Positions 1-64,000 of a DNA stretch of 64,000 nucleotides are shown piece after piece. The DNA lies in the NCBI GenBank assembly GCA_964580035.1, contig CAZOJC010000005.1, forward strand, positions 9,198 to 73,197, written 5' to 3'. A program made the translations under genes and the position numbers. The DNA comes from an uncultured Candidatus Peribacteria bacterium. Lineage in GTDB: Bacteria; Patescibacteriota; Gracilibacteria; Peribacterales; Peribacteraceae. Positions within the stretch are counted from its first letter, which is position 1. The number at the start of each line of letters is the position of its first letter. The notes beneath the pieces are model-generated. The model made no database searches. It worked only from the letters and a program-made list of their open reading frames with translations, and had not been told where the DNA came from.

Positions 1-788
1 AGGCGATAGTCCTTGTCAATTGCGGCGATGGCATCGGTTGTCCCTTCGATGATCCCAAACAGATGAGAGTCTGAGTTGGAGGAGTGCTCTGGCTCTCTCA
101 CGGGGGACTCTTTCAATCGTTGGGGCATGGCAAGCGGTGCGCTCATGCTCGGCGGTGCCGATGCTGATGCAGGAAGAGCGGCCTTCCTCGACACGCATGT
201 GAGCTCGCGAGCACGAGCGAGCAGTGAGATCGCCCATGCAGCCAGAAGAAGCAGCGCCAGTGTGAGCCCCGCGAGCGCTACGAGTATACGAATATCTTCA
301 CGCGGAGAGAGTCGTAGTGTTTGGATATCTGCTTGCCTCGAAAAAGCAGTGACGCTTTCCTCGAGCAGCGCATGAAATGCGACTCGTTGCTGTCGCCATT
401 CTTGAAAGAGGGTTGCCACCCGCTTTCCCTGCTTCTTCGCAATGGCAGTAAGCAAATCAATTTCTATTGTCTGAAGAGATTCATACGATCTCGCTATCGA
501 CGATACGGCGAGCGCCTGAGCAGCCAAAGGAGATGCCTGTGAGGCTGACTTCAGAGCGTGATTGATCTCTTGCTGAGCGGTGCGCGCCTGCGTGAGTGCC
601 TCTGTATCGCCAGTGTACCGAGCGAGCGTGATGAGGTACGTCTGTCTGTGCTCAAGAGAGCGTACTTGTTCGAGGGAGCGTACGAGCGATGCCGAAGCGG
701 CGAGCCACCACGTTAATGCAGACACAAGCGCTACCGTGAATGTGGCGCACGCAAGCATCCATGCCGAGAGTGATCGCTGCAATGTCAT
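1..788 (-). CDS. Membrane sensor protein, N-terminal part (partial, runs off the window start): two TM helices flanking a ~130-aa helical extracytoplasmic region, then the start of a PAS-like domain
   Basis: Absent from the supplied ORF track because no stop lies inside the window. Manual minus-strand translation from ATG at 788-786 gives MTLQRSLSAWMLACATFTVALVSALTWWLAASA...ILVALAGLTLALLLLAAWAISLLA...LFGIIEGTTDAIAAIDKDYR and stays open to base 1. Confidence 0.6.
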   Translation of the reverse strand, partial: MTLQRSLSAWMLACATFTVALVSALTWWLAASASLVRSLEQVRSLEHRQTYLITLARYTGDTEALTQARTAQQEINHALKSASQASPLAAQALAVSSIARSYESLQTIEIDLLTAIAKKQGKRVATLFQEWRQQRVAFHALLEESVTAFSRQADIQTLRLSPREDIRILVALAGLTLALLLLAAWAISLLARARELTCVSRKAALPASASAPPSMSAPLAMPQRLKESPVREPEHSSNSDSHLFGIIEGTTDAIAAIDKDYR

Positions 789-856
789 GTGTGTGTGTTT
801 CTCCACTACAGTATAGCATACATTGAGCAGGCGTGCGTCTGTTCTGTTGTGTAATC

Positions 857-1973
857 TTAGGCAGCAATTCTTGACTGATCTTCCTCACCCCGCTCTAGCT
901 TTTGAGTAGTCACCTGAAAGGTATGAAACGGATCTTGTTCATTGTTGGGTATCCCATTGAATTGAGAGGGTGCATCGTCACCTTTTTCAACTTCGAGTGG
1001 AGTTTTCTTGCCATGCTGATCGATGGAATAAAAATTGCTATTACCATCGGCGATAAACCAATTGTTGCCATTGAGCGCGGGTACCTGAAACGTCCTAAGA
1101 TAATTAATGTCCTCCGCAGGATGCCAGTGCTTACCAACTATTATTGTATGATGTTTATCCGTGTGTAAATCAGCTCCCAACTGCAATCCAATACCGCTGC
1201 GAACTCTCTTGAATCCATCACGAATTTTTTCTTGCACACTTTCATTATGACCTTCGCCTAATTTCTGCAAAGCTGGCCCACCGTTCGCAACATAATGCAA
1301 TAACTGTGTTCTGCCGTACGCACCTAACACTGGTAAATTACCTCTCCAAATCTCATCTGGACGAGTTGTTAGGAGAGTGAGGCCTGCCTTCTCATGTAAT
1401 TGCTTCCAAGTTGCCAGAACTTCTTTATCGAATACATTAGTTTCATCTTGTGTAAGTCCATCGGGTGCACGAGGCAGATCGTGATTTCCCGTAAAGACGA
1501 AATAACGGTCTGGTGGAATTCCTGCTGCTTGAGCGAGTTGTATTCTTTCTGCGATGGCTGCTTCTGCTGCTTTCCTCCAGATTTTTATTATTCTTGCAGC
1601 GACTATATGTGGTTTCGTTTTATTATTTATACATCTTTACTAGATTCTTCCTGCGATCTTTGAGAATCTTTTGTCTTTTTCCTTCATAGAGCGTTTTTCC
1701 AGCCTTATCCATGATATCCCCCATATCGACAATGCATGAAAATACTTGTCCAGCGTTCCTTTCTCTTTCTATGTGATTCCTCATTTCATTCAAGTTTTTT
1801 TGAGTTCCATCTTGCCCTAAATGCGTATCTCCAAAGATAACAACAAGCTGATTACGAGTATTGCGTAATTCAATTTTTACTTCTGGATTCACCGTATCAG
1901 CAACTGCCAAAAGTTCAGGCACTTTTAATTGATTTTCGTTACTGTTGCTCTCATTGTTATTTGTATTCGACAT
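857..1973 (-). pseudogene. Calcineurin-like metallophosphoesterase split into two frames
   Basis: ORF 1623-1973 carries motif I VVIFGDTHLG and motif II IVDMGDIMD and ends in TAA-TAA (1625-1620). The +1 frame downstream is open from ~1639 to 857 and carries motif III FVFTGNHD (1478-1489), but has no ATG/GTG/TTG start before 1330. Confidence 0.6.
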
Positions 1974-2028
1974 GTTTATATAAAAGTGTTCTTATTATAT
2001 CATTAACGTGCTGTCCATTCAACTCTCC

Positions 2029-2529
2029 TCAGGGCTTCACAGGCGGGCCTCTGAAGATGAGAAGTGAGTACGAAGTGTTTGGATGTGCTTTGTGTAGGGC
2101 TGCAATCATTTTTTTGCCACGAGCAGTAGCAATGCTTCCATCATCAGCCAATGCTCTGCGCGGCCATGTTTCACCCGTGCTGAAATCGTGCATGAGGAGC
2201 ATGAGATTGGGTTCATGTTCATCTATCACTCCGAAGAGAAATGCGCCGTCTGAGACAGTGGTATAGCGAGGAGTGACATCGCCAAGTGTATCGAAGTACG
2301 TCGCAGGCACCACCGTCACACCATCTTCTACCACACGGTAGTACAGTGGCCTCGAAGCGCCACCCAGTCGTTTCGTTTCGATAACAATGCTTGTGCCGTC
2401 CAAGGTCGGCAGAGAGGCGATGACGAGCGGCAGACGGTTGAGAGCCGAAAATGCAAATATCCCTAGCGCCACAAGAAAGAAAGAGACGGCAAAGGCAAGA
2501 GGTACGCGACGGTGTGAGGGTGTGAGCAT
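2029..2529 (-). CDS. Hypothetical membrane-anchored protein (N-terminal TM helix)
   Basis: Internal start MLTPSHRRVPLAFAVSFFLVALGIFAFSAL lies 8 nt after the stop of the upstream gene. No family recognised. Confidence 0.5.
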   Translation of the reverse strand: MLTPSHRRVPLAFAVSFFLVALGIFAFSALNRLPLVIASLPTLDGTSIVIETKRLGGASRPLYYRVVEDGVTVVPATYFDTLGDVTPRYTTVSDGAFLFGVIDEHEPNLMLLMHDFSTGETWPRRALADDGSIATARGKKMIAALHKAHPNTSYSLLIFRGPPVKP

Positions 2530-2539
2530 AACGACTACA

Positions 2540-3685
2540 TTATGACAGGATATACGGATGATGCACGAGCGCGATGCCGATCGCCGAGACAACACTCGTC
2601 ACGATGAGGAGCAATGAAAGCCCGCGCATGAACCGAGTGTCATGATAGCAGGCGTACAGCGCATAGACTGGATAGAGTGGTGTCACCACACGTCCGATAC
2701 TGGTAATCACCCCCCACATGTGCGGATCCATTGAGAGCATGGTGCCCACGAGTCCTGTGAGGAGGAATGAGGTGATGTCGACGCTGCGGGAGATGCGCAC
2801 GCGCCACCAATCCAGCATGAGCCGAGCAGAGAGCAGCACGAGAAAGATGAGCAAAGGCAAGGAAGACAGGCGATAGCTATTCACTTTCTCAAAAAGCCAT
2901 ACAATCAACTGTCGAGGGCCGCGTAGCGAGAGATTCATAATTCTTTCGCCTGCTTGAAATGCGATGGAATCAAAGTGTAGCGCCAGGAAGTATTGCCAGA
3001 GCAGGAAGAGCCCGACAGGGAATAATAACCATATCGTATCGCGCCATCGCTTGTGTGCAAGCGCCCATACAAGGAGAAGAACAATGAGAAACACAGTCGT
3101 TTCCCTGCTGAGCAGAGAGAGGAGCAACGAAAGAGACGCAAGAAATCCCATCGTTCTTCCCTGTCGTTCCCAGAGGAAAAAGAACAGCATTATGAAAAAA
3201 AGACTGAGTGGTTCTGTGAGAGAAAAGAGGATCCCGACGAGAATCGCAGGATTACAGAGAATGGTGAAAGAATGTACGCTCATACGTTTGACCGTGAGAA
3301 GCAGAAGCACCAGAGAGCCGATGGATGCCAGAATATTTATAATGAGAAATGACACGGGGAACCACGCGTCGTTTCCAAGTGCGAGCAGATAGCCAAAGAG
3401 AGGAAAGAGAATGCGCTGGAATCGATACGCCGAACCAAAATGAGTGTCTTGCCCCAACAATAGAGCAGGAATCTCTCTCGCGATTTCGTAGTACGCCATC
3501 CCGTCGTACCCTTTTTCCTCATACAAAATAACACCCTCTGGCACGCGATACTCTTGTCCGAACCGCACGTCCATACGGAGCAGTGTTGAGACGTTCCACT
3601 CATAGTGATAGACGGCAAGAGCGACGAGTAAGCCAAGTCCAACTGCCGAACACCCCGCCACCCAAAGCAACTGTCGAACGTGCAT
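2540..3685 (-). CDS. Polytopic integral membrane protein, possibly a surface-glycopolymer or lipid-linked glycosyltransferase-like protein
   Basis: Start taken at MHVRQLLWVAGCSAV (ATG 3685), leaving a divergent intergenic region before rfbF. About 10 or more hydrophobic helices. Sits beside the sugar-nucleotide cluster. Confidence 0.5.
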   Translation of the reverse strand: MHVRQLLWVAGCSAVGLGLLVALAVYHYEWNVSTLLRMDVRFGQEYRVPEGVILYEEKGYDGMAYYEIAREIPALLLGQDTHFGSAYRFQRILFPLFGYLLALGNDAWFPVSFLIINILASIGSLVLLLLTVKRMSVHSFTILCNPAILVGILFSLTEPLSLFFIMLFFFLWERQGRTMGFLASLSLLLSLLSRETTVFLIVLLLVWALAHKRWRDTIWLLFPVGLFLLWQYFLALHFDSIAFQAGERIMNLSLRGPRQLIVWLFEKVNSYRLSSLPLLIFLVLLSARLMLDWWRVRISRSVDITSFLLTGLVGTMLSMDPHMWGVITSIGRVVTPLYPVYALYACYHDTRFMRGLSLLLIVTSVVSAIGIALVHHPYILS

Positions 3686-3814
3686 GCAGAGAGTATAGGC
3701 AGGCTTGAGAGGAGGATCAACGCGGGCTCTTGCGCCAGCAACACTCTCTCTTCTGAGGCAGAGAGAGGCGTAAAAGAAATGGCAGACCGCCTTCTCAATC
3801 GCTAAAATGCACGT

Positions 3815-4615
3815 ATGAAAGTGATCATCCTCTGCGGCGGACAAGGAACACGATTGCGGGAAGAGACTGAATTCAAGCCAAAACCCATGGTTATGGTGGG
3901 TGAAAAACCCATTCTCTGGCATATCATGAAGTCATACGCGCATCATGGAATCAAAGATTTCGTCCTGTGCCTCGGATACAAAGGTGCGATGATAAAGGAA
4001 TACTTCTTGGAGTATCAGGCAATGAATAATGATTTCACGATCACTCTCGGTACAAACCGTACTCTTGAGGTGCACGGAGACCATGCGGAAGAAGGATTCA
4101 CGGTGACGCTTGCCAATACGGGGCTCAATGCTAATACAGGCTCTCGCGTAAAACAGGTTCAACACTACGTTGAAGACGATACAGTGTGCGTCACATACGG
4201 CGACGGACTTTCCGATGTCGATATCGGTAAGCTCATTGAGTTCCATCGTTCCCATGGGCGCATTGGCACGGCCACGTCAGTGAGGCCTCAGTCTAGATAT
4301 GGAGTGCTGGAGATCGATGAGACAGGAGTAGTGAGAAACTTTGCCGAAAAGCCACAGAAAGAAGGATGGGTGAGTGCGGGAATTTTCGTCTTCCAACGAT
4401 CGTTTTTTGACTATCTTTCAGCCGATTATTCTTGTGTCATGGAGCAAGAACCACTGCGTGATTTAGCTCACGCAGGAGAGTTGATGGCGTACAAGCACGA
4501 GGGAGTGTTCTATCCGATGGATACATTCCGCGAAGCCCTCATGCTCAATGAGCTTTGGAATAAGGGGAATGCATCGTGGGCATCGTGGCTCTCTCCACCT
4601 TCTTCACTGCGATGA
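3815..4615 (+). CDS. rfbF: Glucose-1-phosphate cytidylyltransferase
   Basis: [57 protein letters not shown] is the characteristic RfbF/DdhA N-terminus. Length is typical. Confidence 0.9.
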
Positions 4616-5592
4616 CATCCTCATTTTGGCATGATCGGTCCGTATTTGTGACGGGAGCATCGGGGCTTGTGGGTTCTGCGACTGTCGCAGAGCTGATTTC
4701 GAAAGGAGCGTCTGTGGTAATTTTGCAGCGTGATTGGGTTCCGGATGCCGAGCTAGTGCGCTCTGGCGCAACGCAGCACGTCTCAATAGTTCGCGGTGAT
4801 CTCTCAAGCATCTCTCTTCTGGAGCGAGTACTGGGAGAGTACGAGGTGCAGACGGTACTTCACCTTGCTGCGCAGGCCATTGTGGGAGTCGCTAACAAAA
4901 ATCCTCTCTCGACCTTTGAATCTAACGTCAGAGGAACATGGAATCTCTTAGAGGCGTGCAGACGTTCTCCCCTTATTTCTGAGATAGTGGTGGCATCATC
5001 GGATAAAGCCTACGGGGATCAGCCGACACTTCCTTACACTGAAGACATGCCACTTCTGGCTAGGCATCCCTACGATGTCTCAAAAGCGTGTACAGATTTA
5101 ATCGCTCAAAGCTATGCAATGACATTTTCATTACCCCTAGCAATCTCTCGCTGCGGTAATTTTTACGGTCCGGGAGATCTCAATTGGAATCGAATTGTAC
5201 CCGGGACTATTCGTTCGGTGCTTCGTGGGAAGCGTCCAATCATTCGTTCTGACGGTACATTCCTTCGAGATTATTTTTTTGTAGAAGATGGTGCCGCCGC
5301 ATATCTGACTCTCGCCGAGAATATGAGTGCGAACAGCGCCCTTCATGGCCACGTGTTCAATTTTTCCACTGAAGAGCCACTGACGGTTCTTACGCTCACG
5401 GATCGGATTCTCACTCTCATGCAATCGAATCTGACGCCAATTGTAAAAAATGAAGCAACGCATGAAATTCTTAAGCAGCATCTCAGCGCGAAAAAAGCGA
5501 AGACGTTACTCAACTGGACGCCAAAGTACTCACTCGAGGAAGGACTCATAAAAACGATTGCTTGGTATACGCAATTTTTCTCTCAATCATGA
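4612..5592 (+). CDS. SDR-family NDP-sugar 4,6-dehydratase (CDP-glucose 4,6-dehydratase-like)
   Basis: [18 protein letters not shown] Rossmann motif; YDVSK catalytic Y-x3-K; ATGA overlap with the rfbF stop (start MTSSFW at 4612). Confidence 0.7.
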
Positions 5593-6815
5593 GCGAAATC
5601 ACTGCTTGTCGGTCATGCGAGGCGAAGAATTTTGACATCGTTCTTGATCTCGGAGCGCTTCCTCTTGCCAACGCTCTTCTCACGAGAGAGCAGTGCTCAC
5701 AGCCAGAAAGAAACTATCCTCTGACGCTGGTTCGATGTGCAACATGTTCACTTCTTCAGATTACCGAACGTGTTCCTGCGGATATTCTCTTCTCGCATTA
5801 CTTCTATTGTTCGTCATTCTCACGGACGTTTCTTGAGCATTGCAAATCGTTGGCGCAGCGAATGATTCGAGAGCGACAATTGAGCGCATCCTCTCTTGTG
5901 ATCGATATCGCGAGCAATGATGGCTACTTACTGCAGTACTATCGCGAAAAAAACATTCCAATCCTCGGAGTGGAACCAGCGAGGAATATTGCAGCTAAAG
6001 CAGTGGAGGAGGGGATCCCCACCCGCATGGCATTCTTCACGTCTGACGAGGCAGAAGCGATGGCGCAGGAAGGCATTCGCGCAGATGTCATTCATGCCAA
6101 CAATGTTCTGCCGCACGTGGCGAATCAAAAGGATTTCGTGCGCGGCATCAAACAAGTGCTGAAGCCGACAGGCATTGCCGTCATCGAGTTTGCTTACGCA
6201 GTCGATACCATTGATCGAACCGAGTTCGATCAGATCTACCACGAACACATGTGCTACTTCTCATTCACATCATTCCAACGATTATGTTCATCTGCAGGCC
6301 TAGCCACAGTGTCGGTAGAACGGCTATCTGTCCATGGCGGATCTCTCAGAGTTTTCCTTGCTCATAGTGCCATGACACAGGATGCTTCAGTCGCAGCTAT
6401 GCTGCATGCCGAGAAAGCGTGGGGAGTGGATACCCCCGAGCCGTACCGCAAGTTCGCTACCCGTGTTGCAACGCTCAAGACATCTCTCTTGGCGTTACTC
6501 AACGAGCTCAAAGCTCACGGTAAGCGTATTGCTGTCTACGGTGCATCCGCCAAAGGCAGCACGCTCATGAATTCATTTGGAATAGGGAAGGAATTGGTAG
6601 ACTACATAGTCGATAGAAACAGAGCGAAGCATGGATTTTTTTCACCAGGAACGCACGTGGAGATTTTTCCTGCTGAAAAATTACTTTCAGATCAACCTGA
6701 GTACACGCTTCTCCTCACATGGAATTTTGAGAGAGAAATTTTACTCGAACAGAAAGAGTATCGTGCACGTGGAGGAAAATTTATAGTGCCTATCCCAGAG
6801 CCTACAGTCGTCTGA
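5589..6815 (+). CDS. NDP-hexose C-methyltransferase (SAM-dependent, N-terminal Zn-ribbon)
   Basis: CRSC...CATC cysteine pairs followed by LPLANALL; methyltransferase core [12 protein letters not shown]; C-terminal C-methyltransferase-like region; ATGA overlap with the upstream stop. Confidence 0.7.
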
Positions 6816-6827
6816 TAGGATAGCAGC

Positions 6828-7355
6828 ATGCAGATGCATGAGTTGGATCTTCCGGGAGTATTCCTCGTAGACATTCAAAAAATGAGCGATAATCGAGGAT
6901 TTTTTGCTCGTACATGGGATGCTATACAGGCAAAAGAGACAGGTCTCGTGCCTCACTTTGAGTATTCCTGCATCTCGAGAAATACCGCCAAGCACACGCT
7001 GCGAGGTATGCATTACCAAAGACACCCGTATGGAGAGGTGAAGCTCGTTCGCTGCACAAAAGGAGCACTGTTCGATGTCGTCGTCGATCTGCGTCCTGCA
7101 TCTACAACTTTTTCACACTGGGTGAGTGTCGAGCTGAGCGCCGAGAACCATCGAGCTCTCTACATTCCTAAAGGCTGCGCACACGGATTTCTCACACTTG
7201 AAGATGAAACAGAGGTTCTCTATGAAATCGCGGGAGCGTACAAAGCAGAGGCATCAGTTGGCGTGAGATTTGATGATCCAGCATTCGGCATCGTCTGGCC
7301 AGCCGCACCCTCTGTGATCGCCTCACGTGATGCGAGCTACCCATTGTTTACATGA
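6828..7355 (+). CDS. rfbC: NDP-4-dehydro-6-deoxyhexose 3,5-epimerase (RmlC cupin family)
   Basis: LPGVFLVDIQKMSDNRGFFARTWD, GMHYQ, KLVRCTKGALFDVVVDLR and YIPKGCAHGF are typical RmlC motifs. Confidence 0.85.
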   Translation: MQMHELDLPGVFLVDIQKMSDNRGFFARTWDAIQAKETGLVPHFEYSCISRNTAKHTLRGMHYQRHPYGEVKLVRCTKGALFDVVVDLRPASTTFSHWVSVELSAENHRALYIPKGCAHGFLTLEDETEVLYEIAGAYKAEASVGVRFDDPAFGIVWPAAPSVIASRDASYPLFT

Positions 7356-8254
7356 GCCACAGAGTCCTCGTCACTGGAGCGAGCGGATTCATAGGCAGAG
7401 CAATCTTGCCCCTTCTGAGCGCTTTTGGATGCGAAATTCACGCTGTTTGTCAGACGAAATCTCTCGCCGTGCCAGATGTCACGTGGCATCGTACGGATCT
7501 TCTGCTCACAGAGCAGCGCAGAGAGCTCCTCGTGCAGGTTCGGCCTACTCACATCATTCACACAGCATGGATTACTACTCCGGAAATCTACTGGACATCG
7601 CCACTCAATGAATTGTGGAAAGCTGCCACGCTTGATCTCCTCTCTCTTGGGGAGAAGGTAGGTGCAGAGCGTTTTATAGGAGTGGGATCCTGCGCGGAGT
7701 ATGACTGGTCGGCAGGAGTAATGGACGAACACACCACTCCCCTGACAGCTGCTACGCCATACGGTCAAGCCAAGGCGGCCTGTGGTATGGCCGTCATTCA
7801 TCATGCGGGTGCCATGAGCACTGCATGGGGGAGACTATTTCATCTCTATGGCCCATATGAGCACCCACGAAGACTGGTGCCGTCTGTCATTCGTTCCCTA
7901 CTGGCAGGGAAGAGAGCCCAGTGTACGCACGGGGAGCAAATACGAGATTTCTTGCATGTGAGTGATGTGGCGGCTTCATTGGCCGCTCTGATGTTTTCGG
8001 ACTATACGGGTCCCGTGAACATTGGCTCTGGCAAACGGGTCGTCATCAAACAGATCATTACAATGATTGCGAGAGAACTCGATAGGGAAGATCTAATCGA
8101 CCTAGGGTCGATTCCTGCCCCACGCAATGATCCTCCATTACTCGCTCCGAACGTTGATCGATTAACGCGGTCAATCGGCTGGAAACCAGCGCACTCGTTA
8201 GAGCAAGGAATACAAAAAACCGTGGAGTGGTGGATGCAGCAAGAAAAAAAATAA
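7352..8254 (+). CDS. NAD-dependent epimerase/dehydratase family protein (likely NDP-4-keto sugar reductase)
   Basis: VLVTGASGFIGRAILPLL Rossmann motif; YGQAK Y-x3-K; ATGA overlap with rfbC. Confidence 0.75.
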   Translation: MSHRVLVTGASGFIGRAILPLLSAFGCEIHAVCQTKSLAVPDVTWHRTDLLLTEQRRELLVQVRPTHIIHTAWITTPEIYWTSPLNELWKAATLDLLSLGEKVGAERFIGVGSCAEYDWSAGVMDEHTTPLTAATPYGQAKAACGMAVIHHAGAMSTAWGRLFHLYGPYEHPRRLVPSVIRSLLAGKRAQCTHGEQIRDFLHVSDVAASLAALMFSDYTGPVNIGSGKRVVIKQIITMIARELDREDLIDLGSIPAPRNDPPLLAPNVDRLTRSIGWKPAHSLEQGIQKTVEWWMQQEKK

Positions 8255-8321
8255 TATATTTTCCTCAACCAAGGAAAAGAAGCTACTATACGTAGCGTAT
8301 TTCGCCTATTTCTTGCATCCG

Positions 8322-9086
8322 ATGAAGCTACACATAGACACTAATACGGCGTCACTCGTGCTAGAAGATGAAGCGTTCAGCAAGACAATTCCCCTCTACT
8401 CAAAAGAGTCATTTGAGATACTGTCAGACCTATGGGCTAAAGTTGGATGGAACGAAAAATACACGTATACATTCATGTGGATGGGGATACCAATCATTCA
8501 GCTTCCCGAGGATATGATACGGCTGCAGGAAGTCATCTGGCGTGTGAAGCCCGATGTCATCGTAGAATGCGGGGTGGCCCACGGTGGAGGGAGTATCTAC
8601 CTTGCAAGTATCTGTAAGGCCATAGGCAAAGGACGAGTGATTGGCGTGGAGGTGGAATTCCGCGGGGATCATAAAGAACAGATCGAGCGTCATATTCTCG
8701 GCCCGCTCATAACGCTCATCAATGCAAGCTCCATCGATCCAGCAACGGTTGCTCAGGTACGACGCCTCATACATCCAGGCGAAACCGTCATGGTCATTCT
8801 CGATTCTAACCATTCAAAGGCTCACGTGATGGCGGAGCTCGAAGCGTATCACAGTTTCATCACGCCAGGATCGTATATCGTTGCTACCGATGGATGCATG
8901 GAAGATTTCTACGACGCTCCAATAGGAAAGCCGAATTGGAAGCAGGATAATCCTGCTGCTGCAGCCCGCGATTTTGCAGCATCACATCCGGAATTTGTAT
9001 TTGACAATCCTGTGCCCCAATTCAATGAGAGCAAGCTTACGAAAACGATAACTCACTGGCCAGACGCTTGGCTAAAAAGAATTTGA
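8322..9086 (+). CDS. CmcI/cephalosporin-hydroxylase-family SAM-dependent O-methyltransferase
   Basis: WMGIPIIQLPEDMIRLQEVIWRVKPDVIVECGVAHGGGSIYLA matches the CmcI-type fold motif. A TTG at 8313 is an alternative start. Confidence 0.7.
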   Translation: MKLHIDTNTASLVLEDEAFSKTIPLYSKESFEILSDLWAKVGWNEKYTYTFMWMGIPIIQLPEDMIRLQEVIWRVKPDVIVECGVAHGGGSIYLASICKAIGKGRVIGVEVEFRGDHKEQIERHILGPLITLINASSIDPATVAQVRRLIHPGETVMVILDSNHSKAHVMAELEAYHSFITPGSYIVATDGCMEDFYDAPIGKPNWKQDNPAAAARDFAASHPEFVFDNPVPQFNESKLTKTITHWPDAWLKRI

Positions 9087-9098
9087 TAATCGACACCG

Positions 9099-10040
9099 AT
9101 GGACAATCCTTCCTTCCCTCTCGTTTCCGTCGGCATTCCTACCTACAACGAAGCCGAGTATATTCGGGCCTCACTTGATAATCTTCTGTCTCAGACCTAC
9201 CCAAATATTCAGATTACCATCTCTGATAATGCGAGCACTGACGGAACATCGGACATAGCGGCTGAGTATGCAAAAGCATTTCCGAACATCACACACGTAC
9301 GCCACGAGACAAATATTGGTCAACACGCAAACTTCAATTATCTCCCAACCGCTGCAACAGGCACCTATTTTTTGTGGGCCGCCGGCCACGATTTGCTCGA
9401 GCAGACGTTCATTGCCTCTGCGGTCGAGGCACTGCAGACTCATCCCACCGCAGTGCTCGCATTTCCCCGAACAATCGACATTCTGGCGGATGGCACGCCG
9501 TTCAATGAGAATTCACGTGTGTTTGATATTCTGAAGGCAGACGCGTGTAAGCGGTTTACTGAGACGATGTGGCGAGTGGATTGCAATTACGTGTACGGCG
9601 TGTACAAACGAGAGCCGATGCTTCGCACGCATCTCTTTCAGGCAATTCCCGCTCCGGATCGAGTATTCCTCTCAGAGATGGCAGTGCTCGGACCATTTGT
9701 GCCTGCCAATACGATCCGTTACTGCCGTATGAATAGAGGCAAGAAACAGACAGAAGTGGAAAAACGTCATCGACTCATGCGCTACATCATTCCAGGCAGA
9801 ACGTTCACGGACGCAGAGCTGATGACCAATCGTTTCTATGAGCCGACATTCAGGGCATTTCACAGGGTGGTATCGGAAGGGAATTTTTCGTTTTTTGAAA
9901 CAATCAGACTTCATTTTTCAGTTTGGCTTGCAGGAGTAATGAAAGCGCACATGTTTCCTGGGGCAGACGTTTTGAGCAAGATCGTCAAGACGTGTCTCCC
10001 TCGGCCAATACTCAAAAAAATACTCGCAAAGATGCAGTGA
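9099..10040 (+). CDS. Family 2 glycosyltransferase
   Basis: VSVGIPTYNEAEYIRASLDNLLSQTYPNIQITISDNASTDGT is the canonical GT2 N-terminus. Confidence 0.85.
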   Translation: MDNPSFPLVSVGIPTYNEAEYIRASLDNLLSQTYPNIQITISDNASTDGTSDIAAEYAKAFPNITHVRHETNIGQHANFNYLPTAATGTYFLWAAGHDLLEQTFIASAVEALQTHPTAVLAFPRTIDILADGTPFNENSRVFDILKADACKRFTETMWRVDCNYVYGVYKREPMLRTHLFQAIPAPDRVFLSEMAVLGPFVPANTIRYCRMNRGKKQTEVEKRHRLMRYIIPGRTFTDAELMTNRFYEPTFRAFHRVVSEGNFSFFETIRLHFSVWLAGVMKAHMFPGADVLSKIVKTCLPRPILKKILAKMQ

Positions 10041-10059
10041 GACCTAAGCGTGCGCTCCC

Positions 10060-10314
10060 TCACGCTTCCCTTGCCTTGCGCCCCATCTCAATCACCGCTC
10101 TGCAGATTTTCTCCATCGATGCTTCATCAAGATCAAAATCAATTGCTTCTTCAAGCCAATTGCTCAGCACCTGCTCTTCACGCGTGGCTAGCTGCTCATC
10201 GTCCGGAAGTTGCACCGTCACTTGGCGGACTAAGCCCATACGCCGAGAGAGTAATTCAACGATCTGACGATCGAGAATATCTATTTGCCTGCGCAGATCT
10301 GAAACAGAAGGCAT
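10060..10314 (-). CDS. AroQ-class (type II) chorismate mutase-like small protein
   Basis: LRRQIDILDRQIVELLSRRMGLVRQV followed by REEQVL resembles the CM_2 helix pattern. 84 aa. Confidence 0.5.
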   Translation of the reverse strand: MPSVSDLRRQIDILDRQIVELLSRRMGLVRQVTVQLPDDEQLATREEQVLSNWLEEAIDFDLDEASMEKICRAVIEMGRKAREA

Positions 10315-10454
10315 TGCGGGGCTATCCTCTCTATTTCAATAGATATTGCAATTGACAATATAGTATAAGTAGTTTTTTGAAATCATATATTCACGCCTTT
10401 TGCCTTGTTCCTGCAGAGAGAAAACAGGCATTACGCGCAGGGCAATTTTGCTAA

Positions 10455-12551
<2,097 letters not shown>

Positions 12552-12683
12552 CATTCGCTTGCCTCTTCTGCTCACAGTACTACACTACAGGCTCACATGA
12601 TGCCTGTATCATCGTCACTGGCTCGTCGTACTGCTTCGGAAGAAGCGGTGATATAAGCCTGTGAACTCACGATTTCCCGCTTC

Positions 12684-12710
12684 CTCCGAGACGCTCTCTC
12701 GGAGTTTTCT
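12684..12710 (+). terminator. Intrinsic-terminator-like hairpin about 130 nt after ligA
   Basis: Perfect 8-bp stem CTCCGAGA / TCTCGGAG (12684-12691 and 12697-12704), 5-nt loop, then TTTTCT. It ends 3 nt before the ATG at 12714. Confidence 0.45.
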
Positions 12711-12713
12711 GCT

Positions 12714-13631
12714 ATGCGTCATTCACTCTATCCAAACATCTTGGCTGAGGCATACGACTCTCTCAATCGAGGGTCAGCACTCTTTTTTCTGGGCGAGCCT
12801 TCTGAACAAGATCAACAGTTCTGTCGTCTACAAGACATAAAACTGCACTACGGAGCAGGTCAAGAGCTCGCAGGTATTCGTACGAAAATCGACAGAGTGT
12901 TCGTGCCTTGTAAGAAACTCGGTAATTTGCCGCGGGTAGTCTCCAGAGAGAGCATGAGCATGCTCGAAACTTGCAAGATCAACATTGGCAACATCGAAGT
13001 GTGCATCACCGAGGAGATCAGAGATATGTTCTTACAATCACGAAAGATATTGGATACACATGAGAATGTCGCCACCGTTATTATCGCACATTCTATCCGA
13101 CAGGAAATTGAGACGCTCATTGGCAGCGGTATTCTCTGTTTTAGGGAGCGTGACGTACGTCTCATGCCTATCACACGATATCTTGTGCCAATCTACGCCG
13201 CAGCGTGTAGAGCGAACGGATTTCGAGCGCGTAGCCAGCAAGAAGAGGCAATCATGAGAAATAACGCACTTCTACTGACTGCAGGACGATCAATACTCGG
13301 CGGATGCACAACGATTCCCAACCGCAACACACTCGAAATTTGTCGTGTGTGGGCAAATCCCAGCAAACATGGCCTTGGAACGGTCTTAATTGAAACGTTG
13401 TTGAAGAATACAGCGATGAATCAGTATTCATTCATCTTCGCCGTCACACCCAAAGACACGCCAGAGAAAAGCCGCATGTATCCAGCGCCTTTTCAGTCGA
13501 TTTCTCTGAGAGAATTGCAGCAGCAAGCTCAAAGTGCTATGGATCATGTTCACTGGCCGCAGCACCTGCTCAGCTACCCTCTCACATCCGGAGACGATCG
13601 CACTATTTTCTACATCTCCAGAATCATTTGA
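12714..13631 (+). CDS. Hypothetical protein (C-terminal part faintly GNAT-like)
   Basis: 305-aa ORF. RVWANPSKHGLGTVLIETLLKN loosely resembles GNAT motif A. No firm family. Confidence 0.45.
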   Translation: MRHSLYPNILAEAYDSLNRGSALFFLGEPSEQDQQFCRLQDIKLHYGAGQELAGIRTKIDRVFVPCKKLGNLPRVVSRESMSMLETCKINIGNIEVCITEEIRDMFLQSRKILDTHENVATVIIAHSIRQEIETLIGSGILCFRERDVRLMPITRYLVPIYAAACRANGFRARSQQEEAIMRNNALLLTAGRSILGGCTTIPNRNTLEICRVWANPSKHGLGTVLIETLLKNTAMNQYSFIFAVTPKDTPEKSRMYPAPFQSISLRELQQQAQSAMDHVHWPQHLLSYPLTSGDDRTIFYISRII

Positions 13632-14245
13632 CCCTTGGGAAAGCGCACTTTCTTGAGTGCTGCATACCCATCATCTGCTGAGCGGTAGCCAATCGGACAG
13701 AGCACAACAGAGGCGAGATTTTTCTCTCCCAGGCCAAGAATTTCATCCACTTTTGCCGGATCAAATCCTTCCATGGGGGTAGCGTCAATGTGCGCTTCGG
13801 CACAAGAAGCCAAGAGTATTCCAAGGGCAATGTATACCTGCCTCTTCATCCATTCAGCCTTCGCTTCTGGCGAGTGAGAAGCGATAAAACCGGTCATCAT
13901 GGATTCATATTCTTCGAGTTGCGCTCGTGGCATTGCCCTCTCCGAAGCGATGAAATCGACAAACGCCTTTACGTACGCCGCGTCGATAGTCCGGCGGGCG
14001 CAGAGGACGATGAGATGAGATGCGTCGGTAACTTGCGACTGCCCCCACGCCACTTCTCGGATGCGTGCCCTCAGAGCAGGGTTCTTCACGACAATGAATG
14101 TCCACGGTTGTAGCCCAAACGACGAGGGCGACAGTCGGAGGGCTTCAAGTTGGCTATCGAGCTCTTGCTCGGAGATCGCCTTGGAAGGATCAAATGCTTT
14201 GGTGGCATAGCGCCAGAGGAGAGAGTCGGTAAATGAAGGAGTCAT
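13610..14245 (-). CDS. Nitroreductase-family NAD(P)H oxidoreductase
   Basis: Start at MTPSFTDSLLWRYATKAFDPSK; LSPSSFGLQPWTFIVV; C-terminal CPIGYRS. Typical nitroreductase pattern. Confidence 0.8.
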   Translation of the reverse strand: MTPSFTDSLLWRYATKAFDPSKAISEQELDSQLEALRLSPSSFGLQPWTFIVVKNPALRARIREVAWGQSQVTDASHLIVLCARRTIDAAYVKAFVDFIASERAMPRAQLEEYESMMTGFIASHSPEAKAEWMKRQVYIALGILLASCAEAHIDATPMEGFDPAKVDEILGLGEKNLASVVLCPIGYRSADDGYAALKKVRFPKGQMILEM

Positions 14246-14333
14246 AGTGTGTGTGAGAACATCGAAATAAAATTCAGAACAGTACGAGCATAGCGCATGA
14301 CGCGGTTCATGCAATGCTTTGCCCCACTTTCTT

Positions 14334-15161
14334 TCATCCAAATTCCCCCCGTACGTACGTTTGCGTCAGCTTCTCTCTCGGACTATCAAAAATCGCTTTC
14401 GTCGTTCCATATTCAATGAGCTTGCCAAGATGGAAGAAGCCGACGTGATCTGAAATGCGGCGCGCTTGGTGCATATTGTGAGTGACAATGATGATTGTAA
14501 AATTATCTTTCAGTTGCAGTAGCAAATCCTCGATTTTATGAGTGGAGAGCGGATCGAGGTCCGAGCAGGGCTCATCGAGCAGCAAGACCGATGGCCGTAT
14601 GGCGATGGCCCGCGCGATGCACAGACGCTGTTGTTGGCCGCCTGAAAGCCTGAATGCAGACTGATGGAGGCGATCGTGCACTTCGTCCCAGAGCGCCGCT
14701 TCTTTGAGACTGCGAACGATGATCTGATCTACGGGATCGGCACTTCGTTCCATCTCGGCTCCAGTCGGTTTTCGTGCGAAGAAACGGCCAAACCCTCGGC
14801 GAGAACGACGATATTTTCCCTGAATCTCAAGGCCGTAAGCGATGTTATCGGCTATCGAAGAGGGAAAGGGGGTGGGGTTTTGAAATACCATGCCGACAGA
14901 TCGTCGAAGTGAAATGACATCGGTGTCAGGTGCGAGAATATTCTTCCCTTCAAACAAGAGTTCCCCCTCCACTTTCACGGACGGTACGGCATCGAGCATG
15001 CGGTTGATGGATCGAAGGAATGTTGATTTGCCGCTACCGGAAGCACCTATGAGCGAGGTGATTTGGCGCGAAGGAATATCCATCGTGAGATGTTCAAGGG
15101 CAGAGAGGCCATTGTAATGGACAGAGAGAGAGCGTGCGGAGAGAGAAATCGAAGATTTCAT
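14334..15161 (-). CDS. pstB: Phosphate ABC transporter ATP-binding protein
   Basis: Walker A GASGSGKST, signature LSGGQQQRL, Walker B LLLDEP, and AALWDEV typical of PstB. Confidence 0.95.
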   Translation of the reverse strand: MKSSISLSARSLSVHYNGLSALEHLTMDIPSRQITSLIGASGSGKSTFLRSINRMLDAVPSVKVEGELLFEGKNILAPDTDVISLRRSVGMVFQNPTPFPSSIADNIAYGLEIQGKYRRSRRGFGRFFARKPTGAEMERSADPVDQIIVRSLKEAALWDEVHDRLHQSAFRLSGGQQQRLCIARAIAIRPSVLLLDEPCSDLDPLSTHKIEDLLLQLKDNFTIIIVTHNMHQARRISDHVGFFHLGKLIEYGTTKAIFDSPREKLTQTYVRGEFG

Positions 15162-15189
15162 AACGAAAGAGAAGAAGTGGAGAGGTGTG

Positions 15190-16047
15190 TTACCAGTCTT
15201 TCTGAACGCGGAAGCGGTATCGGATCATAATGGCGCCGAGGCTCAAGAGGAACGTGAGCACGATGAGGGTGAGAGCGGTGCCTGCGGCAAAAGCAGGAGC
15301 GGCAGGACTGGCATGCTGAGTGGCGAGGATGAACGTGTGGTACGGTAGTGCCATGAATGGAGACAGAAGCCCCGGACTGAATGACGAGAGGTAGAATGCA
15401 GCTCCTACAAGGATGATAGGCGCAGTCTCGCCCAGCGCGCGCGCAACGCCGAGGATGCCTCCGGTGATGCACCCAGGCAGCGCGGAGGGAAGAACGATCC
15501 GCCACACCGTTTGGCCAGGCGTGGCCCCAAGTGCAAGGCTCGACTCGCGAAATGCAACGGGGACCGTTTCCAGTGCCTCCACTGAAGCGCTGATGATCCA
15601 CGGAAGCGTCATGATCGAGAGTGTGAGAACGGCAGAGAGGAGGGTGCTTCCTAGATGAAGCGCCTGAGCAAAGACGGCAAGCCCGAAGAGGCCGTACACA
15701 ACAGAGGGAACACCTGCAAGATTGCGAATGGCAAGCTGGATGATCCTCTGCCATCCACTGTGGGAACTGTACTCAGTGAGAAATACGGCCGTTGCCACCC
15801 CCAGAGGGAAACTGACAATCATCACTCCTATCCCGATCATGACAGTGCCGATGATGGGGGCGAGTATGCCTCCTTGCGTAATAGCATTCTGTTGCCAGAG
15901 AGAAGTGAGGAAATGGAGAGAGAGAACAGGCGCACCGGAGTACGCAACGAGTGTCAGAATAGTGAGGAGGAGCGTAATGGCGAGCAAAGCGCACAAGCGA
16001 CACAGAAATAAGAGTATCACTTCCGATACTGGTACTGTTGCCTTCAT
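15190..16047 (-). CDS. pstA: Phosphate ABC transporter permease PstA
   Basis: Start at MKATVPVSEV (ATGA overlap with the pstC stop). EAA-type loop ESSLALGATPGQTVWRIVLPSALPG. Confidence 0.9.
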   Translation of the reverse strand: MKATVPVSEVILLFLCRLCALLAITLLLTILTLVAYSGAPVLSLHFLTSLWQQNAITQGGILAPIIGTVMIGIGVMIVSFPLGVATAVFLTEYSSHSGWQRIIQLAIRNLAGVPSVVYGLFGLAVFAQALHLGSTLLSAVLTLSIMTLPWIISASVEALETVPVAFRESSLALGATPGQTVWRIVLPSALPGCITGGILGVARALGETAPIILVGAAFYLSSFSPGLLSPFMALPYHTFILATQHASPAAPAFAAGTALTLIVLTFLLSLGAIMIRYRFRVQKDW

Positions 16048-16961
16048 AAACGTGCTCGATGAATGAAGAGGTCGGCTATAAAATTGACAGCAAAGGTGAT
16101 GAGAAAGAGGACCAATCCAATGGCAAAGAGCGCATGCCAGTGAGTGCTCCCCACAATAGTTTCTTTGATTTCTATCGCTATCGCAGAGGTCATAGGACGG
16201 GATGGATCGAGGAGTGATCGAGGCATGGCGAGGCTGTTTCCTGCCACCATCAACACAATCATCGTCTCTCCGATGATGCGACCAAGCCCCAGCATGATGG
16301 CGGCAGCGATGCCCGAACGAGCTGCGGGGATGACGATGCGGCTGATGGTCGTCCACTGACTGGCGCCCAGAGCAAAACTTGCCTCACGGTACCGCTCAGG
16401 CACATTAGAGAGTGCATCCTCGCAAATGCTGGCAACTGTCGGCAACGCGCAGAGTGCGACGAGCAGTGATGCCGTCAGCGAGTGAAGTCCGCTTGTCTGC
16501 CCCGTGAGTCGTGCCATTGTAGGAGCGAGGAACAGGAGTCCTGCAAGCCCCAAAACAATAGAAGGGATGCCCGCAATCATTTCGATCATTGGCTTGATGA
16601 TTTCCCGCACGCGGCGGGAAGCGATCTCAGAAAGGTAGATGGCAATGCCGAGGCCGAGGGGAACAGAGAGGATGAGCGCACATGATGTGACCATAAGCGT
16701 CCCTGCAAACAGTGGCAGAATGCCCCACTGAGGGTCTCCGTAGGCACTGGGATTCCAGTGTGTCCCTAAGAGGAAGTCTGCGAGAGGAACATCGCGTAAC
16801 ACGGCGAATGCCGTAATCGTCAAAAAAGCAAAAATGCCGATGAGCAGAACTACCGTCAGAGAGGCGACGATAGCGAGCAATCGCGCCATCAGTCTCTCAT
16901 GCCATTCTATGCCGCTACCTGAAACAGCGAGTGAATATCTCGCTCGCGATGAACGAGTCAT
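16044..16961 (-). CDS. pstC: Phosphate ABC transporter permease PstC
   Basis: YREASFALGASQWTTISRIVIPAARSG loop; 6 predicted TM helices; operon position. Confidence 0.9.
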   Translation of the reverse strand: MTRSSRARYSLAVSGSGIEWHERLMARLLAIVASLTVVLLIGIFAFLTITAFAVLRDVPLADFLLGTHWNPSAYGDPQWGILPLFAGTLMVTSCALILSVPLGLGIAIYLSEIASRRVREIIKPMIEMIAGIPSIVLGLAGLLFLAPTMARLTGQTSGLHSLTASLLVALCALPTVASICEDALSNVPERYREASFALGASQWTTISRIVIPAARSGIAAAIMLGLGRIIGETMIVLMVAGNSLAMPRSLLDPSRPMTSAIAIEIKETIVGSTHWHALFAIGLVLFLITFAVNFIADLFIHRARL

Positions 16962-17863
16962 TACTGAAACATCGAGAAGAATGTATCGTTGAGGGATTGA
17001 TCTTGCGCCGACACGCGGTAGAACCCCGTTCGCTCAACGATCGTTTGCCCCTCTTCAGAGGCTTCAAAGCGCAGGAACCGTGCGACGGAGGAGTCGTTGT
17101 CTGGCACGCGAGAAAGGTACTGATAGATGAGGCGTGCGATGGGGTACTTTCCAGATTTCACCTGCGCCACATCGAGCGGGGAGACAACTCCGTCTTTCGT
17201 GTTAATGGGCACGATTTTTATGCCCTCGCGAGGAGATCCATCATCATTTTTTACGTATCCCACGCCAGCGTACCCTATCCCGTTCACATCAGTGGTAATG
17301 GCATCGATGATAGCTTGCGTACTCTCCATGTTTCGCATCGTGGGAGCGTACTCTCCCTTCACAACGGCAGACCGGAAGAATGAGAACGTGCCAGAGGTAC
17401 TCTGCCTGCCATAGAGCGAAACGGGCGCATCGGGGCCGCCTACTTCTTTCCAATTCTTCACCGTGCCGTCAAAGAGCTTGCCTGCCTGCTCAAGCGTGAG
17501 CGATCTGATGGGGTTATCAGGATGCACGACGAGCGAGAGGGCATCTCTGGCAAGAATGAATTCGCCGATTGTCATGCCTTTTGCTTGAGCTTGCTTACGT
17601 TCCTCAGGAGACATCGGGCGGGAAGAATTGGCGATGTCGATTTCTCCATTCAAAAGAGAAGCGATGCCAGTGGCACTGCCGCCTCCAGCGACAGAGATGT
17701 TAGTTGTTTCGGACGATTGCTGAGAGAAGGCTTCGGCGAGTGCGGATACCAATTGCACTTCCGTATCCGATCCCTTCACTGTCAGGGTATCTCCTCCGCT
17801 TCCGCTGCCAGCGCAGCTTACGAGTGAGATGGCGCAGAATGCGAGAGCGAGACTATATTTCAT
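16961..17863 (-). CDS. pstS: Phosphate-binding lipoprotein PstS
   Basis: Lipobox LVSCAGS; LTVKGSDTEVQL, GGGSATG and NSSRPM are PstS/PBP-type motifs. Confidence 0.9.
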   Translation of the reverse strand: MKYSLALAFCAISLVSCAGSGSGGDTLTVKGSDTEVQLVSALAEAFSQQSSETTNISVAGGGSATGIASLLNGEIDIANSSRPMSPEERKQAQAKGMTIGEFILARDALSLVVHPDNPIRSLTLEQAGKLFDGTVKNWKEVGGPDAPVSLYGRQSTSGTFSFFRSAVVKGEYAPTMRNMESTQAIIDAITTDVNGIGYAGVGYVKNDDGSPREGIKIVPINTKDGVVSPLDVAQVKSGKYPIARLIYQYLSRVPDNDSSVARFLRFEASEEGQTIVERTGFYRVSAQDQSLNDTFFSMFQ

Positions 17864-17957
17864 ACGAAAAAGGGGGGGAAGCTATACCACCGATTCTACC
17901 AGAGAGCACTGTGCGTACAAAAGATCGCTGCACACAATTTTTTTTAAAGATTCCTTT

Positions 17958-18770
17958 TCAGTGCCGTCTCCCGCGCGAGGAGAGTGCGCAAGCCACAAAG
18001 ATGACGATTGCCACGAGTACGATTGACCCGCCGCTGGCTGATCCAAAAGAGAACGAGATGAAGAGACCGACAATGACAGAGCTAAGCGAGAAGACAATTG
18101 CGTGGAGGAGCGTCGAAAGAAAGCTACGACGGCGCTGCATCGCAGCAAGAACTGGAATAACCATGAGTGCGCCAATGAGCAGCACACCAACGATGTTCAT
18201 GGCAAGAGAGACAATGATTGCGGTGAGGATGACGAGCGTCATATTCAGCCTGCGCACTGGTAGTCCGCTCACTATCGCTAGCTCTTCATCGAGTGAGGTG
18301 CAGAACAACTGTCGATAGTGCACAACAACCGCTGCGACGATAAGGCACGAGAGTATGCCGATCACCAACGTATCGGTGTGCGTGACGGTGGTGATGCTGC
18401 CAAAGAGGACGCCTGAGATAGCACCGCCCTGACTTCTCCCTAGGCTCATCAGTACCGATGCGAGAGCCAATCCTCCTGAGAGGAACAGTGAGAGCCCCAC
18501 CTCACCTTTCGCTGTGCCACGGCTGCGCATGTGCTCCACAACAATCGCCGTGATCGTCGAGCAACCGAGAGCGGCGAGCAGAGGATTCATGCCGATGAGG
18601 AGCGCACCTGCCACGCCAGCAAGCGACACATGGGCGAGGGTATCGGCCATGAACGAATACCGTCTTGTGACGAGAAAGATGCCCACCATGGGAGCGATGA
18701 TGCCTATGCACATGCCAGCGAGCAGAGCCCGCACCATGAAGCCGTAGTGGAAGAAATCAAGCATGACCAT
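17958..18770 (-). CDS. Metal (Zn/Mn) ABC transporter permease, ABC-3 family
   Basis: Start near MVMLDFFHYGFMVRALLAG. Polytopic. Lies in an operon with a ZnuC-like ATPase and a ZnuA-like binding protein. Confidence 0.85.
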   Translation of the reverse strand: MVMLDFFHYGFMVRALLAGMCIGIIAPMVGIFLVTRRYSFMADTLAHVSLAGVAGALLIGMNPLLAALGCSTITAIVVEHMRSRGTAKGEVGLSLFLSGGLALASVLMSLGRSQGGAISGVLFGSITTVTHTDTLVIGILSCLIVAAVVVHYRQLFCTSLDEELAIVSGLPVRRLNMTLVILTAIIVSLAMNIVGVLLIGALMVIPVLAAMQRRRSFLSTLLHAIVFSLSSVIVGLFISFSFGSASGGSIVLVAIVIFVACALSSRGRRH

Positions 18771-19521
18771 GATGCCGGAGGGGTGTGAGTCGAGGTCCGT
18801 AGAGAGCGGAAAGCGTCTCAGGATCAGTACACTGGCGAGGACCACAGTGTGCTACGAGCTGGTGATTGAGGCACAGCACAGCATCCACCTCCCTTGCTAT
18901 GGCATCTATATCGTGAGAGACGAGGAGGATCGTCATGCTGTGACGCTTGTTTAAGTGTTCGAGCAGGTCATAGAAACTTTCCATTGCGTGGATATCCACC
19001 CCCGTCGTGGGTTCGTCGAGAATGAGCAGCGACGGCTCCGCTGCCAGAGCCCTTGCAATGAAGACGCGTTGTCGCTGACCTCCCGAGAGCGCGTCTATTG
19101 TCTTGTCCTTGAGCATTCTGATGTCTGCGTCCACCATGGCCTGTTGCACCGCACACTCATCACACTCACTGTAGTGGAGCCCAGAACCGGCTTTGGCGAT
19201 CCGTCCGCTGCGTACCACTTCATACACCGTCGCGGGGCACCCTGCATCCGATTGAACAATGCGTTGTGGAACGTACCCAATGCCTCCCTCTTTTCTGGCA
19301 TCCCTCGGATGCTTGCCAAAAATCTCAATAGTCCCTTGCTGCGGCAAGAGCAGTCCCAGCATTAGTTTGACGAGCGTTGTTTTACCCCCGCCGTTTGGCC
19401 CTATGATTCCCGTGTACGAGCCCTGAGCGAGCGAAAAAGAGACGTTATCCAATGCTTTTTCAGCGTCATACTGAAATGTGACCGATGCTACGTCTATGAC
19501 GGGCCTTGTAACTAGCGACAT
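18757..19521 (-). CDS. Metal ABC transporter ATP-binding protein (ZnuC-like)
   Basis: Walker A GPNGGGKTT, signature LSGGQRQRV, Walker B LILDEP. Confidence 0.9.
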   Translation of the reverse strand: MSLVTRPVIDVASVTFQYDAEKALDNVSFSLAQGSYTGIIGPNGGGKTTLVKLMLGLLLPQQGTIEIFGKHPRDARKEGGIGYVPQRIVQSDAGCPATVYEVVRSGRIAKAGSGLHYSECDECAVQQAMVDADIRMLKDKTIDALSGGQRQRVFIARALAAEPSLLILDEPTTGVDIHAMESFYDLLEHLNKRHSMTILLVSHDIDAIAREVDAVLCLNHQLVAHCGPRQCTDPETLSALYGPRLTPLRHHGHA

Positions 19522-20438
19522 TCAAGTGCGGTGCGGAAGGAAGCCAGATTATCGCGCATGATCGAAAAGTATGTTTTTCCGGCGGCCACTTCCTCTTGCG
19601 TGAGCCATTCGACAGGATGCAGTGGGAGGAGAGAGGCGCCGAGATCAGATGCGAGTGCACGCACACGATCCGTGCCAGCTCCCGCTTCGCTAAGAATGTA
19701 GCCGATACGTTGCTCCCGTGCGAGGTCAGAAATCTCCCGTAGCCGACGAGCAGATGGCTCTTCTTCAGTCGAAAATCCGGCAATGGAAACGGTCTTAAAG
19801 CCGTATTCTGCCGCCAGCAAGCGATACGCATCGTGCGAGACGATCACGGTATTCTTTGCGCATTGCGAGAGGCCTGTGCGGTACGCTTCATCGAGCTCGG
19901 CTATCGAGAGGGTGAAGCCAAGTAAGCTCTTTGTATAGTCAGTGGCATGGGGAGGATCGATGGCGATGAGCTGCGCAAATAAAGCCTCTGCTATCTTCTT
20001 AGCATTCTTTGGGCTCAGCCATAGATGAGGGTCATTCACCACATCCTTATCCGCGATGCCGCTATTCACCCCGCCCTGCCCAAAGATCACTTCCGCAGCG
20101 CTCACCGTACGCTTGCCGTCTCTCTCTCGCTCGGTGCGGATATCTGTCGCCCAAGGATCGATGCCGAAGCCATTCATGATGAAGAGATCAGCATCGGCAA
20201 TGGCGGCGATGTGCTTGGCTGTTGGCTCGTAGTCATGAGGCTCGGCCCCTGAGGGAATCGTCTGTGACACTGCCACATGCGCTCCACCCACATGCTGCGC
20301 GAAGGATGCAAGGGGGAAGATCGTGGCTGCGATGCGCACGGAAGGAGCGGCCGTTTTCACGGGTGTTTCGCGAGGCACAGCAGATGCGCATGCGCTGAGC
20401 ATGAACACGAGCAGGAAACTGTAAGCAATGGAGCGCAT
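19512..20438 (-). CDS. Metal ABC transporter substrate-binding lipoprotein (ZnuA/TroA family)
   Basis: Start at MRSIAYSFLLVFMLSACASA (lipobox). GAEPHDYEP, DPHLWLSP and VSHDAY motifs. Confidence 0.85.
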   Translation of the reverse strand: MRSIAYSFLLVFMLSACASAVPRETPVKTAAPSVRIAATIFPLASFAQHVGGAHVAVSQTIPSGAEPHDYEPTAKHIAAIADADLFIMNGFGIDPWATDIRTERERDGKRTVSAAEVIFGQGGVNSGIADKDVVNDPHLWLSPKNAKKIAEALFAQLIAIDPPHATDYTKSLLGFTLSIAELDEAYRTGLSQCAKNTVIVSHDAYRLLAAEYGFKTVSIAGFSTEEEPSARRLREISDLAREQRIGYILSEAGAGTDRVRALASDLGASLLPLHPVEWLTQEEVAAGKTYFSIMRDNLASFRTALECR

Positions 20439-20526
20439 AGCAATAGAAGAGTAGCGCTCGCAGGGCGAAATGCAAATGGGGAGTAAATGTGAGAATACAT
20501 TCCTAGGCACCCGAGCTAATGATGAC

Positions 20527-22935
20527 TTAAAAGTCCTTAGGAGCCTCAACTTTGACACTGCCATTATTGTCCACTGTTACAATTTTTCCAGATTGGAGAA
20601 TAAAGCAATACAGTGCGGAATTTGAATATTCAAAGAGAATTGCCGGGAGAGAAATTTCAGCTTTTCCAATTTCCTGCACTGCTGAATCAATTTTATTTCC
20701 TAAATTATACTTCGCCTGCAGAGCTTTCAAAGAAATATTGCGCCAAGAGATTGTTGTGTAGCTTGATGGAGGCTGTACATTAACAGTTTCTCCGTTCTTG
20801 AATGTCACTTTCAAATTATTGTTCTCAATGTCTATGGAGGAGCATATTGCGTCGATCTGAGACGGCATGCGAGTTATCAATTTATTACCTCGAGCTTCCG
20901 ATGCACTAGAAAGGGGCTTCATTTCGTTGAGATCATGTCCAAAGCAATATGTGTGATCTCCATTATTTTTCTCTATGTCAATTCTAATATCGCCGGTCTC
21001 CAATACACTTACGACTACACACTTGACATCATTCTGTCTCTGAATAATTTTTTGTAAATCTCTGAAGAATAAGCCTAGAAAAAATGTATTTGTATTGTTA
21101 ATTTCTAAGAATTTAAGCACTGCATGATGGATATCATAGAAGACACCATCCCTCTCTTTTGCTTCGTATTTATCAGGCAAAGAATTCATCAACGCGTATC
21201 GCGCTTTTAGTGCATCCTTTGGCAGGATATACGAATTTAGCGTATCTCGTTCAGACGAATCAAGTAGAATTTTTTTGTTGGCATCATCTTTCTTGTGTTC
21301 AAAAACAACGCATTTGAACAGCAAGAAAGTGATACTATCATTAGCATTATCTCGATCTTTTGGATTCATTGTATGATAAAATGCAGTTTGATCTAAGCAT
21401 TCATACGCATCGCGTTGAAGAGTTGAGAATTGATTTTTGAGATTCGAAAGTATGTCTTGTTCCCCTGGTGCTTTGAGATTTTTACCATTCGATTCTATCA
21501 ACTGATCAATGAAATCAAGCACTGCTGGCGGCATATTTGTATCATTCTTGACAGATAACATAGCAGTTCTTGCTTTCATCCAATCTTGATTAGCGATATA
21601 TCCTAAAATAGGAGTGATCTTTTCTTTTTGACTTGAGAATGCTTCCATTTCGTCCTTGAGGACTCCATTATAACTTGTGCCTACCATCGCTTTTCTACTG
21701 AAATAAATGAGGTCTCCAGATTCTGCATTAATTTTATAAGAAATATAGTCACTTTTTACGGTGTATACGCTATGAGGAGGCACATCGTTGTAATTAGTCG
21801 CCTGCCATGTATAGTTGCCATTATTATCTTTTTTCACTTCTATCAGATTTGGAGGCACATTCTTGCTTGTGCGTACCTGGGATATGTACTTTTTAGTAGT
21901 ATTGTCAGAGACAACAAAAATCGGATTTATACCTACAGGTTCCTCTGTATCTTGACTCACTTCGTTTCCGTTACGATCCAAGATCTGAAGCAGCGTACCT
22001 TCTTTGTCAATTAGCACATCGCCTGATTGAATGACACGAATATCCGTATTTAGAATTTTAATCTCTTTCTGGATAGTATTCACTTGTTTCTCGTATTTAT
22101 TTAGATCTGCTTCTAGAGATCGCCTAGCCGCATGGTTTGCAGGCAGTGATTGAAGCAGATTTTTAGCAAGTTGTACGGCTTGACTATAGTTACCTGTGTA
22201 AACGGCATCAGAAATTGGTTTAACATCTTTAGCCATACGAGATACCTCGAGAATATCCTTATTAACATTATCCTTTTCTTCTTGCGAAAGATTCCAAGAA
22301 GTGCCAAGCACAGACTGACTGACGAGTTCTCCTTCTGGAACCAATATTTCTGAATGCACGCGACCAGTCTGAATATCTATCGTATGTATTGGATTCCGAT
22401 TCGGTACCGATTGAGGATATTTGTTCCAAGCAATGTCGTTCTCGTGTTTAACGAATTCCCTCCATGTACCCATCGAATCCTTTCCGAATCGATACATTTG
22501 CTTATCCTTGTCTGTGAAAGGGAGATAGTGGAGATGTGTCTCTAGATCTATCGGCATCTCATTACCTTCATTGTCATACACCTTCTCTCCAATCACATTG
22601 ACTACCTCTCTATACATATAAATTTCGTCGTCTAATCGAGTAATGGAATCACCTTTTATCAGGTAAGCATCCCTGCCTTTTGCCAGATCCCCCCAGACGT
22701 TATAGTATTTTTTTGTATTATTTATTTGTGTTTTTGGAGAGCGATAGAGCACTTTAGCTTCAAATTTCATGAATTGCCTGCCTGAATCAGCTGTAATGAT
22801 CGCCTTTTCCTGAGCAACTGAGAGCGTGCTTTTGATGGAATTAAAATCATTCTGTAACTCGTTTATTTTTCTGAGAAGTTCAGCGTCGATTTTGAATTTT
22901 TCAAAATTCATGGAAAATTTTTTGTCGGTAGACAT
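20527..22935 (-). CDS. Hypothetical 802-aa protein; no signal peptide, TM helix or catalytic motif recognised
   Basis: Long uninterrupted AT-rich ORF. Last gene of a four-gene same-strand set with short gaps. Confidence 0.7.
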   Translation of the reverse strand: MSTDKKFSMNFEKFKIDAELLRKINELQNDFNSIKSTLSVAQEKAIITADSGRQFMKFEAKVLYRSPKTQINNTKKYYNVWGDLAKGRDAYLIKGDSITRLDDEIYMYREVVNVIGEKVYDNEGNEMPIDLETHLHYLPFTDKDKQMYRFGKDSMGTWREFVKHENDIAWNKYPQSVPNRNPIHTIDIQTGRVHSEILVPEGELVSQSVLGTSWNLSQEEKDNVNKDILEVSRMAKDVKPISDAVYTGNYSQAVQLAKNLLQSLPANHAARRSLEADLNKYEKQVNTIQKEIKILNTDIRVIQSGDVLIDKEGTLLQILDRNGNEVSQDTEEPVGINPIFVVSDNTTKKYISQVRTSKNVPPNLIEVKKDNNGNYTWQATNYNDVPPHSVYTVKSDYISYKINAESGDLIYFSRKAMVGTSYNGVLKDEMEAFSSQKEKITPILGYIANQDWMKARTAMLSVKNDTNMPPAVLDFIDQLIESNGKNLKAPGEQDILSNLKNQFSTLQRDAYECLDQTAFYHTMNPKDRDNANDSITFLLFKCVVFEHKKDDANKKILLDSSERDTLNSYILPKDALKARYALMNSLPDKYEAKERDGVFYDIHHAVLKFLEINNTNTFFLGLFFRDLQKIIQRQNDVKCVVVSVLETGDIRIDIEKNNGDHTYCFGHDLNEMKPLSSASEARGNKLITRMPSQIDAICSSIDIENNNLKVTFKNGETVNVQPPSSYTTISWRNISLKALQAKYNLGNKIDSAVQEIGKAEISLPAILFEYSNSALYCFILQSGKIVTVDNNGSVKVEAPKDF

Positions 22936-22962
22936 AGGTACTGCTACAGGACCCCCATCAGC

Positions 22963-24927
22963 CTAGCGAGGTTCTTGGGTGTTATCGGATGCCTCGGTAT
23001 GAGCGGAGGCAGGCGAGGTAGTCAGTGTAGGTGATGATGTTTTTTCAGTCTCGTTCTTGATCAATTCCGATATTCTTACGGCTAATTCTGCTTCATTCAT
23101 TGTATTTGCAATGATAAGTAATGCTTGTAGCTTCTTAACATCGTAAGGCGGATTCATTGATAGTATTTTTTTTTGAATTTTATTTTGAAGCGAAACCAAC
23201 TGTGTTTTCAGTGAAGAAATGAGCACTTGATCCTGAAGTGGATTGCTGATTGCATTATTAGTTAGTATTTTCACTGCAATATATTTATCCCCAAGCCATT
23301 CCACGGTAGTTTCTTCAGTTTCAATTATTGAATTAATTTCAAAGCTTAAGTCTATAAATTGATTATTTAGATCGATCAATGCTTGTAAAGCAATCTTTAC
23401 ATCTTCATTCGCAGTATTTTTCATCTTGTCTGTCAGAATGTTCACCCTGATACGGGCATCAAATTCTCCCGATATGTTTTGCTGTATAGAGCGTAATTCT
23501 TGTTGTATTTCCGGACTCACATCGGTGAGTGGGAGTGGTGAGGAACTGGGCGTAGCTGTAGTGGCAGGAGCGTTATTAGCTTGATAAGGTGGTTTGGTTA
23601 GATTGGATACCTTGGCAGGAGCGAGAGACAAATCAGATTCAGCATCTCCCTGCTTGTTGATATCTTCTCCTGTCTGTGACTTTTCTTTATTGCTCGATTT
23701 TTCTATTGTCGGGCTGCGAGTAGCAGTAGCTCCGGTAGGTGCTTTTGCAGCAGGAGGCGAAGTAGGAGCGGGAGGCGAATCAGGCGTAGAAGATTCTTCC
23801 CGACTTTCAGTTCTCGGAGTGGTCGTTTCTCTCTTGATAAATTCTTTAAGAGATTTTTCGAGATTTGTATCACGAATAGTGCAACCTTGTACTTTAGCTA
23901 AAAGTGATTTTGCCTCGTTTTTTTGCACATCGCTGATAGGGTACTGATCGGATGACTCAAATGCTTCTTCCCCGCTGTTGGGAAAAAGTAAGTCACTACA
24001 TTGTGTATTCAGATCTAGTAATTCTATCAAGTCACTAGCATATCTACCTTCGTATTGCTTCAATTCATCTGTAAGGATCCTGATCCTTTTACTGATATCT
24101 ACTTCATCCTTTAAATTCTTTTCTATTTCTTTTTTCCATTTTTCATTTTCACTCGCTTCATCAGGATTATGAGTATCTATCGGAGGGCTGCTTGTAGAAG
24201 TAGCAGGAACAGCAGCAGGAGCTGGAGCAGCAGCAGTAGGAACTGGAGCTAGAGTAGCTGCAGGAGCTTGAGCTGGAGCAGCAGTAGGAGCTGGAGCAGG
24301 AACAGCAAGTTGAGGTGTATTGAGGAAATTCACTCTCTTCCACTGTCCTCCGTTGATTGAATAGCTATATCCAAGGCCCTTTGTTTGAATGGTAAGGCTA
24401 TTTTGACCGTAGGGTCTGTCCACCTGATAATCATTTCCATTTAAATTCCCAAATTGTGTTGTCTGAGGAGTGATCTGAATCGGATTATGGTAACTATCGA
24501 ACAAAATTGAGACGTTGTCATAAGGTGTAATGTCTAAACGAGAATCGCTAGTGTGGAATTTTGTTTCCACATCACGAGATCCTATCAATGATGAACTTTC
24601 AGCAGTATTCATTTGCTGTTCATAGCCAGCTAAAAGTCCACTCAGCTGAGGAGCAGTGAGGCCGTTCAGTTGGCTATTAAACGTGTTGAGATGGGCGAGC
24701 CATTGATTTCCCAAATTCTCATTATTTCTTTCTTTGCAGAGACGTGCCATCTCCAGCATCCTGACCCTCACATTATCTGCTCTCGCGAGCATTTTTTGCA
24801 TCTCTGCGGCGCTTCCCTCTCCTGGTGTGCTGGTAGGTGCAGTAGGAGCAGACTCAGTAGAAGGAAATTTATACACTCTCCTCTCCTCTGCAAAACTGTG
24901 ACCGTAGAACGAATGTGTGTGTTTCAT
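22963..24927 (-). CDS. Hypothetical 654-aa protein with duplicated helical module and Ala/Pro/Thr-rich linkers
   Basis: Two similar modules: DISKRIRILTDELK...LLDLNTQCSDLLF (24061-24110 region) and FDARIRVNILTDKMK...LIDLNNQFIDLSF (23421-23460 region). A/P linker PAPAPTAAPAQAPAATLAPVPTAAAPAPAAVPA. Confidence 0.7.
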   Translation of the reverse strand: MKHTHSFYGHSFAEERRVYKFPSTESAPTAPTSTPGEGSAAEMQKMLARADNVRVRMLEMARLCKERNNENLGNQWLAHLNTFNSQLNGLTAPQLSGLLAGYEQQMNTAESSSLIGSRDVETKFHTSDSRLDITPYDNVSILFDSYHNPIQITPQTTQFGNLNGNDYQVDRPYGQNSLTIQTKGLGYSYSINGGQWKRVNFLNTPQLAVPAPAPTAAPAQAPAATLAPVPTAAAPAPAAVPATSTSSPPIDTHNPDEASENEKWKKEIEKNLKDEVDISKRIRILTDELKQYEGRYASDLIELLDLNTQCSDLLFPNSGEEAFESSDQYPISDVQKNEAKSLLAKVQGCTIRDTNLEKSLKEFIKRETTTPRTESREESSTPDSPPAPTSPPAAKAPTGATATRSPTIEKSSNKEKSQTGEDINKQGDAESDLSLAPAKVSNLTKPPYQANNAPATTATPSSSPLPLTDVSPEIQQELRSIQQNISGEFDARIRVNILTDKMKNTANEDVKIALQALIDLNNQFIDLSFEINSIIETEETTVEWLGDKYIAVKILTNNAISNPLQDQVLISSLKTQLVSLQNKIQKKILSMNPPYDVKKLQALLIIANTMNEAELAVRISELIKNETEKTSSPTLTTSPASAHTEASDNTQEPR

Positions 24928-24945
24928 AATGGTCTGGCAAAAGAA

Positions 24946-25266
24946 TTAGAGAGCATTAATAGCTGCTTCAGCAGTGGCGAGATCGCCCTCTTGAGTCGCA
25001 TGTTCATCGTCATGACGCATAGCGCGCTCTGCAGTAGCAATCTTGTGCTCGGCCTCCACGATAATTTTCTCCATTTCTTGGAGTGCAATGCGCGAATCTT
25101 CCTCAGCCATCTTATCTTGGTCTTCATTCATCTTCACGAGGTCTTGGTAGAGCGCTTCACGCTTTTCTGGCGTGAGTGCGAGTGAGAGGCTGAGAATGCG
25201 AGGATGCTCAGCAGTGTCGATGTGCGTGAGAGAGGGGAGCTTTTGCATGAATGTGTCGTGCGTCAT
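24946..25266 (-). CDS. Small (106-aa) acidic helical hypothetical protein
   Basis: Start at MTHDTFMQKL makes an ATGA overlap with the upstream stop at 25263. Motif SLALTPEKREALYQDLVKMNEDQ is shared with ORF 36745-36987. Confidence 0.55.
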   Translation of the reverse strand: MTHDTFMQKLPSLTHIDTAEHPRILSLSLALTPEKREALYQDLVKMNEDQDKMAEEDSRIALQEMEKIIVEAEHKIATAERAMRHDDEHATQEGDLATAEAAINAL

Positions 25267-26072
25267 TGGGAAGGGGAGGAAGTGGATTTGTTGGGCTGCC
25301 AAGTGTAATCACCAAGCGCTTTTGCTAGAGCTTTCTTCCATTCTCCTTTATCGTTAGGATTGATGTAGATAACAGGCACGCTGCCGCGCGGAATCATGGG
25401 CCCAGCAATTCTGAGGCGGTAACCGGCGGAAGGATCTTGACGAATGTCGAACGTGATACCCGCTTTCTTGGCCTTCACGAGGAGATTTAGGAGTTCAGAA
25501 TCGCTGGCGTTCAGTTTGAGGTACTCCGGTACCGTATATTCTGTGTCTCCGTCTACAGAGCGGGAAAAATATCTCTCGAGAGGCCGAGAATCGGATGCTT
25601 TGGGATACGTAAGCATGCTCGCTACTAATCGTGGAAAACTTATAATGCCGCCTGCTCCAGGAATCATGCTCATCATTTGCTCAGTTTCTTCTGTACGCTG
25701 CTGATTCAATGTAACTTCACGCTCAGTAAGCTGATTTTCATAGAACCGAAGATGCTTATCGAGCGTTTGTAACTTTTGGTCTGCACCGACATTCTGCTTG
25801 AAGCTCCAGTGTGAATAGTGATCGGTCACTTTCGCGCGCCACTCCTGCCAAGCCTTCCTTTGCGCTGGCAAGTGAGTGATCATAGAGTCAATTCTCTCTA
25901 ACACCTTCGCTAATCGCACATCCAATGCACGCTTCTTTGTATCAAAATCTCTTCTTTGTTCATTCTGTTCACTGCCCCCAGTAATGGCATTCTTTACTCT
26001 CTCAAGAAACTGAAAGTGAAGCAGGCGAGATTCGCTAGAACGCTGAGAGTGAAAGAGTGTTGTGCGTGTCAT
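25263..26072 (-). CDS. Hypothetical 269-aa protein (first gene of the four-gene operon)
   Basis: Intact ORF. An extended -10 lies 20 nt upstream. No family recognised. Confidence 0.65.
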   Translation of the reverse strand: MTRTTLFHSQRSSESRLLHFQFLERVKNAITGGSEQNEQRRDFDTKKRALDVRLAKVLERIDSMITHLPAQRKAWQEWRAKVTDHYSHWSFKQNVGADQKLQTLDKHLRFYENQLTEREVTLNQQRTEETEQMMSMIPGAGGIISFPRLVASMLTYPKASDSRPLERYFSRSVDGDTEYTVPEYLKLNASDSELLNLLVKAKKAGITFDIRQDPSAGYRLRIAGPMIPRGSVPVIYINPNDKGEWKKALAKALGDYTWQPNKSTSSPSQ

Positions 26073-26092
26073 ATGTGAGGAGGAATCCTATC

Positions 26093-26101
26093 ATTATAAC
26101 A
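26093..26101 (-). promoter_or_regulatory. Extended -10 element TGTTATAAT upstream of the four-gene operon
   Basis: The minus strand reads TGTTATAAT, ending 20 nt before the ATG at 26072. The -35 region is weak (TGTCAA). Confidence 0.4.
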
Positions 26102-26154
26102 TACGGTTCACTCTTTTGACAGTGATTCACTCGCTGTATCTGAGAAGGCGGCTA

Positions 26155-26766
26155 TTATTTGGAGCAAGTCCGGTTTGATATATGAAATTTCTTGAGCAGC
26201 ATGAGGGCATCAAACACTTTAGAACTTATTTTTACATGTGGTGTAAAACAGCCGTGTATGCCTTGCTCTGTATTACGCATTGTTATGGTAAGGTCTGCAT
26301 TTAAATGAGATCGGAATTGATCATAATTCAGAGCAGAAGAACCTTTGTTGACTTCCACATATCTCACTATGAGTGCATCTTTCAGAAGTAATAGAATACA
26401 ATGAGGCATTTTGAGCGACGTATAGGCCTCATTTTGCTTGCAGACAGCATTTTCCCCCGCATGCGCGAAAGCAGTCTCTAATAATTTCTTTACTTCATTA
26501 ATCATAGGATAACTCTCAAATGTGCAGATATAGTTGCCAGCATTCGACCGTTCATACTCTCCTGTAATAATATGTGAAACAGTATTGGCCAATTTACACA
26601 CTTCGATAATTTGGATTTCTGAAAAATGAAGATATGAACCACTTACAAAACATTGAATGAGGAATTCTGCAGTTATTTTCAGCAAGTCTAGTTCGCCAGG
26701 ACATTGTATTTTTGGGGTATTGGTGGAGGTAGAAAGAAAACCATTTTTTTTATCCTTCCTCCGCAA
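26155..26766 (-). CDS. Hypothetical protein, possibly the 3' portion of a gene interrupted by the IS element
   Basis: 203-aa AT-rich ORF whose only upstream start is a TTG lying inside the GC-rich IS left end. Confidence 0.4.
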   Translation of the reverse strand: MRRKDKKNGFLSTSTNTPKIQCPGELDLLKITAEFLIQCFVSGSYLHFSEIQIIEVCKLANTVSHIITGEYERSNAGNYICTFESYPMINEVKKLLETAFAHAGENAVCKQNEAYTSLKMPHCILLLLKDALIVRYVEVNKGSSALNYDQFRSHLNADLTITMRNTEQGIHGCFTPHVKISSKVFDALMLLKKFHISNRTCSK

Positions 26767-27295
26767 AACCCCCGGCGTCAGCCGGGTGGATGAAGGGGAT
26801 CCGGCATCGTTGGTCTAGAATTGCAGCATGCAGCATCAGTACAAAAGGCAGTCCAATTGTGTGTATCATTGCATCTACCACCTTGTTCTCTGCACAAAAT
26901 ACCGACGCAAGATTTTCAACGACGGAATTTTTGCGTACATGCGCGAAATCCTTAGAGAGATCCCCGCCCACTATCCCGAAGTGGAGATCCTCGAGATCAA
27001 TCATGACAAAGACCATGTTCATCTCATGCTCTGGATTCCACCCAAAATGTCCGTTGGTAAGGTGGTGAACATTCTCAAAGTGAACACCGCTCGTCACCTC
27101 AAGCAAAAATTTCCCTTCTTGAAAGAAGTCTACTGGGGAACAGATGGCATCTGGTCAGACAGTTATTTTGTATCCACCGTTGGTATCAACGAAGAGATTA
27201 TTCGAAAATACATTGAGCATCAGGGCAGGGAAGATGCCGGACAGCAACGGCTGAAACTCGTGTAAGCCACCACCGTAAGGTGGTGGTAGTTCACT
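26755..27295 (+). mobile_element. IS200/IS605-family insertion sequence (tnpA only); boundaries approximate
   Basis: A GC-rich ~540-bp segment inside AT-rich DNA. Subterminal hairpins CCCGGC-GTCA-GCCGGG (26771-26786) and CCACCACC-GTAA-GGTGGTGG (27267-27286) flank a Y1 transposase gene. Confidence 0.7.
26828..27265 (+). CDS. tnpA: IS200/IS605 family Y1 (HUH) transposase TnpA
   Basis: YHLVLCTKYRRKIF, HUH motif DHVHLML and catalytic-Tyr region WSDSYFVSTVG. 145 aa. Confidence 0.9.
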   Translation: MQHQYKRQSNCVYHCIYHLVLCTKYRRKIFNDGIFAYMREILREIPAHYPEVEILEINHDKDHVHLMLWIPPKMSVGKVVNILKVNTARHLKQKFPFLKEVYWGTDGIWSDSYFVSTVGINEEIIRKYIEHQGREDAGQQRLKLV

Positions 27296-27562
27296 GGCTT
27301 CAAAATAATCTACCAATGCCGATATTTCTTGCCATGATTTATCATCGGAGTTTGTAGTGAGTAGGATTGCAAATGCATTTTTCAAAATTATTTGGGATTG
27401 ATTTCTATGAACAGTAGTACAATATTTTAGTAAAAATGCATTTACTATACACTGTACGTATTCTCCTTTGAATATTAGATCAAATTCCGAATTTCGCATA
27501 TTGAGTATATAGCGAGCTCGATCCTGTAAGCCATTATCAGAATTTCCGTTCTGAGTATTCAT
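27155..27562 (-). CDS. Hypothetical ORF, probably the 5' portion of the IS-interrupted gene; the last ~45 codons read into the IS right end
   Basis: AT-rich up to ~27292. The ORF then continues through the IS hairpin (encoding ELPPPYGGG) and antisense to the tnpA 3' end. Confidence 0.35.
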   Translation of the reverse strand: MNTQNGNSDNGLQDRARYILNMRNSEFDLIFKGEYVQCIVNAFLLKYCTTVHRNQSQIILKNAFAILLTTNSDDKSWQEISALVDYFEASELPPPYGGGLHEFQPLLSGIFPALMLNVFSNNLFVDTNGGYKITV

Positions 27563-27717
27563 TATAATATAATTAAAAACCTTATTACAAATTTGTCAAT
27601 AATACTGCCACAATATGTGTGTTATTGGCTTATTCATGAGGAATAATGACTGTTCCATGAAAATGTATTCGCAGAGATGAGCATACAACAATAGTACTGA
27701 TGAGTGTGCACACGTAC

Positions 27718-28896
27718 TCACTCCACCCAAAGCAGCAGGCTCTTTAAGTAATCCACTTCAGGGTGATAGAGATTCACCGGATGATCGAACGCTTGACGAT
27801 GACGCTGAAGAATGCGCACATTTCGCCGCGCTTGTCTGGCCGCATGGAAGACAATGGTTTGAAATGTCTGCGGATCGATTTGGTACGAGCATGAGCAGGT
27901 GAGGAGCATGCCTCCCGGAGGAAGAATCTGCATCGCCATGCGGTTCATGTCGACGTACGCGCCCTTGGCTTGATCGATGTCCGTACTCCGCTTAGCGAAT
28001 GCCGGCGGGTCGAGAATGATGAAGTCGTAGGGCTTGAGAGCAGGACGCTTGCGGAGAAAGTCGAAGACATCCACAGCGTGAGCATCGAACTGCGATGCAT
28101 CGATGCCGTTTATCTGCATGTGCTCTCTCGCCCGTGTGAGCGCAGCTTCATCGTAATCAACCGCATCGGCAGAGAGTGCTCCGCCCATGAGCGCGGACAG
28201 AGAAAAGCCGCCAACGTAACTGCAGCAGTCCAGCACCACCCGTCCAGCCGCAGTGGATCGAACGAGGCTGCGCATGTCTCGCTGATCTAAAAAGAGCCCC
28301 GTTTTCTGGCTACCTTCAAGACTGATGAGAAATTGAAGCCCTCTCTCAACTACAGAGATCACTCCTTCTCTTTTGCCAGAGAGCCACCCTTCGCGGGGTT
28401 CCAGTCCTTCTTGTTTCCGACCGCTTCCCGTAGATTTCTCGAAAATCGCTTCAGGTCCGCACAATTCCTTAAGAAGGCTCACGAGCCAGTCTCGCAGGCG
28501 TTCCATGCCAAGAGTTGTGAGCTGCAGTACCAGGGTCGTTCCGTACTGATCCACGATGAGGCCGGGAATACCGTCTCCTTCAGCATTGACGAGGCGAAAC
28601 GCAGTTGTTTCGCTACCAGAAAAGAATGCCTTTCTCATCTCAATTGATCGCTTGATGCTTCTGCGAAGGCTCTCGAGAGGGTCTCCTTCTTCAAACGCTA
28701 TTGCCCGTAAACAAATGTATGCCTTCAGATTCACCGTTGCGTAGCAGAGGAAGCTGCCTTCATGACTGACGACGCGTACGATGCTGCCTGTCTTGATGCC
28801 TTCCAGCGACTGGATGGCATTTTTGTACACCGAATGATGCTTGTTTTTAAGGTGTGCGTCTCGGCCTGGCTTGAGCGTCACTGTGAGGTACGACAT
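27718..28896 (-). CDS. rlmI: Class I SAM-dependent 23S rRNA (cytosine-C5) methyltransferase, RlmI-like (PUA + MTase)
   Basis: Start at MSYLTVTLKPGRDAHLKNKHHSVYKNAI (PUA-like). VLDCCSYVGGFSL and FIILDPPAF motifs. Confidence 0.8.
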   Translation of the reverse strand: MSYLTVTLKPGRDAHLKNKHHSVYKNAIQSLEGIKTGSIVRVVSHEGSFLCYATVNLKAYICLRAIAFEEGDPLESLRRSIKRSIEMRKAFFSGSETTAFRLVNAEGDGIPGLIVDQYGTTLVLQLTTLGMERLRDWLVSLLKELCGPEAIFEKSTGSGRKQEGLEPREGWLSGKREGVISVVERGLQFLISLEGSQKTGLFLDQRDMRSLVRSTAAGRVVLDCCSYVGGFSLSALMGGALSADAVDYDEAALTRAREHMQINGIDASQFDAHAVDVFDFLRKRPALKPYDFIILDPPAFAKRSTDIDQAKGAYVDMNRMAMQILPPGGMLLTCSCSYQIDPQTFQTIVFHAARQARRNVRILQRHRQAFDHPVNLYHPEVDYLKSLLLWVE

Positions 28897-28904
28897 ACGA
28901 GGCA

Positions 28905-29885
28905 CTATGCAATCGGCGGCATATCGCACACGAGTTTGGGGGGCAACACTTTGTGTGTTGGCACCTTGCCTGCATGCCACTCGTGGATGGATTGGAATGT
29001 CTCGGTGAACATCTTGTGCATACTGTCATCCGCGTAGAAGGCGATGTGAGGAGTGGCGACGACATTTGGATGACTCGTGAGCTCCTTATTTTCCTCAAAG
29101 TTTGATTCATGCTCCATCACGTCCAAAAGCGCTCTCGACACTTTTCCGCTCTCAAGAGCTTTGAGAAGGGCCTTGCTGTCGATGAGGCTGCCGCGCGCGG
29201 TATTCACCAGAATCACGCCGTCTTTCATCTGAGCGAAGACGGCATCATTGAGGAGGTGATTGGTGGAAGGCATAGCAGGTACATGGAGCGTAATGATGTC
29301 GCTACCTGCAATCATCTCGGCAAATGAGACGTACTTCACGCCAAAAAATTCCTGTAGCTCCATGGTGCGACATTGATCTACCGCGAGGATCGTCATGCCA
29401 AAGCCAAAGGCAATGCGAGCCACAGCTCTGCCGATCTTGCCGGTCCCGAGAATGCCAATTGTCTTATTCTTGAGCGCAACGCCTCGCAGCCCTCTGTAAT
29501 CAAATTCTCCGCTCGACACACGCTTATCGCCCTCCGGAATATGTCTGAGCGTGGAGAGCAGCAGCGCGAAGACGTGCTCGGCTATGACGTGCGATCCGTA
29601 ATCCGGCACATTGCAGACGATGATGCCCTTCTCCTCGCAGGCTGCGATATCGATGTGATCAAAGCCGACAGATCGCGTGCAGAGGAGCCTGAGCTTTGGG
29701 AGCTTCTCGATTACTGCTTTTGTAAACTGCGTGTAGATGAAGGGGGAAATCACCTCGGCATCGCGGCAGAGAGAGATGAGTGCATCTCCCGCAAGGGAGC
29801 CGTCACCAAAGACGGCATCGGGGAATTCAGCGAGAACGAACGGGCGATCTTCTGGCTCAGTATCAAGAAAGAGAGGGGCAGACAT
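28905..29885 (-). CDS. D-isomer-specific 2-hydroxyacid dehydrogenase
   Basis: NAD-binding motif GILGTGKIGRAVARIA; NTARG; TPHIAF catalytic His region. Confidence 0.85.
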   Translation of the reverse strand: MSAPLFLDTEPEDRPFVLAEFPDAVFGDGSLAGDALISLCRDAEVISPFIYTQFTKAVIEKLPKLRLLCTRSVGFDHIDIAACEEKGIIVCNVPDYGSHVIAEHVFALLLSTLRHIPEGDKRVSSGEFDYRGLRGVALKNKTIGILGTGKIGRAVARIAFGFGMTILAVDQCRTMELQEFFGVKYVSFAEMIAGSDIITLHVPAMPSTNHLLNDAVFAQMKDGVILVNTARGSLIDSKALLKALESGKVSRALLDVMEHESNFEENKELTSHPNVVATPHIAFYADDSMHKMFTETFQSIHEWHAGKVPTHKVLPPKLVCDMPPIA

Positions 29886-29935
29886 ACGGGCGAAGTATAG
29901 AGCCGAAGCTGTGTATAGGCGAATGTATTTGGAAT

Positions 29936-32900
29936 TCAGAGGCCACGCTTCTCACAACGAGAATTGACAATTTCTGCGTACACCGAAGCGCCGACAATGA
30001 GAATGGCGCTGAGAAGCAGCAGCGGAGTTGGTTTCACAGAGTGAACGGCAAACACCTCGAGAGAGAATGTGATGAGAATGGAAAGATTGAACATCATGTA
30101 TGCCAAGTAGCCGTCAATACGCTTGAAAGCGGCGTAATTGAGCAATTGTCCGATGCCCACAAAGAGCCCGATCCCCATACCGAAGAGGAGAGTTCGCAAC
30201 GTTAGCCCGTGCAGTATTGCAGGATTCCATAAAGTGAGCGCGATCATTCCAGGAGCCGTACAAATGAGTAGGCAAAGGAAAATGTGAATATTAAGAAGGA
30301 ATCCATTAACCGATCGATAGCGCTTGCAGTACTCGATTTGGCTAATGGTCACTAGCACATCAAAAAAAGTGGAAATCATCGCAAGGATGTCTCCGGTGAC
30401 AGACGAAGATGCAGAGAGATATTTTGTATTGAATACAAGCAAGGAACTGCCGATGCCCGCCATCACTGCGAGGAGAAAAATGATGAGGATAGTGCGCGGT
30501 TGCCGCAAATACGGAATCTCTCGTCGCCAGAACACGGCAGCAATGAGTAGCCCTATCACAGGCGCGAAATTATTGAATAGGAGAAGATTGGTACCGCTGG
30601 TGTAGATCAGACTGGCATTTTTAAAGTACATAACACCAATTTGTCCGATAACGAAGAGGGTAAAAAATCGATCATAGACTAGAGAGAACGAAACATTCTT
30701 TTTTTTCATTCGCTGCCGCACGTACGTTGCGCCGTAGACGATGAGAGAAGGAATGAGTACGCCAAGGCCGAGGAGAAAGGTTCTGAGGAACGGTGAGAGA
30801 TCGTTGGCAGGTGTGTACTTGATGTAAATGGGTTCGAGTCCCCAGACAAAAATAGCGGCGAGTCGTATGGCATACCCCACTCTCTTGCGTCGTCGAATGG
30901 ATTTCCAATCGGCTGCGGAAATGTGTGTGCTGCGAGATTTCTCGATAACAGAGAAGAGCGCTTCTGCCTGAAAAAAGCGGTAGCCGATGAAGAGGAGGGA
31001 GAGCACGAAGAGCGCAAGTAAGGGCAGAATGCTCACGTCAGATTGAGTGCTCAAAAGCCGCAGAACAATGAGGAGAAGAGCGATGATATTGAACAGGAAG
31101 CCAACGCCGACAAACCATCGATCGGTGCGCATGCGCACGATGTATTTCTGCATCAGCCGCAGGAGTAGGGTATTGGCAATGAGCACCGGCACGAGAGGGA
31201 GTGAATGCATGATTGCGCGAGGGATGCCCGGTGTGGGGAGCCAATACTGATACTGTGGGAGGAATATCACATCAGCGAGGAGGAACGCGAACGACACGCA
31301 AAAAGCGCCTACGAGCAGAGCGTTATCCCGATACGGAACGAGCGATTGCACTGAAGAAACGGCATCCTGCCGTTCCAGCGCATCGATGAAATCCGCATAG
31401 TGAAGGCGATCTGATGCGCTGCCAATGAGAATGATGGAGAAGACGCCAGTTTTGCTATCGAAACGCACGCGAGTACTTCGGATATCGATTCCTTTGGTGC
31501 GGCTGAACTCAACGAGCGAAGAGAGAACATCGTGCTGCCGTTCCTGCACTCCCGTAACACACAGGCGAAAGGTGTACCGAGAAGGACGATGCCGAGAAAA
31601 ACACCTCCCCTGAGAAGTGTCGCTGAAGACTGCGAATACCAATTCACGAGGCCGAAGACTTCCTTCACCAATCATGGCGAGCACTTCACTGAAGTGTGCG
31701 CGACGAAACAGTGCTGCAGCTTTCTGCCGATCCGATTTCCGAATCTCATGAAGAGGGCCGCGATTGTAGCGATCCATTTCCGTCTGCAGGAGGCTCGCAC
31801 CGAGGGCTATTTTGTCTTCACGACTTCGCTTTTTAAGCACATCGACCACATGACTCCTCGCATTGCTCGTGATGACGTACTTGAGCCACTCGGCATCGAC
31901 GTGTTCTTGTCGGCTGTCTATTTCCATGTACACCATATCATCCTCTTCGAGGGCATGAGAGAGCGAGACGGTTCTTCCGGCCACGCGTGCGGCGACCGAT
32001 GCATTTGCTCGCGCTCCGAACGCGACGTACGCAGCATCCAGGACAGTGCCACCTCTCGGCAGAGACACGCGAATGTCATTTACGATGACGACAATGCTTT
32101 CCTGTAAAATATCTGATTCCAATCCCTGCCAGAATGCTTGGCTGCTCTCGCGGGTAGTAAGATCGAGATCTTCCGATCTCTTCAGCCACGGAAATTGCGA
32201 GAGAGGATCTATCGACTCTTTTCCAAAGAGACTCGTGACAATGCCCTTCTCAGCTTGTTCGTGCATGGACATCGTACGGATACGTATCTCGACGGCTTCC
32301 CCTGTTTTCAGCGTGACGGTTGTGTGAAGGCTGCGGTATCCGGCTGTACCGGGAGTGGCGATGTAATCGCGAAATTGCGCATGGACGGGACGAAACAGCG
32401 TGTGGAGCGATTTCAGGAGTTGGTAGCAGTCATGTTCAGTGCGAACGATAGCAATGATTGAGTACGCATCACATCCGACCATGTCCTGCGTTCTTGTTGC
32501 TCTCTTGAGAGAGGCGCACACATCGTTCGGCTGCAAGAAGAGATCGACTATAGATGTCTGCAATCCATGCGTATCAAGCGACGAACGTATCTCTCCGACG
32601 AGAGAGGCTCCACTCTCTATCCGCTCGCTCTGTCTTTTGATGAATGCCGCTCCCTCTGCGTACACAAGAGGCACGCACACATCACTGTATTCGCAGTACA
32701 CTGCTCGCATGCCAAGGTGCACAGCCAACTTGTAGTACAGATCCATTGTTTCTTTTGCAAAGCGCTTCTTTCGATCACCCTGCAGAAAGTGAATGGTGCG
32801 AATATTGTGGAGTCTGTCGGCAAGCTTGATGATGATCACGCGGATGTCTCTCCGCATAACCTCAAACAGCCGCCTCACCGTTTCAATTTTAGTGTCGAGT

Positions 32901-33250
32901 GATGAATGCTGGCTGAAGTCCGTACTCGAAAACTTAGTGACACCCTCCACGAGCAGCGCCACGTGTCTGCCGAACACCTCCTTGATGTGGGATTTCGTTA
33001 CGGTCGTATCTTCCAGTGTGTCATGCAGAAGGCTGCCGATGATCGTGTCGGCATCTCCATGCCACGAAGCGACTATGAGAGCCGTCTCAATGACGTGATT
33101 GACGTACGGCGTGCTATCCTCTCGCTTTTGCTCCTCGTGCGCGCTCAGTGCCAGATCGTACGCCTGCTGCACGCGTACCTGGTCTTCCTGAGGGAGGTGT
33201 TCAAGGGCTTCTCGTAGGCGAGAGAAGGGAAGAATGTCAGATGCAGCCAT
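29936..33250 (-). CDS. Rel/SpoT-homologue (HD hydrolase, synthetase-like, TGS, ACT) fused to a C-terminal polytopic EamA/DMT-type membrane domain; 1104 aa
   Basis: LLHDTLEDT and IKLADRLHNIRT (HD); DYIATPGTAGYRSLHTTV and EIRIRT (synthetase); TGS LPRGGTVLDAAY; ACT-like aa ~560-635; hydrophobic helices from aa ~644 onward, including an EamA-like stretch AIFVWGLEPIYIKY...FAPVIGLLIAAVFWRREIP. Confidence 0.9.
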   Translation of the reverse strand: MAASDILPFSRLREALEHLPQEDQVRVQQAYDLALSAHEEQKREDSTPYVNHVIETALIVASWHGDADTIIGSLLHDTLEDTTVTKSHIKEVFGRHVALLVEGVTKFSSTDFSQHSSLDTKIETVRRLFEVMRRDIRVIIIKLADRLHNIRTIHFLQGDRKKRFAKETMDLYYKLAVHLGMRAVYCEYSDVCVPLVYAEGAAFIKRQSERIESGASLVGEIRSSLDTHGLQTSIVDLFLQPNDVCASLKRATRTQDMVGCDAYSIIAIVRTEHDCYQLLKSLHTLFRPVHAQFRDYIATPGTAGYRSLHTTVTLKTGEAVEIRIRTMSMHEQAEKGIVTSLFGKESIDPLSQFPWLKRSEDLDLTTRESSQAFWQGLESDILQESIVVIVNDIRVSLPRGGTVLDAAYVAFGARANASVAARVAGRTVSLSHALEEDDMVYMEIDSRQEHVDAEWLKYVITSNARSHVVDVLKKRSREDKIALGASLLQTEMDRYNRGPLHEIRKSDRQKAAALFRRAHFSEVLAMIGEGSLRPRELVFAVFSDTSQGRCFSRHRPSRYTFRLCVTGVQERQHDVLSSLVEFSRTKGIDIRSTRVRFDSKTGVFSIILIGSASDRLHYADFIDALERQDAVSSVQSLVPYRDNALLVGAFCVSFAFLLADVIFLPQYQYWLPTPGIPRAIMHSLPLVPVLIANTLLLRLMQKYIVRMRTDRWFVGVGFLFNIIALLLIVLRLLSTQSDVSILPLLALFVLSLLFIGYRFFQAEALFSVIEKSRSTHISAADWKSIRRRKRVGYAIRLAAIFVWGLEPIYIKYTPANDLSPFLRTFLLGLGVLIPSLIVYGATYVRQRMKKKNVSFSLVYDRFFTLFVIGQIGVMYFKNASLIYTSGTNLLLFNNFAPVIGLLIAAVFWRREIPYLRQPRTILIIFLLAVMAGIGSSLLVFNTKYLSASSSVTGDILAMISTFFDVLVTISQIEYCKRYRSVNGFLLNIHIFLCLLICTAPGMIALTLWNPAILHGLTLRTLLFGMGIGLFVGIGQLLNYAAFKRIDGYLAYMMFNLSILITFSLEVFAVHSVKPTPLLLLSAILIVGASVYAEIVNSRCEKRGL

Positions 33251-33300
33251 ACCCTCAAGTGTAGCGTTCTCTGCGCTTCAAATATATGTAAATATCAAGA

Positions 33301-33320
33301 AAGAGGCCCGAAGGCCTCTT
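33301..33320 (-). terminator. Terminator-like hairpin in the rel 5' leader
   Basis: Perfect 8-bp stem AAGAGGCC / GGCCTCTT with a 4-nt loop. On the minus strand it is followed by TCTTGATATTT. It lies 50 nt upstream of the rel ATG (33250). Confidence 0.45.
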
Positions 33321-33391
33321 ACTCTTTATTGCTGCTTACTTGCAGCCACAACCGCCTGACATAAAGGAATTGGGGAAATAATAACAGGCAC

Positions 33392-33421
33392 ATAATAGTT
33401 TAGTACTAAACTAATTGTCAA
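33392..33421 (-). promoter_or_regulatory. Sigma70-type promoter facing rel
   Basis: The minus strand reads TTGACA (33421-33416), an 18-nt spacer, then TATTAT (33397-33392). Confidence 0.5.
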
Positions 33422-33492
33422 TAGAGTCTTGAGTGAGAAGGAACGCGATGACGATGGCAGAAACTCCCAATTCATGCTATAATTGCAATAAT

Positions 33493-34542
33493 ATGAAACA
33501 TTCTTCATCGATCTGGCAAACAGCCATCGACATGAACGCATCTGACATCCATGTGGTGACAGGGCAAGCGCCTCGGCTACGCATCAATGGTGTACTGGAT
33601 CCGATTCACAATGCAGATCCTCTCTCATTTGCAGAAGTGAAAAAACTCATGGGAGATTTTCTCTCTGAAGAAAAGTATGCATTATTCCAGAAAGAAGGGG
33701 ACACCGATTGCTCATACATGCATAACGACGGCACGCGGTTCCGCATCAACTGCCACTTAGTTACTGGGCAGCCCGCATTCGCAGCAAGACTTGTACCTCA
33801 AATTATTCCCACGCCAGAAGAAATCTTACTTCCGGGAGTGGTGATGAATCTCTGCCGAAGCCTCGATGGCCTCGTGCTCTTCACGGGCCCCACTGGAGCG
33901 GGAAAATCCACGTCTCTCGCCGCCATCCTCAATACCATCAATCACGAGCGTTCCATCAATATCCTCACGCTCGAAGATCCCATCGAGTTTATTTTCGAAT
34001 CCAAAAAAGCACTCGTGAGTCAGAGAGAATTGGGTATGGACTTTCAGACGTTCCCCCAAGGACTCAAGCATGTGCTCCGCCAGGACCCCAATATCGTGAT
34101 GGTGGGAGAAATGCGAGATCTCGAGAGCATAGGATTGGCACTCACCCTTGCCGAAACTGGGCACCTCGTGCTTGCAACACTCCACACGCCCAACGCCATG
34201 CAGACTCTGGATCGTATCATCGATGCCTTTCCTCCCCACCAGCAGACGCAAGTTCGACTTCAGCTCGCGCTCTCGCTGAGGGCCATCGTCGCCCAGCGGC
34301 TTGTACCCAAAAAAGGAGGCGGGCGCATTGCCAATCGCGAGATCCTCATCCGCACGCCGGCTGTTTCAAATATCATCCGAGAAGATCGCTTCATAGAGCT
34401 CGCTACAGTCATGCAGACGAGTCAGAATATCGGCATGCTCACATTCGAGAAAGATATCGAGCGCTTAATCGAGCTCGATCTGGTGAATGCTACAGAGGTG
34501 GAATTTCTCATGAATAGAGCAAAACCGTACGATCTCGGATGA
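33493..34542 (+). CDS. pilT: Type IV pilus retraction ATPase PilT
   Basis: ASDIHVVTGQAPRLRINGVL, Walker A GPTGAGKST, MVGEMRD and TGHLVLATLHT. Alternative upstream starts at 33433 and 33448. Confidence 0.9.
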   Translation: MKHSSSIWQTAIDMNASDIHVVTGQAPRLRINGVLDPIHNADPLSFAEVKKLMGDFLSEEKYALFQKEGDTDCSYMHNDGTRFRINCHLVTGQPAFAARLVPQIIPTPEEILLPGVVMNLCRSLDGLVLFTGPTGAGKSTSLAAILNTINHERSINILTLEDPIEFIFESKKALVSQRELGMDFQTFPQGLKHVLRQDPNIVMVGEMRDLESIGLALTLAETGHLVLATLHTPNAMQTLDRIIDAFPPHQQTQVRLQLALSLRAIVAQRLVPKKGGGRIANREILIRTPAVSNIIREDRFIELATVMQTSQNIGMLTFEKDIERLIELDLVNATEVEFLMNRAKPYDLG

Positions 34543-34593
34543 GAAGAGCGCGGAAATTCTTTTACGCTCAGTTTCTGAGATCTTCTCACATCG

Positions 34594-35598
34594 CTATGCA
34601 GGCTTTTTCAGTATTTGCTGTTCGTACACATCCAGCATCTCTGCGAGCGTAATACCCTTGGTTTTATCGGTCCACTCTGCCTTCACGTGTACTTTCCCCG
34701 ACGATCCTCTCATGAACGTGACGAACGCAGATGCGACAGAGGCGGCCTTTTCCACCACAGGTTTCTGCGCTGTGATCGGAGTGGTGAGCGAGTGAGCAGG
34801 TGTTGGTGTTGCTGCGGGTACAGCAGAAGCGGCCGCTGAGGCACCTGTCAATGCCGCAGGAGCACTAGGAGAGGAAAAATCTTTCAGCCGACTCAATTCA
34901 TACGTTGTAACACGTTCATTGAAGTAGATGCGAGATCCAGCAGCTGTGTTTGCATCTACTAACACAGCCTGAACACTCGCTGCTATCTCCTGCACCGTTT
35001 TTTGCTCTTCGATGATGGAGGCTAATCGTGTCCCAATGAACGGTAAGTCTTTCACCCAATCGCCAAAGAGAGACGTGATCCCACTCATGAAAACATGTTT
35101 AACCGAAATGCCCTTCATGCCATTAAAGAGCCCCAGAACCGTTTCCTTCACAGCGTTATAGCCACTAGTGATCATTTTTTTTGCATCCTTTGAAGGAGTA
35201 AGGCTCTCTATCGTAGCTTTAAAAAAGCCATCAACACTGTTTGCGATTCTCTTAAAGAATGACGGACGGATTTCGATGCCAAGCTCTTTGAGAGCCTTGA
35301 GCCTACCCTCCAGTGCTTCGAGGTGTGTATCGATTTCAGATGAGGAATTTTCATTGAGTGTAGTGTGAAGTTCATTGAGCATAATCTGCGCTTTCAAGAC
35401 TACATTTTGTTTCAGAATATTCTTCCTTTCAATATCTGCTGGGACTGCATTTGGTAGTTTGCTTATTTGATCAGCAAGCGTATTGAGCTGGTCGAGAGTG
35501 GTTGCAGCGTTAATCCGTTCTACACTGACCTCTGCCGATGTTTTTGGGTTCTCTTGATAAGGTGGAGTCATAGTACGATCAAGAAGTAACTTACTCAA
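34594..35598 (-). CDS. Hypothetical 334-aa protein (helical N-terminal part, A/P/S/T-rich linker, small C-terminal domain)
   Basis: Intact ORF overlapping the upstream gene by 8 nt. Linker SSPSAPAALTGASAAASAVPAATPTPAH. No family recognised. Confidence 0.6.
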   Translation of the reverse strand: MSKLLLDRTMTPPYQENPKTSAEVSVERINAATTLDQLNTLADQISKLPNAVPADIERKNILKQNVVLKAQIMLNELHTTLNENSSSEIDTHLEALEGRLKALKELGIEIRPSFFKRIANSVDGFFKATIESLTPSKDAKKMITSGYNAVKETVLGLFNGMKGISVKHVFMSGITSLFGDWVKDLPFIGTRLASIIEEQKTVQEIAASVQAVLVDANTAAGSRIYFNERVTTYELSRLKDFSSPSAPAALTGASAAASAVPAATPTPAHSLTTPITAQKPVVEKAASVASAFVTFMRGSSGKVHVKAEWTDKTKGITLAEMLDVYEQQILKKPA

Positions 35599-36748
35599 AG
35601 GTCAATTCTGCACCATTTACTGTCACTTTTTTTTCACTGGCATCAGTATTTTGCAATTGTTCAATAATGCTCTTGAATTCAAAGTGTGTGGTGGCACCGC
35701 CCATGATGTCCTCTAACTCCAAGATTTTTTTACCTTGAATATCTGTTTTGATGTAGGCAAAGGGCCTCGGAGAATCTGCATTATTGATTTTTAGTATGAT
35801 CTTGTACTTATTATTGTTGTACTCAATCTCCAGTTGCTCATCATCAGTATCATAATTCAAATACCGCAGCTTCACTTTCTCTTGATTATTATCTTTCTTT
35901 ACCTCTACTTCCACCTCTTTGCCTGTTATTTCCTCTCTTTTCTCTTTCGGTGCCTCAGCAGGAGCTGAGGAGAGAGCCGCCACTGCAATGGCGATAGTGG
36001 GGCAGGGCGTGGTGAATGTCGATTTGACAGGAGACCTTGCTTTTTCCGCTAGCCACTCATGATAGCGCGTTTCCCATTCTTTTCGAACTGCTTCTACGCC
36101 TCCTGCACGCTTCTCAATTTCCGTGCGCTTGTTTTCAGGGAGGCCATGCCACTGAGCTACCCATTGAACGTCGGCGGCAATCTCTGGCGAGAGAGCTTCC
36201 GCAACATTCGCGATCTGCTTCATGAGGAATGCTTTCGATAACCTCAGGAACGCCGATAGGAGCTCTGGTTTTACTATGACTTTCCCATCCTTGTCTTTTA
36301 TGTCAGTAAGGTTGTTATCTGCAATAATTCTATCAATCCAGTCGCTCATCGTCTTCCATACCTGTTCTCCAGCGGAGAGCTTCTTCGGTAGAGGATCGCC
36401 AAGTGTTGTTGCAAGTTCTGCTGCTTCTTTTCTCAAGTTCTCATCTGATATTGCATTATTGAGGATCGCTGAAACGCTTTCTTTAAGCGCCGGATTTTCC
36501 TTAATTTCTGCTAAAATTTCAGTTTCCACGTCCTCTGGAATATCCCCATTAGGGTATTGCTTGTACAGCGTTGCAAGATTAAATAGAAATGACTGCACTG
36601 CAGCGGTAGTTTCAGCATTCGCCTCCACTTGATTTTTCAGATCTACTAAAGCGCTTTTCGTTTTATTGATGGCTGCAGTTTGCTCTTTCATTTTCTCATT
36701 GCGATCGAGTATAGTTTCAGTGTTTTTTTGCGGATGAGATGCACTCAT
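35591..36748 (-). CDS. Hypothetical 385-aa protein (helical N-terminal part, A/P linker, AT-rich beta-looking C-terminal domain)
   Basis: Intact ORF with a 4-nt overlap (36745-36748) with the upstream small ORF. No family recognised. Confidence 0.6.
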   Translation of the reverse strand: MSASHPQKNTETILDRNEKMKEQTAAINKTKSALVDLKNQVEANAETTAAVQSFLFNLATLYKQYPNGDIPEDVETEILAEIKENPALKESVSAILNNAISDENLRKEAAELATTLGDPLPKKLSAGEQVWKTMSDWIDRIIADNNLTDIKDKDGKVIVKPELLSAFLRLSKAFLMKQIANVAEALSPEIAADVQWVAQWHGLPENKRTEIEKRAGGVEAVRKEWETRYHEWLAEKARSPVKSTFTTPCPTIAIAVAALSSAPAEAPKEKREEITGKEVEVEVKKDNNQEKVKLRYLNYDTDDEQLEIEYNNNKYKIILKINNADSPRPFAYIKTDIQGKKILELEDIMGGATTHFEFKSIIEQLQNTDASEKKVTVNGAELTFE

Positions 36749-36987
36749 TGTCGCGTGGGGGAAAGATGTTTCTCAAGGACAGCATTCGTGCGCTTGAGGA
36801 GGGTGAGAAATGTCTGTGGATTTCGTTGCCATGCGATGTCTTTTGCTTGCGAGAGAATGCGCGTGAGCTTCTCACACTGCTCTGGACTCATTCGAGGGAG
36901 ATGCTCTCGCCAGTATTCGCGCTCGGCCTGCGAGAGGAGCGGGCTTGCATTGACGAGCGAAAGAAGGTCTGTTTGTGTGGTGGTCAT
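36745..36987 (-). CDS. Small (80-aa) helical hypothetical protein
   Basis: SPLLSQAEREYWREHLPRMSPEQCEKLTRIL shares a motif with ORF 24946-25266. First gene of the three-gene operon. Confidence 0.55.
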   Translation of the reverse strand: MTTTQTDLLSLVNASPLLSQAEREYWREHLPRMSPEQCEKLTRILSQAKDIAWQRNPQTFLTLLKRTNAVLEKHLSPTRQ

Positions 36988-37076
36988 ATTTTTTGGCTTT
37001 TCATGTCATTGTAGCGTATTTTTGCTCTGAGCGAAAGGCTTTGTTACACTCTACTTCACATTCTCCCTCCCCCCCC

Positions 37077-37397
37077 ATGCACGTCGAACATTTTGAGAAG
37101 GGCGTCCGGTACAACGATGCGGAACTTATTCTCCTCGCCAGAAAAATCGGCAGACTGGCCACGTACTGCCGTCGATTGAAAGATGCCGGATCCTCCATTC
37201 GGGTGGAATCGGAACGCAGCGACAGCAAGAAAGACGCTGATCGTGTATCTGTTCAGGTGACCATTCACCTCCCTAAGAAAGTGCTCCGAGCTGAATCACT
37301 GAAAGTGAATGCCCTCCTGGCACTTGATCGCTGCATCGAGAAACTCGAACCGCAGATCAAGCGTTACAAAGAGACGCACTGCATGAAGAAGCGATAA
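37077..37397 (+). CDS. hpf: Ribosome hibernation-promoting factor / S30EA family protein
   Basis: Start at MHVEHFEKGV. VQVTIHLPKKVLRAES...ALLALDRCIEKLEPQIKRYKE resembles the HPF/RaiA C-terminal pattern. Confidence 0.55.
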   Translation: MHVEHFEKGVRYNDAELILLARKIGRLATYCRRLKDAGSSIRVESERSDSKKDADRVSVQVTIHLPKKVLRAESLKVNALLALDRCIEKLEPQIKRYKETHCMKKR

Positions 37398-37430
37398 CTC
37401 TACGCGAGCCTACACGCCGAAGTGAACACG

Positions 37431-38114
37431 TTACTTCTTCTCTTTTCCAGCATCCTTTTTCTCTGCTGCGGGTGCGGCAGACTCTGAAGGAGCTGCAGCG
37501 GTTCCTCCCTCTGCGGCTGCTACAGGAGCGGCCTCGGAGGCGGCAGGGGTGATCACTTCTTCTTTCCTCGGCTCTTGGACAGTGACGAGAACCGTGTCTG
37601 GCGCATTGACGATGACGACCCCCGGAGGAACAGTGAGCTTTGAGACGGTGATGGAGTCGCGGAAGTTTTCGAGGGTACTGATATCAAGAGTGAGATCGCG
37701 CGGGAGATCTTTGGGGAGACACTGCACGGAAACAGTGTGGTGCACCGTGACGAGAATGGCGCCAAGCCCCTTCACTGCAGGAGATTCACCCGTGAGCAGG
37801 AGCGGGACGTTAGCAGTCACTTTCTTGGACATGTTCACTGCATAGAAATCAATGTGTTCGAAATCTCCCGTTACCGGTTCAAATGATACCGCGTGAATGA
37901 GGCAGGGGATCTTTTTGCCGTCCAATTGCACTTCCACCAAGGTGTTTTCTCCTGCTTTTTTGAACACCGGACGCAAATCCTTGAGAGAGCACTGAATGCT
38001 GGTGCTCGGCACATCGTTGCCGTACATCACGCCGGGAACGGCTCCGGTCTTGCGGAGATTCTTGGCGCTTACAGATGTGTTCCGAGGGGAAACGGCGAGG
38101 GAAATCGGCTCCAT
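37431..38114 (-). CDS. rplY: 50S ribosomal protein L25/Ctc
   Basis: RKTGAVPGVMYG, HAVSFEPVTGDFEHIDFYAV and an acidic/Ala-rich C-terminal tail. Confidence 0.9.
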   Translation of the reverse strand: MEPISLAVSPRNTSVSAKNLRKTGAVPGVMYGNDVPSTSIQCSLKDLRPVFKKAGENTLVEVQLDGKKIPCLIHAVSFEPVTGDFEHIDFYAVNMSKKVTANVPLLLTGESPAVKGLGAILVTVHHTVSVQCLPKDLPRDLTLDISTLENFRDSITVSKLTVPPGVVIVNAPDTVLVTVQEPRKEEVITPAASEAAPVAAAEGGTAAAPSESAAPAAEKKDAGKEKK

Positions 38115-38126
38115 AGTTGCGCTACT

Positions 38127-38945
38127 CTAGGCAGTTTGATCGGCTTGGTCAAGGCCAAAGCCCCATTTTCGAAAGTATCGCCATGCACTCATGAGGTGGA
38201 TGCGCATCGTCTTCTTCCACAGGGGCGAGAGTATGCCTCCCTCGCTCAGTCGCCTCTCCCTATCCTTCACGCGCACCGTCGGATCGTAGAGCACTCCGTA
38301 TCCCAGCTTTTTTGCTCGACGACAGAAATCAATGTCCTCAAAAAAGAGGAAGAATCGTTCGTCAAATCCCCCAAGCTCACGAAATACTGTCGCGCGTATG
38401 AGCAAGCACGCACCCACAAGCCAATCAACAGGAACCGGAGCCGTGTTTTTCTCTGTCATATCTCGCGCGTACGTACGATGCCACTGTTCCGGAAAGAGTC
38501 GTTTGTGAAAGAGATCACGCATGACAGGAAATGTCCTTGCAGACGGACGAAGCGTGCCATCCGGATACACGAGCGCAGGCCCGACGATGCCGATGTCTGG
38601 CCGCTGTTGCGCGGTTCTGAGGAGTCGTTCAGCCGCATCGGGAGGAAGTACATTATCAGGATTTACGATGAGCAAACACTCACCTCTTGCGATGGAGGCT
38701 GCAAGATTGTTGCCACGACCGTAGCCGATGTTCTCCCTCGTTTCGAGAATTGTAACACTCGGCAACGAGCCAAACCGAGCACGAACCCAACCGACAGATT
38801 CATCGCACGAGTGATTGTCTACAATGATGATTTCCATTTCTTGCGCGAGAGTCTGCGTGAGGAGCGCCTCCACGCACTTCACGGTATCAGCCGGAGACCG
38901 GTAGTTGAGCACGAGGGCGGAGATGGTCGGCGGCATGACTCTCAC
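38127..38945 (-). CDS. Family 2 glycosyltransferase
   Basis: ISALVLNYRSPADTVKCVEALLTQT, IIIVDNHSCDES, ENIGYGRGNN and FFLFFEDIDFCRRA. Confidence 0.85.
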   Translation of the reverse strand: MRVMPPTISALVLNYRSPADTVKCVEALLTQTLAQEMEIIIVDNHSCDESVGWVRARFGSLPSVTILETRENIGYGRGNNLAASIARGECLLIVNPDNVLPPDAAERLLRTAQQRPDIGIVGPALVYPDGTLRPSARTFPVMRDLFHKRLFPEQWHRTYARDMTEKNTAPVPVDWLVGACLLIRATVFRELGGFDERFFLFFEDIDFCRRAKKLGYGVLYDPTVRVKDRERRLSEGGILSPLWKKTMRIHLMSAWRYFRKWGFGLDQADQTA

Positions 38946-38997
38946 TATACCGTACTCACTTCCTCTTCCTTCATCCTCTATACTCTGCCGTGCAGAT

Positions 38998-41310
38998 ATG
39001 AAGCAGCATCACGCAGACGAACGGCTCACCATCATCCGTCGCAGGATTGCGGATGCCCCCACATCTCCGGGTGTGTACCGATGGCTCGATAGTGAGGGAA
39101 ATGTGCTCTACATCGGCAAAGCAAAAAATGTGAGAAACAGGCTCAAGAGTTATGTCAGCGAGGGCTCCAAGCGCTCAGCGTGGACCGAGATAATGGTCAG
39201 ACAGATCGCAGACTTTAGTACGATAGTCGTGAAGAGCGAGCTTGAGGCCCTCATGCTCGAGGCAAATCTCATTAAAGAGTACAAGCCCAAGTACAACATC
39301 ATGCTCAAAGATGACAAAGGGTATTCCTACGTTCGCATGTCTCTCTCTGAACCGTTTCCGCGGGTGGAGCTCGTACGGAGGATGCAGGATGACGATGCCA
39401 AATATTTTGGCCCTTTTCTCAGCTCAAGAGATGTGAGAAAAACACTCGACATGCTCGATGACATTCTTCACTACCGAGCGTGCGAACCTTCGATTGCAGC
39501 CTGCAATGCCCGCAAACAGCAGAGCTCTTCACAGTCTTCTCCTTGCCTGGATTACCAAATAGGGAAGTGCTGCGGACTCTGCATTGGCGAGATTTCACAA
39601 GAAGAATACTTGAGAAGAATTCGCGAAGTAGAACGTTTTTTTCGTGGGAATCTCTCACACGTGGAGAACATTGCAGATGAGCACATGCGAGCCGCAGCGG
39701 CAGACAAAAAATTTGAGAAGGCAGCCCGCATGCGAGATGTGCTCAGGTTTATCGCTCAACTTAAAGAGAAGCAGATCGTATCCGATACGTCAGGAGAAGA
39801 TGCCGACATTGTGGCAGTGGCTATCAGACAGGGAAAAACACAGGTGGTACTCCTTAAATTACGTGATGGAAGAGTGATCGAACAGCTCGGTTTTCCTCTT
39901 CTCGGATGTGCAGAGAGCGCCTCAGAAGCGCTCGGACAATTTTTGCCGCAATATTACTCTCACACCCAAGATATCCCCCCCACACTGTTTTTAAGCGACA
40001 GGCCAGATGCACTCGTTGCGCTTGAACAGTGGCTCAGAGAGCGGCGTGGCGCAGGAGTAAAGGTGTGCGTGCCGGAACGTGGGCGCAAATCGAAATTACT
40101 TGAGATGGCGGAGCGAAATGCCAATGAACAAGTCACGCAGCAATTCGCCGCGTGGGAGGCGGAAACGAAGCGCGTGCAGTCCGCTCTCTCTGAGCTCGCT
40201 TCACTCTTGTCTCTTCCGGGAAATCCCAGAAGAATCGAGGCCTACGACATCTCGCACATGAGTGGCAGCGAAACTGTAGGGAGCATGGTTGTCTTCGAGA
40301 ACGGAAAGCCAAAAAGAGATCACTATCGTTCGTTCAATATGAAGACTGTCACTCACGGGAAGATCGATGATTACGCATCACTTCGAGAGACCCTTCGTCG
40401 CCGTCTCAAGTATCTTACCTATCAGCCGTCTGCGGAAGAGGAAGCGTGGCAGAAGCGTGGAATCACTTTTGCACGGGGCAGAAAAGCAGATGCCGAATTT
40501 CTCTCGAGAGCTTTTTCTCACATTCATGCAGATTCAGTGTCGTTTGTTCCTCGAGACAGCCTCCTCGCTCACCACGAACGAGAAACGATTGCCTGTGCCC
40601 TTCTTCTCACGCACACAACTGGCCTGCGCGAGCTTGCGCAGCCTTGGCTTTCTGAATCGTATCAAGAGGGTCTCTGTATGCCGTACATGATTCGTACACT
40701 CCTCAAGAGTATCAAGAAAGGAAAAGTGTACACAGTGGTGAATGCTGAGCAGGAAATTGCGTTCGCCGATCTCGGCTTCCGATATGTGCGGCAGCCGCCG
40801 CCGGCGCTGACCTCTCGTCTCGAAGAGAATGCTTCTCACATCGTGATGTCTTTCGATGTGAGAGAGAATCGAGCCGATGCGTCGTTCTCCGAAGCACCTG
40901 ATCTCATCCTCATCGACGGAGGTAAAGGCCAGTTGCAGCAGGGCATTGACGTACTCTCGCAGTTGCACCTGTCTATTCCGGTCGCCTCTCTCGCCAAGCG
41001 CCTCGAAGAAGTGTTTGTGCCGAGTCAGGATACGGCAATACCCATGCCCAAGGATTCTCCAGCACAGTTTCTCCTCCAGCATCTGCGAGACGAAGCACAT
41101 CGTTTCGCCAATGACCGCCGCAAGCGCCGAGCAGGCAAAGCTCTCATTCATTCCGCTCTAGACGAAGTGCCCGGCCTCGGCACAGAGACGAAGAAAGCTC
41201 TTCTCCAAGCGTTTCAATCCGTCGATGGCATACGGCAAGCCAGTGACGATGCGCTCTTACAGATAGTAGATCAATCTCAATTAATGGCTCTCAGAGAGGC
41301 TCTCTCGTGA
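38998..41310 (+). CDS. uvrC: Excinuclease ABC subunit C with a ~160-aa internal insertion
   Basis: GIY-YIG motif GVYRWLDSEGNVLYIGKAKNVRNRLKSY; UVR motif; IEAYDISHMSG; PDLILIDGGKGQL; C-terminal HhH. Start chosen at MKQHHADERL. Confidence 0.9.
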   Translation: MKQHHADERLTIIRRRIADAPTSPGVYRWLDSEGNVLYIGKAKNVRNRLKSYVSEGSKRSAWTEIMVRQIADFSTIVVKSELEALMLEANLIKEYKPKYNIMLKDDKGYSYVRMSLSEPFPRVELVRRMQDDDAKYFGPFLSSRDVRKTLDMLDDILHYRACEPSIAACNARKQQSSSQSSPCLDYQIGKCCGLCIGEISQEEYLRRIREVERFFRGNLSHVENIADEHMRAAAADKKFEKAARMRDVLRFIAQLKEKQIVSDTSGEDADIVAVAIRQGKTQVVLLKLRDGRVIEQLGFPLLGCAESASEALGQFLPQYYSHTQDIPPTLFLSDRPDALVALEQWLRERRGAGVKVCVPERGRKSKLLEMAERNANEQVTQQFAAWEAETKRVQSALSELASLLSLPGNPRRIEAYDISHMSGSETVGSMVVFENGKPKRDHYRSFNMKTVTHGKIDDYASLRETLRRRLKYLTYQPSAEEEAWQKRGITFARGRKADAEFLSRAFSHIHADSVSFVPRDSLLAHHERETIACALLLTHTTGLRELAQPWLSESYQEGLCMPYMIRTLLKSIKKGKVYTVVNAEQEIAFADLGFRYVRQPPPALTSRLEENASHIVMSFDVRENRADASFSEAPDLILIDGGKGQLQQGIDVLSQLHLSIPVASLAKRLEEVFVPSQDTAIPMPKDSPAQFLLQHLRDEAHRFANDRRKRRAGKALIHSALDEVPGLGTETKKALLQAFQSVDGIRQASDDALLQIVDQSQLMALREALS

Positions 41311-41375
41311 TGCAATGCTTGAATTATTGACAGAAGTTTTTTTTGAAGTAATTTGCGGTTCTCTTACAGAGAACT

Positions 41376-42170
41376 GTGAATCAAACTCTAAAGCCACCGG
41401 AAACGAATAACCAAGATACTATTGAAAGTTCAACTCCTCTACCAAAGATAGCTTCTTTCACTCGAGAAAATATTCAGCAGTTAACTTCTCCAGATGAATG
41501 GAGAAATGTCACTAAACTCTCTCATAAGATGAAGCACGAAATAATAGCCTTTCTAAGGCAACAATTTTATTCACTCGTGCCACGAAGGAAAAGCAGTGAT
41601 ATGCCATATAATTCAGAAGGATTTTACAAGGTCTCACCAAATTTACCGAAAATGAAATTCAAAGAATTAAGGACTATTCTCCTTCACCCAAGCAATGAGC
41701 AGGCAGTACTTGGAGCGTGGAAGAGTATGAAGGATGGAGGGAAGCCTGCGATTCTAAACTTCGATCCTAAAAGGGGTATTTTGGTAGGCGAGACTCATAC
41801 TTCAAACAATGACCGTGCTACTAAAGATCCAAATAAATCAGGTACCCACGGACGTGGTAATTTAGTCTATGACCCCCATGCACAGCGATTAGAAGGTATA
41901 TACTGTGATGGCAATGTTGAGGAGGAAGTGAAAAAATTAGGCCTAGATCTCATGACCATTGAAACTGCAAAAGCACATCTTTTGCCTGGCGATTTCCTGT
42001 GTGCTGATTTTCTGAGAGCGCCAAATAAAAGGGAAGCAGGAGACAGTGTTGTCGTGCTCTTGAGAAATGGAAGCGAAACTACTTTCCCAAGAGTGGGGCA
42101 TCGTACTCATATGTCTACTCTCGGATTCCGCGGTCAAATATGGATTACTATTCCTCCGCAAGCAGCATAG
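41376..42170 (+). CDS. Hypothetical 264-aa protein (GTG start)
   Basis: AT-rich ORF. No family recognised. Confidence 0.5.
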   Translation: MNQTLKPPETNNQDTIESSTPLPKIASFTRENIQQLTSPDEWRNVTKLSHKMKHEIIAFLRQQFYSLVPRRKSSDMPYNSEGFYKVSPNLPKMKFKELRTILLHPSNEQAVLGAWKSMKDGGKPAILNFDPKRGILVGETHTSNNDRATKDPNKSGTHGRGNLVYDPHAQRLEGIYCDGNVEEEVKKLGLDLMTIETAKAHLLPGDFLCADFLRAPNKREAGDSVVVLLRNGSETTFPRVGHRTHMSTLGFRGQIWITIPPQAA

Positions 42171-42254
42171 TCATGAACTAGTCATGACTTTCAATTGTCC
42201 CTTCTCAATCGTCTCTGCTATGCTGAGGTGCGTTTCTCTTCCCCACACATTTCT

Positions 42255-42593
42255 ATGAAGAAATTATCTCTACTCCTCGGCTCACTCGGAGGCGCGATGG
42301 CTGCCTACGTGTTTTCAAACAAGAAGCTCCGCCAAGAGCTTATGGCAGCAAAAGACCCTGAAGCAGCCGCCAAGATCATCGGCAAGCACATCTCTTCCGA
42401 TGGTGCCATCGTCGCCAAGGAAGTGAAGCAGTTTGCTCGTGAGCATGAGCTTGATAAGAAAGTAGCTGAAGGTAAAAAATATGTTCTCGAGACGTACAAA
42501 GATTCCCAAAAAGGCGTGAAGCAGTTTCTTACCACAAAAGTAAAAGAAGCGAAGAAATCTGTGAAGTCAGCCAAGAAGAAAATGGGCATGTAA
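42255..42593 (+). CDS. YtxH-like small protein (N-terminal TM helix, Lys-rich helical tail)
   Basis: Start at MKKLSLLLGSLGGAMAAYVFSNKKLRQEL. Followed by a terminator hairpin. Confidence 0.55.
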   Translation: MKKLSLLLGSLGGAMAAYVFSNKKLRQELMAAKDPEAAAKIIGKHISSDGAIVAKEVKQFAREHELDKKVAEGKKYVLETYKDSQKGVKQFLTTKVKEAKKSVKSAKKKMGM

Positions 42594-42639
42594 TTCGATT
42601 CTTTAAAACCGTTTCTCTGTAAGGGGAAGCGGTTTTTTT
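42504..42639 (+). repeat. Direct repeat copy 1 (3' end of the ytxH-like gene plus its terminator)
   Basis: 42504-42604 is identical base for base (101 nt, compared by hand) to 43321-43421. The following ~35 nt terminator is similar but diverged. Confidence 0.9.
42605..42639 (+). terminator. Intrinsic terminator of the ytxH-like gene (usable in both directions)
   Basis: AAAACCGTTTC...GAAGCGGTTTTTTT hairpin plus T-run. The reverse complement is also followed by TTTT, so it can serve the convergent NYN gene. Confidence 0.7.
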
Positions 42640-42678
42640 GATATAAAATCCTTTGACCATTTCCGTTCTCTTGCTATA

Positions 42679-43278
42679 CTAGAAGCAATCACGCCCGGGC
42701 CGCTCACGCGGCTTCGGGTTATTTTTTGCTTCAATATATGGCCGAAGAAGTTCCATGAAACACAGGAAAATAGCTCTCTTGCGCTCTGGAACTTCGTTAT
42801 ATTCTCTGCCGAGGCTCCCTTGCGGGAACACGAGGATTGCTTGCTTCCTGCGCGCTTTAAGCACATCGAAAATGGGGGCGTAATCTCCATCACCACTGAA
42901 CAGCATAAAGCATTGATAGCGATCTAGATTAAGGAGTATTTCTTTGGAAATCTCGACATCGAAATCGCACTTCCTGCGTAACACCGGCTCTTTGAGAGGT
43001 TTGCCTCCATGATCAGTAGCAAGAGGGACATACTTCACGTGTTTAGTTATAATGCGAAAGCCTACGGCTTCCGCCATATCCAAGAATAGCTTCGATTTTT
43101 TGTGCGTATCGGTACCGTGGAAGAAGACAATATCCGAAATGAGCTCATGATTTTTAAGAAAGGAATAGAGCTTAACAAGGTCGATGCTCCATCCATTCTT
43201 CCTCTGAGCATGGAAGATATTCGCCCAATCAATGAGAACGAGTGTATCTCCTTTAAGCCTAAAGAACGGATTACGCAT
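42679..43278 (-). CDS. NYN-domain (LabA/DUF88-like) putative ribonuclease
   Basis: Start at MRNPFFRLKGDTLVLIDWANIF. FFHGTD, CDFDVEI and the hallmark LFSGDGDYAPI motif. Confidence 0.8.
   Translation of the reverse strand: MRNPFFRLKGDTLVLIDWANIFHAQRKNGWSIDLVKLYSFLKNHELISDIVFFHGTDTHKKSKLFLDMAEAVGFRIITKHVKYVPLATDHGGKPLKEPVLRRKCDFDVEISKEILLNLDRYQCFMLFSGDGDYAPIFDVLKARRKQAILVFPQGSLGREYNEVPERKRAIFLCFMELLRPYIEAKNNPKPRERPGRDCF
42694..42729 (+). terminator. Plus-strand terminator-like GC hairpin plus T-run, embedded antisense in the NYN gene 3' tail
   Basis: CCCGGGCCGC-TCAC-GCGGCTTCGGG followed by TTATTTTTT. Confidence 0.4.
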
Positions 43279-43320
43279 GTACTGCCAGCGTACTTCAAGT
43301 AAGGAAGATCTGGAATCTAA

Positions 43321-43459
43321 TCCCAAAAAGGCGTGAAGCAGTTTCTTACCACAAAAGTAAAAGAAGCGAAGAAATCTGTGAAGTCAGCCAAGAAGAAAAT
43401 GGGCATGTAATTCGATTCTTTGTAAACCGTTTTCTCTGCAAGAGGAAGCGGTTTTTTTT
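43321..43459 (+). repeat. Direct repeat copy 2 (non-coding remnant of the ytxH-like 3' end plus a terminator variant)
   Basis: Same 101 nt as copy 1. It is preceded in frame by TAA, so it has no start. Terminator variant GTAAACCGTTTTCTCTGCAAGAGGAAGCGGTTTTTTTT. Confidence 0.9.
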
Positions 43460-43474
43460 GGTGTAATCTTCTTA

Positions 43475-44566
43475 ATGCTGGAAAGAATTGGCACGGGGAC
43501 ATATTCTATTCATAATACAATGCTATCTACTGCCGCCAAAAACAGAGAGGGAGTGCCTCAGAAATCAAACAACCTTTCTCAAGCAGTAGAAGGCGGAAAT
43601 TTGCAGGTAACTACTGAGTATTTAGAATTAGCATTTGAATTTTTATTAGCTCACCACAAAAAACAATATGAGTTATTAATGAATGAGTTTGAAAGACGAA
43701 TTGAGAAAAATAATAAATTATTACGAGCTGCAAATATCAATGTTCATGATCTCGCACACATGCAGTGGGTGAGTGCTCACGCGTTACTTTTCGGACTCTT
43801 TTTACGTGCATCAACACATGATGTGCTTATTTCTCCGCTAAAAAATAGATGTCTATTACCTGCAGCTCTTGGAGGCCTGTTTCATGATATTGGATATGAT
43901 TTCGAAGGGAGAGACCCAGCAAGTGTGTCAAAAGAACACTTGAAAGCACATCCAGAAATTGGAGCAGCACTATTAATGGAATATCTCGAATCCATGCCAA
44001 AAAAATATAGATTACCGTATGAACAAAGGACGGTTGCCCGAGATGCTGTTTTGTACCATAGCGGAGATTCTGAGCCGTTTAACCCAAAGCAATCAGAGGT
44101 AGCAGCGCTACTCATACGCCTTTTCGATAAATTGCAGCATATGCATACCCGTGTTCACGACGGGGCTGTACCCCATCAAATAAATATAATGAAAATTGAT
44201 AGGGATAAATATCCTCATCGCATAGTGCCATATCTCATTAGCGATATTATTATCACATTTCAGAGGCAAGCACCTTTCCTGTCTGTACGCTATGTTGTCG
44301 ATTTGGAATTTGCAAAAGGAGTGACGGGAAAGACGCAATATACACAAGAAAGCTTTAAATGTGATTTCTATAAAGCCTATCGAAAACATATTGAAGCTGC
44401 TGAAGAGGCGCTTCGACTCATTCTAGAAACATGCCTCGGTACTAACCTCAGCGACAGTGCAAACTTTTTTGAAATTATTTTCGATTTTGATCATCAGAAT
44501 CAAGCTCAAGGCAGTGGGTTGTATGGCACTTTTCAAACAAACACAGAATCAGACACCCCCCACTAA
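43475..44566 (+). CDS. HD-domain metal-dependent phosphohydrolase-like protein
   Basis: LGGLFHDIGYDFEG (HD motif), upstream SAHALLFG His, downstream HPEIGAALL, YHSGD and FDKLQHMH. Confidence 0.55.
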   Translation: MLERIGTGTYSIHNTMLSTAAKNREGVPQKSNNLSQAVEGGNLQVTTEYLELAFEFLLAHHKKQYELLMNEFERRIEKNNKLLRAANINVHDLAHMQWVSAHALLFGLFLRASTHDVLISPLKNRCLLPAALGGLFHDIGYDFEGRDPASVSKEHLKAHPEIGAALLMEYLESMPKKYRLPYEQRTVARDAVLYHSGDSEPFNPKQSEVAALLIRLFDKLQHMHTRVHDGAVPHQINIMKIDRDKYPHRIVPYLISDIIITFQRQAPFLSVRYVVDLEFAKGVTGKTQYTQESFKCDFYKAYRKHIEAAEEALRLILETCLGTNLSDSANFFEIIFDFDHQNQAQGSGLYGTFQTNTESDTPH

Positions 44567-44666
44567 ATTCTTGCGCTCTCCCCACTCTTGAGTAGAATAG
44601 ACGGCGGGCTCGTAGAAAATTCGTGAGAGGGTTCCCTCCTTGGTTCCCTTTCCTTCCGCAGTGCCT

Positions 44667-46301
44667 ATGAAAACCACTCTTCCCACACCACGATTCATCA
44701 TCATCACTGGCGGCGTGTGCTCCTCACTCGGTAAGGGGATAGCGACGGCATCCATCGGAGCCATTATGAAAGCAGCGGGCCTCACAGTATTCGTCCAGAA
44801 GCTCGATCCGTACCTCAATGTGGACCCGGGTACCATGAGCCCATTTCAGCACGGCGAAGTGTTTGTCACCGATGACGGCGCGGAGACAGATCTCGATCTC
44901 GGCCACTACGAGCGCTTCATCGATGAGCCCATGAGCAAGCTCTCCACCGTGACGACAGGGAAGATCTACACAGAAGTACTCGCACGTGAGCGCAAGGGAG
45001 ATTTCCTTGGAGGAACCATTCAAGTGGTACCGCACATTACCAATGCCATTAAAGACGCGATGAAGCTGGCTGCGCGAGAGAGCGGCGCTGAAATTATGAT
45101 GATCGAAGTGGGGGGCACGGTGGGGGACATTGAGGGAGAGCCTTTTTTGGAAGCCATTCGCCAGATGCGAAGTGAGATGGGCTCGCAGCGGCTCTTCCAC
45201 ATTCACCTCACACTCCTCCCGTACCTAAAAGGCTCGAAAGAGCTTAAAACCAAGCCCACTCAACTCTCCGTGCGAGAATTGCGGCGCATTGGCCTGCAAC
45301 CAGACCTCATTCTGGCGAGAGCGGACTACAAAATTCCCAAAGAGCTACTCGATAAAATCAGCACGTTCTGCGATGTCCCGCGCGAGGCCGTGATCCCCGC
45401 GCCCACGGTCAGTTCCATCTACGATGTGCCGCTCAACTATCAGCAGTACGACATTGCGAAGGTGATAGGTCGAAAGATGGGGCTTGGAGATCTCACACCA
45501 GACATGCGCGAGTGGGAAGAGGGGAGAAAGCGCTACGAGGAGGCAGTGGAGCCCGTGCGCATCGGCATTGTCGGCAAGTATACGTACCTCGATGATGCGT
45601 ACTTGAGCGTCATAGAGGCTATCAAGGCAGCAGCCGTGTTTCACTTGCGGAAGGCAGAGATCGTGTGGATTGATTCAGAAAAACTTGAAGAGAAAGACGA
45701 CGATCACTGGGCGAGGCTCAAGAGTGTGGCTGGCATCGTGGTGCCCGGCGGATTTGGTAGCCGTGGCATTGAAGGAAAAATTCTTGCGGCGCAGTTTGCG
45801 CGTACCAAAAAAGTACCCTATCTCGGCCTTTGCCTCGGCTCACAGCTCATGACGATCGAGTTTGCACGATTCGCGCTCGGAGACAATTCGCTCACGAGTG
45901 AAGAATTCGATGAAGAGTCCAAGCTCTCCAAAGAGCAGTACGTGGTGCACTTCCTCCCCGATCAATTTCGCGGCAAGCACATGGGGGGGACCATGCGTCT
46001 CGGCAAGTATGTGTGCACCCTCAAAAAAGGCACGAAGGCACATGATGCGTACGGCACAGACACCGTCTCAGAACGCCACCGTCATCGGTATGAATTCAAT
46101 AATAATTTCCGCGCCCCTCTTGAAAAATTGGGCTTTATCATTTCGGGCGAGTGGAAGGAAACGGGTCTTATGGAAATTGCTGAACTAAAAGATCATCCCT
46201 TCATGGTGGGCAGCCAATTCCATCCCGAGTTTCAGAGCCGACCTCATAAGCCCCATCCCCTCTTTAGGGCCCTACTCAAGGCTGCAGTGCAGAAGGTGTA
46301 A
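44667..46301 (+). CDS. pyrG: CTP synthase
   Basis: FIIITGGVCSSLGKGIA, DPYLNVDPGTMSP, GLCLGSQ (GATase Cys) and HRHRYEFN. Confidence 0.95.
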   Translation: MKTTLPTPRFIIITGGVCSSLGKGIATASIGAIMKAAGLTVFVQKLDPYLNVDPGTMSPFQHGEVFVTDDGAETDLDLGHYERFIDEPMSKLSTVTTGKIYTEVLARERKGDFLGGTIQVVPHITNAIKDAMKLAARESGAEIMMIEVGGTVGDIEGEPFLEAIRQMRSEMGSQRLFHIHLTLLPYLKGSKELKTKPTQLSVRELRRIGLQPDLILARADYKIPKELLDKISTFCDVPREAVIPAPTVSSIYDVPLNYQQYDIAKVIGRKMGLGDLTPDMREWEEGRKRYEEAVEPVRIGIVGKYTYLDDAYLSVIEAIKAAAVFHLRKAEIVWIDSEKLEEKDDDHWARLKSVAGIVVPGGFGSRGIEGKILAAQFARTKKVPYLGLCLGSQLMTIEFARFALGDNSLTSEEFDEESKLSKEQYVVHFLPDQFRGKHMGGTMRLGKYVCTLKKGTKAHDAYGTDTVSERHRHRYEFNNNFRAPLEKLGFIISGEWKETGLMEIAELKDHPFMVGSQFHPEFQSRPHKPHPLFRALLKAAVQKV

Positions 46302-47148
46302 TGCCAGCTGAAGCGAGGAGCGCTCTGATGCTGGGGAGAGCTTTTTGCGCTGCATCGTTGCCCGCATCGATGCACTCCACCGCTTTGTCGAACCGATACT
46401 GTCCGTACCGAATAGTCGGCTTGATGATGAGATCACACTCCGATCTGCTCCTCTCTTGCTCTCGTTCGCCTTCTTCGAGGAATTGTCGCCAGCTTGAGGG
46501 AAGAATTCTTCTAAACGAGTCGAATGACGCGTTGGCATCTGTGCCGATGAGTACAGTGGGGTGATACTGTTCTCGGAGTGAGCGAGCAGGAATCGAACCG
46601 AATGTGACGAGATCGACGAACGTATCGCCGTCAATGGAGACTGGCGAGAAGACGATGGGGATAGCGCTGCTTGCCATGATCGCATCGATGAGCAGTGTGT
46701 GCGAGGGAAAGACGTACTTCTCGATGCATGTTGAGGCGTACGACGCAAAGCCGTCTTGTAGGATGCGCTGCCACGCAATCGGCTCCTTCACCCTGCCTGC
46801 GATGCAGACAAATGGTATGTGGCAATCTCCAATCCTCGCAGTTCCGAGATATTCAGACAAGTGTTCGTGCAGACACTGACGAAAGATGCCCCCATGAAGA
46901 CCTCCAGACAGCGGAGACGTGCTCACGCGCGCGATGCTGAGAGGATGCAGAGATTCAGCAATAGTCCGCATGGTGTTACAAGAGTGTCCCATAGCGAAGA
47001 GAGCGCCGACGATAGCCCCCATGCTGCTGCCAGACACGTAGTCCGGACGGAATCCTTCCTGCTGCAGCACTTCCAGAATGCCAATGCCAGAAAGGCCCCG
47101 AGCGGCTCCGCCGGAGAGAGCAAGGCCCCATGTATGCGGTTGCTTCAT
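46276..47148 (-). CDS. Patatin-like phospholipase
   Basis: GLALSGGAARG oxyanion motif and GSSMG nucleophile elbow. The 3' end overlaps the pyrG 3' end by 26 nt (convergent). Confidence 0.85.
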   Translation of the reverse strand: MKQPHTWGLALSGGAARGLSGIGILEVLQQEGFRPDYVSGSSMGAIVGALFAMGHSCNTMRTIAESLHPLSIARVSTSPLSGGLHGGIFRQCLHEHLSEYLGTARIGDCHIPFVCIAGRVKEPIAWQRILQDGFASYASTCIEKYVFPSHTLLIDAIMASSAIPIVFSPVSIDGDTFVDLVTFGSIPARSLREQYHPTVLIGTDANASFDSFRRILPSSWRQFLEEGEREQERSRSECDLIIKPTIRYGQYRFDKAVECIDAGNDAAQKALPSIRALLASAGITPSALQP

Positions 47149-47229
47149 ACGGACGGGAGTGTCTCACACATAGTTTTCAGGACAAAGCAGATATTCTCCG
47201 CTACCCAAGACCTGCTGTTCCTTGGTAGG

Positions 47230-48198
47230 ATGACACTGATGAATCTTTCTCAGACGGTGTGCGGCGTCGCCTTTCAAAACCCTACCGTCTTGGCATCGGG
47301 CATCATGGGGGTCACTGCGAGTAGCTGGCGCTTTGCAGCACAAAGCGGTGCGGGTGCGATCACCACCAAATCGATCTGGCCTTTTGCTCACGCAGGACAC
47401 AGAAATCCGACGATTATTTCCACCGATCACTGGACGCTGAATGCCGTGGGCTTGCCAGATGCAGGGATAGAGAAAGCGAGAGAGGAAATCCTCGATTATC
47501 TAGGCAATAAGCCAGTGCCACTCATCGCAAACATAGTGGCCGATACCGTCGAAAATTTCGCCAAGTCTGCCGAAAACATAGCTGGTCTTAATCCTGATCT
47601 TCTAGAAGTGAACATCAGCTGCCCCAATGTTGAGAGTGAACTCGGTAAACCCTTTGCCTGCAGCGCAGTCGATGCTGCTCGTGTGACGAAAGCTGTGAAA
47701 GCCGTCGCAGGAACGCTTCCCGTTTTCATCAAGCTCTCGCCAAATGTAGACAACATCGCGTCGATAGCTGTTGCGTGCGCGAGAGAGGGCGCAGACGGCT
47801 TTACGCTCATCAATACAGTCGGCCCTGGCATGGCCATCGATCTGCGAAGCCGCATGCCAATTCTTGCAAACAAGGTGGGCGGGCTCTCGGGCCCTGGCAT
47901 TAAACCTCTCGCGGTCAAGCTCATCGCCGATGTGTATGCTGCCACTTCAGGGAAGCTCCCCATCATCGGTCTGGGAGGCGTGTATACCGGAGAAGATGCT
48001 CTGGAGCTCATGCTCGCAGGTGCGTCTCTCATTGGCATCGGAACCGCGGTCTATGACCGCGGCATCGATGTGTTTCAAAAAGTGTGTGACGAAATGCAGC
48101 TCTGGTGCACCAATGAGGGCGTGTGGGAGGTGTCTGACATGGTGGGGGGCATGCACTCGACCCTCAAAGCTTTCCGCTCTTCATCTCGCACACTATGA
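47230..48198 (+). CDS. pyrD: Dihydroorotate dehydrogenase, catalytic subunit (class 1B)
   Basis: Start at MTLMNLSQTVCGVAFQNPTVLASG. NISCPN, GGLSGPGIKP and GLGGV motifs. The upstream part of ORF 46819-48198 is antisense to the patatin gene. Confidence 0.9.
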   Translation: MTLMNLSQTVCGVAFQNPTVLASGIMGVTASSWRFAAQSGAGAITTKSIWPFAHAGHRNPTIISTDHWTLNAVGLPDAGIEKAREEILDYLGNKPVPLIANIVADTVENFAKSAENIAGLNPDLLEVNISCPNVESELGKPFACSAVDAARVTKAVKAVAGTLPVFIKLSPNVDNIASIAVACAREGADGFTLINTVGPGMAIDLRSRMPILANKVGGLSGPGIKPLAVKLIADVYAATSGKLPIIGLGGVYTGEDALELMLAGASLIGIGTAVYDRGIDVFQKVCDEMQLWCTNEGVWEVSDMVGGMHSTLKAFRSSSRTL

Positions 48199-49055
48199 GC
48201 ATTCCTCTCCAGAGCCGGCTCCCAAAAACCTACCCTATCGCAAGTATCAAGCAGGAAACGGAGTCTGTGCGCACCATTACGTTCAGAGGATCGCTCGGAG
48301 CTCGCCCGGGACAGTTTGTGATGGTGTGGTTACCAGGCATCGACGAAATACCGCTGAGCGTCGCGTACGACGACGGGGCTGAGACGAAGCTGACATTCTT
48401 TGCCGTCGGCGACATGACGCGGGAACTTGCCTCCCGAAAAGTGGGAGATCTCGTGGGACTGCGCGGCCCGTTTGGTACGTTCTATCAGTGGAAAGCCGGC
48501 CAGCACATCGCACTCGTGGCGGGAGGGTATGGCGCGGCACCCATGTACTTTGTGGCGAAAGAAACTGTAGCGCACGGATGCACGATGGAAGTGATCGTGG
48601 GGGCGCGGAGTCGTGAGCACCTTCTGTACCTAGAGGAATTAGAGTCACTGCCACACGTGTCGCTCCATGTGGCCACCAATGACGGCTCTGTGGGGTACAA
48701 GGGGTTTAATACAGAAATCCTCGAGAAGATACTGCGCTGCCAATCTGAATCGGAACATGAAGTGTGCCAGCGACTCAAGACAAATCAGCCCATCGACCAA
48801 GTGTTCGCGTGCGGACCTGAGATGATGCTCAAGCGCGTTTCCGAAATTACGGCAGATCACAAGATTCCAAGTCAACTCTCTCTCGAGCGTTACATGAAGT
48901 GTGGCTACGGCCTCTGCGGTAATTGCGTAGTAGACCCTCTCGGCATCCGCCTCTGCGTAGAAGGCCCAGTCGTCAATAACGACACTGCCCAAAAAATCAC
49001 AGAATTTGGCTCCTATCACCGAGATAGTGAGGGGAGGAAGCAGAAGTTTGGGTGA
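48195..49055 (+). CDS. pyrK: Dihydroorotate dehydrogenase electron-transfer subunit
   Basis: FAD/NAD-binding fold (RPGQFVMVWLPG, GGYGAAPM). C-terminal 2Fe-2S cysteines CGYGLCGNC...C. ATGA overlap with pyrD. Confidence 0.85.
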   Translation: MSIPLQSRLPKTYPIASIKQETESVRTITFRGSLGARPGQFVMVWLPGIDEIPLSVAYDDGAETKLTFFAVGDMTRELASRKVGDLVGLRGPFGTFYQWKAGQHIALVAGGYGAAPMYFVAKETVAHGCTMEVIVGARSREHLLYLEELESLPHVSLHVATNDGSVGYKGFNTEILEKILRCQSESEHEVCQRLKTNQPIDQVFACGPEMMLKRVSEITADHKIPSQLSLERYMKCGYGLCGNCVVDPLGIRLCVEGPVVNNDTAQKITEFGSYHRDSEGRKQKFG

Positions 49056-49066
49056 GGGATATCTTA

Positions 49067-50539
49067 CTATGCGATTTTTTTTGAATGCTTCCTTTCAAGT
49101 TTAGCAACCTTAATTGGTAATTCTACGAAGAATGTAGTGCCCTTACCTTCAACACCTTTACTCTCAAACCAGATTTTGCCGCCTTGGAGCTCAATGATTT
49201 CTTTAGCAATGTACAGTCCAAGCCCATTTCCATTAATATTTTTCGTATTACTGGCCCTGTACATTTGGGTAAAGATTTTATCTTTGTCTTTTTTGGGAAT
49301 ACCCAATCCAGAATCCTTTACAGTAATGTAGAGCATGGCATTTGTTTTCCTTACTTCGAATTCAACAGTACCGCCTTCCGATGTGTATTTAATTGCGTTA
49401 TTGAGTAGGTTATCGATAGAAAAATAGGTACGATTTTCATCAAGAAGCGTTGCTGGAAGATTAGATTGAATTGAGGTTTTATATTTTATCCCCTTCTGAG
49501 AAGCACCGATTAATGCAGCATCTGAGAGTCTTTTAAAGAAGATATTAAGATTTATTGGAGCAGGATGGACTGCTAATTTTTTACTAAATACATAGGCAGC
49601 ATCCAAGAACATAGCTGCTATGTTTCTAAGTTCTGCATTACCACTTTCGATTTGCTCAGCACAGTCTTTTTTGGAAGATTCTCCATCTCGCAGCATTTCG
49701 GAATACCATTTAAATCTGGTTGAAACTGCTCTGATCTGATGAGCAACGACATTTATCGTCGCATTTTTTGCCTCATTGGTTTCTACAAGAAGATTTATTG
49801 CATTTCGCCCCATGTAGATAACAGCTCCTACTAAAAATAATATAATTAATACAAGACCAGTACCAAATATCAGGAATGGCACTAGAGCTTGATGTGTTAT
49901 TTTTGCTAAATCGTTTGCTCGGATATCGACTGCAAGTATTGCAATTGTACTTCCACTTTCATTTTTTAATGGGGCATAGCCTGTCAGGACGTCACCCCAC
50001 TGATCTCCGTATGTTGTCTGATTCGTCAGCATTCCTCTGTAAGCTTCAAATGCTTCTTTTGGAGCTGTAGGATAAGGTTGGCCAGGCCACTGTAGTTGGT
50101 CTCCATCATTAATTATTCCGTCCCCATTTATATCAATTTTTGCATAAGGGTCGATAGAATGAGAATCTGCAACAAACTCCATTTTCGAGGGATCCGTTGA
50201 CGATTTTCGGATTATATACATAAATATAATATCTTTATTATTCTTTCTAATTTTCTCCATTTGCCGTACGACTTTAGGCCATTCTGGCCTCTTCCAATCC
50301 TCTTCATTATTAAGCATTTCTATGTCATGAGGGTTCAGTGTGGCAACAGATGTCGATACAATTGACAGCAATCGATCTCTTAAATTTTCTTCAAACAATT
50401 GTGTAGTTTTTCTATACAATGACCAAGAACCAGCTCCAATAATAATAAGCGCTGCTATAGTCATAACTCCTCCAAACAACAAAAATGGACGGATGTTAGA
50501 GCTTTTAATGAATTGACGAATGAGCATATTTCTTATCAT
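49067..50539 (-). CDS. Sensor histidine kinase with an extracytoplasmic Cache-like domain (orphan; no response regulator nearby)
   Basis: Two TM helices flank aa ~45-215. H-box-like VVAHQIRAV. HATPase motifs NLLNNAIKYT, DSGLGIP and GNGLGLYIAKEI. Confidence 0.85.
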   Translation of the reverse strand: MIRNMLIRQFIKSSNIRPFLLFGGVMTIAALIIIGAGSWSLYRKTTQLFEENLRDRLLSIVSTSVATLNPHDIEMLNNEEDWKRPEWPKVVRQMEKIRKNNKDIIFMYIIRKSSTDPSKMEFVADSHSIDPYAKIDINGDGIINDGDQLQWPGQPYPTAPKEAFEAYRGMLTNQTTYGDQWGDVLTGYAPLKNESGSTIAILAVDIRANDLAKITHQALVPFLIFGTGLVLIILFLVGAVIYMGRNAINLLVETNEAKNATINVVAHQIRAVSTRFKWYSEMLRDGESSKKDCAEQIESGNAELRNIAAMFLDAAYVFSKKLAVHPAPINLNIFFKRLSDAALIGASQKGIKYKTSIQSNLPATLLDENRTYFSIDNLLNNAIKYTSEGGTVEFEVRKTNAMLYITVKDSGLGIPKKDKDKIFTQMYRASNTKNINGNGLGLYIAKEIIELQGGKIWFESKGVEGKGTTFFVELPIKVAKLERKHSKKIA

Positions 50540-50581
50540 TATAGCACTAAATTACAACAGATGCTACGAAATTTTAGACTG

Positions 50582-51358
50582 TCAGCACTGAGATTTTTTA
50601 GCTGAAGCTACAAGAATTCCAGGAATACCAAGAATAGCAAGCCCCGGAGTATCAACTGAACAAATATCAATGCTTTCCTTTAAAAATCCAATTTTTTCTA
50701 GGCAATGCCTCAGTGATTGCTCTGTAACTCTGGCGCAAGGGAGCCATTCATGATCACCGTTTATATCGCCTAGAATATACTTTGTAGTATCTCTTAATGC
50801 CGACAGGAAAAGGTAACCCTCAGGGGCGACCATTATCGAAATATTATTCATCATCATTTGCCAACTCTTATCATTTGCACCGACCTCTTCTGCGCAATAG
50901 AAAGTGAGTACTACTGGATATCTTGTGCCTAAACTGAGAGGTGGTAATTTGGTGATATCACAATGATTAAGACTGCGAATTTTTTTACGCAAAAGATTCT
51001 CACGATCGATCACTTTTCCCTTTGTTACAATTTCCCCTTCCTCACGCAACACCATTTCAGTGTAATGGTTCCAAGAGAAAGCTTCGCTATGCCCCTCTTG
51101 CCATTTTTTGATTTCTGTCAAATTTTCCGGCAGGTAATCAGCCATGTCGATCGCGTCTACATATGGTGCGATAGGGAGTGCATGATGAATTGTAGGTCCA
51201 CAGCCAATTTCCAATGCTGAATTTATTTTCGGAAGCTTCTTGAACTTCTTTAGGAGAAATCGTGCTATTGGCGGTTCATCCTCATTCACATCTAAGTAGT
51301 ATGTTTCAAGATAACGCCGAGCAAAAAGATGTATATTTTTAAAATTGAATAGAGTCAT
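50582..51358 (-). CDS. NNMT/PNMT/TEMT-family SAM-dependent methyltransferase
   Basis: Start at MTLFNFKNIH. ALEIGCGPTIHHALPIAPYVDAIDMADYLPENLTEIKKWQEGHSEAFSWNHY matches the family signature G-x-G-P-T-I ... D-Y ... N ... E ... K-W ... F-x-W. Confidence 0.65.
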   Translation of the reverse strand: MTLFNFKNIHLFARRYLETYYLDVNEDEPPIARFLLKKFKKLPKINSALEIGCGPTIHHALPIAPYVDAIDMADYLPENLTEIKKWQEGHSEAFSWNHYTEMVLREEGEIVTKGKVIDRENLLRKKIRSLNHCDITKLPPLSLGTRYPVVLTFYCAEEVGANDKSWQMMMNNISIMVAPEGYLFLSALRDTTKYILGDINGDHEWLPCARVTEQSLRHCLEKIGFLKESIDICSVDTPGLAILGIPGILVASAKKSQC

Positions 51359-51485
51359 ATTTTTAGTATAACAGAATCTAATTCTGTGTTCTGCGTGGCT
51401 GCTAATCACACAAGTCTTTACAAGTATTTCCCATATTTTGATGTATTTCTTTTTGCAGAAGAAATACATTATACTTTTCTTCATT

Positions 51486-51836
51486 ATGAAAGAGCTACCA
51501 GCTTGGGTGTACGTCATCACAGCAGTTGGGATTGCTCTTTTGGCAAATTCAGTAAGTGCAATCTGGGCAAGGGGCGAAGAAAGCTTCTCAATCTGGCTTC
51601 TTGTTCTGCTGATTACGTCTCCGCTTGTCTTCATTTCTTTCGGGCTCACAACTTCACGATTGGGTGTCGCAATCAGTTCTGGAACCATTGACTCTCTTCT
51701 AACTATCACAACCATAATTGTCGGACTTTGTTTTTTTCAGGAATGGCAAAGAATATCCTCATTTCAATATCTTGGGATTTTATTAGCCGTCTCTGGCATA
51801 GCACTCATGGTATTTTTTCCTAATCCTGGAAATTAA
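51486..51836 (+). CDS. Small 4-TM membrane protein (SMR/EamA-like, DMT superfamily)
   Basis: Start at MKELPAWVYVITAVGIALLANS. 116 aa with four hydrophobic helices. TAATG overlap with the next gene. Confidence 0.5.
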   Translation: MKELPAWVYVITAVGIALLANSVSAIWARGEESFSIWLLVLLITSPLVFISFGLTTSRLGVAISSGTIDSLLTITTIIVGLCFFQEWQRISSFQYLGILLAVSGIALMVFFPNPGN

Positions 51837-53704
51837 TGCGTAACAATATTTTGACTAACTCAGCAAAAGCACAAAAGCATGACAAGATAAGGAGGCAATT
51901 ATCAAAGAGAAGATTGCCTAAACAATTTAGTAGTCTAGATTTCTTAGATATCAACCAGAGAGCTCAACACTTTGCACAGAAAATTGAGGAGAATTTTGAA
52001 AATATGGCAGAAATATTGCTTTCGTACGAGAGTTTCGAGGTAGTTCAAGATGAAACAAGAAGAACTCTCGATCTCCTCAATAATCTTTCCGAAAATAAAC
52101 AGTACTTCCAAATGCGAGTTGGAGCGGTTTGTGCTTTTCTTCCTCGTAATCAGCCTTTGTATGCACTTACATGTTTCGTAATTGTTCCATCGTTAATGGC
52201 AAGCGAATTACATTTTCGCATTCCTCAAAGCATGCGAAATTTTTTTCCTCAATTGCTTTCTCTCCTTGAGATTCAAGAACATTTCCCTAACATATTCGTT
52301 TCCCATCAAGAGAGGCTTGAATTCTTAAAAGAACGATCAGCTATTCGAGTCAACCAAGAAACAAAAGAGAGCTGGCCAGTTACGGATGCTGTCATTTTTA
52401 CCGGCACTTCAAATCATGCCGATCGTCTGCGGTTGGTATTTGATAAACGAACACTTTTTATTGCAAATGGATCAGGACACAATCCTCTGATCGTAGCTGA
52501 GGATGCGAATTTATCCGATGCAGTAGAGGCTGTTCTCACACTACAGATGTACAATCAAGGACAGGACTGCGCAGCGCCAAATGCTATTCTTGTACACAAA
52601 AAGGTATTTAGCGCATTCCGACGACAGCTCTTAAGCAAGCTTTGTACTATCAAAGTTGGGCATTATCGAGATAGATTGTGTAGAGTAGGGCCAATCAGTG
52701 ACCCAGAAGACTTAGTGCGAATACAGAGAATACTTATTGATAATCGTCAATGGCTCGATCCGGCCACACCAGGCGTCATCAGTTCCAGTAATGCAATAGT
52801 GAATCCAACAGTTATTTGCAAGCCATTAAAAGAAGGGGGAAATTTTTCTGAAGTATTCGCACCAATCATATTTCTACAAATATACGAAGAAGACTCTGCA
52901 TTATCGCTCTATTTCGAGAATCCTCATTACGCGTTGCATGCCATGTACGTTACTGTCTACGGTAAAAGTAGCTATGCAGATAAACTCTCTAGCAAATTGA
53001 TTGATGGAAAAGTTCTGCACGATCGGGCATCAATTATACATAATACACATCTGCATGCGCTGGGAGTGGAGAGGGGTACGAAACCGTATGGTGGTCATGG
53101 ATACAGCGCCTCTAATCTGAGTATACATGGGAAAATTCTTTGTATGCCCACATTACCCCAGCGAGATATTTATCAGTGGATAGTTAAGCCACTTCTACGC
53201 AAGGATGTACTAAAAAATCGTAAAGACATGTTACGACGATTAATACAAATAAAATATAAAGATGTTCAGAAATACTTAGGTATGAAATCTCTCAAAACTG
53301 CTGGGCATACTAGTCACACTACTGAAATGGCATACATAGATTCCAAAATCCTTGAAAAAGAAAAAAAGCGCTACATTCAAGTAAGGAAAGATAATATATA
53401 TTCTCTATTACAGAGTCCAAATGCAGAATATATTGCTCGTTTAGAATACAACGATCTACAGAACATTCGTGTGTTGCATTCCTTGCTTTCTAAGAGGCAT
53501 AGCAAAAATAAGGTTGAGTTTGCTCAGAAACTATACGAAATATCAAAAAAAAAACATGCCTCTGAAAATGAAAACCGCGCACATCAGTTGATTTTTTTCT
53601 TACATGTATATCAACTTTTATTCGGTAGACAGAACGGCCCGCGACTGGCTAACTTTCTTTTAGATGCTGATCGGTCAAAAGTATGTGAATTGCTTGATGT
53701 GTAG
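51836..53704 (+). CDS. Aldehyde-dehydrogenase-superfamily protein with a ~180-aa helical C-terminal extension
   Basis: FIANGSGHNPLIV (ELGG-like) and YNQGQDCAAPNAILVH (catalytic-Cys region) in the usual ALDH order. Confidence 0.6.
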   Translation: MRNNILTNSAKAQKHDKIRRQLSKRRLPKQFSSLDFLDINQRAQHFAQKIEENFENMAEILLSYESFEVVQDETRRTLDLLNNLSENKQYFQMRVGAVCAFLPRNQPLYALTCFVIVPSLMASELHFRIPQSMRNFFPQLLSLLEIQEHFPNIFVSHQERLEFLKERSAIRVNQETKESWPVTDAVIFTGTSNHADRLRLVFDKRTLFIANGSGHNPLIVAEDANLSDAVEAVLTLQMYNQGQDCAAPNAILVHKKVFSAFRRQLLSKLCTIKVGHYRDRLCRVGPISDPEDLVRIQRILIDNRQWLDPATPGVISSSNAIVNPTVICKPLKEGGNFSEVFAPIIFLQIYEEDSALSLYFENPHYALHAMYVTVYGKSSYADKLSSKLIDGKVLHDRASIIHNTHLHALGVERGTKPYGGHGYSASNLSIHGKILCMPTLPQRDIYQWIVKPLLRKDVLKNRKDMLRRLIQIKYKDVQKYLGMKSLKTAGHTSHTTEMAYIDSKILEKEKKRYIQVRKDNIYSLLQSPNAEYIARLEYNDLQNIRVLHSLLSKRHSKNKVEFAQKLYEISKKKHASENENRAHQLIFFLHVYQLLFGRQNGPRLANFLLDADRSKVCELLDV

Positions 53705-53811
53705 AACGGTAGCGCTCCAAACGAGCGACTAATCGCTTTGGTTTCGATGTCAAAGAATGCCTTGATATGTTACTTTCATCTCTATGAAGAAAAATCATTT
53801 GCTTACTGTAA

Positions 53812-53862
53812 ATAACGCATTTTGATGAGTGAGATTTTCACTGTTTTGAAAATGTGCGTTAT
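53812..53862 (+). promoter_or_regulatory. Nested imperfect palindrome upstream of the TrmB-like regulator gene (candidate operator or terminator)
   Basis: ATAACGCA...TGCGTTAT outer arms, TTTT/AAAA, and inner AGTGA-GATTT-TCACT (53828-53842). It lies 31 nt before the ATG at 53893. Confidence 0.35.
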
Positions 53863-53892
53863 AGTAAAAACTGTTTGTAGCTTATAACTGTC

Positions 53893-56052
53893 ATGACGGG
53901 TTTCCTTCTTCCAGCCAGCATCGAAGCATATTTGAGAGATGCACATTTCACAGCTACTGAAATTCTTGTCATTCGCAAAATGATTGAGGAAAAAGCACTC
54001 TCCCTTAGAGAATTAGGAGCAAAAACAGGAAAAAGCACAGGTGTATTGGACCAAGCAGTAAAAAAACTTCTTCAAAAGAAAGTGATCAAGCGGGAATTGA
54101 TTAATGGAAATCCAAAATTTACATTAGTCTCCCTAGAATCACTTGAAAAATGGATGGCACTTGAAGTTGAGAAAAGGAAGAATGAGCTTGATCGAAAACA
54201 GCAGGATCTTGCGGAGTATATATGTTCGCTCGAGACGGAAGATACTCGACCAAATATTCAAAATTTCGAAGGAGAAATTGCACTAAGAAAGGCATACAAA
54301 GAAATTATCAATGCCGAGTCAGAACTTGTTACTTTTCTCCCCAGTAATTTTAATGACGAGGAAGATCCCTTAAAAGAAATAGTAGCAGAATTTACACGAG
54401 AACGAAGAAGGAGAGGGATGTTTTTACGAGTCATTTATGCAGATACAGTCACAGGGCATTCATTTCAATCTAAAGATATCCTCTTTCATCGCCGGACCGT
54501 CCTTGTGCCAAAAGAAGAATTATCACTTGGATTTGAGAAGATGATTGTTGGAGATAAGATTTTCTGCATTGATCATAATAAAAAATTTGGCTGTTGCATT
54601 ACATTCAAAGAATTCGCAGAAGCAGAACGGGAAAAGTTTTCTCGATTATGGAGTGGCGTGACTGGGAAGACAGAGGTGGTAGTTTGTAACAATGAATTGA
54701 AATTTCGGAGAAAGAGAACACTAATTGCAGTACGCAAATATTTTTTTGATAAGAATCATTATTCCAACCTGTTAACAGGTTGTTTGCTTTCAATTCTTAT
54801 TACTGCGATATTTTTTAGTATTTCCGATCATAAAAATCAACATGCGCTAGCGCAGCGAGCCCTCACAACAGCAGTGTCCTGGTCCAGAAAGATAAATGTC
54901 TATCAACTAGAGAGGTTGCAGAATACGCCTAGCGATAGCATCAATCGCATGAATGTCGAGAGGCAACTCCATTTGTTAAATGAAAAAGAAGACAATGCAT
55001 TTGAATATACGATTCTTCAGGAAGGTGATGTGCAATCAAATCAGTTTCAAATGTCAATAACGAGTAACAACATGGACTTGTCGTCCATTAGTATGAATAG
55101 CGAAGAATCGAAGAACATTAGTGATACTGCTTCGCCTTTTATTCTGCATTCAAGTCGATCAAAAGCTGTAGCTGTGTCGCCGATTGTTAATTTTCACGGA
55201 AAAGTAATTGCTACGTTACTGATTCAGTTGCGCCAATCAAATAGCCATATAGTTCATCAATTAATTTTGAAGCCAGTAGCGACTTTCTTTGTGGTTTTTA
55301 TCATAATGTGTATTACATATCTGATATTTCAAAGGCGGGATTTACTCAAAGAAGTTATAAAATATTGGCATCTTAAGAATATTTTTGTCGTTCTTTTTGT
55401 AGGTTCTACGCTCTCGTTTAGTGTGTCATACGTCATATATCGCAATATGATTAAAACAGTATCTAATCAAGTTGGTCAGAGACTTTTGGTCATAGCAGAA
55501 ACTGCTTCAAAGGATATTGATGCAAGAGATATCGATGTTATTCGTAGCAAAGATGATGTCAATACAGAAGCCTATCAAAGATTATTTAAAAAACTTAATG
55601 AGATTCGGAGCAAGGATATTGCAATTCAATATGTCACTATTTATAGGAAAACTGCGGACAGTGATATATTAGAATTCATAGCAGATGCAGATGCCAATGC
55701 TTACAATATTCACTATGTCGTGAACAATAAAGATATCTCTACTGAAACTATTTTTCCAGGTGAGAAATATGAAATTGCTAAGAATGACTACTTAAAACAG
55801 TCGTTTCATGAGCCTATGTTTTCTCAGTCATTCTTTACAGACAATTGGGGCACATATGTATCTGGTGCTGCACCAATATACAATCAAAACAACAAGGTGG
55901 TGGCAATTCTTAATGTAGATGTAAATGTGAGTGATATTTCTCAAGCAATTCGCAAGCAAATGTCCCCTTTCTTTCTATTTAGTGCAATACTATCTTTGCT
56001 CAGCCTATCTGTTGTAGCCTACAGAAAAATAGTGGAAAGTTTTCATGGTTAG
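53893..56052 (+). CDS. Membrane-tethered TrmB-like winged-helix regulator with two extracytoplasmic domains (4 TM helices)
   Basis: N-terminal ATEILVIRKMIEEKALSLRELGAKTGKSTGVLDQAVKKLLQKKVIK (wHTH). TM helices near aa 295, 460, 500 and 695. C-terminal sensor motif DNWGTYVSGAAPIYNQNNKVVAILNVDV. Confidence 0.7.
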   Translation: MTGFLLPASIEAYLRDAHFTATEILVIRKMIEEKALSLRELGAKTGKSTGVLDQAVKKLLQKKVIKRELINGNPKFTLVSLESLEKWMALEVEKRKNELDRKQQDLAEYICSLETEDTRPNIQNFEGEIALRKAYKEIINAESELVTFLPSNFNDEEDPLKEIVAEFTRERRRRGMFLRVIYADTVTGHSFQSKDILFHRRTVLVPKEELSLGFEKMIVGDKIFCIDHNKKFGCCITFKEFAEAEREKFSRLWSGVTGKTEVVVCNNELKFRRKRTLIAVRKYFFDKNHYSNLLTGCLLSILITAIFFSISDHKNQHALAQRALTTAVSWSRKINVYQLERLQNTPSDSINRMNVERQLHLLNEKEDNAFEYTILQEGDVQSNQFQMSITSNNMDLSSISMNSEESKNISDTASPFILHSSRSKAVAVSPIVNFHGKVIATLLIQLRQSNSHIVHQLILKPVATFFVVFIIMCITYLIFQRRDLLKEVIKYWHLKNIFVVLFVGSTLSFSVSYVIYRNMIKTVSNQVGQRLLVIAETASKDIDARDIDVIRSKDDVNTEAYQRLFKKLNEIRSKDIAIQYVTIYRKTADSDILEFIADADANAYNIHYVVNNKDISTETIFPGEKYEIAKNDYLKQSFHEPMFSQSFFTDNWGTYVSGAAPIYNQNNKVVAILNVDVNVSDISQAIRKQMSPFFLFSAILSLLSLSVVAYRKIVESFHG

Positions 56053-56088
56053 GAATCCCCCCTCAGGTATATTTGCTATACTTACATC

Positions 56089-56526
56089 ATGAATCCTAAT
56101 TTTGAAAATATTTGGAATCGTTGTGTCACGCTCAGTGAGCGCTTGCTCGCTTCGATTGTGTTCATTGCCGTCATTGTCTTTGTCGTCATGAGCGTCCCTG
56201 TACTCTTAAGCATGGATTGGTCAGATACCGATACATTCTACGCTCTCATTTATCGAGTGCTCATTATTGTCATCGGCTTAGAACTCGTGCGTATGCTTGT
56301 CACTCACAGTATTGCTGCAGTCCTCGAGCTTCTCGCATTCGTGATCGCGAGAAAAATGCTCAAGCCCGACCTCACATCCATAGACATCGTGCTCGGCGTA
56401 TTCGCCTTCGTTGCGTTAATGGCCTCACGTCATTACTTCACTGAGCAATGTTTTGATGAGATAGAACATGAGTCGCAGGCACGTTCGCACGCTCTTAAGG
56501 GGAGCCAAGACTCTCCGGAGCTTTGA
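56089..56526 (+). CDS. PsiE-like (phosphate-starvation-inducible) small membrane protein
   Basis: [33 protein letters not shown] resembles the PsiE family core. The 3' end overlaps the copA 3' end by 32 nt. Confidence 0.5.
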
Positions 56527-59500
56527 GCTGAAGAGCATCTGGCACTATATGCACCTCGTCGAGCATCGTTTTTGTAGGTGGAAGGATGGTACCGATACGG
56601 ACAAACGTACCGAAAAATCCGTCGATCAACGAGCCTTCACCTTTGATGAGGCCGCGACGTTTCATCATTCGCGCTTCTCGGAAGCCGATCGCAATCGAAG
56701 CCCTTCCCGATTCGTCGATCTGAAGATCGTTTGGCCCCAGAAAGGCTCTGATGCTCTCGGGGAGAGCCGCGGCATCACGCGCTCTCAAGAATATTTTTGG
56801 CACGCCGAGATCATCGATAATGAGCATATCGCCGATGCTTGCCAGAGAGTCGAACGTTTCTGCACTCACGACATGAAGGTCATCGAGAACGGTTCCTGTT
56901 CTCTCGAGCACTCCGGTAATGCGCACTTTCTCGAGACCGAATGCGTCCCTGAGTTCACTATTCATCGGCCCTATCAATTTCTCTCTACGCATCATTGCTG
57001 CCTCATCTGCGCCGAGGATGATGTCTCCAAATGAAAGCTCGCTGACACCCTCGCTGACAGGCACTCCCAAACCGCCTTCCGGCATGCGGAGGAAGAGCTT
57101 GAGTTGGCCTACTGGAGAGAGAACGCCGACGAGATCCCCTCGATTGATGGCAGAGAGGGAGCGATGAGTGGTTTCAAGAGAAGCAAAACGGGTATTGGAG
57201 CTCATGAGGAGCGTGCTGAGCTTGGCAGATTCGTAGAAGAGGCCAAGGAAGACAATGACCATAATGACGGGCGCAAGGAGAGGAAGGAGCCTCATCTTTT
57301 GCGGTGAAAATGAGCGTAGCAGCAGTGCATTGAGCACGACGGACACTGAGGAAAGCGCCATGGCGAGCCCCGCAAGTTCAGGGCTGAGAAAGAGACCGAA
57401 TGACGAGTACAAGAGACGTGCTGCGATGGGAATGCCGATACAGTTGTACACGAGGGCGAAAAATAAATTTTGACGGATGGTGCGCATTGTCGCTCGCGAC
57501 AGTTCGAGCGACGTGACCACCGCAAGTGGATCGCTGCGCATGAGGACGATACCCCCAGCCTCCATCGCTATATCCGTGCCAGACCCCATCGCGATGCCAA
57601 GTGTTGCTTGTGCCAGTGCAGGAGCATCATTAATGCCGTCGCCTACCATCGCTACTCGCTTTCCTTGTGCTTGCAGCTCTTGTATTTTTTTTACCTTCTC
57701 TCCAGGGAGCACATTCGCAAGCACTGCCTGTATTCCGAGTGAAGCGGCAATGGACTGAGCCGTGCGCTTCTGATCCCCCGTCATCATGATGACATCGATT
57801 CCCATAGACACCAGTTTCTGCACTGCAGCCCGTGCGGTCGGCTTCACTGTATCGGCGATGCCGATAATGCCGATACTATTTGTTGCGTTTGCAAGAATGA
57901 CCGTTGTCTTGCCTTGCGCTTCAAGACTATCGAGAGCGGCTTCAATGTTTCTGGTCGAAATTCCACGATCCTCGAGCAGGGAACGATTACCGAGAGAGTA
58001 GTGAGTGCCGTCTATCATTCCTGCAACACCCTTTCCTGCAAACACCTGAAACTCCGACACCTGTAGAGGCTCTATGCCGCGCGTCTGTGCTGCAGCACGA
58101 ATCGCGATAGCGAGTGGATGCTCGGATTGCCTCTCGATACTTGCGGATATCCTCACTATGTCCGCCTCCGTTATTTCTCCGAAGCAAAGCACATCGGTAA
58201 CAGAAGGCATGCCTACTGTCAGTGTTCCCGTTTTATCGAAGACGATAGTATCTATCTTGCTGGCGGCTTCCAAGGGTTCTCCTCCTTTAATCAGAACGCC
58301 GAGCGAGGCTCCGCGACCAGTACCGACCATGATTGCAGTGGGAGTGGCAAGTCCTAGAGCGCACGGACACGCGATGACGATGACTGCTGTAGCAGTCATG
58401 AGAGCAACGGAGAGCGTGCTGCCCATGAAGAAGAACCACAATAGAAATGTTGCGAGTGATGCTACAATGACCCCCGGAACGAACCACGCAGAGATACGAT
58501 CTGCGATGTTTTGAATGGGCGCTCTCGACCCTTGAGCTTCTGTAACGAGGCGAATGATGTGTGAAAGCACAGTATCTTCTCCTACCTTCTTTGCCGTCAT
58601 CTCAATGCTGCCATGTCCGTTGATCGTCGCGCCGATGACAGTGTCACCAGCGTTTTTTTTCACAGGCATACTTTCGCCCGTGATCATCGATTCATCTACG
58701 TGCGTGGTACCGCTTGTGATAATGCCGTCAACGGGAATTTTCTCTCCTGGCCTCACGAGAAGCGTATCGCCGACTACCACTTCTTCAATGGCGATATCAA
58801 TGGTTGCGCCCGCCCTCACGACGTGCGCTCTCTGCGCCTGCAGTCCCAGAAGCTTTTCAATCGCTTGCGAGGTTTTTCCTTTTGCTTTGGCCTCAAGCCA
58901 TTTCCCAAGAAGAACAAACGTGATGAGGAGCGCGGATGTTTCAAAGTAGAGATTGGGAATTTTCTCTCCCGAAAGACCCACTATCGACCCCGTGACGACG
59001 GCGTACCACACCAAGTTCGCAACGCTGTACAGATAGGCTACGGTCGTGCCGATTGCGATGAGGCTATCCATGGAGAAGGTCCCCATGCGAAGCGCCGACC
59101 ACGTGCCGCGATAGAAGCGCAAGCCCAAGAAAAACTGAACGGGCGTAGCGAGCAAGAGAGACGCAATGCCGATAGAGGGAGGAAGCGTAACACTCCCGGG
59201 AAGCCAGAAGAAAAAATCTAACAGCATGAAATAGACCATCGGCAGACTCAATAGCAGAGACGCAATAAAAGATCGAAATACGAGCGCAGTTTGCTCGGCG
59301 TGAGCATGATGAATATCGCCCGTAACTTCAGCGGCACCGTATCCCGCTTTCTTGATAAGAGTGATGATTGTCTTGCTATCGAGTTTTGTCGGATCGAAAT
59401 CAATCGTTGCCTTCTCTGATGCGAGATTGACGTGTGCAGACAGCACGCCATCCGTTTTGGTCAGGCTACGCGTGATGAGTCCTGCGCACGATGCGCAATG

Positions 59501-59533
59501 CATGCCGGTGATTGAGAGTGTGATCCTCGTCAT
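56495..59533 (-). CDS. copA: Copper-translocating P1B-type ATPase with a 270-aa C-terminal extension
   Basis: HMA motif GMHCASC; TGES; CPC ([12 protein letters not shown]); DKTGTLT; [10 protein letters not shown]. The canonical end [15 protein letters not shown] falls at aa ~742 of 1012. Confidence 0.9.
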
Positions 59534-59564
59534 GTCGGTAAAAGAGGAAGAAGGTACGCAAGAG

Positions 59565-60896
59565 CTATGGCGTCACAGTAAATACGCCGGAGTACATGCC
59601 CATCGAACATGTGAAACGGAGAGAGCCGGGTTCTTGAGGCGTGAATTCAATGATGTTTTCTCCCGGGGAGAGCATTCGCGTGATACCGAGTGTGGGAATA
59701 CGAATGCTACTTGCACACGAGCGAGTGTCTAATGAATTGATTATCCATCGCACCGGTATGCCTTGTTTGACGCTCAGTGACGATGGTCGATATCCGTAGC
59801 TATCTTGTTCCATGCGCACTTCTTGTACGCCATTTACGACGTTCGCTTTGGGCAGAACACTCTCTTGCCGCGTTGGTAACGTCACTCCTGTGAGGTTTAC
59901 CCCTGCACGGAGATTCATGACAGCGAAAACGATCACTGCAATGCCGGCAACTTTAAAAAAGATTCGTCCGAACATGCCACGCGTCAAAGATGTAATGCCG
60001 CCAATACCTAAGAGTCCTGGAGCAGTGCCTAGAGCAAACGCACTCATAACAAGAGCGCCTTGAAAAAATCCTCCCGACACCACCGCAGTCATTTGAACAA
60101 TCTGTGTAAAGCCGCAGGGTAGAAAAAATGTCAGTGCACCAATCATGAACGATCGATCATGGCCGTACTCTTTTTCATGTCTTCGATGCATGCCAAGCGC
60201 GCGGGCTATCCCAGAGGGAAGGGCAAACGTCTTAGAGCTGAGAGCAGGAGAAATCCCTGTAATCTGGATGCCCATAATGAGCATCGGTATAGAAACGAGT
60301 ATCAAGAGAATGCCAAGTGCGACACTTGATGGCATCAAGAGAGTGCCAAAGAGCCCAAGCATACCTCCAAAGAACGCAAAGCCGATCACTCTCCCAGCAT
60401 TAAAGTATGCGTGTGGACGAAATTTTTGAAGGACTGTCGCCTCAGGATGCTTTTCCGCATGCCTTGCTGAAACGCCAAGCACGAGCCCGCCCACAAGTGC
60501 CATACACGTTGAGACACCAGCTGCAAGACCAAGGAAGAGAGAGGATGTTAATCCTTGAGAATCGTGTATAAAAGAAAGAGAGGAAACGTTAGTGCTCTGT
60601 AGTACCCTCAGAGAAACGAGTGCAATCATTACTGCCAACAGGAGTAGTCCATACTCCTCTCCGTCTGAACTGAGCCAAGGAATATGATTCTTTTCTCCAA
60701 TGTCATATCCAGCGTTCCGTATCGCTGCATGTATACGTTGTAGATCGATGTCGCCATTCGATCCAATAGTCACTCTCCCTTTTTTAGTACTCGCTTTCAC
60801 GGTCAGCGTGCTATCAAGGTCGCGTAGAGCGTTCTCAAGAACCAGCTCGCAGGATGCGCAGTGCATGCCACGGACGGGTATGTCGACATGTTTCAT
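59565..60896 (-). CDS. HMA domain + TauE/SafE-like (DsbD_2-like) membrane domain + C-terminal cupredoxin-like domain protein
   Basis: GMHCASC at the N-terminus, about 6 or more TM helices, and a C-terminal beta domain [20 protein letters not shown]...[10 protein letters not shown]. Confidence 0.7.
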
Positions 60897-60916
60897 TGTG
60901 ATAAGGGGAAGCAGGA

Positions 60917-61189
60917 TTACTTACCAGCAATTTTCGTGACTCGGATGATTTCTTCGATGAGCGATTGCTTCTTGGCTGGGCTAGCACTCGCTATTGCGCT
61001 GGCAACACAGGTATGGAGATGCCCTTCCAACAGCGATTGATGCGCGGATTTTAGGAGCCCTATCGCCGCAAGATTTTGCTGCATGATGTCGATGCAGTAG
61101 TCATCGTTGGCAAGCATAGTGCTGATTTTCTGCAGAAGCCCTTGGGCTTTCTTGAGTGTGATTAGCGCTTCTTTTCTGTCTGTAGTCAT
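60917..61189 (-). CDS. csoR: CsoR/RcnR-family metal-sensing transcriptional repressor
   Basis: Start at MTTDRKEALITLKKAQG. DDYCIDIMQQ...H...C pattern (Cys-His-Cys ligands). Confidence 0.85.
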   Translation of the reverse strand: MTTDRKEALITLKKAQGLLQKISTMLANDDYCIDIMQQNLAAIGLLKSAHQSLLEGHLHTCVASAIASASPAKKQSLIEEIIRVTKIAGK

Positions 61190-61209
61190 AGAGTGAAAGG
61201 AATGTCGAA

Positions 61210-61238
61210 AGGATACCTCCACCCTAGGTACAGGTCAA
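61210..61238 (-). promoter_or_regulatory. Promoter of the csoR-cop operon with a dyad in its spacer (candidate CsoR operator)
   Basis: The minus strand reads TTGACC (61238-61233), a 17-nt spacer, then TATCCT (61215-61210). The inverted repeat TACCT-N7-AGGTA (61214-61230) spans the spacer. Confidence 0.45.
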
Positions 61239-61330
61239 GTAATTACTCTCAGACTGTAGCAACCCATAGAAATAATCATCCGTGCGGATATTTACAAACA
61301 CACAAAAGGTATGTAGGGTGATTCATTGTC

Positions 61331-62917
61331 ATGATAACTTCTCACCTTCCTGCCAGCATCGAAGCCTATTTGCGTGATGCACGCTTCACTGCGACCGAAA
61401 TTCTCGTCATCCGAAAAATGATTGAGGAGAGAGCTCTCACCCTGCGCGAGCTGGGATCGAAAACGGGAAAGAGTACGGGCGTCCTCGATCAAGCGGTGAA
61501 AAAGCTACTCAGTAAGAAGATCATGAAGCGAGAAATGATCAACGGACAGGCAAAATTTACGCTCGTCTCATTGGCCGCATTAGAACTGTGGATGCAGCAG
61601 CAAATCTCGCTTAAAAAGCAGCAGCTCGACAGGCAGCACCAGAACTTTTCAACATTCGTTGCATCGTTACAGAACGATAAGCATAAGCCCACAATGGAAT
61701 ATTTCGAGGGCGAAACGGGCATCCAGAAAGCCTACCTGCGTCTTCTGGATCTCGATAAAGAGATGCTCGTCTACCTCCCCGTTTCTTGCAAAGAAGAAGA
61801 CGATCACATGCGAGAGCAGAGGCTGCAGTTCTTTCGAGATCGACACAAGAAAAAGGTGTTTCAGCGCATCATTGCCCACGACACCCCCCTCGGAGCGAGG
61901 TACCAGAGCAGGGATGTCTTCGAGTACCGAAAAACGGTGCTTGTGTCACCGGAAGAAATTCCCATAGAATTTGAAAAAATAATTGCCGGAGACACGTATG
62001 CGTGTTTCGATCATTCGTCTCAAAAGGCATGTTTCATTATGTATCCTCTCTTTGCTCAGGCAGAGCGCATTGCGTTTGAGATGATTTGGAAGAATCACCA
62101 GAAGACATCATGCATGAGCAGGGCCAGCGAAGTGTGCTCGAAGCAGTGCAATACAGCACCTCACATTAGCCTTCGAACACGATTGCTCTCCACTCTCCGA
62201 GAGAAGATTTTGAATCGAAGAATGATAGTTGCACTCGCATCTCTTGCCATGCTCACAGGCCTTATCACGCTTGGTCTGTATGAAAATATCGTCCAGATGA
62301 ATCGTGCGAGGGTGCTGGATAAAGCCGTCGCCGCAGCAGCGACAGGAGCGCTTCAGTTTTCTGCAGAAGAAGTAGAGGAATTACAGAAGCCATCAGATAT
62401 CAATAAACCTGTGTATGAGAGCGTTGTACAAAAACTGGATCGAATCAGAAAGCAGAATACGAGAATAATGTATGTCTACATCATGCGTCCGACGGATGAC
62501 CCCAATTTTTTCGCCTTCGTCGCCGATGCAGATTCTCTCAATCCATTTGAAACAAGAGATGTCAATGGCGATGGAGTGATCAATCAAGCCGATCACTTAA
62601 GCCCGCCAGGAGAGCTCTACGACGTCAGCGAATATATCGAAGTCGCCAAGCATTCACTCATTGAGCCGTACGGCTCCACCACGATCTATGAAGATCTGTG
62701 GGGGTCGTACATTGCAGGATGGGCGCCCATAAAAGACGAAAGCGGAAAGACTGTTGCGGTGCTCGGAACAGATATACGCGCAGATGATGCTGAAAGACTC
62801 TCGGCCGAATCCTTTCCTCCACTCATACTTTTTTTGGGCTTTTTCACTCTCCTTCTCTTGGTCTCAGCTGTGACTGCCGCGTATCTCCACCGCTTAGAGC
62901 GGAGCACTCACCGATAA
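61331..62917 (+). CDS. Membrane-tethered TrmB-like winged-helix regulator, paralog of 53893-56052 (2 TM helices, one extracytoplasmic domain)
   Basis: The N-terminal ~90 aa are nearly collinear with the paralog (LPASIEAYLRDA.FTATEILVIRKMIEE.AL.LRELG.KTGKSTGVLDQAVKKLL). Sensor motif DLWGSYIAGWAPIKDESGKTVAVLGTDI. Confidence 0.7.
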   Translation: MITSHLPASIEAYLRDARFTATEILVIRKMIEERALTLRELGSKTGKSTGVLDQAVKKLLSKKIMKREMINGQAKFTLVSLAALELWMQQQISLKKQQLDRQHQNFSTFVASLQNDKHKPTMEYFEGETGIQKAYLRLLDLDKEMLVYLPVSCKEEDDHMREQRLQFFRDRHKKKVFQRIIAHDTPLGARYQSRDVFEYRKTVLVSPEEIPIEFEKIIAGDTYACFDHSSQKACFIMYPLFAQAERIAFEMIWKNHQKTSCMSRASEVCSKQCNTAPHISLRTRLLSTLREKILNRRMIVALASLAMLTGLITLGLYENIVQMNRARVLDKAVAAAATGALQFSAEEVEELQKPSDINKPVYESVVQKLDRIRKQNTRIMYVYIMRPTDDPNFFAFVADADSLNPFETRDVNGDGVINQADHLSPPGELYDVSEYIEVAKHSLIEPYGSTTIYEDLWGSYIAGWAPIKDESGKTVAVLGTDIRADDAERLSAESFPPLILFLGFFTLLLLVSAVTAAYLHRLERSTHR

Positions 62918-62977
62918 TAGTCAAAAATCTTCCGTCCGTTCCCCGTGTTTTCTCAGATGCTCTGATAGCGTACGTCC

Positions 62978-63409
62978 ATGCAGCGTGCGAGCATGGTGTG
63001 CCTCGGCCTCTTTCTTACCCTCATGGGCTTCCTCTTTGGAAGTATGCATACTGTACATCGTGTGCAGAGAGAGCGTCCCCTCACAATCACCGCATCGGTG
63101 TCCCCTCGGTTCAGCACCGTGCGGATCGAGGAAATCGGGTCAGTGTTTTCTGGAACAGCAAGCGGATCGGTTCGCTTGTTTCTTGGAGATAGATCGGTGC
63201 CCATTGAAGGAGGAAAATTCCAAGTGTCACTTGTCAAGAATATCACGCCTAAAACAGCTGCTCCCGTTGGCATGCAGTTCGTTGCTTCCAAGAGGGGCAA
63301 GTACTATTATCGTTTGAATACCGCAGCCGCCAACGCATTGAGCGAAGCCAATCGGTTGTATTTCCCAAGCGCGGAGGAAGCTGAGAGTGCAGGATACAAG
63401 AGGCGATGA
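62978..63409 (+). CDS. Small membrane-anchored protein with a C-terminal Ada-Zn-like / 'sunset'-like motif
   Basis: N-terminal TM helix MVCLGLFLTLMGFLFG. C-terminal GKYYYRLNTAAANALSEANRLYFPSAEEAESAGYK. Confidence 0.45.
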   Translation: MQRASMVCLGLFLTLMGFLFGSMHTVHRVQRERPLTITASVSPRFSTVRIEEIGSVFSGTASGSVRLFLGDRSVPIEGGKFQVSLVKNITPKTAAPVGMQFVASKRGKYYYRLNTAAANALSEANRLYFPSAEEAESAGYKRR

Positions 63410-63483
63410 TGTGAGCAGCGCCGTTGCGCCGTTCTCGCTCTTGGAAAAACTGCCTCTTTCCTGCTACTATTCTGTTTCCTACT

Positions 63484-64000
63484 ATGCCACCCAGCATCTT
63501 GCCACCGAAGAGGTCGAACAATCAGTTACTGACGCTTATTTCCATTGTCATCATTCTGTTCAGCGCGGTGTATTACATGACGCAGCCGCAAGGAGGTGAG
63601 GAGCAGAAGCTCTCGCAAGCGAAAGAAATCTCCCTGAGCGACATGACGCGAGGGTATGCAGAGCGAGAGTTCGAATCGATGATCATTCGTGGCAATTCAA
63701 TTTTCGCAAAGACACTCTCTGGCACGTATGTTCAGTCATACAAAGAGAGCTCTGAAACCGTGAGCAATCTTGGCTGGAACGACCCCAAAAATCCCACCCG
63801 CGTAGAAGTGGACAATATAGAGGTGAAAAACTTTTTTAAGGCACGCATTGGGGACATCATTTTCTTCTTAATAATAATTGCGCTCGGCATGTGGGTGCTT
63901 AGGTCCATCTCTCGCGGCCAAAACAATGCCCTTTCATTTGGTAAGTCCAAGGCTCGCATCTCAGACGCGAGAGACGTGAAGACCACCTTCAAAGAAGTGG
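63484..64000 (+). CDS. ftsH: ATP-dependent zinc metalloprotease FtsH, N-terminal part (partial, runs off the window end)
   Basis: Not in the ORF track because it has no stop. Manual translation from ATG 63484 gives MPPSILPPKRSNNQLLTLISIVIILFSAVYY...(periplasmic)...IIFFLIIIALGMWVLRSISRGQNNALSFGKSKARI..., which is the typical FtsH TM1-loop-TM2-FGKSKA pattern. Confidence 0.85.
   Translation, partial: MPPSILPPKRSNNQLLTLISIVIILFSAVYYMTQPQGGEEQKLSQAKEISLSDMTRGYAEREFESMIIRGNSIFAKTLSGTYVQSYKESSETVSNLGWNDPKNPTRVEVDNIEVKNFFKARIGDIIFFLIIIALGMWVLRSISRGQNNALSFGKSKARISDARDVKTTFKEV

Follow-up and report, generated by a model that had tools for sequence, protein, structure and literature searches.

The window, a 64-kb stretch of the chromosome of a Candidatus Peribacteria bacterium (CPR/Patescibacteria), carries an island of foreign-looking AT-rich DNA that lies between the real start of znuA, at ~20438, and the stop of an RlmI-like methyltransferase gene, at 27718 (Table 1). 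Relatives of this methyltransferase gene, 61–72% identical, were found only in Candidatus Peribacteria MAGs. The order within the island is p135, IS200, p203, p269, p106, p654, p802, a co-oriented gene string in which the insertion sequence lies on the opposite strand. The original prediction of four minus-strand genes of 269, 106, 654 and 802 aa was borne out in its particulars: the ATGA overlap that joins the p269 and p106 genes in translational coupling, the gaps of 18 nt between p106 and p654 and 27 nt between p654 and p802, and the extended −10 promoter-like site all sit where they had been placed. Promoter-like sites were no commoner in our scan than in shuffles, so the site upstream of p269 is a consensus match only, and the unit is likely to extend further upstream, since in a second strain the p269 gene is preceded by a p203 homolog. 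The scan showed no terminator-like site between the p802 gene and znuA, so read-through into znuACB is possible. Stops make up ~6–7% of random codons in DNA of 38% GC such as that around the p802 gene; its 802-codon open frame is thus not a chance product, and the very long ORFs in AT-rich DNA, together with their tight spacing, indicate that the operon genes are real.

Table 1. Features of the island and the contigs that cover its junctions, in window coordinates.
Feature	Position	Strand	Description
Low-GC island, whole	20527–27700	−	7.2 kb; fills the gap from znuA to the RlmI-like methyltransferase gene
p802	20527–22935	−	ORF; 802 aa, 91 kDa, pI 5.9
p654	22963–24927	−	ORF; 654 aa, 72 kDa, pI 5.1
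Imperfect 24-nt tandem repeat	24202–24307	−	Encodes the p654 Pro/Ala linker
p106	24946–25266	−	106 aa, acidic, pI 4.7, helical
p269	25263–26072	−	ORF; 269 aa, basic, pI 9.6
Promoter-like site	26093–26122	−	CTGTCA, 18 nt, TG-n-TATAAT (extended −10); upstream of p269
p203	26155–26766	−	203 aa, AT-rich, basic, Cys-rich ORFan
IS200-type insertion sequence	26765–27297 (ends approximate)	+	tnpA at 26828–27265
p135	27155–27562	−	135 aa, GC3 0.24, very AT-rich, own promoter-like site
L001	19000–26777		Logan contig, SRR16481183; 100% identical
L020	29811–27265		Logan contig, SRR16481183; 100% identical

The GC content is 35–46% over 20.5–28.0 kb and 52–57% in the flanks, a difference in the direction first described and supported by GC3, but smaller than the earlier figures of 25% versus 60%. 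At synonymous sites, GC3 is 0.24–0.35 in four island genes (0.33–0.35 in p654 and p802) against 0.55–0.67 in ten host genes. The values for p269 (0.48) and p106 (0.54) are host-like; given these two genes inside it, the island is compositionally composite. The region is an accessory island of foreign composition, which was therefore probably acquired horizontally; the low GC3, the sharp composition borders at gene ends and the IS200 within the island all speak for a foreign origin. Both island junctions were assembled independently in SRR16481183, on two Logan contigs that both break within the IS200 ends. At least one other AT-rich island (49–56 kb) lies in the same window. Hypothetical proteins are abundant in CPR genomes, which, together with this second island, makes the finding less exceptional than the sequence alone implied.

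The IS200 and orphan ORFs predicted upstream of the operon were confirmed by profile matches and ORFs of 203 and 135 aa. The transposase matches Pfam Y1_Tnp (E 4.5e-36) and NCBIfam IS200 (E 7.7e-40), and subterminal hairpins lie at about 26771–26786 (CCCGGC-GTCA-GCCGGG) and, at the other end, at about 27271–27290 (CCACCACC-GTAA-GGTGGTGG). The last ~45 codons of p135 are read from the right end of the IS200, so p135 is either truncated or abutted by it. A 248-aa ORF on contig L017 is homologous to p203 (BLASTP E 2e-6; z = 8.5, a score reached in 0/500 shuffles), and it is this ORF that precedes the p269 variant in the second strain. Compared with the 99.5% identical strain of L015, p203 differs by eight SNPs, six non-synonymous and two synonymous.

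p802 is predicted to be a soluble multi-domain α/β protein. Among 5.8e9 clustered proteins it matches itself only, and HMMER run in full against 1.84e9 representatives returned P0007 alone (E 4.5e-15; BLASTP 8e-25, 29% identity). This 529-aa protein, also AT-rich, has the N-terminal domain in common with p802 (aa 8–279, the sole part with a distant relative), over which the two are 29–30% identical and certain Trp, Gly and Pro residues are invariant. Its gene belongs to another locus (L018) in a different genome, where it has inserted elsewhere in the chromosome and lies two genes away from one for a T4SS pilin of the TrbC/VirB2 type (PF18895 E 4.6e-11, PF04956 E 1.6e-7). No p269 or p654 homologs were detectable in that locus, and homologs of its pilin and membrane protein are absent from the window. 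p654 comprises an N-terminal region, a helical module of ~90 aa that occurs twice (aa ~255–345 and ~468–560; z = 9.1 against shuffles) and a Ser/Thr/Glu-rich C-terminal tail, with Pro/Ala/Thr/Ser-rich linkers setting the copies apart (linkers at aa 200–260, 366–414, 440–474 and 626–654). Tandem Repeats Finder gives the linker repeat 4.5 copies with 75% matches (direct-repeat families D1 and D2). The protein forms a singleton cluster, with no family, PDB, phage or viral matches.

The mechanical ORF list gave p106 as 118 aa, by extension from a TTG; 39 of its first 40 codons are identical in a 78% variant locus. Residues 4–93 weakly match residues 273–357 of Thermotoga maritima trigger factor (2nsa_A; phmmer E 0.0097, a borderline value from a small database), and Pfam Trigger_C was not detected at E ≤ 1. 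In both loci a small acidic protein is encoded directly upstream of a large AT-rich gene, p106 here and a 98-aa protein (pI 4.9) in L018, with no significant similarity between the two (z = 2.2; 47% identity, confined to 19 residues). p269 is modeled as three long helices (aa 10–135) and a small α-β-β-β-α domain (aa 189–257), with no significant Foldseek hit; this C-terminal domain draws weak dsRBD-like fold hits (prob ≤ 0.38), and its best fold matches, also non-significant, are small uncharacterized phage proteins. The AlphaFold2 models of p802 (pLDDT 38.5; no Foldseek hit) and p269 (pLDDT 61) are too poor for any fold claim.

No family match was found for the four operon proteins in Pfam, NCBIfam, PADLOC, PHROGs or PDB sequences, nor did 5.8 billion clustered proteins or the HMMER scan of 1.84 billion representatives yield one, and AlphaFold with Foldseek assigned the proteins to no family. 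Relatives are absent from IMG/VR, INPHARED phages and PLSDB plasmids; PHROGs gave no hits with E below 0.004, and PADLOC none at E ≤ 1 for any of the six island proteins. Within the four operon proteins we found no signal peptide or TM helix (no 19-residue window at a Kyte-Doolittle mean of 1.6) and no Walker A, HExxH, CxxC or similar motif; NTPase, nuclease, protease, TIR and SIR2 signatures were likewise not found. The initial impression of proteins with no recognizable family, export signal or catalytic motif has thus held across every sequence and profile search, Foldseek, the hydropathy windows and the motif scan. Long helices and heptad-like segments are abundant, in p654 alongside proline-rich linkers, and the island products are predicted to be soluble and, by every test applied, non-enzymatic.

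All four genes occur together in one strain-level lineage only, comprising the source MAG and the 100% identical contig L001. Contigs from two further runs (L014, 100%; L015, 99.5%) hold the 203/269/106 part and the start of the 654-aa gene only, and the znuA-side locus has been recovered from three sequencing runs of the same strain. The 78% variant of the 269-aa gene (P0006/P0008) keeps its upstream and downstream neighbors, in the order 203-like, 269, 106, on contigs that end before the large genes. Its divergence is mosaic: blocks with pS of 0.02–0.05 adjoin blocks with pS of 0.54–0.60 and pN of 0.21–0.38, and changes of both kinds are very few in the near-identical blocks, which argues for a real gene. 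The island proteins, fast-evolving and mosaic, are confined to essentially one lineage. Co-occurrence is mixed, the four genes holding together in one strain lineage but the locus of the p802 relative lacking 269 and 654 homologs; the neighborhood is similarly conserved in the 78% variant but not around the p802 relative, which sits in an unrelated locus. Co-occurrence in a single strain-level lineage does not establish the coherent four-gene system originally proposed, and the locus, judged from its sequence, looks more like an accessory island, modular and restricted to one lineage, than like a conserved machine of four components.

In gene architecture only, and partly on general knowledge, the locus may be likened to chaperone–effector pairs of host-associated bacteria (Agrobacterium VirE1–VirE2, Legionella IcmS/IcmW-dependent Dot/Icm effectors, T3SS class I): a gene for a ~100-aa acidic helical protein lies just upstream of those for large signal-peptide-less proteins, the cargo is lineage-restricted, lower in GC, rich in coiled coil and disorder and located beside an IS, and T4SS are widespread in the phylum. 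The island proteins, however, resemble no known chaperone or effector in sequence or, with confidence, in fold, the window holds no T4SS genes, and a secretion signal is not definable. The LXG/T7SSb loci of monoderm bacteria, with small helical Lap/WXG100-like partners, a large toxin and an immunity gene, share with the island small helical partners upstream of large Sec-signal-less proteins, mosaic hypervariability and an island location; however, the island proteins have no LXG, WXG100, DUF3130 or DUF3958 hits and no toxin domain, and the next gene downstream is znuA, with no candidate immunity gene. T7SS are not known from CPR bacteria. Low-GC ORFan islands with IS elements are similar in their sharp composition break, low GC3, IS200, site between housekeeping genes and strain-level spread, but the Peribacteria island has no integrase, tRNA or att repeats, and p269 and p106 are host-like in composition. 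p106 resembles the C-terminal chaperone domain of trigger factor in being acidic and all-helical, but lacks ribosome-binding and PPIase domains.

It is rather unlikely that the island is cargo or a remnant of a mobile element (a CPR prophage, integrative element or plasmid) stranded in the chromosome and encoding virion, tail-fiber-like or element-maintenance proteins from a CPR mobilome that has been little sampled. AT-richness relative to the chromosome that extends to synonymous sites, the IS200, the related AT-rich gene at another site in another genome and the phage proteins among the non-significant folds of p269 would agree with such an origin, as would the proline-rich linkers and coiled-coil segments, features common in phage fiber and scaffold proteins. 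Yet the island, only 7.2 kb in size, contains no integrase, terminase, portal, capsid or replication gene, neither a tRNA gene nor flanking direct repeats were found at it, and the PHROG, IMG/VR, INPHARED and PLSDB searches supplied no relative. Intracellular structural or regulatory proteins with no cell–cell role (cytoskeleton-like coiled-coil scaffolds, nucleoid- or RNA-associated proteins) are an unlikely account: core structural proteins are normally clade-conserved and host-like in composition, whereas those of the island are strain-restricted, AT-rich at synonymous sites and mosaic, and no Pfam dsrm or other nucleic-acid-binding domain was found, although predicted solubility without export signals, long helices with heptad-like segments, a basic p269 with dsRBD-like hits and possible co-transcription with znuACB would all suit it.

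A novel anti-phage defense or toxin–antitoxin-like system, in which p269/p106 would act as a sensor or an antitoxin-like regulator and the large proteins would be effectors, would explain an IS-bearing island with a multi-gene operon of large proteins, a narrow and patchy distribution, hypervariable segments and a translationally coupled pair of opposite charge. It is made decidedly doubtful by the empty PADLOC search and the lack of Walker A and of NTPase, nuclease, protease, TIR or SIR2 signatures; nearly all known defense systems carry at least one domain of these types. Moreover, near-complete absence from 15 billion proteins would be unusual for a typically horizontally spread defense system. 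Singleton proteins, a p135 disrupted by or abutting the IS200 and a neutral-looking SNP pattern in p203 could be taken to indicate DNA that was recently acquired and is functionless in its present host, or an assembly chimera, but four tightly spaced, intact ORFs in AT-rich DNA, the longest of 802 codons, an N-terminal domain of p802 kept across ~70% sequence divergence, independent assembly of both junctions and the repeated recovery of the znuA-side locus make this highly improbable.

The reading that we tentatively advance is that p654 and p802 may be fast-evolving, effector-like cargo served by a small acidic adaptor and exported by a non-Sec route. The absence of Sec signals, TM segments and catalytic motifs is consistent with it, as are the acidic small gene upstream of a large AT-rich gene in both loci, the likeness of p106 to the trigger factor C domain, the proximity of p802's only relative to a VirB2-type pilin gene, and the block divergence of p269 and six-to-two SNP ratio of p203, taken as fast or diversifying evolution. 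Against it, no T4SS gene lies within the window, and to our knowledge no secretion signal has been defined for the Patescibacteria T4SS. CPR genomes contain many VirB2-like pilin genes (PMC12102498), and the adjacency was seen once, in another genome, so it may be due to chance. The trigger factor match is borderline and unseen by Pfam, and it is hard to see how possible co-transcription with znuACB would bear on an effector role. In Patescibacteria, T4SS are widespread, mostly without relaxase and with unknown substrates, and essential in a Saccharimonadia model (PMC12102498, PMC11665869).

If p654 and p802 are such cargo, the basic p269 and acidic p106, translationally coupled and of host-like GC, would work together as resident proteins in an adaptor or chaperone-like role, and the two AT-rich proteins would be exchangeable and act outside the cytoplasm on another cell. 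[quoted passage not shown] The target cell would be a competitor or the host bacterium of a presumed epibiont, a status assumed from other CPR lineages.

Between znuA and an RlmI-like methyltransferase gene, whose stop lies at 27718, the chromosome carries what we classify as an island of ORFan genes, low in GC and specific to one strain. Read on the minus strand, its elements run p135, an IS200 copy (itself on the plus strand), p203, p269, p106, p654 and p802, the proteins being named by their length in amino acids. The four minus-strand ORFs of the original prediction, with an ATGA overlap and gaps of 18-27 nt, are borne out by the ORF list and by the sequence: the stop of p269 and the start of p106 overlap as ATGA, 18 nt separate p106 from p654, and 27 nt separate p654 from p802. 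The island stretch at 20.5-28.0 kb has a GC content of 35-46% and the flanks 52-57%. GC3 is 0.35 in p802, 0.33 in p654, 0.34 in p203 and 0.24 in p135, set against 0.55-0.67 in ten host genes; p269 (0.48) and p106 (0.54) come close to the host values. The AT-rich direction predicted for the large genes thus holds for both GC and GC3, although the hand counts behind it, 25% versus 60% GC, overstate the contrast. A CTGTCA-18-TG-n-TATAAT sequence at 26122-26093 is promoter-like as a consensus match only, in a scan whose total of promoter-like sites did not exceed that of shuffled sequences.

Coordinates of the four coupled ORFs and of genes in other low-GC stretches of the window
Feature	Position	Strand	Source or location
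p802 ORF, 802 aa	20527-22935	minus	ORF list
p654 ORF, 654 aa	22963-24927	minus	ORF list
p106 ORF, 106 aa	24946-25266	minus	118 aa from TTG in the mechanical list
p269 ORF, 269 aa	25263-26072	minus	ORF list
NYN-domain protein gene	42679-43326	minus	41000-44600 low-GC stretch
HD-domain protein gene	43475-44566	plus	41000-44600 low-GC stretch
490-aa histidine kinase	49067-50539	minus	second AT-rich island
NNMT/PNMT-like methyltransferase	50582-51715	minus	second AT-rich island
622-aa aldehyde-dehydrogenase-like protein	51836-53704	plus	second AT-rich island
719-aa ORFan	53893-56052	plus	second AT-rich island

Ordinary chromosomal genes flank the island: znuA, znuC, znuB and pstS downstream and, upstream, the RlmI-like PUA-SAM methyltransferase gene followed by a 2-hydroxyacid-dehydrogenase-like gene (assigned by sequence alone) and a RelA/SpoT homologue. 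Genes for NAD-dependent DNA ligase, UvrC, CTP synthase, DHODH, a PilT-like ATPase and sugar-nucleotide enzymes lie at a greater distance. The ORF listed for znuA, 19512-20564, overlaps the end of p802; a lipoprotein-type start at 20438 is more probable than the listed 20564, giving a typical lipoprotein signal, MRSIAYSFLLVFMLSAC, and an 88-nt spacer to p802. No terminator-like site was found in this spacer, and read-through into znuACB is therefore possible. The TGA that ends the methyltransferase gene falls exactly where its homologues end, which supports the standard bacterial code (code 11) and rules out an alternative one. Moreover, Logan contigs of run SRR16481183 cover window positions 19000-26777 and 29811-27265, both at 100% identity, and both island junctions are therefore confirmed independently.

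The island lacks the integration signature of a phage or prophage: there are no direct repeats flanking it and no integrase among the ORFs, and the window contains neither a tRNA gene nor an Rfam element. Relatives of the RlmI-like methyltransferase, 61-72% identical, were found in twelve MAGs, 11 of them labelled Candidatus Peribacteria or Peribacterales and one without a taxon label, which places the organism within the CPR/Patescibacteria. None of the twelve loci around these genes has a neighbour in common with the window, so no empty insertion site can be defined from them, and exact look-ups of ZnuA and the methyltransferase for an island-less strain matched the same sample only.

The element upstream of the four genes is unambiguously an IS200 transposase by its profile matches, a Y1 (HUH) enzyme that aligns across the full PF01797 profile (E 4.5e-36) and with NF033573 (E 7.7e-40). 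Perfect hairpins of 6 bp and 8 bp lie close to its two ends. The window contains no second copy, and both Logan contigs stop just inside an IS end, as expected of a repeat, which suggests that the element is repeated in the SRR16481183 sample. We considered whether p135 and p203 are the halves of a single gene split by this insertion and rejected it, as the native p135 part is not similar (z = -0.7) to the intact homologue on L017, a contig of a second strain.

The original prediction that these proteins belong to no recognisable family stands, none of Pfam, NCBIfam, PADLOC, PHROGs, PDB and Foldseek having supplied one. The best Pfam-A and NCBIfam matches of the four proteins reach E 0.025-0.8 and 9-15 bits, where the cut-offs are at least 24 bits; no family of PADLOC-DB 2.0 matches any of the six island proteins at E <= 1, and PHROGs returned only matches of unknown function, at E >= 0.0048. 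Neither p802 nor p654 was matched by tblastn in 50,697 phage records (GenBank phages, INPHARED set). Relatives of p802, P0007 (a distant relative of p802, described below), p654 and p269 were absent from IMG/VR, those of p802 and p269 from PLSDB plasmids, and those of p802 from GTDB species representatives. Searches of PDB sequences with p802, p654, p269, p203, p106 and a p802/P0007 profile gave nothing below E 0.0097, and Foldseek with the p802 and p269 models gave no match of E < 0.07 in PDB or BFVD. The predicted lack of signal peptides, TM helices and catalytic motifs was likewise confirmed by hydropathy and motif scan: the maximum Kyte-Doolittle mean over 19-residue windows is 1.0-1.3, with no TM helix or signal-peptide core, and the proteins lack Walker A, HExxH, CxxC, GxSxG and similar motifs. 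No LXG/WXG100-type or C-terminal toxin domain was matched in Pfam or NCBIfam, and W-x-G occurs only once in the island proteins, at p654 aa 544, outside any small hairpin protein. We rejected the idea that the island proteins are paralogous to one another or to the window's remaining AT-rich ORFs, except for an internal repeat in p654.

This repeat, with a z of 9.1 relative to shuffled sequences, comprises two helical modules of ~90 aa, at aa ~255-345 and ~468-560, which follow an N-terminal region. Linkers rich in Pro, Ala, Thr and Ser separate the parts (aa 200-260, 366-414 and 440-474), the first of them encoded by an imperfect 24-nt tandem repeat, and the protein (pI 5.1) ends in a Ser/Thr/Glu-rich tail. 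p269 is basic, with a pI of 9.6. Its AlphaFold2 model, of moderate confidence (pLDDT 61), predicts three long helices within aa 10-135 and a small alpha-beta-beta-beta-alpha domain at aa 189-257 (pLDDT 70-81). Several weak Foldseek matches of this C-terminal domain are dsRNA-binding domains of the same topology (E >= 0.66, probability <= 0.38); Pfam dsrm was not found, and the assignment has no sequence support. The adjacent p106 (12 kDa, pI 4.7) is acidic, looks helical from its composition and has a single heptad-like segment. A PDB phmmer match to the trigger-factor C-terminal chaperone domain is borderline (E 0.0097), and Pfam Trigger_C gives no match at E <= 1.

Two ENA assemblies contain a second p269 allele (protein identity 78%, DNA identity 86%), whose divergence is mosaic. 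Residues 1-104, 181-232 and 257-269 hardly differ (pS 0.00-0.05), whereas synonymous sites are saturated in residues 105-180 and 233-256 (pS 0.54-0.60), where indels also occur and pN is 0.38 and 0.21, respectively. This block pattern indicates recombination between divergent alleles or hypervariable cassettes. A diversity-generating retroelement (DGR) was rejected as the origin of the blocks: no template repeat, as a copy of the variable segments, was found in 19.5-29.0 kb, nor any reverse transcriptase among the window ORFs run through Pfam, and the divergence includes indels and synonymous-saturated blocks. The p269 allele of this second strain is preceded by an AT-rich homologue of p203 (E 2e-6, z = 8.5) and followed by p106, in which 39 of the first 40 codons are identical, so that the order p203-like, p269, p106 is kept. 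Its contigs stop short of the position of the large genes. A closer strain, 99.5% identical over 1.9 kb, differs at nine SNPs, eight of them in p203 at 26155-26766 (six non-synonymous) and one in p106, with none in the adjacent p269.

The largest protein, p802 (pI 5.9), appears to be a multi-domain alpha/beta protein; its AlphaFold2 model (pLDDT 38.5) is unusable. A word-indexed search of 5.8e9 clusters returned p802 itself only, and a full HMMER search over 1.84e9 representatives returned one other protein, the 529-aa P0007 (E 4.5e-15). Residues 8-279 of p802 align with residues 276-527 of P0007 at 29% identity (BLASTP 8e-25), and some Trp, Gly and Pro positions are invariant between the two. 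P0007 is encoded in a different genome of ~55% GC (L018 1-5744, Logan SRR28892715), between truB and the gene for a 185-aa multi-TM membrane protein; a TrbC/VirB2-type T4SS pilin gene lies two genes downstream, and a PRPP synthase gene also follows. A gene for an acidic 98-aa protein (pI 4.9) precedes that of P0007; this protein resembles p106 in its first 19 residues only, a similarity that is not significant. The N-terminal half of P0007 has no detectable relation to p269 or p654, and the idea that P0007 fuses p269 to the p802 N-terminal domain was dropped, the similarity being not significant. The P0007 gene is also AT-rich at synonymous sites (GC3 0.36). That two large genes whose shared domain is only 29% identical both have a GC3 of ~0.35 in genomes of ~55% GC argues for repeated acquisition from an AT-rich pool or for selection that keeps GC low, and speaks against one old insertion.

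Distribution is where the original prediction fares less well. It held the four genes to be the strongest candidate for an undescribed system: the description and the absence of a family stand, but this conclusion is only partly supported, the four genes having been seen together in one strain lineage only. Parts of the locus were recovered at 99.5-100% identity in three sequencing runs, which represent the same strain, and p802, p654, p269, p203 and p135 are each singleton clusters among ~15 billion proteins. Together, the word-index search of the 5.8e9 clusters with p802 and p269 and the full HMMER search with p802 returned the queries, one 78% variant and one distant relative. Relatives carry sub-modules rather than the whole set, and what the contigs of the second strain show is the gene order at the p269 end.

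Nor is the island alone in the window, which tempers the claim that it is the strongest candidate there: other AT-rich islands exist, in particular at 49-56 kb. That second, larger island (49000-56100, GC 35-41%) encodes proteins of which none is related to those studied here. Further lower-GC stretches (40-46%) lie at 41000-44600 and 1000-2000. Minus-strand ORFans of 334 and 385 aa overlap each other at 34594-36748 (GC ~42%); they have helical-looking N-termini and no Pfam family, and adjoin a PilT/T2SSE-type ATPase gene (33433-34542, plus strand). The RelA/SpoT homologue (29936-33250, 1104 aa) carries HD_4, RelA_SpoT and TGS domains, with ~ten strongly hydrophobic segments in its C-terminal 460 residues; it appears from these features to be an alarmone enzyme fused to a polytopic membrane domain.

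The island genes do code for proteins, and they lie in an accessory island of a Peribacteria chromosome that bears an IS and is foreign in composition. Their products are soluble, helix-rich and, for p654, rich in linkers, with no known enzymatic signatures; they are quick-evolving, modular and found almost exclusively in one lineage. That the DNA is functionless, or a chimera of the assembly, is highly improbable: the long ORFs are intact, one domain is conserved, and independent assemblies recover the locus. CPR genomes contain large fractions of hypothetical proteins, and an island of this kind would therefore little surprise a specialist. Cargo of a mobile element or phage would fit the AT-rich composition and the IS200 copy, but we regard it as unlikely given that hallmark genes are missing and the searched viral collections hold no relatives. 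A lineage-specific intracellular scaffold or regulator is a less likely reading again. A novel defence or TA-like system, which the island context would suit, is more doubtful still: PADLOC gives no match, NTPase and nuclease domains are lacking, and the genes have hardly spread.

We tentatively rank first an effector-like role in cell-cell interaction, a possible reading that we nevertheless hold with low confidence. Its ranking derives from the p269/p106 pair, the arrangement of an acidic and then a large gene, and the literature on Patescibacteria T4SS. The basic p269 and acidic p106, translationally coupled, probably form a complex. Both loci place a gene for a small acidic protein ahead of a large AT-rich gene whose product lacks a signal, which recalls a chaperone-effector pair: acidic p106, 18 nt upstream of p654, and the 98-aa protein upstream of P0007 resemble the small acidic partner encoded beside the cargo in T4SS/T3SS effector-chaperone pairs. 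T4SS are widespread in Patescibacteria, usually relaxase-less, and essential in the one model examined, with substrates unreported and no translocation signal defined (PMC12102498, PMC11665869). Against an effector-like role, the pilin adjacency of P0007 is a single case, the structure models are too weak for fold claims, and the 64-kb window contains no T4SS genes. The most specific form of the effector reading, that the island encodes the first identifiable substrates and a dedicated adaptor of a relaxase-less Patescibacteria T4SS in epibiotic Peribacteria, has only a modest chance of holding. Under it, the Peribacteria epibiont would deliver p654 and p802 into its host bacterium, p106 with p269 would act as the chaperone/adaptor pair, and the N-terminal domain that p802 shares with P0007 would serve a fast-turnover effector family as its common recognition module.

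The significance of the island is limited by its presence in essentially one strain lineage, by its lack of a functional anchor and by the commonness of hypothetical proteins and foreign islands in the phylum; at present it is a catalogue entry of four or five new protein families, with no mechanism discovered. For host exploitation by CPR/Patescibacteria, a lineage-specific, fast-evolving set of large proteins that lack signals and have a small acidic partner is a kind of locus in which T4SS substrates might hide, and the p802/P0007 domain offers a handle with which to search further Peribacteria genomes.

Follow-up and report, generated by a model that had tools for sequence, protein, structure and literature searches.

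A long RSH protein, probably hydrolase-only, fused to a DMT-type membrane module in Candidatus Peribacteria

What could become of alarmone control when a long Rel/SpoT homologue (RSH) is built into a transporter-like membrane protein? To our knowledge, all characterised long RSH enzymes are soluble and are controlled by ribosomes, tRNA or soluble partner proteins. The window analysed here, a stretch of 64,000 nucleotides from an uncultured Candidatus Peribacteria bacterium, holds a gene of another build, which we call RSH-DMT (Table 1); our literature search found no paper describing such a fusion. Our analysis suggests that its product hydrolyses (p)ppGpp while tethered to the membrane, independently of the ribosome and tuned by the state of the transporter, a statement to which, taken as a whole, we assign a probability of about 0.5.

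Table 1. Features of the RSH-DMT locus, in window coordinates.
Feature	Coordinates	Strand	Residues and basis
RSH-DMT gene	29936..33250	(-)	1104-aa ORF, ATG start; probably hydrolase-only long RSH with 4+10-helix membrane module
HD (p)ppGpp hydrolase domain	32666..33178	(-)	aa 25-195; Pfam HD_4 aa 30-181, E 3e-36
Pseudo-synthetase domain	32225..32653	(-)	aa 200-342; fold retained, catalytic/substrate residues lost
Core	32105..32218	(-)	aa 345-382; helix-turn-helix linker between N- and C-terminal halves
TGS domain, divergent	31916..32098	(-)	aa 385-445; Pfam TGS aa 395-440, 26.5 bits (cut-off 22.2)
Helical AH/RIS region	31628..31888	(-)	aa 455-541; all-helical in model
ACT/RRM-like domain	31343..31576	(-)	aa 559-636; beta-alpha-beta-beta-alpha-beta, secondary structure of full-length model
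Extra 4-helix TM bundle	30941..31333	(-)	aa 640-770; structure models, invariant columns
10-helix DMT/EamA transporter fold	29948..30880	(-)	aa 791-1101; N-in/C-in
Upstream cassette	33301..33421	(-)	promoter, mini-ORF and hairpin

The fusion itself is genuine. The single uninterrupted frame described in the original prediction is present exactly, with no internal stop, and the long-RSH layout joined to a polytopic membrane module is borne out by domain calls, by two structure models of high confidence (pLDDT 87.8 and pTM 0.68 for the full-length protein, 89.2 and 0.88 for the membrane part) and by orthologues. A survey of homologues finds about 50 full-length orthologues (n=49 analysed) at 36-69% identity in independent NCBI, ENA, JGI and Logan assemblies; the architecture is common to all of them, and those that are named all carry the label Candidatus Peregrinibacteria/Peribacteria. 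A hidden stop or frameshift near the junction, or an assembly chimera, could in principle have merged two genes, and in one related contig, L016, the RSH half and the membrane half are indeed separate gene calls. We regard an artefact of this kind as extremely improbable, because the two halves are collinear and in one frame in 49 full-length homologues from several assembly sources and in 6 independently assembled genomes, because a separate metagenome contig, L022, encodes a near-identical copy (99.8%), because GC content is 0.53 on either side of the junction with no homopolymers nearby, and because the split in L016 comes from a frameshift. We considered L016 as a true two-gene version and rejected it: a frameshift in an A-rich stretch within the ACT domain broke a fused gene. 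The name of the L016 contig contains '2x'.

The gene is preceded by a short cassette. Its promoter is near-consensus (11/12 matches), with a 14-bp palindrome in the spacer (33392-33421), and is accompanied by a Gly/Cys mini-ORF, MSGGCGCK (33336-33362), and a terminator-like hairpin (33301-33320). This cassette is conserved ahead of RSH-DMT in 6 further genomes and may act as the gene's leader; yet it is a separable unit, since it stands before a different gene in L020/L023. The promoter alone also precedes unrelated genes.

The N-terminal part of the protein is recognisably a long RSH enzyme. NCBIfam TIGR00691 (spoT_relA) matches aa 30-547 with E 8e-109; the score of 365 bits lies below the cut-off, which is 499. 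The closest solved relative by sequence is B. subtilis Rel 6yxa (E 9e-71, aa 13-532). The order of domains is HD, synthetase fold, Core, TGS, helical region and ACT/RRM. In the HD domain the catalytic set is complete (R43, H52, H76-D77, E80-D81, D145 and N149), and not one of these eight hydrolase residues varies among the 49 family members; mean pairwise identity of this domain is 0.60 in the family, the same value as in canonical Rel. One motif differs, the stretch after the first catalytic Arg, which reads R-x-D-G-T/S-P-Y in the family against R-x-S-G-E-P-Y in canonical proteins, Ser being replaced by Asp in 97% of members and Glu by Thr/Ser; we take the family version to resemble that of Mesh1-type small alarmone hydrolases.

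Could the HD domain then act on something other than (p)ppGpp? The altered motif, human MESH1 among the structural matches and the result that no (p)ppGpp synthetase was found in the approximately 200 kb of DNA scanned might all point to another substrate, such as (p)ppApp, NADPH (as reported for Mesh1) or a phosphorylated compound imported by the DMT part, in which case the protein would be a transport-coupled salvage enzyme rather than a regulator of alarmones. We think this quite improbable. The best matches overall are bona fide Rel/SpoT enzymes, with the N-terminal half superposing on Rel NTD structures at TM 0.84-0.89, and nothing departs from the canonical pattern in the H-N-x-R-T segment or among the metal and catalytic HD residues. 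Moreover, the invariant intramembrane residues of the DMT part are acidic or polar and none is basic, which, on the basis of TPT/NST chemistry, argues against a polyphosphate cargo.

The neighbouring synthetase domain has fared very differently. Pfam RelA_SpoT (PF04607) matches aa 261-342 with E 1e-18, and because this match spans only profile positions 25-107, the part with R-x-K-x3-S is missing. We scored twelve synthetase positions in RelSeq numbering (R241, K243, S247, K251, D264, R269, K304, N306, Y308, H312, E323 and Q325); the window protein has, in the same order, Q, N, A, R, D, I, G, A, Y, H, E and R, thus keeping 4 of the 12, and across the 49 family members 1-5 are kept, against all 12 in 66 of 67 canonical Rel proteins. 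The equivalent of the catalytic Q325 (Q347 in RelTt) is Arg in every member, and no member has Arg at the equivalents of R241 and R269. In A. baumannii SpoT, which is synthetase-dead, RelTt R249, R277, D272 and Q347 are all replaced, and the D272 and Q347 changes were called crucial (PMC9974481). RelTt R249, R277 and Q347 correspond to R241, R269 and Q325, the positions altered here. By contrast, 55% of members, with the window protein among them, retain the equivalent of D272 (D264). Identity over the synthetase domain is relaxed, at 0.39 in the family versus 0.54 in canonical Rel.

With all eight HD residues kept and only 1-5 of the twelve synthetase residues, RSH-DMT is in all likelihood a hydrolase-only enzyme with a pseudo-synthetase, as far as its conserved residues can tell. 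The original prediction had called the enzyme hydrolase-biased; the family-wide residue counts go further, and the synthetase looks dead rather than merely weak. The pseudo-synthetase site may nevertheless bind nucleotides in a residual or altered manner, since the D264 and E323 equivalents are retained in about half of the members, including the window protein. The domain also has invariant residues of its own, R323 (100%), K/R280 (97%) and F342.

The regulatory domains that follow have changed unevenly. The Core, with an invariant W355, is among the most conserved segments of the family and has tightened (identity 0.58 versus 0.41 in canonical Rel), as has the AH-RIS region (0.52 versus 0.36), where Pfam RelA_AH_RIS over aa 458-550 gives the window protein 22.6 bits, just below the cut-off of 23.8, and an orthologue, P0014, 31.8 bits. 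The TGS domain, which is beta-rich in the structure model, has on the other hand relaxed (0.41 versus 0.63). At the position of H420 of B. subtilis Rel the window protein has Phe, and the family has Tyr, His and Leu in 44, 24 and 14% of members. In B. subtilis Rel, H420 stacks on the tRNA CCA end, and activation by A-site tRNA requires both H420 and ZFD+RRM (PMC7797070). The window protein has no Pfam ACT or ZFD match, unlike canonical proteins; the zinc-finger domain is absent, only 18 residues separating the helical region from the ACT fold, with no Cys-rich segment. In the model a linker of just 3 residues joins the ACT/RRM fold to the first transmembrane helix, and the conserved part of the ACT domain is helix alpha-2, DRLxxADFxxxLERQ, which lies beside the membrane. 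The absence of the zinc finger, the poor conservation of the TGS His and the 3-residue link are additions to the original prediction. We infer that an RRM welded to the membrane in this way cannot reach the ribosomal intersubunit space. The missing ZFD, the unconserved H420 position and the membrane-bound RRM together point to a loss of ribosome and tRNA input, and RSH-DMT is thus probably ribosome-independent.

The hydrophobic C-terminal region begins at aa 640 and has 14 transmembrane helices. The assignment of this whole region to EamA/DMT in the original prediction holds for the last ten helices, which have the DMT fold, while the first four form an extra bundle. A Foldseek search against the PDB returns DMT-superfamily transporters for all of the top 39 matches, later ones having a probability of at most 0.23; the best is YddG 5i20 (E 1e-6, TM 0.76-0.80 over about 310 residues), followed by TPT, SLC35B1, CST, LicB, PfCRT and Vrg4. 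Pfam EamA (PF00892) finds one stretch in the window copy, which at 22.6 bits falls short of the cut-off of 28.2; this threshold is exceeded by the orthologues P0014 (40.9 bits over 2 stretches) and P0027 (34.4 bits) as well as by stand-alone relatives (36-54 bits), both repeats being matched in some of these proteins. The predicted cytoplasmic loops contain 25 Lys and Arg residues and the external loops 2, a positive-inside tally, and the topology of the module places the RSH part in the cytoplasm. The DMT subfamily is divergent and tiny, with 87 representatives among 1.84 billion proteins, some of them stand-alone proteins of about 320 aa, and is marked by the motifs GYxxR, TSxTN..NNFxPV, WRxxIPYL, QIxY, EAF[KR]RIDG and AExxN. 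It matches no NCBIfam subfamily and, at the level of sequence, no solved DMT protein; we saw no set of genes recurring around the stand-alone relatives. These relatives have no 4-helix bundle and match only from query position ~146 onward.

Is the membrane module more than a way of holding the enzyme in place? Gene fusions often mean functional association only, and the geometry between domains is loosely defined in our models, where pTM falls from the value for the membrane part to that for the whole protein. The two halves might then work independently, the fusion serving only to localise a constitutive hydrolase or to fix a 1:1 stoichiometry. Several features make this a distinctly unlikely account. 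A single helix would suffice as an anchor; the 3-residue link from ACT to the membrane is rigid, unlike a tether, and the alpha-2 helix at that point is the very part of the ACT domain that is conserved; and a conserved 4-helix bundle, with R708 (in the cytoplasmic-loop motif M-R-T-D-R-W) and N721 invariant, has been inserted although the topology needs none. Identity in the DMT part is 0.44-0.46 within the family, above that of the ACT and pseudo-synthetase domains, and its invariant polar residues lie on cavity-lining helices and are the same in complete stand-alone genes. Judged by this conservation and by its cavity-lining residues, the transporter is more than a mere anchor.

How could a transporter act on a hydrolase in a protein of this kind? 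We propose that its conformational or ligand state drives the HD domain allosterically, along a path that would run from the DMT fold through the 4-helix bundle, ACT helix alpha-2 (LERQ) and the Core to the HD domain. The supply of a transported metabolite, probably non-anionic, would then set the rate of alarmone removal, making the protein a 'transceptor', and the alarmone would come from another enzyme in the organism or from uptake from outside. In SpoT[Hs] of A. baumannii the CTD and pseudo-synthetase activate HD allosterically via the Core, and removal of RRM+ZFD lowers activity ~5-fold (PMC9974481); this precedent makes an allosteric relay plausible. When the SpoT tau-state is compared with our model, however, the inter-domain arrangements fail to superpose (TM 0.39). 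By analogy, then, coupling from transporter to hydrolase may exist, with a chance that we put a little short of even. One related arrangement bears on the direction of coupling: in P0127, a single cluster, ACT-alpha2, the 4-helix bundle and the DMT part are joined to another, non-RSH N-terminal region with a weak wHTH below the Pfam cut-off, a swap that fits the pattern expected of an input module.

The architecture is also compatible with coupling in the opposite sense, in which the DMT transporter would be gated by (p)ppGpp bound to the HD site or by some other nucleotide in the pseudo-synthetase and reset by hydrolysis, so that metabolite transport is tuned to the stringent state. The invariant R323, K/R280 and F342 could form a new ligand site in the pseudo-synthetase, and the DMT part retains the residues of its stand-alone relatives and so is probably a working transporter. 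This reading is nonetheless unlikely in our judgement: a full, perfectly conserved HD catalytic site exceeds what a sensor needs, the membrane module of P0127 on a DNA-binding-like domain better fits a module that serves as input, and our literature search found no precedent for it. Returning to control of the hydrolase by the transporter, its strongest form is a true transceptor, in which transporter state directly sets (p)ppGpp degradation and replaces ribosome and tRNA input, in a protein that may be the only RSH in these small-genome bacteria; this form we hold to be rather doubtful. If RSH-DMT were the sole RSH, either an unrecognised synthetase would have to exist or the alarmone, or a related nucleotide, would enter from outside.

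More generally, our results suggest that the membrane, in place of the ribosome, controls the rate of signal removal in these cells. A long RSH built into the membrane, synthetase-less and without the ribosome-sensing parts, would constitute a separate route of alarmone control, and long RSH proteins would thereby have turned into pure hydrolases with a regulatory pseudo-synthetase a second time, independently. RSH-DMT, whose domains are clearly bounded and whose active site is complete, would with its candidate input module be a compact system in which to study how C-terminal signals reach HD. It also raises the question of whether candidate-phyla bacteria make (p)ppGpp, and by which enzyme, and it defines a small DMT subfamily for which the RSH fusion partner provides a functional handle.

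The nearest known counterpart in design is SpoT[Hs] of A. baumannii and other Moraxellaceae (PDB 7QPR; PMC9974481), in which a competent HD domain is likewise paired with a degenerate pseudo-synthetase acting as a scaffold for regulation, starved ribosomes bring about no activation and the C-terminal domains regulate HD via the Core; by E-value (1e-24) it is also the best full-length structural match. However, SpoT[Hs] is soluble, keeps its ZFD and co-exists with RelA, whereas RSH-DMT has no ZFD and is integral to the membrane via its 14 helices. Because NCBI taxonomy places the phylum of RSH-DMT, Peregrinibacteriota, in 'Bacteria candidate phyla', separately from Proteobacteria, synthetase loss here is presumably independent of that in the SpoT[Hs] lineage. 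Nearest by sequence and by N-terminal structure are the bifunctional Rel enzymes (B. subtilis 6YXA, S. equisimilis 1VJ7, S. aureus 7OIW), which have the same domain order and keep all 12 synthetase residues, the TGS His and ZFD+RRM; in RSH-DMT these have been lost or changed and a membrane module has been gained. With DMT/EamA proteins such as YddG (5I20) the fusions have in common the 10-helix fold of two 5-helix repeats, N-in/C-in, but the preceding 4-helix bundle is extra and the signature motifs are those of their own subfamily. Transporter folds, fused to signalling outputs or partnered with them, also act as the input to signalling in bacterial transceptors such as the SLC5-histidine kinase CbrA and the Amt-histidine kinase fusion. 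While our literature search found no described transporter fusion with an RSH-family hydrolase as output, RSH-DMT would by analogy follow the same logic, its output being an RSH second-messenger hydrolase.

Our analysis of the RSH-DMT gene, in which an RSH half is followed by a membrane half, indicates that the fusion is real, and the original prediction of a long-RSH layout joined to a membrane module in one ORF is supported and sharpened by domain matches, homologues and structure models. The reading frame is uninterrupted, and a hydropathy scan finds hydrophobic helices packed densely from aa ~645 to the C-terminus. The NCBIfam spoT_relA model matches aa 30-547 (E 8e-109) with 365 bits, under its trusted cut-off of 499, and among solved structures B. 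subtilis Rel comes closest (6yxa, E 9e-71, aa 13-532). Among 5.8 billion clustered proteins, about 50 full-length homologues of 1075-1141 aa were found, at 36-69% identity and 98-100% query coverage, drawn from NCBI, ENA, JGI and Logan assemblies; the named ones are all labelled Candidatus Peregrinibacteria, Peribacteria or Peribacteraceae. Below them the score falls sharply, from 541 to 285 bits, and from there on come ordinary Rel proteins of ~710 aa. Public records call the protein merely 'HD domain-containing protein' or 'GTP pyrophosphokinase'.

Six independently assembled genomes show the two halves collinear and in one frame, a separate contig from a metagenome (L022) has a copy 99.8% identical to that of the window, and GC and GC3 are even across the junction, the closest homopolymers being far away. 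Together with the ~50 homologues, these observations rule out an assembly artefact or two separate genes, and no hidden stop or frameshift lies at the junction. One orthologue (L016) is called as two genes, of 575 and 496 aa. Extending its second frame upstream restores a complete ACT-like fold, and the frame switch sits in an A-rich stretch inside that domain, on a contig whose name bears '2x'. The restored fold and the A-rich switch rule out a naturally split gene and point to a broken fusion; the frameshift is probably an assembly error.

Features of the RSH-DMT gene, its surroundings and related loci (window positions unless a locus or aa is named)
Feature	Position	Strand	Remark
RSH-DMT gene	29936-33250	-	1104 codons, ATG start
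HD_4	aa 30-181		Pfam, E 3e-36
RelA_SpoT	aa 261-342		Pfam, E 1e-18; only profile positions 25-107 of 113 matched
TGS	aa 395-440		Pfam
RelA_AH_RIS	aa 458-550		Pfam
EamA, single sub-threshold stretch	aa 792-926		Pfam, 22.6 bits against cut-off 28.2
Broken RSH-DMT orthologue	L016 4700-5200
Cassette	33301-33421	-
Cassette	L001 7742-7870
Cassette	L005 7830-7990
Cassette	L006 6830-6990
Cassette	L007 6832-6990
Cassette	L008 6831-6990
Cassette before RlmI-type gene	L020 1-260
RSH-DMT and 2-hydroxyacid dehydrogenase	28905-33250	-
UvrC to pyrK block	38905-49049	+
HD-domain protein	43475-44566	+	363 aa
Low-GC stretch	20000-28000		GC 0.40-0.46
Low-GC stretch	50000-56000		GC 0.36-0.39
NNMT/PNMT/TEMT-family methyltransferase	50582-51715
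P0137 and two methyltransferase genes	L009 886-3301
P0127	L011 6001-8343
P0127	L012 1948-4290

Catalytic positions were scored on an alignment of 49 fused proteins and 67 canonical Rel proteins (the ordinary ~710-aa comparison set) from the same search. All eight hydrolase residues (R44, H53, H77, D78, E81, D82, D144 and N148, RelSeq numbering) are kept in 49 of 49 fused proteins, whereas only 1-5 of the twelve synthetase residues (R241, K243, S247, K251, D264, R269, K304, N306, Y308, H312, E323 and Q325) remain, a set intact in 66 of the 67 canonical proteins. In the window these twelve positions read Q N A R D I G A Y H E R; across the fused family Arg is never found at R241 or R269, and Arg always takes the place of Q325. 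The enzyme had been predicted to be hydrolase-biased, and the residue counts agree: judged from its sequence, the cytoplasmic half is a long RSH of the hydrolase-only kind, with a dead synthetase. That the HD domain acts on a substrate other than an alarmone strikes us as very unlikely. In SpoT[Hs], the SpoT of A. baumannii that experiment has shown to be synthetase-dead, the residues corresponding to RelTt R249, R277, catalytic Q347 and catalytic D272 are all replaced (PMC9974481). The fused family resembles it in having replaced the equivalents of R249, R277 and Q347 (R241, R269 and Q325), but differs in that the D272/D264 equivalent is retained in 55% of members, the window protein included. 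Since the residues of the synthetase fold core are conserved (C275, Y276, H283, P288, D295, Y305, T310, the IRT segment, M329 and G336), the domain survives as a scaffold. No second RSH-like ORF or synthetase was found in the window or the related loci examined, which cover a small fraction of a genome.

Moreover, the elements with which an RSH protein senses the ribosome and tRNA look to have been lost. In the full-length AlphaFold model (pLDDT 87.8, pTM 0.68) the helical region ends at aa 541 and is followed, after an 18-residue linker, by an ACT/RRM unit of beta-alpha-beta-beta-alpha-beta form at aa 559-636, with no room between the two for a zinc-finger domain (ZFD) and no Cys-rich segment. 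The Pfam ACT or C-terminal models found among the canonical matches are absent from all fused proteins. In the same model the last ACT strand ends at 636 and the first TM helix begins at 640, so close that the ACT/RRM domain must be fixed against the membrane. In RelA this is the domain that reaches deepest into the ribosome, and a membrane-fixed ACT/RRM would be incompatible with ribosome binding. As for tRNA, the TGS histidine (H420 in B. subtilis, H432 in E. coli) stacks on the 3' CCA of uncharged tRNA and its substitution abolishes activation, and activation by A-site tRNA is lost without ZFD and RRM (PMC7797070). At the H420 position the window protein has Phe, and the fused family has Tyr, His or Leu in 44, 24 and 14% of members.

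The membrane half (aa 640-1104), modelled on the family alignment (pLDDT 89.2, pTM 0.88), consists of 14 long helices, which confirms the many-helix region originally predicted. With the helix boundaries of the model, 25 Lys and Arg residues fall in predicted cytoplasmic loops and the tail and 2 in external loops, so that the topology is N-in/C-in and the RSH half lies in the cytoplasm. The motifs WRxxIPYL, QIxYxKR, FKRIDG and MRTDRW are placed in cytoplasmic loops. Assignment of the module to the EamA/DMT type holds for the last ten helices (aa ~791-1101) but not for the first four (aa 640-770), which form an additional bundle with an invariant R708 in an M-R-T-D-R-W loop and an invariant N721. 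When the model is compared with the PDB by Foldseek, the first 39 matches are, without a break, all of the DMT superfamily: the best is YddG (5i20, E 1e-6, TM 0.76-0.80 normalised to target, ~310 columns), and others include triose-phosphate translocator, SLC35B1, CMP-sialic acid transporters, LicB, PfCRT and Vrg4, while beyond them the probability is at most 0.23. The Pfam EamA cut-off, which the window protein misses, is passed by the orthologues P0014 (with 40.9 bits over two stretches) and P0027 (with 34.4 bits) and by eight stand-alone relatives (36-54 bits).

An exhaustive phmmer search with aa 640-1104 against 1.84 billion representatives returned only 87 proteins at E <= 0.001, about half of them ~1100-aa fusions and ~25 of them proteins of 314-349 aa that match the ten-helix part only. 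Three of the stand-alone relatives (P0137, P0140 and P0149) are encoded by complete genes that lie within their contigs; P0133, located at a contig edge, is probably a fragment. Stand-alone and fused proteins share signature motifs and the invariant residues G153, Y154, R157, Y275, G314, Y335, G389, E426 and E454 (numbered within the aa 640-1104 fragment), so the DMT of the fusions has not degenerated to an anchor. Plain tethering, in which one chain does no more than hold hydrolase and transporter together, seems to us quite unlikely. With regard to cargo, NCBIfam has no subfamily match for the DMT part, a profile search of the PDB matched no solved DMT by sequence, and the surroundings of the stand-alone genes are inconsistent and give no substrate clue. 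Behind P0137 lie two genes for SAM-dependent methyltransferases, with overlapping or abutting boundaries, an arrangement that no other stand-alone relative repeats. Within the membrane the invariant positions hold polar or acidic residues (T884, T887, N888, D954, N1055, E1065 and E1093) and no basic ones; in terms of general DMT chemistry, such residues speak against the transport of a polyphosphate, ppGpp itself included. A further protein, P0127 (780 aa, seen in two assemblies), is 35% identical to the window protein over 495 aa, comprising the last alpha-beta of the ACT fold and all 14 helices, and differs in its N-terminal ~280 residues, where a weak TrmB/MarR-type winged helix scores under the Pfam cut-off. 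It is a second kind of fusion with the same ACT-alpha2, four-helix and DMT module.

What could such an architecture do? Mean pairwise identity, compared domain by domain between the fused family and canonical Rel, is 0.60 against 0.59 for HD, 0.39 against 0.54 for the synthetase and 0.41 against 0.63 for TGS, while it is 0.58 against 0.41 for the Core and 0.52 against 0.36 for the helical AH-RIS region; by this measure the latter two appear as the segments with tightened constraint in the fused family. Within the ACT fold the best-conserved part is helix alpha-2 (DRLxxADFxxxLERQ), adjoining the membrane. Activation of HD in SpoT[Hs] comes from the C-terminal domains together with the pseudo-synthetase and runs via the Core; deletion of RRM and ZFD costs ~5-fold in activity, and deletion of TGS-HEL as well ~42-fold (PMC9974481). 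In RSH-DMT a rigid junction connects ACT/RRM to an intact-looking transporter fold, and the enzyme, with its complete HD site, is cytoplasmic. In the most economical reading, to which we give a probability of roughly 0.4-0.5, the hydrolase would respond to the transporter's state, which would be passed on via the four-helix bundle and ACT alpha-2 to the Core and from there to the hydrolase. The same junction could instead serve a transporter gated by the alarmone, which we consider unlikely. The best match of the full-length model by E-value is SpoT[Hs] (7qpr, 1e-24), but a tau-like state is unsupported by the model because the domain arrangement does not superpose on it (TM 0.39).

A compact cassette lies directly upstream of RSH-DMT in the window and in six other genomes. 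It has a promoter close to the consensus, in the spacer of which lies a perfect palindrome of 14 bp (TTGACA-ATTA-GTTTAGTACTAAAC-TATAAT), then a ~30-nt pyrimidine-rich leader, a Gly/Cys-rich mini-ORF of 8-12 codons (MSGGCGCK in the window; MIGGKGCSC, MSGGCSCGC and MTGNGCGCGK among those elsewhere) and a terminator made up of a GC hairpin and a following T-run. The promoter DNA is near-identical between genomes whose proteins are just 45-60% identical. Between the cassette of the window and the start codon of RSH-DMT no further promoter is predicted, so the gene may depend on read-through. The full mini-ORF cassette (MFGGGCCGGSCK) also stands directly upstream of an RlmI-type methyltransferase gene with no RSH-DMT (L020, L023), and a metagenome scan finds the palindrome-bearing promoter alone before unrelated genes (L017, L018, L019, L021 and L024); in L017-19 and L021 an ATG lies just ~7 nt past the -10 box, and these transcripts look leaderless. 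The cassette is thus a separable unit. We rejected a dedicated riboswitch or attenuator of RSH-DMT, given the occurrence of cassette or promoter before other genes, the lack of an Rfam match and a leader fold that is marginally stable (z = -1.97). The cassette may be a Cys/Gly-sensing attenuator, for which Cys-rich leader mini-ORFs of mycobacteria provide a precedent (bioRxiv 10.1101/834739), or an independent micro-gene, and its distribution points to an operator or regulon that these organisms share, or to a promoter module that they reuse.

The order UvrC-pyrG-pyrD(-pyrK)-RSH-DMT is kept on one strand in six genomes. In the window the block UvrC, HD-domain protein, pyrG, pyrD, pyrK is intact, and RSH-DMT, with a 2-hydroxyacid dehydrogenase gene 50 bp downstream, has been moved and inverted, its mini-ORF cassette moving along. 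A pyrimidine operon link is countered by this move away from an intact pyr block, by the presence in that block of the unrelated UvrC and by the promoter-terminator cassette that parts pyrD from the RSH gene; we regard the linkage as inherited gene order, not as functional evidence. The HD-domain protein between UvrC and pyrG has a weak generic HD-domain match and does not match the RSH hydrolase profile. Two stretches of low GC, against ~0.50 elsewhere in the window, hold large ORFs without a Pfam match (802, 654, 269, 203 and 719 aa), together with genes for an NNMT/PNMT/TEMT-family methyltransferase and an aldehyde-dehydrogenase-like protein, and may be acquired islands. Across the whole 64-kb window no Rfam family reaches its gathering score, and no tRNA, rRNA or riboswitch was detected.

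Full-text searches of the literature brought up no account of a long RSH joined to a membrane or EamA module, and in the text of two RSH classification papers the word 'transmembrane' is absent and no membrane-fused RSH appears. Specialists who work on the stringent response would find the fusion surprising, and it is directly testable; all our functional statements rest on sequence together with predicted structure. Long RSH proteins, a hydrolase-only state and the DMT fold are each already known; the novelty lies in how they are combined, in the missing ZFD and in the additional four-helix bundle.

What the first reader, a model, noticed from the sequence alone, without database searches (positions are those of the whole stretch)
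49067..50539. One extracytoplasmic sensor module, with a DxNGDGxIN calcium-loop-like insert, is shared by a histidine kinase and two DNA-binding regulators
The HK periplasmic region reads MYIIRKSSTDPSKMEFVADSHSIDPYAKIDINGDGIINDGDQLQWPGQPYP...YGDQWGDVLTGYAPLKNESGSTIAILAVDIRANDL. It aligns collinearly with the C-terminal domain of ORF 61331-62917: MYVYIMRPTDDPNFFAFVADADSLNPFETRDVNGDGVINQADHLSPPGELYD...YEDLWGSYIAGWAPIKDESGKTVAVLGTDIRADDAE. It also aligns, without the loop, with ORF 53893-56052 (EFIADADANAY...PGEKY...DNWGTYVSGAAPIYNQNNKVVAILNVDV). The D-x-N-G-D-G-x-I-N-x-x-D loop (50099-50134 and 62558-62593) resembles EF-hand or dockerin calcium sites inserted into a Cache-like fold. The same input module is thus wired to two different outputs within 14 kb.
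Basis: partly seen in the sequence, partly recalled or inferred. Interest (0 to 1): 0.6.

Follow-up and report, generated by a model that had tools for sequence, protein, structure and literature searches.

The report
Calcium-loop Cache sensor shared by kinase and regulators
An ultra-small (CPR/Peregrinibacteria) bacterium uses one outward-facing sensor domain, of the common Cache type but with a built-in calcium-site-like loop, on a histidine kinase and on two membrane-anchored DNA-binding regulators. This is ordinary domain re-use, but in a sensor family and a regulator design that I found described in no paper.

Summary
The extracytoplasmic part of the kinase (49067-50539, minus strand) is homologous to the C-terminal modules of ORF 61331-62917 (BLASTP E 2e-35) and ORF 53893-56052 (E 1e-22). 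A fourth copy sits on another contig.

AlphaFold models (pLDDT 88-89) with Foldseek place the module in the single-Cache/PDC fold. Two transmembrane helices bracket it. No Pfam Cache model reaches its threshold.

The DxNGDGxIN..D loop lies between strands beta2 and beta3. Across 529 related modules it is conserved exactly at EF-hand loop positions 1, 3, 5, 6, 8, 9 and 12. Distant homologues outside the CPR lack it.

Both regulators have a TrmB-type winged-helix head (Foldseek TrmBL2, E 5e-9). Relatives carry one to five tandem TM-Cache-TM modules.

The four copies in this genome fall in four old clades, and switches between kinase and regulator are rare.

The kinase, ORF 53893-56052, an NNMT-like methyltransferase, a small membrane protein and an ALDH-like enzyme form a 7-kb low-GC island. 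Kinase orthologues adjoin that ALDH-like gene in 29 of 34 CPR loci. A related genome keeps the kinase and both regulator types clustered.

Verdict: a new variant of known kinds, of moderate interest.

The parts
49067..50539 (-). Histidine kinase P0001 (490 aa): TM1, sensor, TM2, then directly the DHp helix (His266) and the ATPase domain. It has no HAMP domain.
   Evidence: HATPase_c E 5e-26; WalK-type core E 2e-40, residues 260-476.
49874..50428 (-). Kinase sensor module (residues 38-222), single-Cache/PDC fold.
   Evidence: AF2 pLDDT 89.2, pTM 0.84. Foldseek hits to Tlp3, WalK, KinD and CitA at E ~1e-4, TMq 0.5-0.58. TM helices at 19-37 and 223-241.
50099..50134 (-). EF-hand-like acidic loop DINGDGIINDGD (D136-D147), between beta2 and beta3 of the Cache fold.
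   Evidence: The model has a one-turn helix at loop positions 10-12.
61331..62917 (+). P0002 (528 aa): membrane-tethered TrmB-like regulator with one sensor module. Its GC content matches the flanking genome.
61331..62140 (+). P0002 cytoplasmic head: winged helix, coiled coil and an alpha/beta domain (TrmB-type).
   Evidence: Foldseek TrmBL2 5bpd E 4.6e-9 over ~260 columns. Pfam TrmB in 13 of 28 family members, but not in P0002 itself.
62279..62821 (+). P0002 sensor module (residues 317-497), flanked by TM 298-316 and TM 498-516.
   Evidence: HMM of A2, E 5.6e-71. BLASTP to the kinase E 2e-35. Foldseek Cache hits.
62558..62593 (+). EF-hand-like loop DVNGDGVINQAD (D410-D421).
   Evidence: Helix at loop positions 10-12 in the model.
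53893..56052 (+). P0003 (719 aa): TrmB-like head plus two TM-bracketed modules (4 TM helices). Low GC (36%).
54826..55272 (+). P0003 module 1 (residues ~312-460), a degenerate copy of the sensor without the loop.
   Evidence: Two weak collinear HMM pieces: model positions 10-74 and 151-187, E 0.027 and 0.013.
55438..55959 (+). P0003 module 2 (residues ~516-689). The core is well conserved, but the acidic loop is replaced by YVVNNKDISTET.
   Evidence: HMM E 1.5e-64. Alignment A2. It falls in a distal-module clade of 26 TrmB-type modules, support 99.
50582..51358 (-). NNMT/PNMT/TEMT-family methyltransferase, directly upstream of the kinase on the same strand.
   Evidence: Pfam E 7e-33. True start at the Met shown. 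Orthologue beside the kinase in L005, L056, L057 and G002.
51486..51836 (+). Small 116-aa polytopic membrane protein, weakly EamA/SMR-like. Its stop overlaps the next gene's ATG.
   Evidence: (EamA E 0.08, not significant). 116-aa homologues in L011, L027 and L056.
51836..53704 (+). ALDH-like protein (622 aa) with a class I lysyl-tRNA-synthetase C-terminal tail. It is the conserved neighbour of this kinase clade.
   Evidence: Pfam Aldedh E 2e-23. Tail profile against PDB 1irx, E 3.6e-8. Present beside the kinase in 29 of 34 CPR loci.
49067..56052 (.). Low-GC island: genes at 36-40% GC (GC3 30-39%), against 48-55% in the flanking genes.

Best explanation
The three proteins share a TM-sCache-TM input cassette.

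The cassette (shown unless marked):
- It is a single-Cache (PDC) domain exposed outside the cell.
- Its long N-terminal helix continues from the first membrane helix, and its C-terminal helix runs into the second.
- Between strands beta2 and beta3, the stretch where (from my knowledge of Cache structures) the lid of the ligand pocket lies, the CPR branch has gained a 12-residue (14 in many members) EF-hand-type loop, DxNxDGx[ILV][DEN]xx[DE].
- Inferred: the loop most likely holds a Ca2+ ion. I think Ca2+ acts as a cofactor that shapes or stiffens the pocket lid, rather than being the only signal. Modules without the loop keep every other invariant residue.

In the kinase (mechanism inferred): a change in the sensor passes through TM2 straight into the DHp helix (His266). 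This sets phosphotransfer to one of only three response regulators in the genome, none of them adjacent.

In the two regulators (mechanism inferred): the same cassette, once in P0002 and twice in P0003, is attached behind a cytoplasmic TrmB-type head. This gives ToxR/CadC-style one-component transmembrane transcription factors. A low-confidence linker joins head and membrane, so control is probably through dimerisation or positioning at the membrane.

Origin (shown): the sharing is old domain shuffling inside a Peregrinibacteria-expanded family, not a recent local duplication. The proteins belong to a conserved sensory cluster that also holds a small membrane protein, an NNMT-like methyltransferase and, in this kinase clade, an ALDH-like enzyme with a LysRS tail.
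For: - Homology.
- Fold.
- Topology. It matches the Cache hallmark described in PMC4822843.
- Loop conservation over 529 modules: D 91% at position 1, N/D 92% at 3, D/N 92% at 5, G 86% at 6, I/L/V 81% at 8, D/E/N 80% at 9, D/E 89% at 12. Positions 2, 4 and 7 vary freely.
- PS00018 positions 1-12 fit 48% of modules, against 0.3% of shuffled sequences.
- Both models put a helical turn at loop positions 10-12.
- One family member hits Pfam EF-hand_5.
- The loop is absent from non-CPR homologues, which are fused to cyclase or GGDEF outputs.
- P0003's module 2, which lacks the loop, keeps all 13 invariant columns of A2: R72, F83, D86, P113, G114, Y117, D140, G143, G148, A150, P151, D166, P182.
- TrmB head.
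- One to five modules per protein.
- Tree: four window modules in four deep clades, and only 3 kinase/regulator switches among 109 modules, against ~35 when labels are shuffled.
- Cluster conservation.
Against: - No coordinates were available, so the loop's metal geometry is untested, and AlphaFold does not model ions.
- The loop has no entering helix and no partner EF-hand.
- No Pfam Cache model reaches its gathering score: E 0.005-0.2.
- No ligand is known.
- No adjacent response regulator, and no shared operator motif was found.
- About a quarter of modules, mostly distal ones in multi-module regulators, work without the loop.
Confidence: 0.7

Rival explanations
1. Ca2+ itself is the signal. 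The cassette would be a dedicated external-calcium (or other hard divalent cation) receptor that drives both the kinase and the regulators.
For: The EF-hand ligand pattern is the most conserved feature in the central (beta2-beta3) part of the module. It sits where Cache ligands bind, between beta2 and beta3. The PDC-fold sensor PhoQ is regulated by divalent cations (abstract of PMC4473727).
Against: Modules without the loop, such as P0003's module 2 and 23% of the family, keep all other invariant residues, so something else is conserved for function. Single high-affinity EF-type loops in extracellular proteins are commonly structural (my own knowledge).
Confidence: 0.2
2. The loop binds no metal. 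It is an acidic surface loop used for protein contacts in a dockerin-like way, for example with a partner on the host cell or in the envelope.
For: Weak Dockerin_1 match over the loop, E 0.26. CPR bacteria live attached to hosts (general knowledge).
Against: Dockerins need two duplicated loop-helix segments, and here there is one loop inside a Cache fold. The conserved positions are the metal-ligand positions, with an invariant Gly at position 6.
Confidence: 0.08
3. The three copies result from recent duplication or gene conversion inside this locus, so the shared input has no regulatory meaning.
For: The copies lie within 14 kb. In the relative G002, two regulator genes share identical upstream DNA and N-termini.
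Against: The window's modules are only 24-37% identical to each other. Each has much closer relatives in other genomes (68-77%). They fall in four deep clades. Their GC contents differ, 36-37% against 49%.
Confidence: 0.02

Closest known systems
Single-Cache/PDC periplasmic sensors of histidine kinases and chemoreceptors (CitA/DcuS, WalK extracellular domain, KinD, Tlp3 distal module, sCache formate sensors)
   Same: Same fold and same TM-helix-sensor-helix-TM topology. Best Foldseek hits at E ~1e-4, TMq 0.5-0.58.
   Different: Sequence identity is 10-18%. No Pfam Cache model reaches threshold. An EF-hand-type loop occupies the beta2-beta3 region. No HAMP or cytoplasmic PAS domain lies between TM2 and DHp.
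Cache_heme family (bioRxiv 10.64898/2026.02.01.703092 and 10.64898/2026.05.25.727664; abstracts seen)
   Same: A Cache fold that gained a cofactor-binding element by insertion.
   Different: There the element is a helical insert with CXXCH and covalent haem. Here it is an acidic loop predicted to hold Ca2+, and no experiment has been done.
ToxR/CadC-type membrane-integrated one-component regulators (my own knowledge)
   Same: A cytoplasmic N-terminal winged-helix DNA-binding domain tethered to an extracytoplasmic sensor, with no phosphorelay.
   Different: The head is TrmB-type, not OmpR-type. The sensor is bracketed by two TM helices, and relatives repeat it up to five times.
TrmB/TrmBL2 regulators (PDB 5bpd)
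   Same: Winged helix, coiled coil and C-terminal alpha/beta domain (Foldseek E 4.6e-9).
   Different: Known TrmB proteins are soluble and bind sugar or chromatin. These are membrane-anchored with external Cache modules.
Canonical EF-hand and dockerin Ca2+ loops (PROSITE PS00018, pattern from memory)
   Same: A 12-residue loop with D/N at positions 1, 3 and 5, G at 6, a hydrophobic residue at 8 and an acidic residue at 12.
   Different: A single loop with no helix-loop-helix pair. Position 13 is not hydrophobic. Many members have a 14-residue variant.
PhoQ periplasmic sensor
   Same: A PDC-fold kinase sensor whose activity depends on divalent cations (abstract of PMC4473727).
   Different: PhoQ uses an acidic patch facing the membrane (my own knowledge), not an EF-type loop. 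No sequence relation was found here.

Membership tests
Cache (PDC) superfamily | Extracytoplasmic domain between two TM helices, with a long N-terminal helix that extends TM1 (PMC4822843) | tested here: met
   TM helices flank every module. The models show helices 2-28 and 296-340 running into the domain. Definition read.
Cache (PDC) superfamily | PAS-like alpha/beta core resembling solved Cache domains | tested here: met
   Foldseek probability 1.00, E 1e-4 to 1e-3, to Tlp3, WalK, KinD, CitA and sCache formate sensors for two independent models.
Any named Pfam Cache family (sCache_3_x, dCache_1, Cache_3-Cache_2) | Score above the family's gathering threshold | tested here: not met
   Best hits 11.5-16.5 bits against cut-offs of 27.7-45. 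Only 1 of 28 relatives hits dCache_1 at E 7e-4.
EF-hand | 12-residue loop with ligands at positions 1, 3, 5, 9 and 12, and Gly at 6 | tested here: met
   DINGDGIINDGD and DVNGDGVINQAD fit PS00018 positions 1-12. 48% of 511 modules fit, against 0.3% of shuffled sequences. Column frequencies.
EF-hand | Helix-loop-helix, usually paired | tested here: not met
   Coil precedes the loop and only a 3-residue helix follows it. There is one loop per module.
EF-hand | Ca2+ coordination geometry and measured binding | not testable with these tools
   Model coordinates are not returned, and no ion is modelled.
Dockerin type I | Two tandem ~22-residue Ca-loop-plus-helix segments, with a significant Pfam Dockerin_1 match | tested here: not met
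   A single loop, with Dockerin_1 at E 0.26 and 11.9 bits against a cut-off of 22.9.
HisKA-type sensor histidine kinase | DHp helix with phospho-acceptor His, plus a GHKL ATPase domain | tested here: met
   HATPase_c E 5e-26. NCBIfam kinase models align from residue ~260. His is nearly invariant in A1. Profile hits to solved kinases at E 1e-52.
Two-component system | Cognate response regulator, usually adjacent | tested here: not met
   None is adjacent. The genome has 3 receiver domains, all elsewhere. A regulator follows the kinase in only 1 of the CPR loci (L015, the same place as L007), and another lies upstream of the ALDH-like gene in L041.
TrmB family regulators | N-terminal winged helix, coiled coil and C-terminal alpha/beta domain | tested here: met
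   Foldseek TrmBL2 E 4.6e-9 over ~260 columns. Pfam TrmB in 13 of 28 relatives, best E 5.6e-6, though not in P0002 or P0003 themselves.
TrmB family regulators | DNA binding and effector response | not testable with these tools
   No shared operator motif was found in a k-mer comparison of 13 upstream regions.

The most novel reading that the evidence does not exclude
The TM-Cache-TM cassette is the receptor arm of a self-contained, horizontally mobile signalling unit of CPR bacteria. In this reading, the linked ALDH-like/LysRS-tail enzyme and the NNMT-like methyltransferase make a lysine-derived, possibly N-methylated, amine or amino-aldehyde. The small membrane protein exports it. The Ca2+-loaded Cache modules of the kinase and of the membrane-tethered TrmB regulators then sense it outside the cell. 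That would make it an autocrine or quorum-type circuit in organisms not known to have one.
Probability: 0.12. Interest if true: 0.8.

Novelty: new variant of a known kind. Interest (0 to 1): 0.5.

Why it matters
CPR/Patescibacteria have tiny genomes with very few signalling proteins. This genome has about five kinases and three response regulators, so each retained sensor is likely to matter for their host-attached life.

This work defines three things:
1. An unnamed Cache sub-family (about 1,000 clusters at 50% identity) with a built-in EF-hand-type loop.
2. Membrane-tethered TrmB-type transcription factors carrying one to five such modules. I found no paper describing this design.
3. A conserved link between one kinase clade and an uncharacterised ALDH-like/LysRS-tail enzyme cassette.

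Together these give a concrete handle, a purifiable 185-residue domain, for asking what these bacteria sense. If the loop binds Ca2+, it would be a Cache domain with an EF-hand-type metal site in its lid, which my two paper searches did not find described.

Tried and rejected
- Sequence searches of the head against solved structures gave nothing significant. Only the fold comparison showed TrmBL2.
- No flanking direct or inverted repeats mark the low-GC island.
- A k-mer comparison of 13 upstream regions found no shared operator for the TrmB-like heads.
- Copper sensing by P0002, suggested by the divergent csoR-copA operon, was rejected. The 74% orthologue in L056 sits beside the small/ALDH/NNMT/kinase operon with no cop genes, and the all-oxygen Asp/Asn ligands do not suit Cu(I).
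- 'A hallmark of all CPR' was rejected. Only 5 of 151 sampled Patescibacteria genomes have the module at E <= 1e-10, and only 1 of 151 has the ALDH-like gene.
- Module-bearing proteins that are neither kinase nor TrmB-like were all fragments from short contigs. I therefore could not confirm other outputs for the loop-bearing family.
- Two literature searches found no paper on an EF-hand loop in a Cache domain or on these regulators.
- Metal-site geometry could not be checked, because the structure tool returns no coordinates.

Full report
**What is there**

The window lies in a 1.16-Mb, 98%-complete genome. The nearest database relatives of its proteins are labelled Peregrinibacteria/Peribacteria and other Patescibacteria.

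- ORF 49067-50539 (minus strand, P0001, 490 aa) is a histidine kinase. HATPase_c scores E 5e-26, and NCBIfam kinase models align from residue ~260.
- ORFs 61331-62917 (P0002, 528 aa) and 53893-56052 (P0003, 719 aa) share an N-terminal ~290-residue head (39% identity, E 5e-93).

The kinase's extracytoplasmic part aligns with the C-terminal parts of P0002 (32% identity, E 2e-35) and P0003 (24% identity, E 1e-22). The quoted loop coordinates are exact. A whole-genome search finds a fourth copy in a second kinase on contig C2.

A hydropathy scan puts a membrane helix on each side of every module. P0001 has TM 19-37 and 223-241. P0002 has TM 298-316 and 498-516. P0003 has four TM helices around two modules, and its first module is degenerate.

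**Fold**

An AlphaFold2 model of kinase residues 40-225, built on 68 sequences, has pLDDT 89.2 and pTM 0.84. Foldseek against the PDB returns only Cache/PDC sensors: the Tlp3 distal module, the WalK extracellular domain, KinD, CitA and sCache formate sensors (E ~1e-4, TMq 0.5-0.58).

The full P0002 model (pLDDT 87.8) gives the same Cache hits for its C-terminal part. For residues 1-270 it matches TrmBL2 (5bpd, E 4.6e-9). Pfam TrmB, MarR_2 or HTH_24 hit 12-13 of 28 family members, although not P0002 itself.

The long helix that continues TM1 into the domain is the Cache hallmark described by Upadhyay et al. (PMC4822843). No Pfam Cache model reaches its gathering score. The module is therefore a Cache-superfamily member by structure and topology, but belongs to no named family.

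**The loop**

In both models the loop lies in the coil between beta2 and beta3, and a one-turn helix occupies loop positions 10-12.

I collected 529 modules from 364 proteins with an HMM of alignment A2. The conserved positions are:

| Loop position | Residues | Frequency |
|---|---|---|
| 1 | D | 91% |
| 3 | N/D | 92% |
| 5 | D/N | 92% |
| 6 | G | 86% |
| 8 | I/L/V | 81% |
| 9 | D/E/N | 80% |
| 12 | D/E | 89% |

Positions 2, 4 and 7 vary freely. This is the EF-hand loop pattern. PROSITE PS00018 positions 1-12 (pattern written from memory) fit 48% of 511 modules, against 0.3% of shuffled sequences. A further 23.5% have a 14-residue variant.

Most kinases outside the Peribacteria group also carry an extra acidic stretch just upstream of the loop.

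Distant homologues from Myxococcota, Planctomycetota, a cyanobacterium and Verrucomicrobiota have the module without the loop. There it is joined to HAMP plus cyclase or GGDEF outputs. So the loop is an insertion of the CPR branch.

P0003's second module, which lacks the loop, keeps all 13 invariant columns of A2. For that reason I read Ca2+ as a cofactor of the pocket lid rather than the sole signal. The geometry could not be tested, because no coordinates are returned.

**How widespread**

phmmer against 1.84 billion representative proteins finds 1,048 clusters at E <= 1e-3 and 324 at E <= 1e-10. Complete proteins are of two kinds:
- ~490-aa kinases;
- TrmB-headed proteins with one to five tandem TM-Cache-TM modules, for example P0244 with four and P0248 with five.

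Everything else in the set was a fragment.

The head family (220 hits) also occurs with other Cache types or with no sensor at all. Its recognition helix (KSTGVLDQA.KK.L) is essentially invariant.

In an even sample of 151 Patescibacteria genomes, only 5 have the module at E <= 1e-10, three of them in the window's own family. The distribution is patchy.

**History**

A maximum-likelihood tree of 109 modules puts the four window modules in four deep clades:
- kinase clade A (P0001);
- kinase clade B (the C2 kinase);
- a clade made mostly of TrmB first modules (P0002);
- a clade made mostly of TrmB distal modules (P0003).

Only three kinase/regulator switches are needed, against ~35 when labels are shuffled. 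One TrmB group of 8 lies inside kinase clade A, whose support is 99. The shared input is therefore old shuffling, not local duplication.

**Context**

P0001, an NNMT-family methyltransferase (50582-51358), a 116-aa membrane protein (51486-51836), a 622-aa ALDH-like protein (51836-53704) and P0003 all have 36-40% GC. Their neighbours, and P0002, have 48-55%. No bounding repeats were found.

In 29 of 34 CPR loci fetched with the sensor, an orthologue of the ALDH-like protein lies beside the kinase (47-62% identity over nearly its full length). In 28 of them it lies upstream on the same strand. Those loci were fetched through a single peptide pattern, so they are biased toward kinase clade A.

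The ALDH-like tail matches the C-terminal end of class I LysRS (1irx, E 3.6e-8). This confirms part of earlier notes from this scan.

Three related loci show the same set of genes:
- In L056, the 74% orthologue of P0002 is divergent from a small/ALDH/NNMT/kinase operon.
- In L057, that operon abuts a transposase and phage-like genes.
- In the family relative G002, a kinase, the small protein, the methyltransferase, a two-module regulator and a one-module regulator are clustered without the ALDH-like gene.

The ALDH-like gene is rare: 1 of 151 sampled genomes.

The 14-kb co-location is therefore a conserved sensory cluster. In this genome it has been rearranged and interrupted by a csoR-copA copper operon. 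That copper adjacency is not conserved.

**Mechanism**

Shown: homology, fold, topology, loop conservation, output domains, and gene linkage.

Inferred:
- Ca2+ occupies the loop.
- The sensor passes its signal through TM2 directly into the DHp helix, since there is no HAMP domain.
- Phosphotransfer goes to one of three non-adjacent receivers.
- The TrmB-headed proteins regulate at the membrane. The low-confidence linker at residues 265-275 argues against rigid coupling and for control by dimerisation or positioning.

**Novelty**

Re-use of one input domain on different outputs is a standard principle. Table 1 of PMC4822843 already lists Cache domains on kinases, chemoreceptors, cyclases and transcription factors.

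Searches found no paper on an EF-hand loop inside a Cache domain or on TrmB-headed transmembrane regulators. The nearest precedent for a cofactor insert is the Cache_heme family. Other agents of this scan independently noted the same loop family in other genomes. These are unreviewed leads that agree with my counts.

It is a new variant of known kinds and of moderate interest.

Noticed in passing
window 49067-56052: A 7-kb low-GC island: genes at 36-40% GC with GC3 of 30-39%, against 48-55% GC (GC3 46-63%) in the flanking genes. It holds the kinase, the NNMT-like methyltransferase, the small membrane protein, the ALDH-like protein and P0003. No bounding repeats were found.
   Followed up: partly
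window 51836-53704; loci L011-L041: The 622-aa ALDH-like protein keeps the catalytic-Cys block NQGQDCAAP, has ANGSGHNP where the general-base ELGGK motif normally sits, and ends in a class I LysRS C-terminal domain (1irx, E 3.6e-8). It lies next to the kinase orthologue in 29 of 34 CPR loci, yet occurs in only 1 of 151 sampled Patescibacteria genomes.
   Followed up: partly
window 50582-51715 (minus) and 51486-51836 (plus): The 377-aa ORF overextends the methyltransferase, whose real start is the Met at 51358. Its first ~90 codons 'match' other CPR loci only as the antisense shadow of the conserved 116-aa membrane-protein gene on the other strand. That gene's stop overlaps the ALDH-like ATG by one base.
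   Followed up: yes
P0244, P0248 (database proteins): TrmB-headed proteins with four and five tandem TM-Cache-TM modules (8-10 membrane helices, 1254 and 1412 aa). Some modules have the acidic loop and some do not.
   Followed up: partly
window 61331-61560 and 53893-54120; alignment A3: The winged-helix recognition region (GKSTGVLDQAVKKLL) is identical in P0002 and P0003, despite 39% identity across the heads and different GC contents. It is invariant across 28 relatives, which suggests one conserved DNA target. No shared operator motif was found.
   Followed up: partly
L057 5786-12341: In the closest kinase relative (73% identity), the small/ALDH/NNMT/kinase operon is followed by a Transposase_mut gene, ParB-methyltransferase genes and a terminase-like gene. 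This hints that the cassette moves on mobile DNA.
   Followed up: no
L058 (G002:C9) 6753-11373: Two adjacent TrmB-like regulator genes (711 and 539 aa) share ~120 nt of identical upstream DNA and identical first ~60 residues. This is a recent tandem duplication followed by module gain or loss.
   Followed up: no
window 62978-63409; L056 6388-6819: A 143-aa ORF with no Pfam hit follows P0002. An ORF of the same length follows its orthologue in L056. I did not align them.
   Followed up: no
L005 7376-8599: In another Peribacteria locus, an Orn/DAP/Arg decarboxylase gene lies between the kinase and the NNMT-like methyltransferase. This fits an amine-related theme for the cluster.
   Followed up: no
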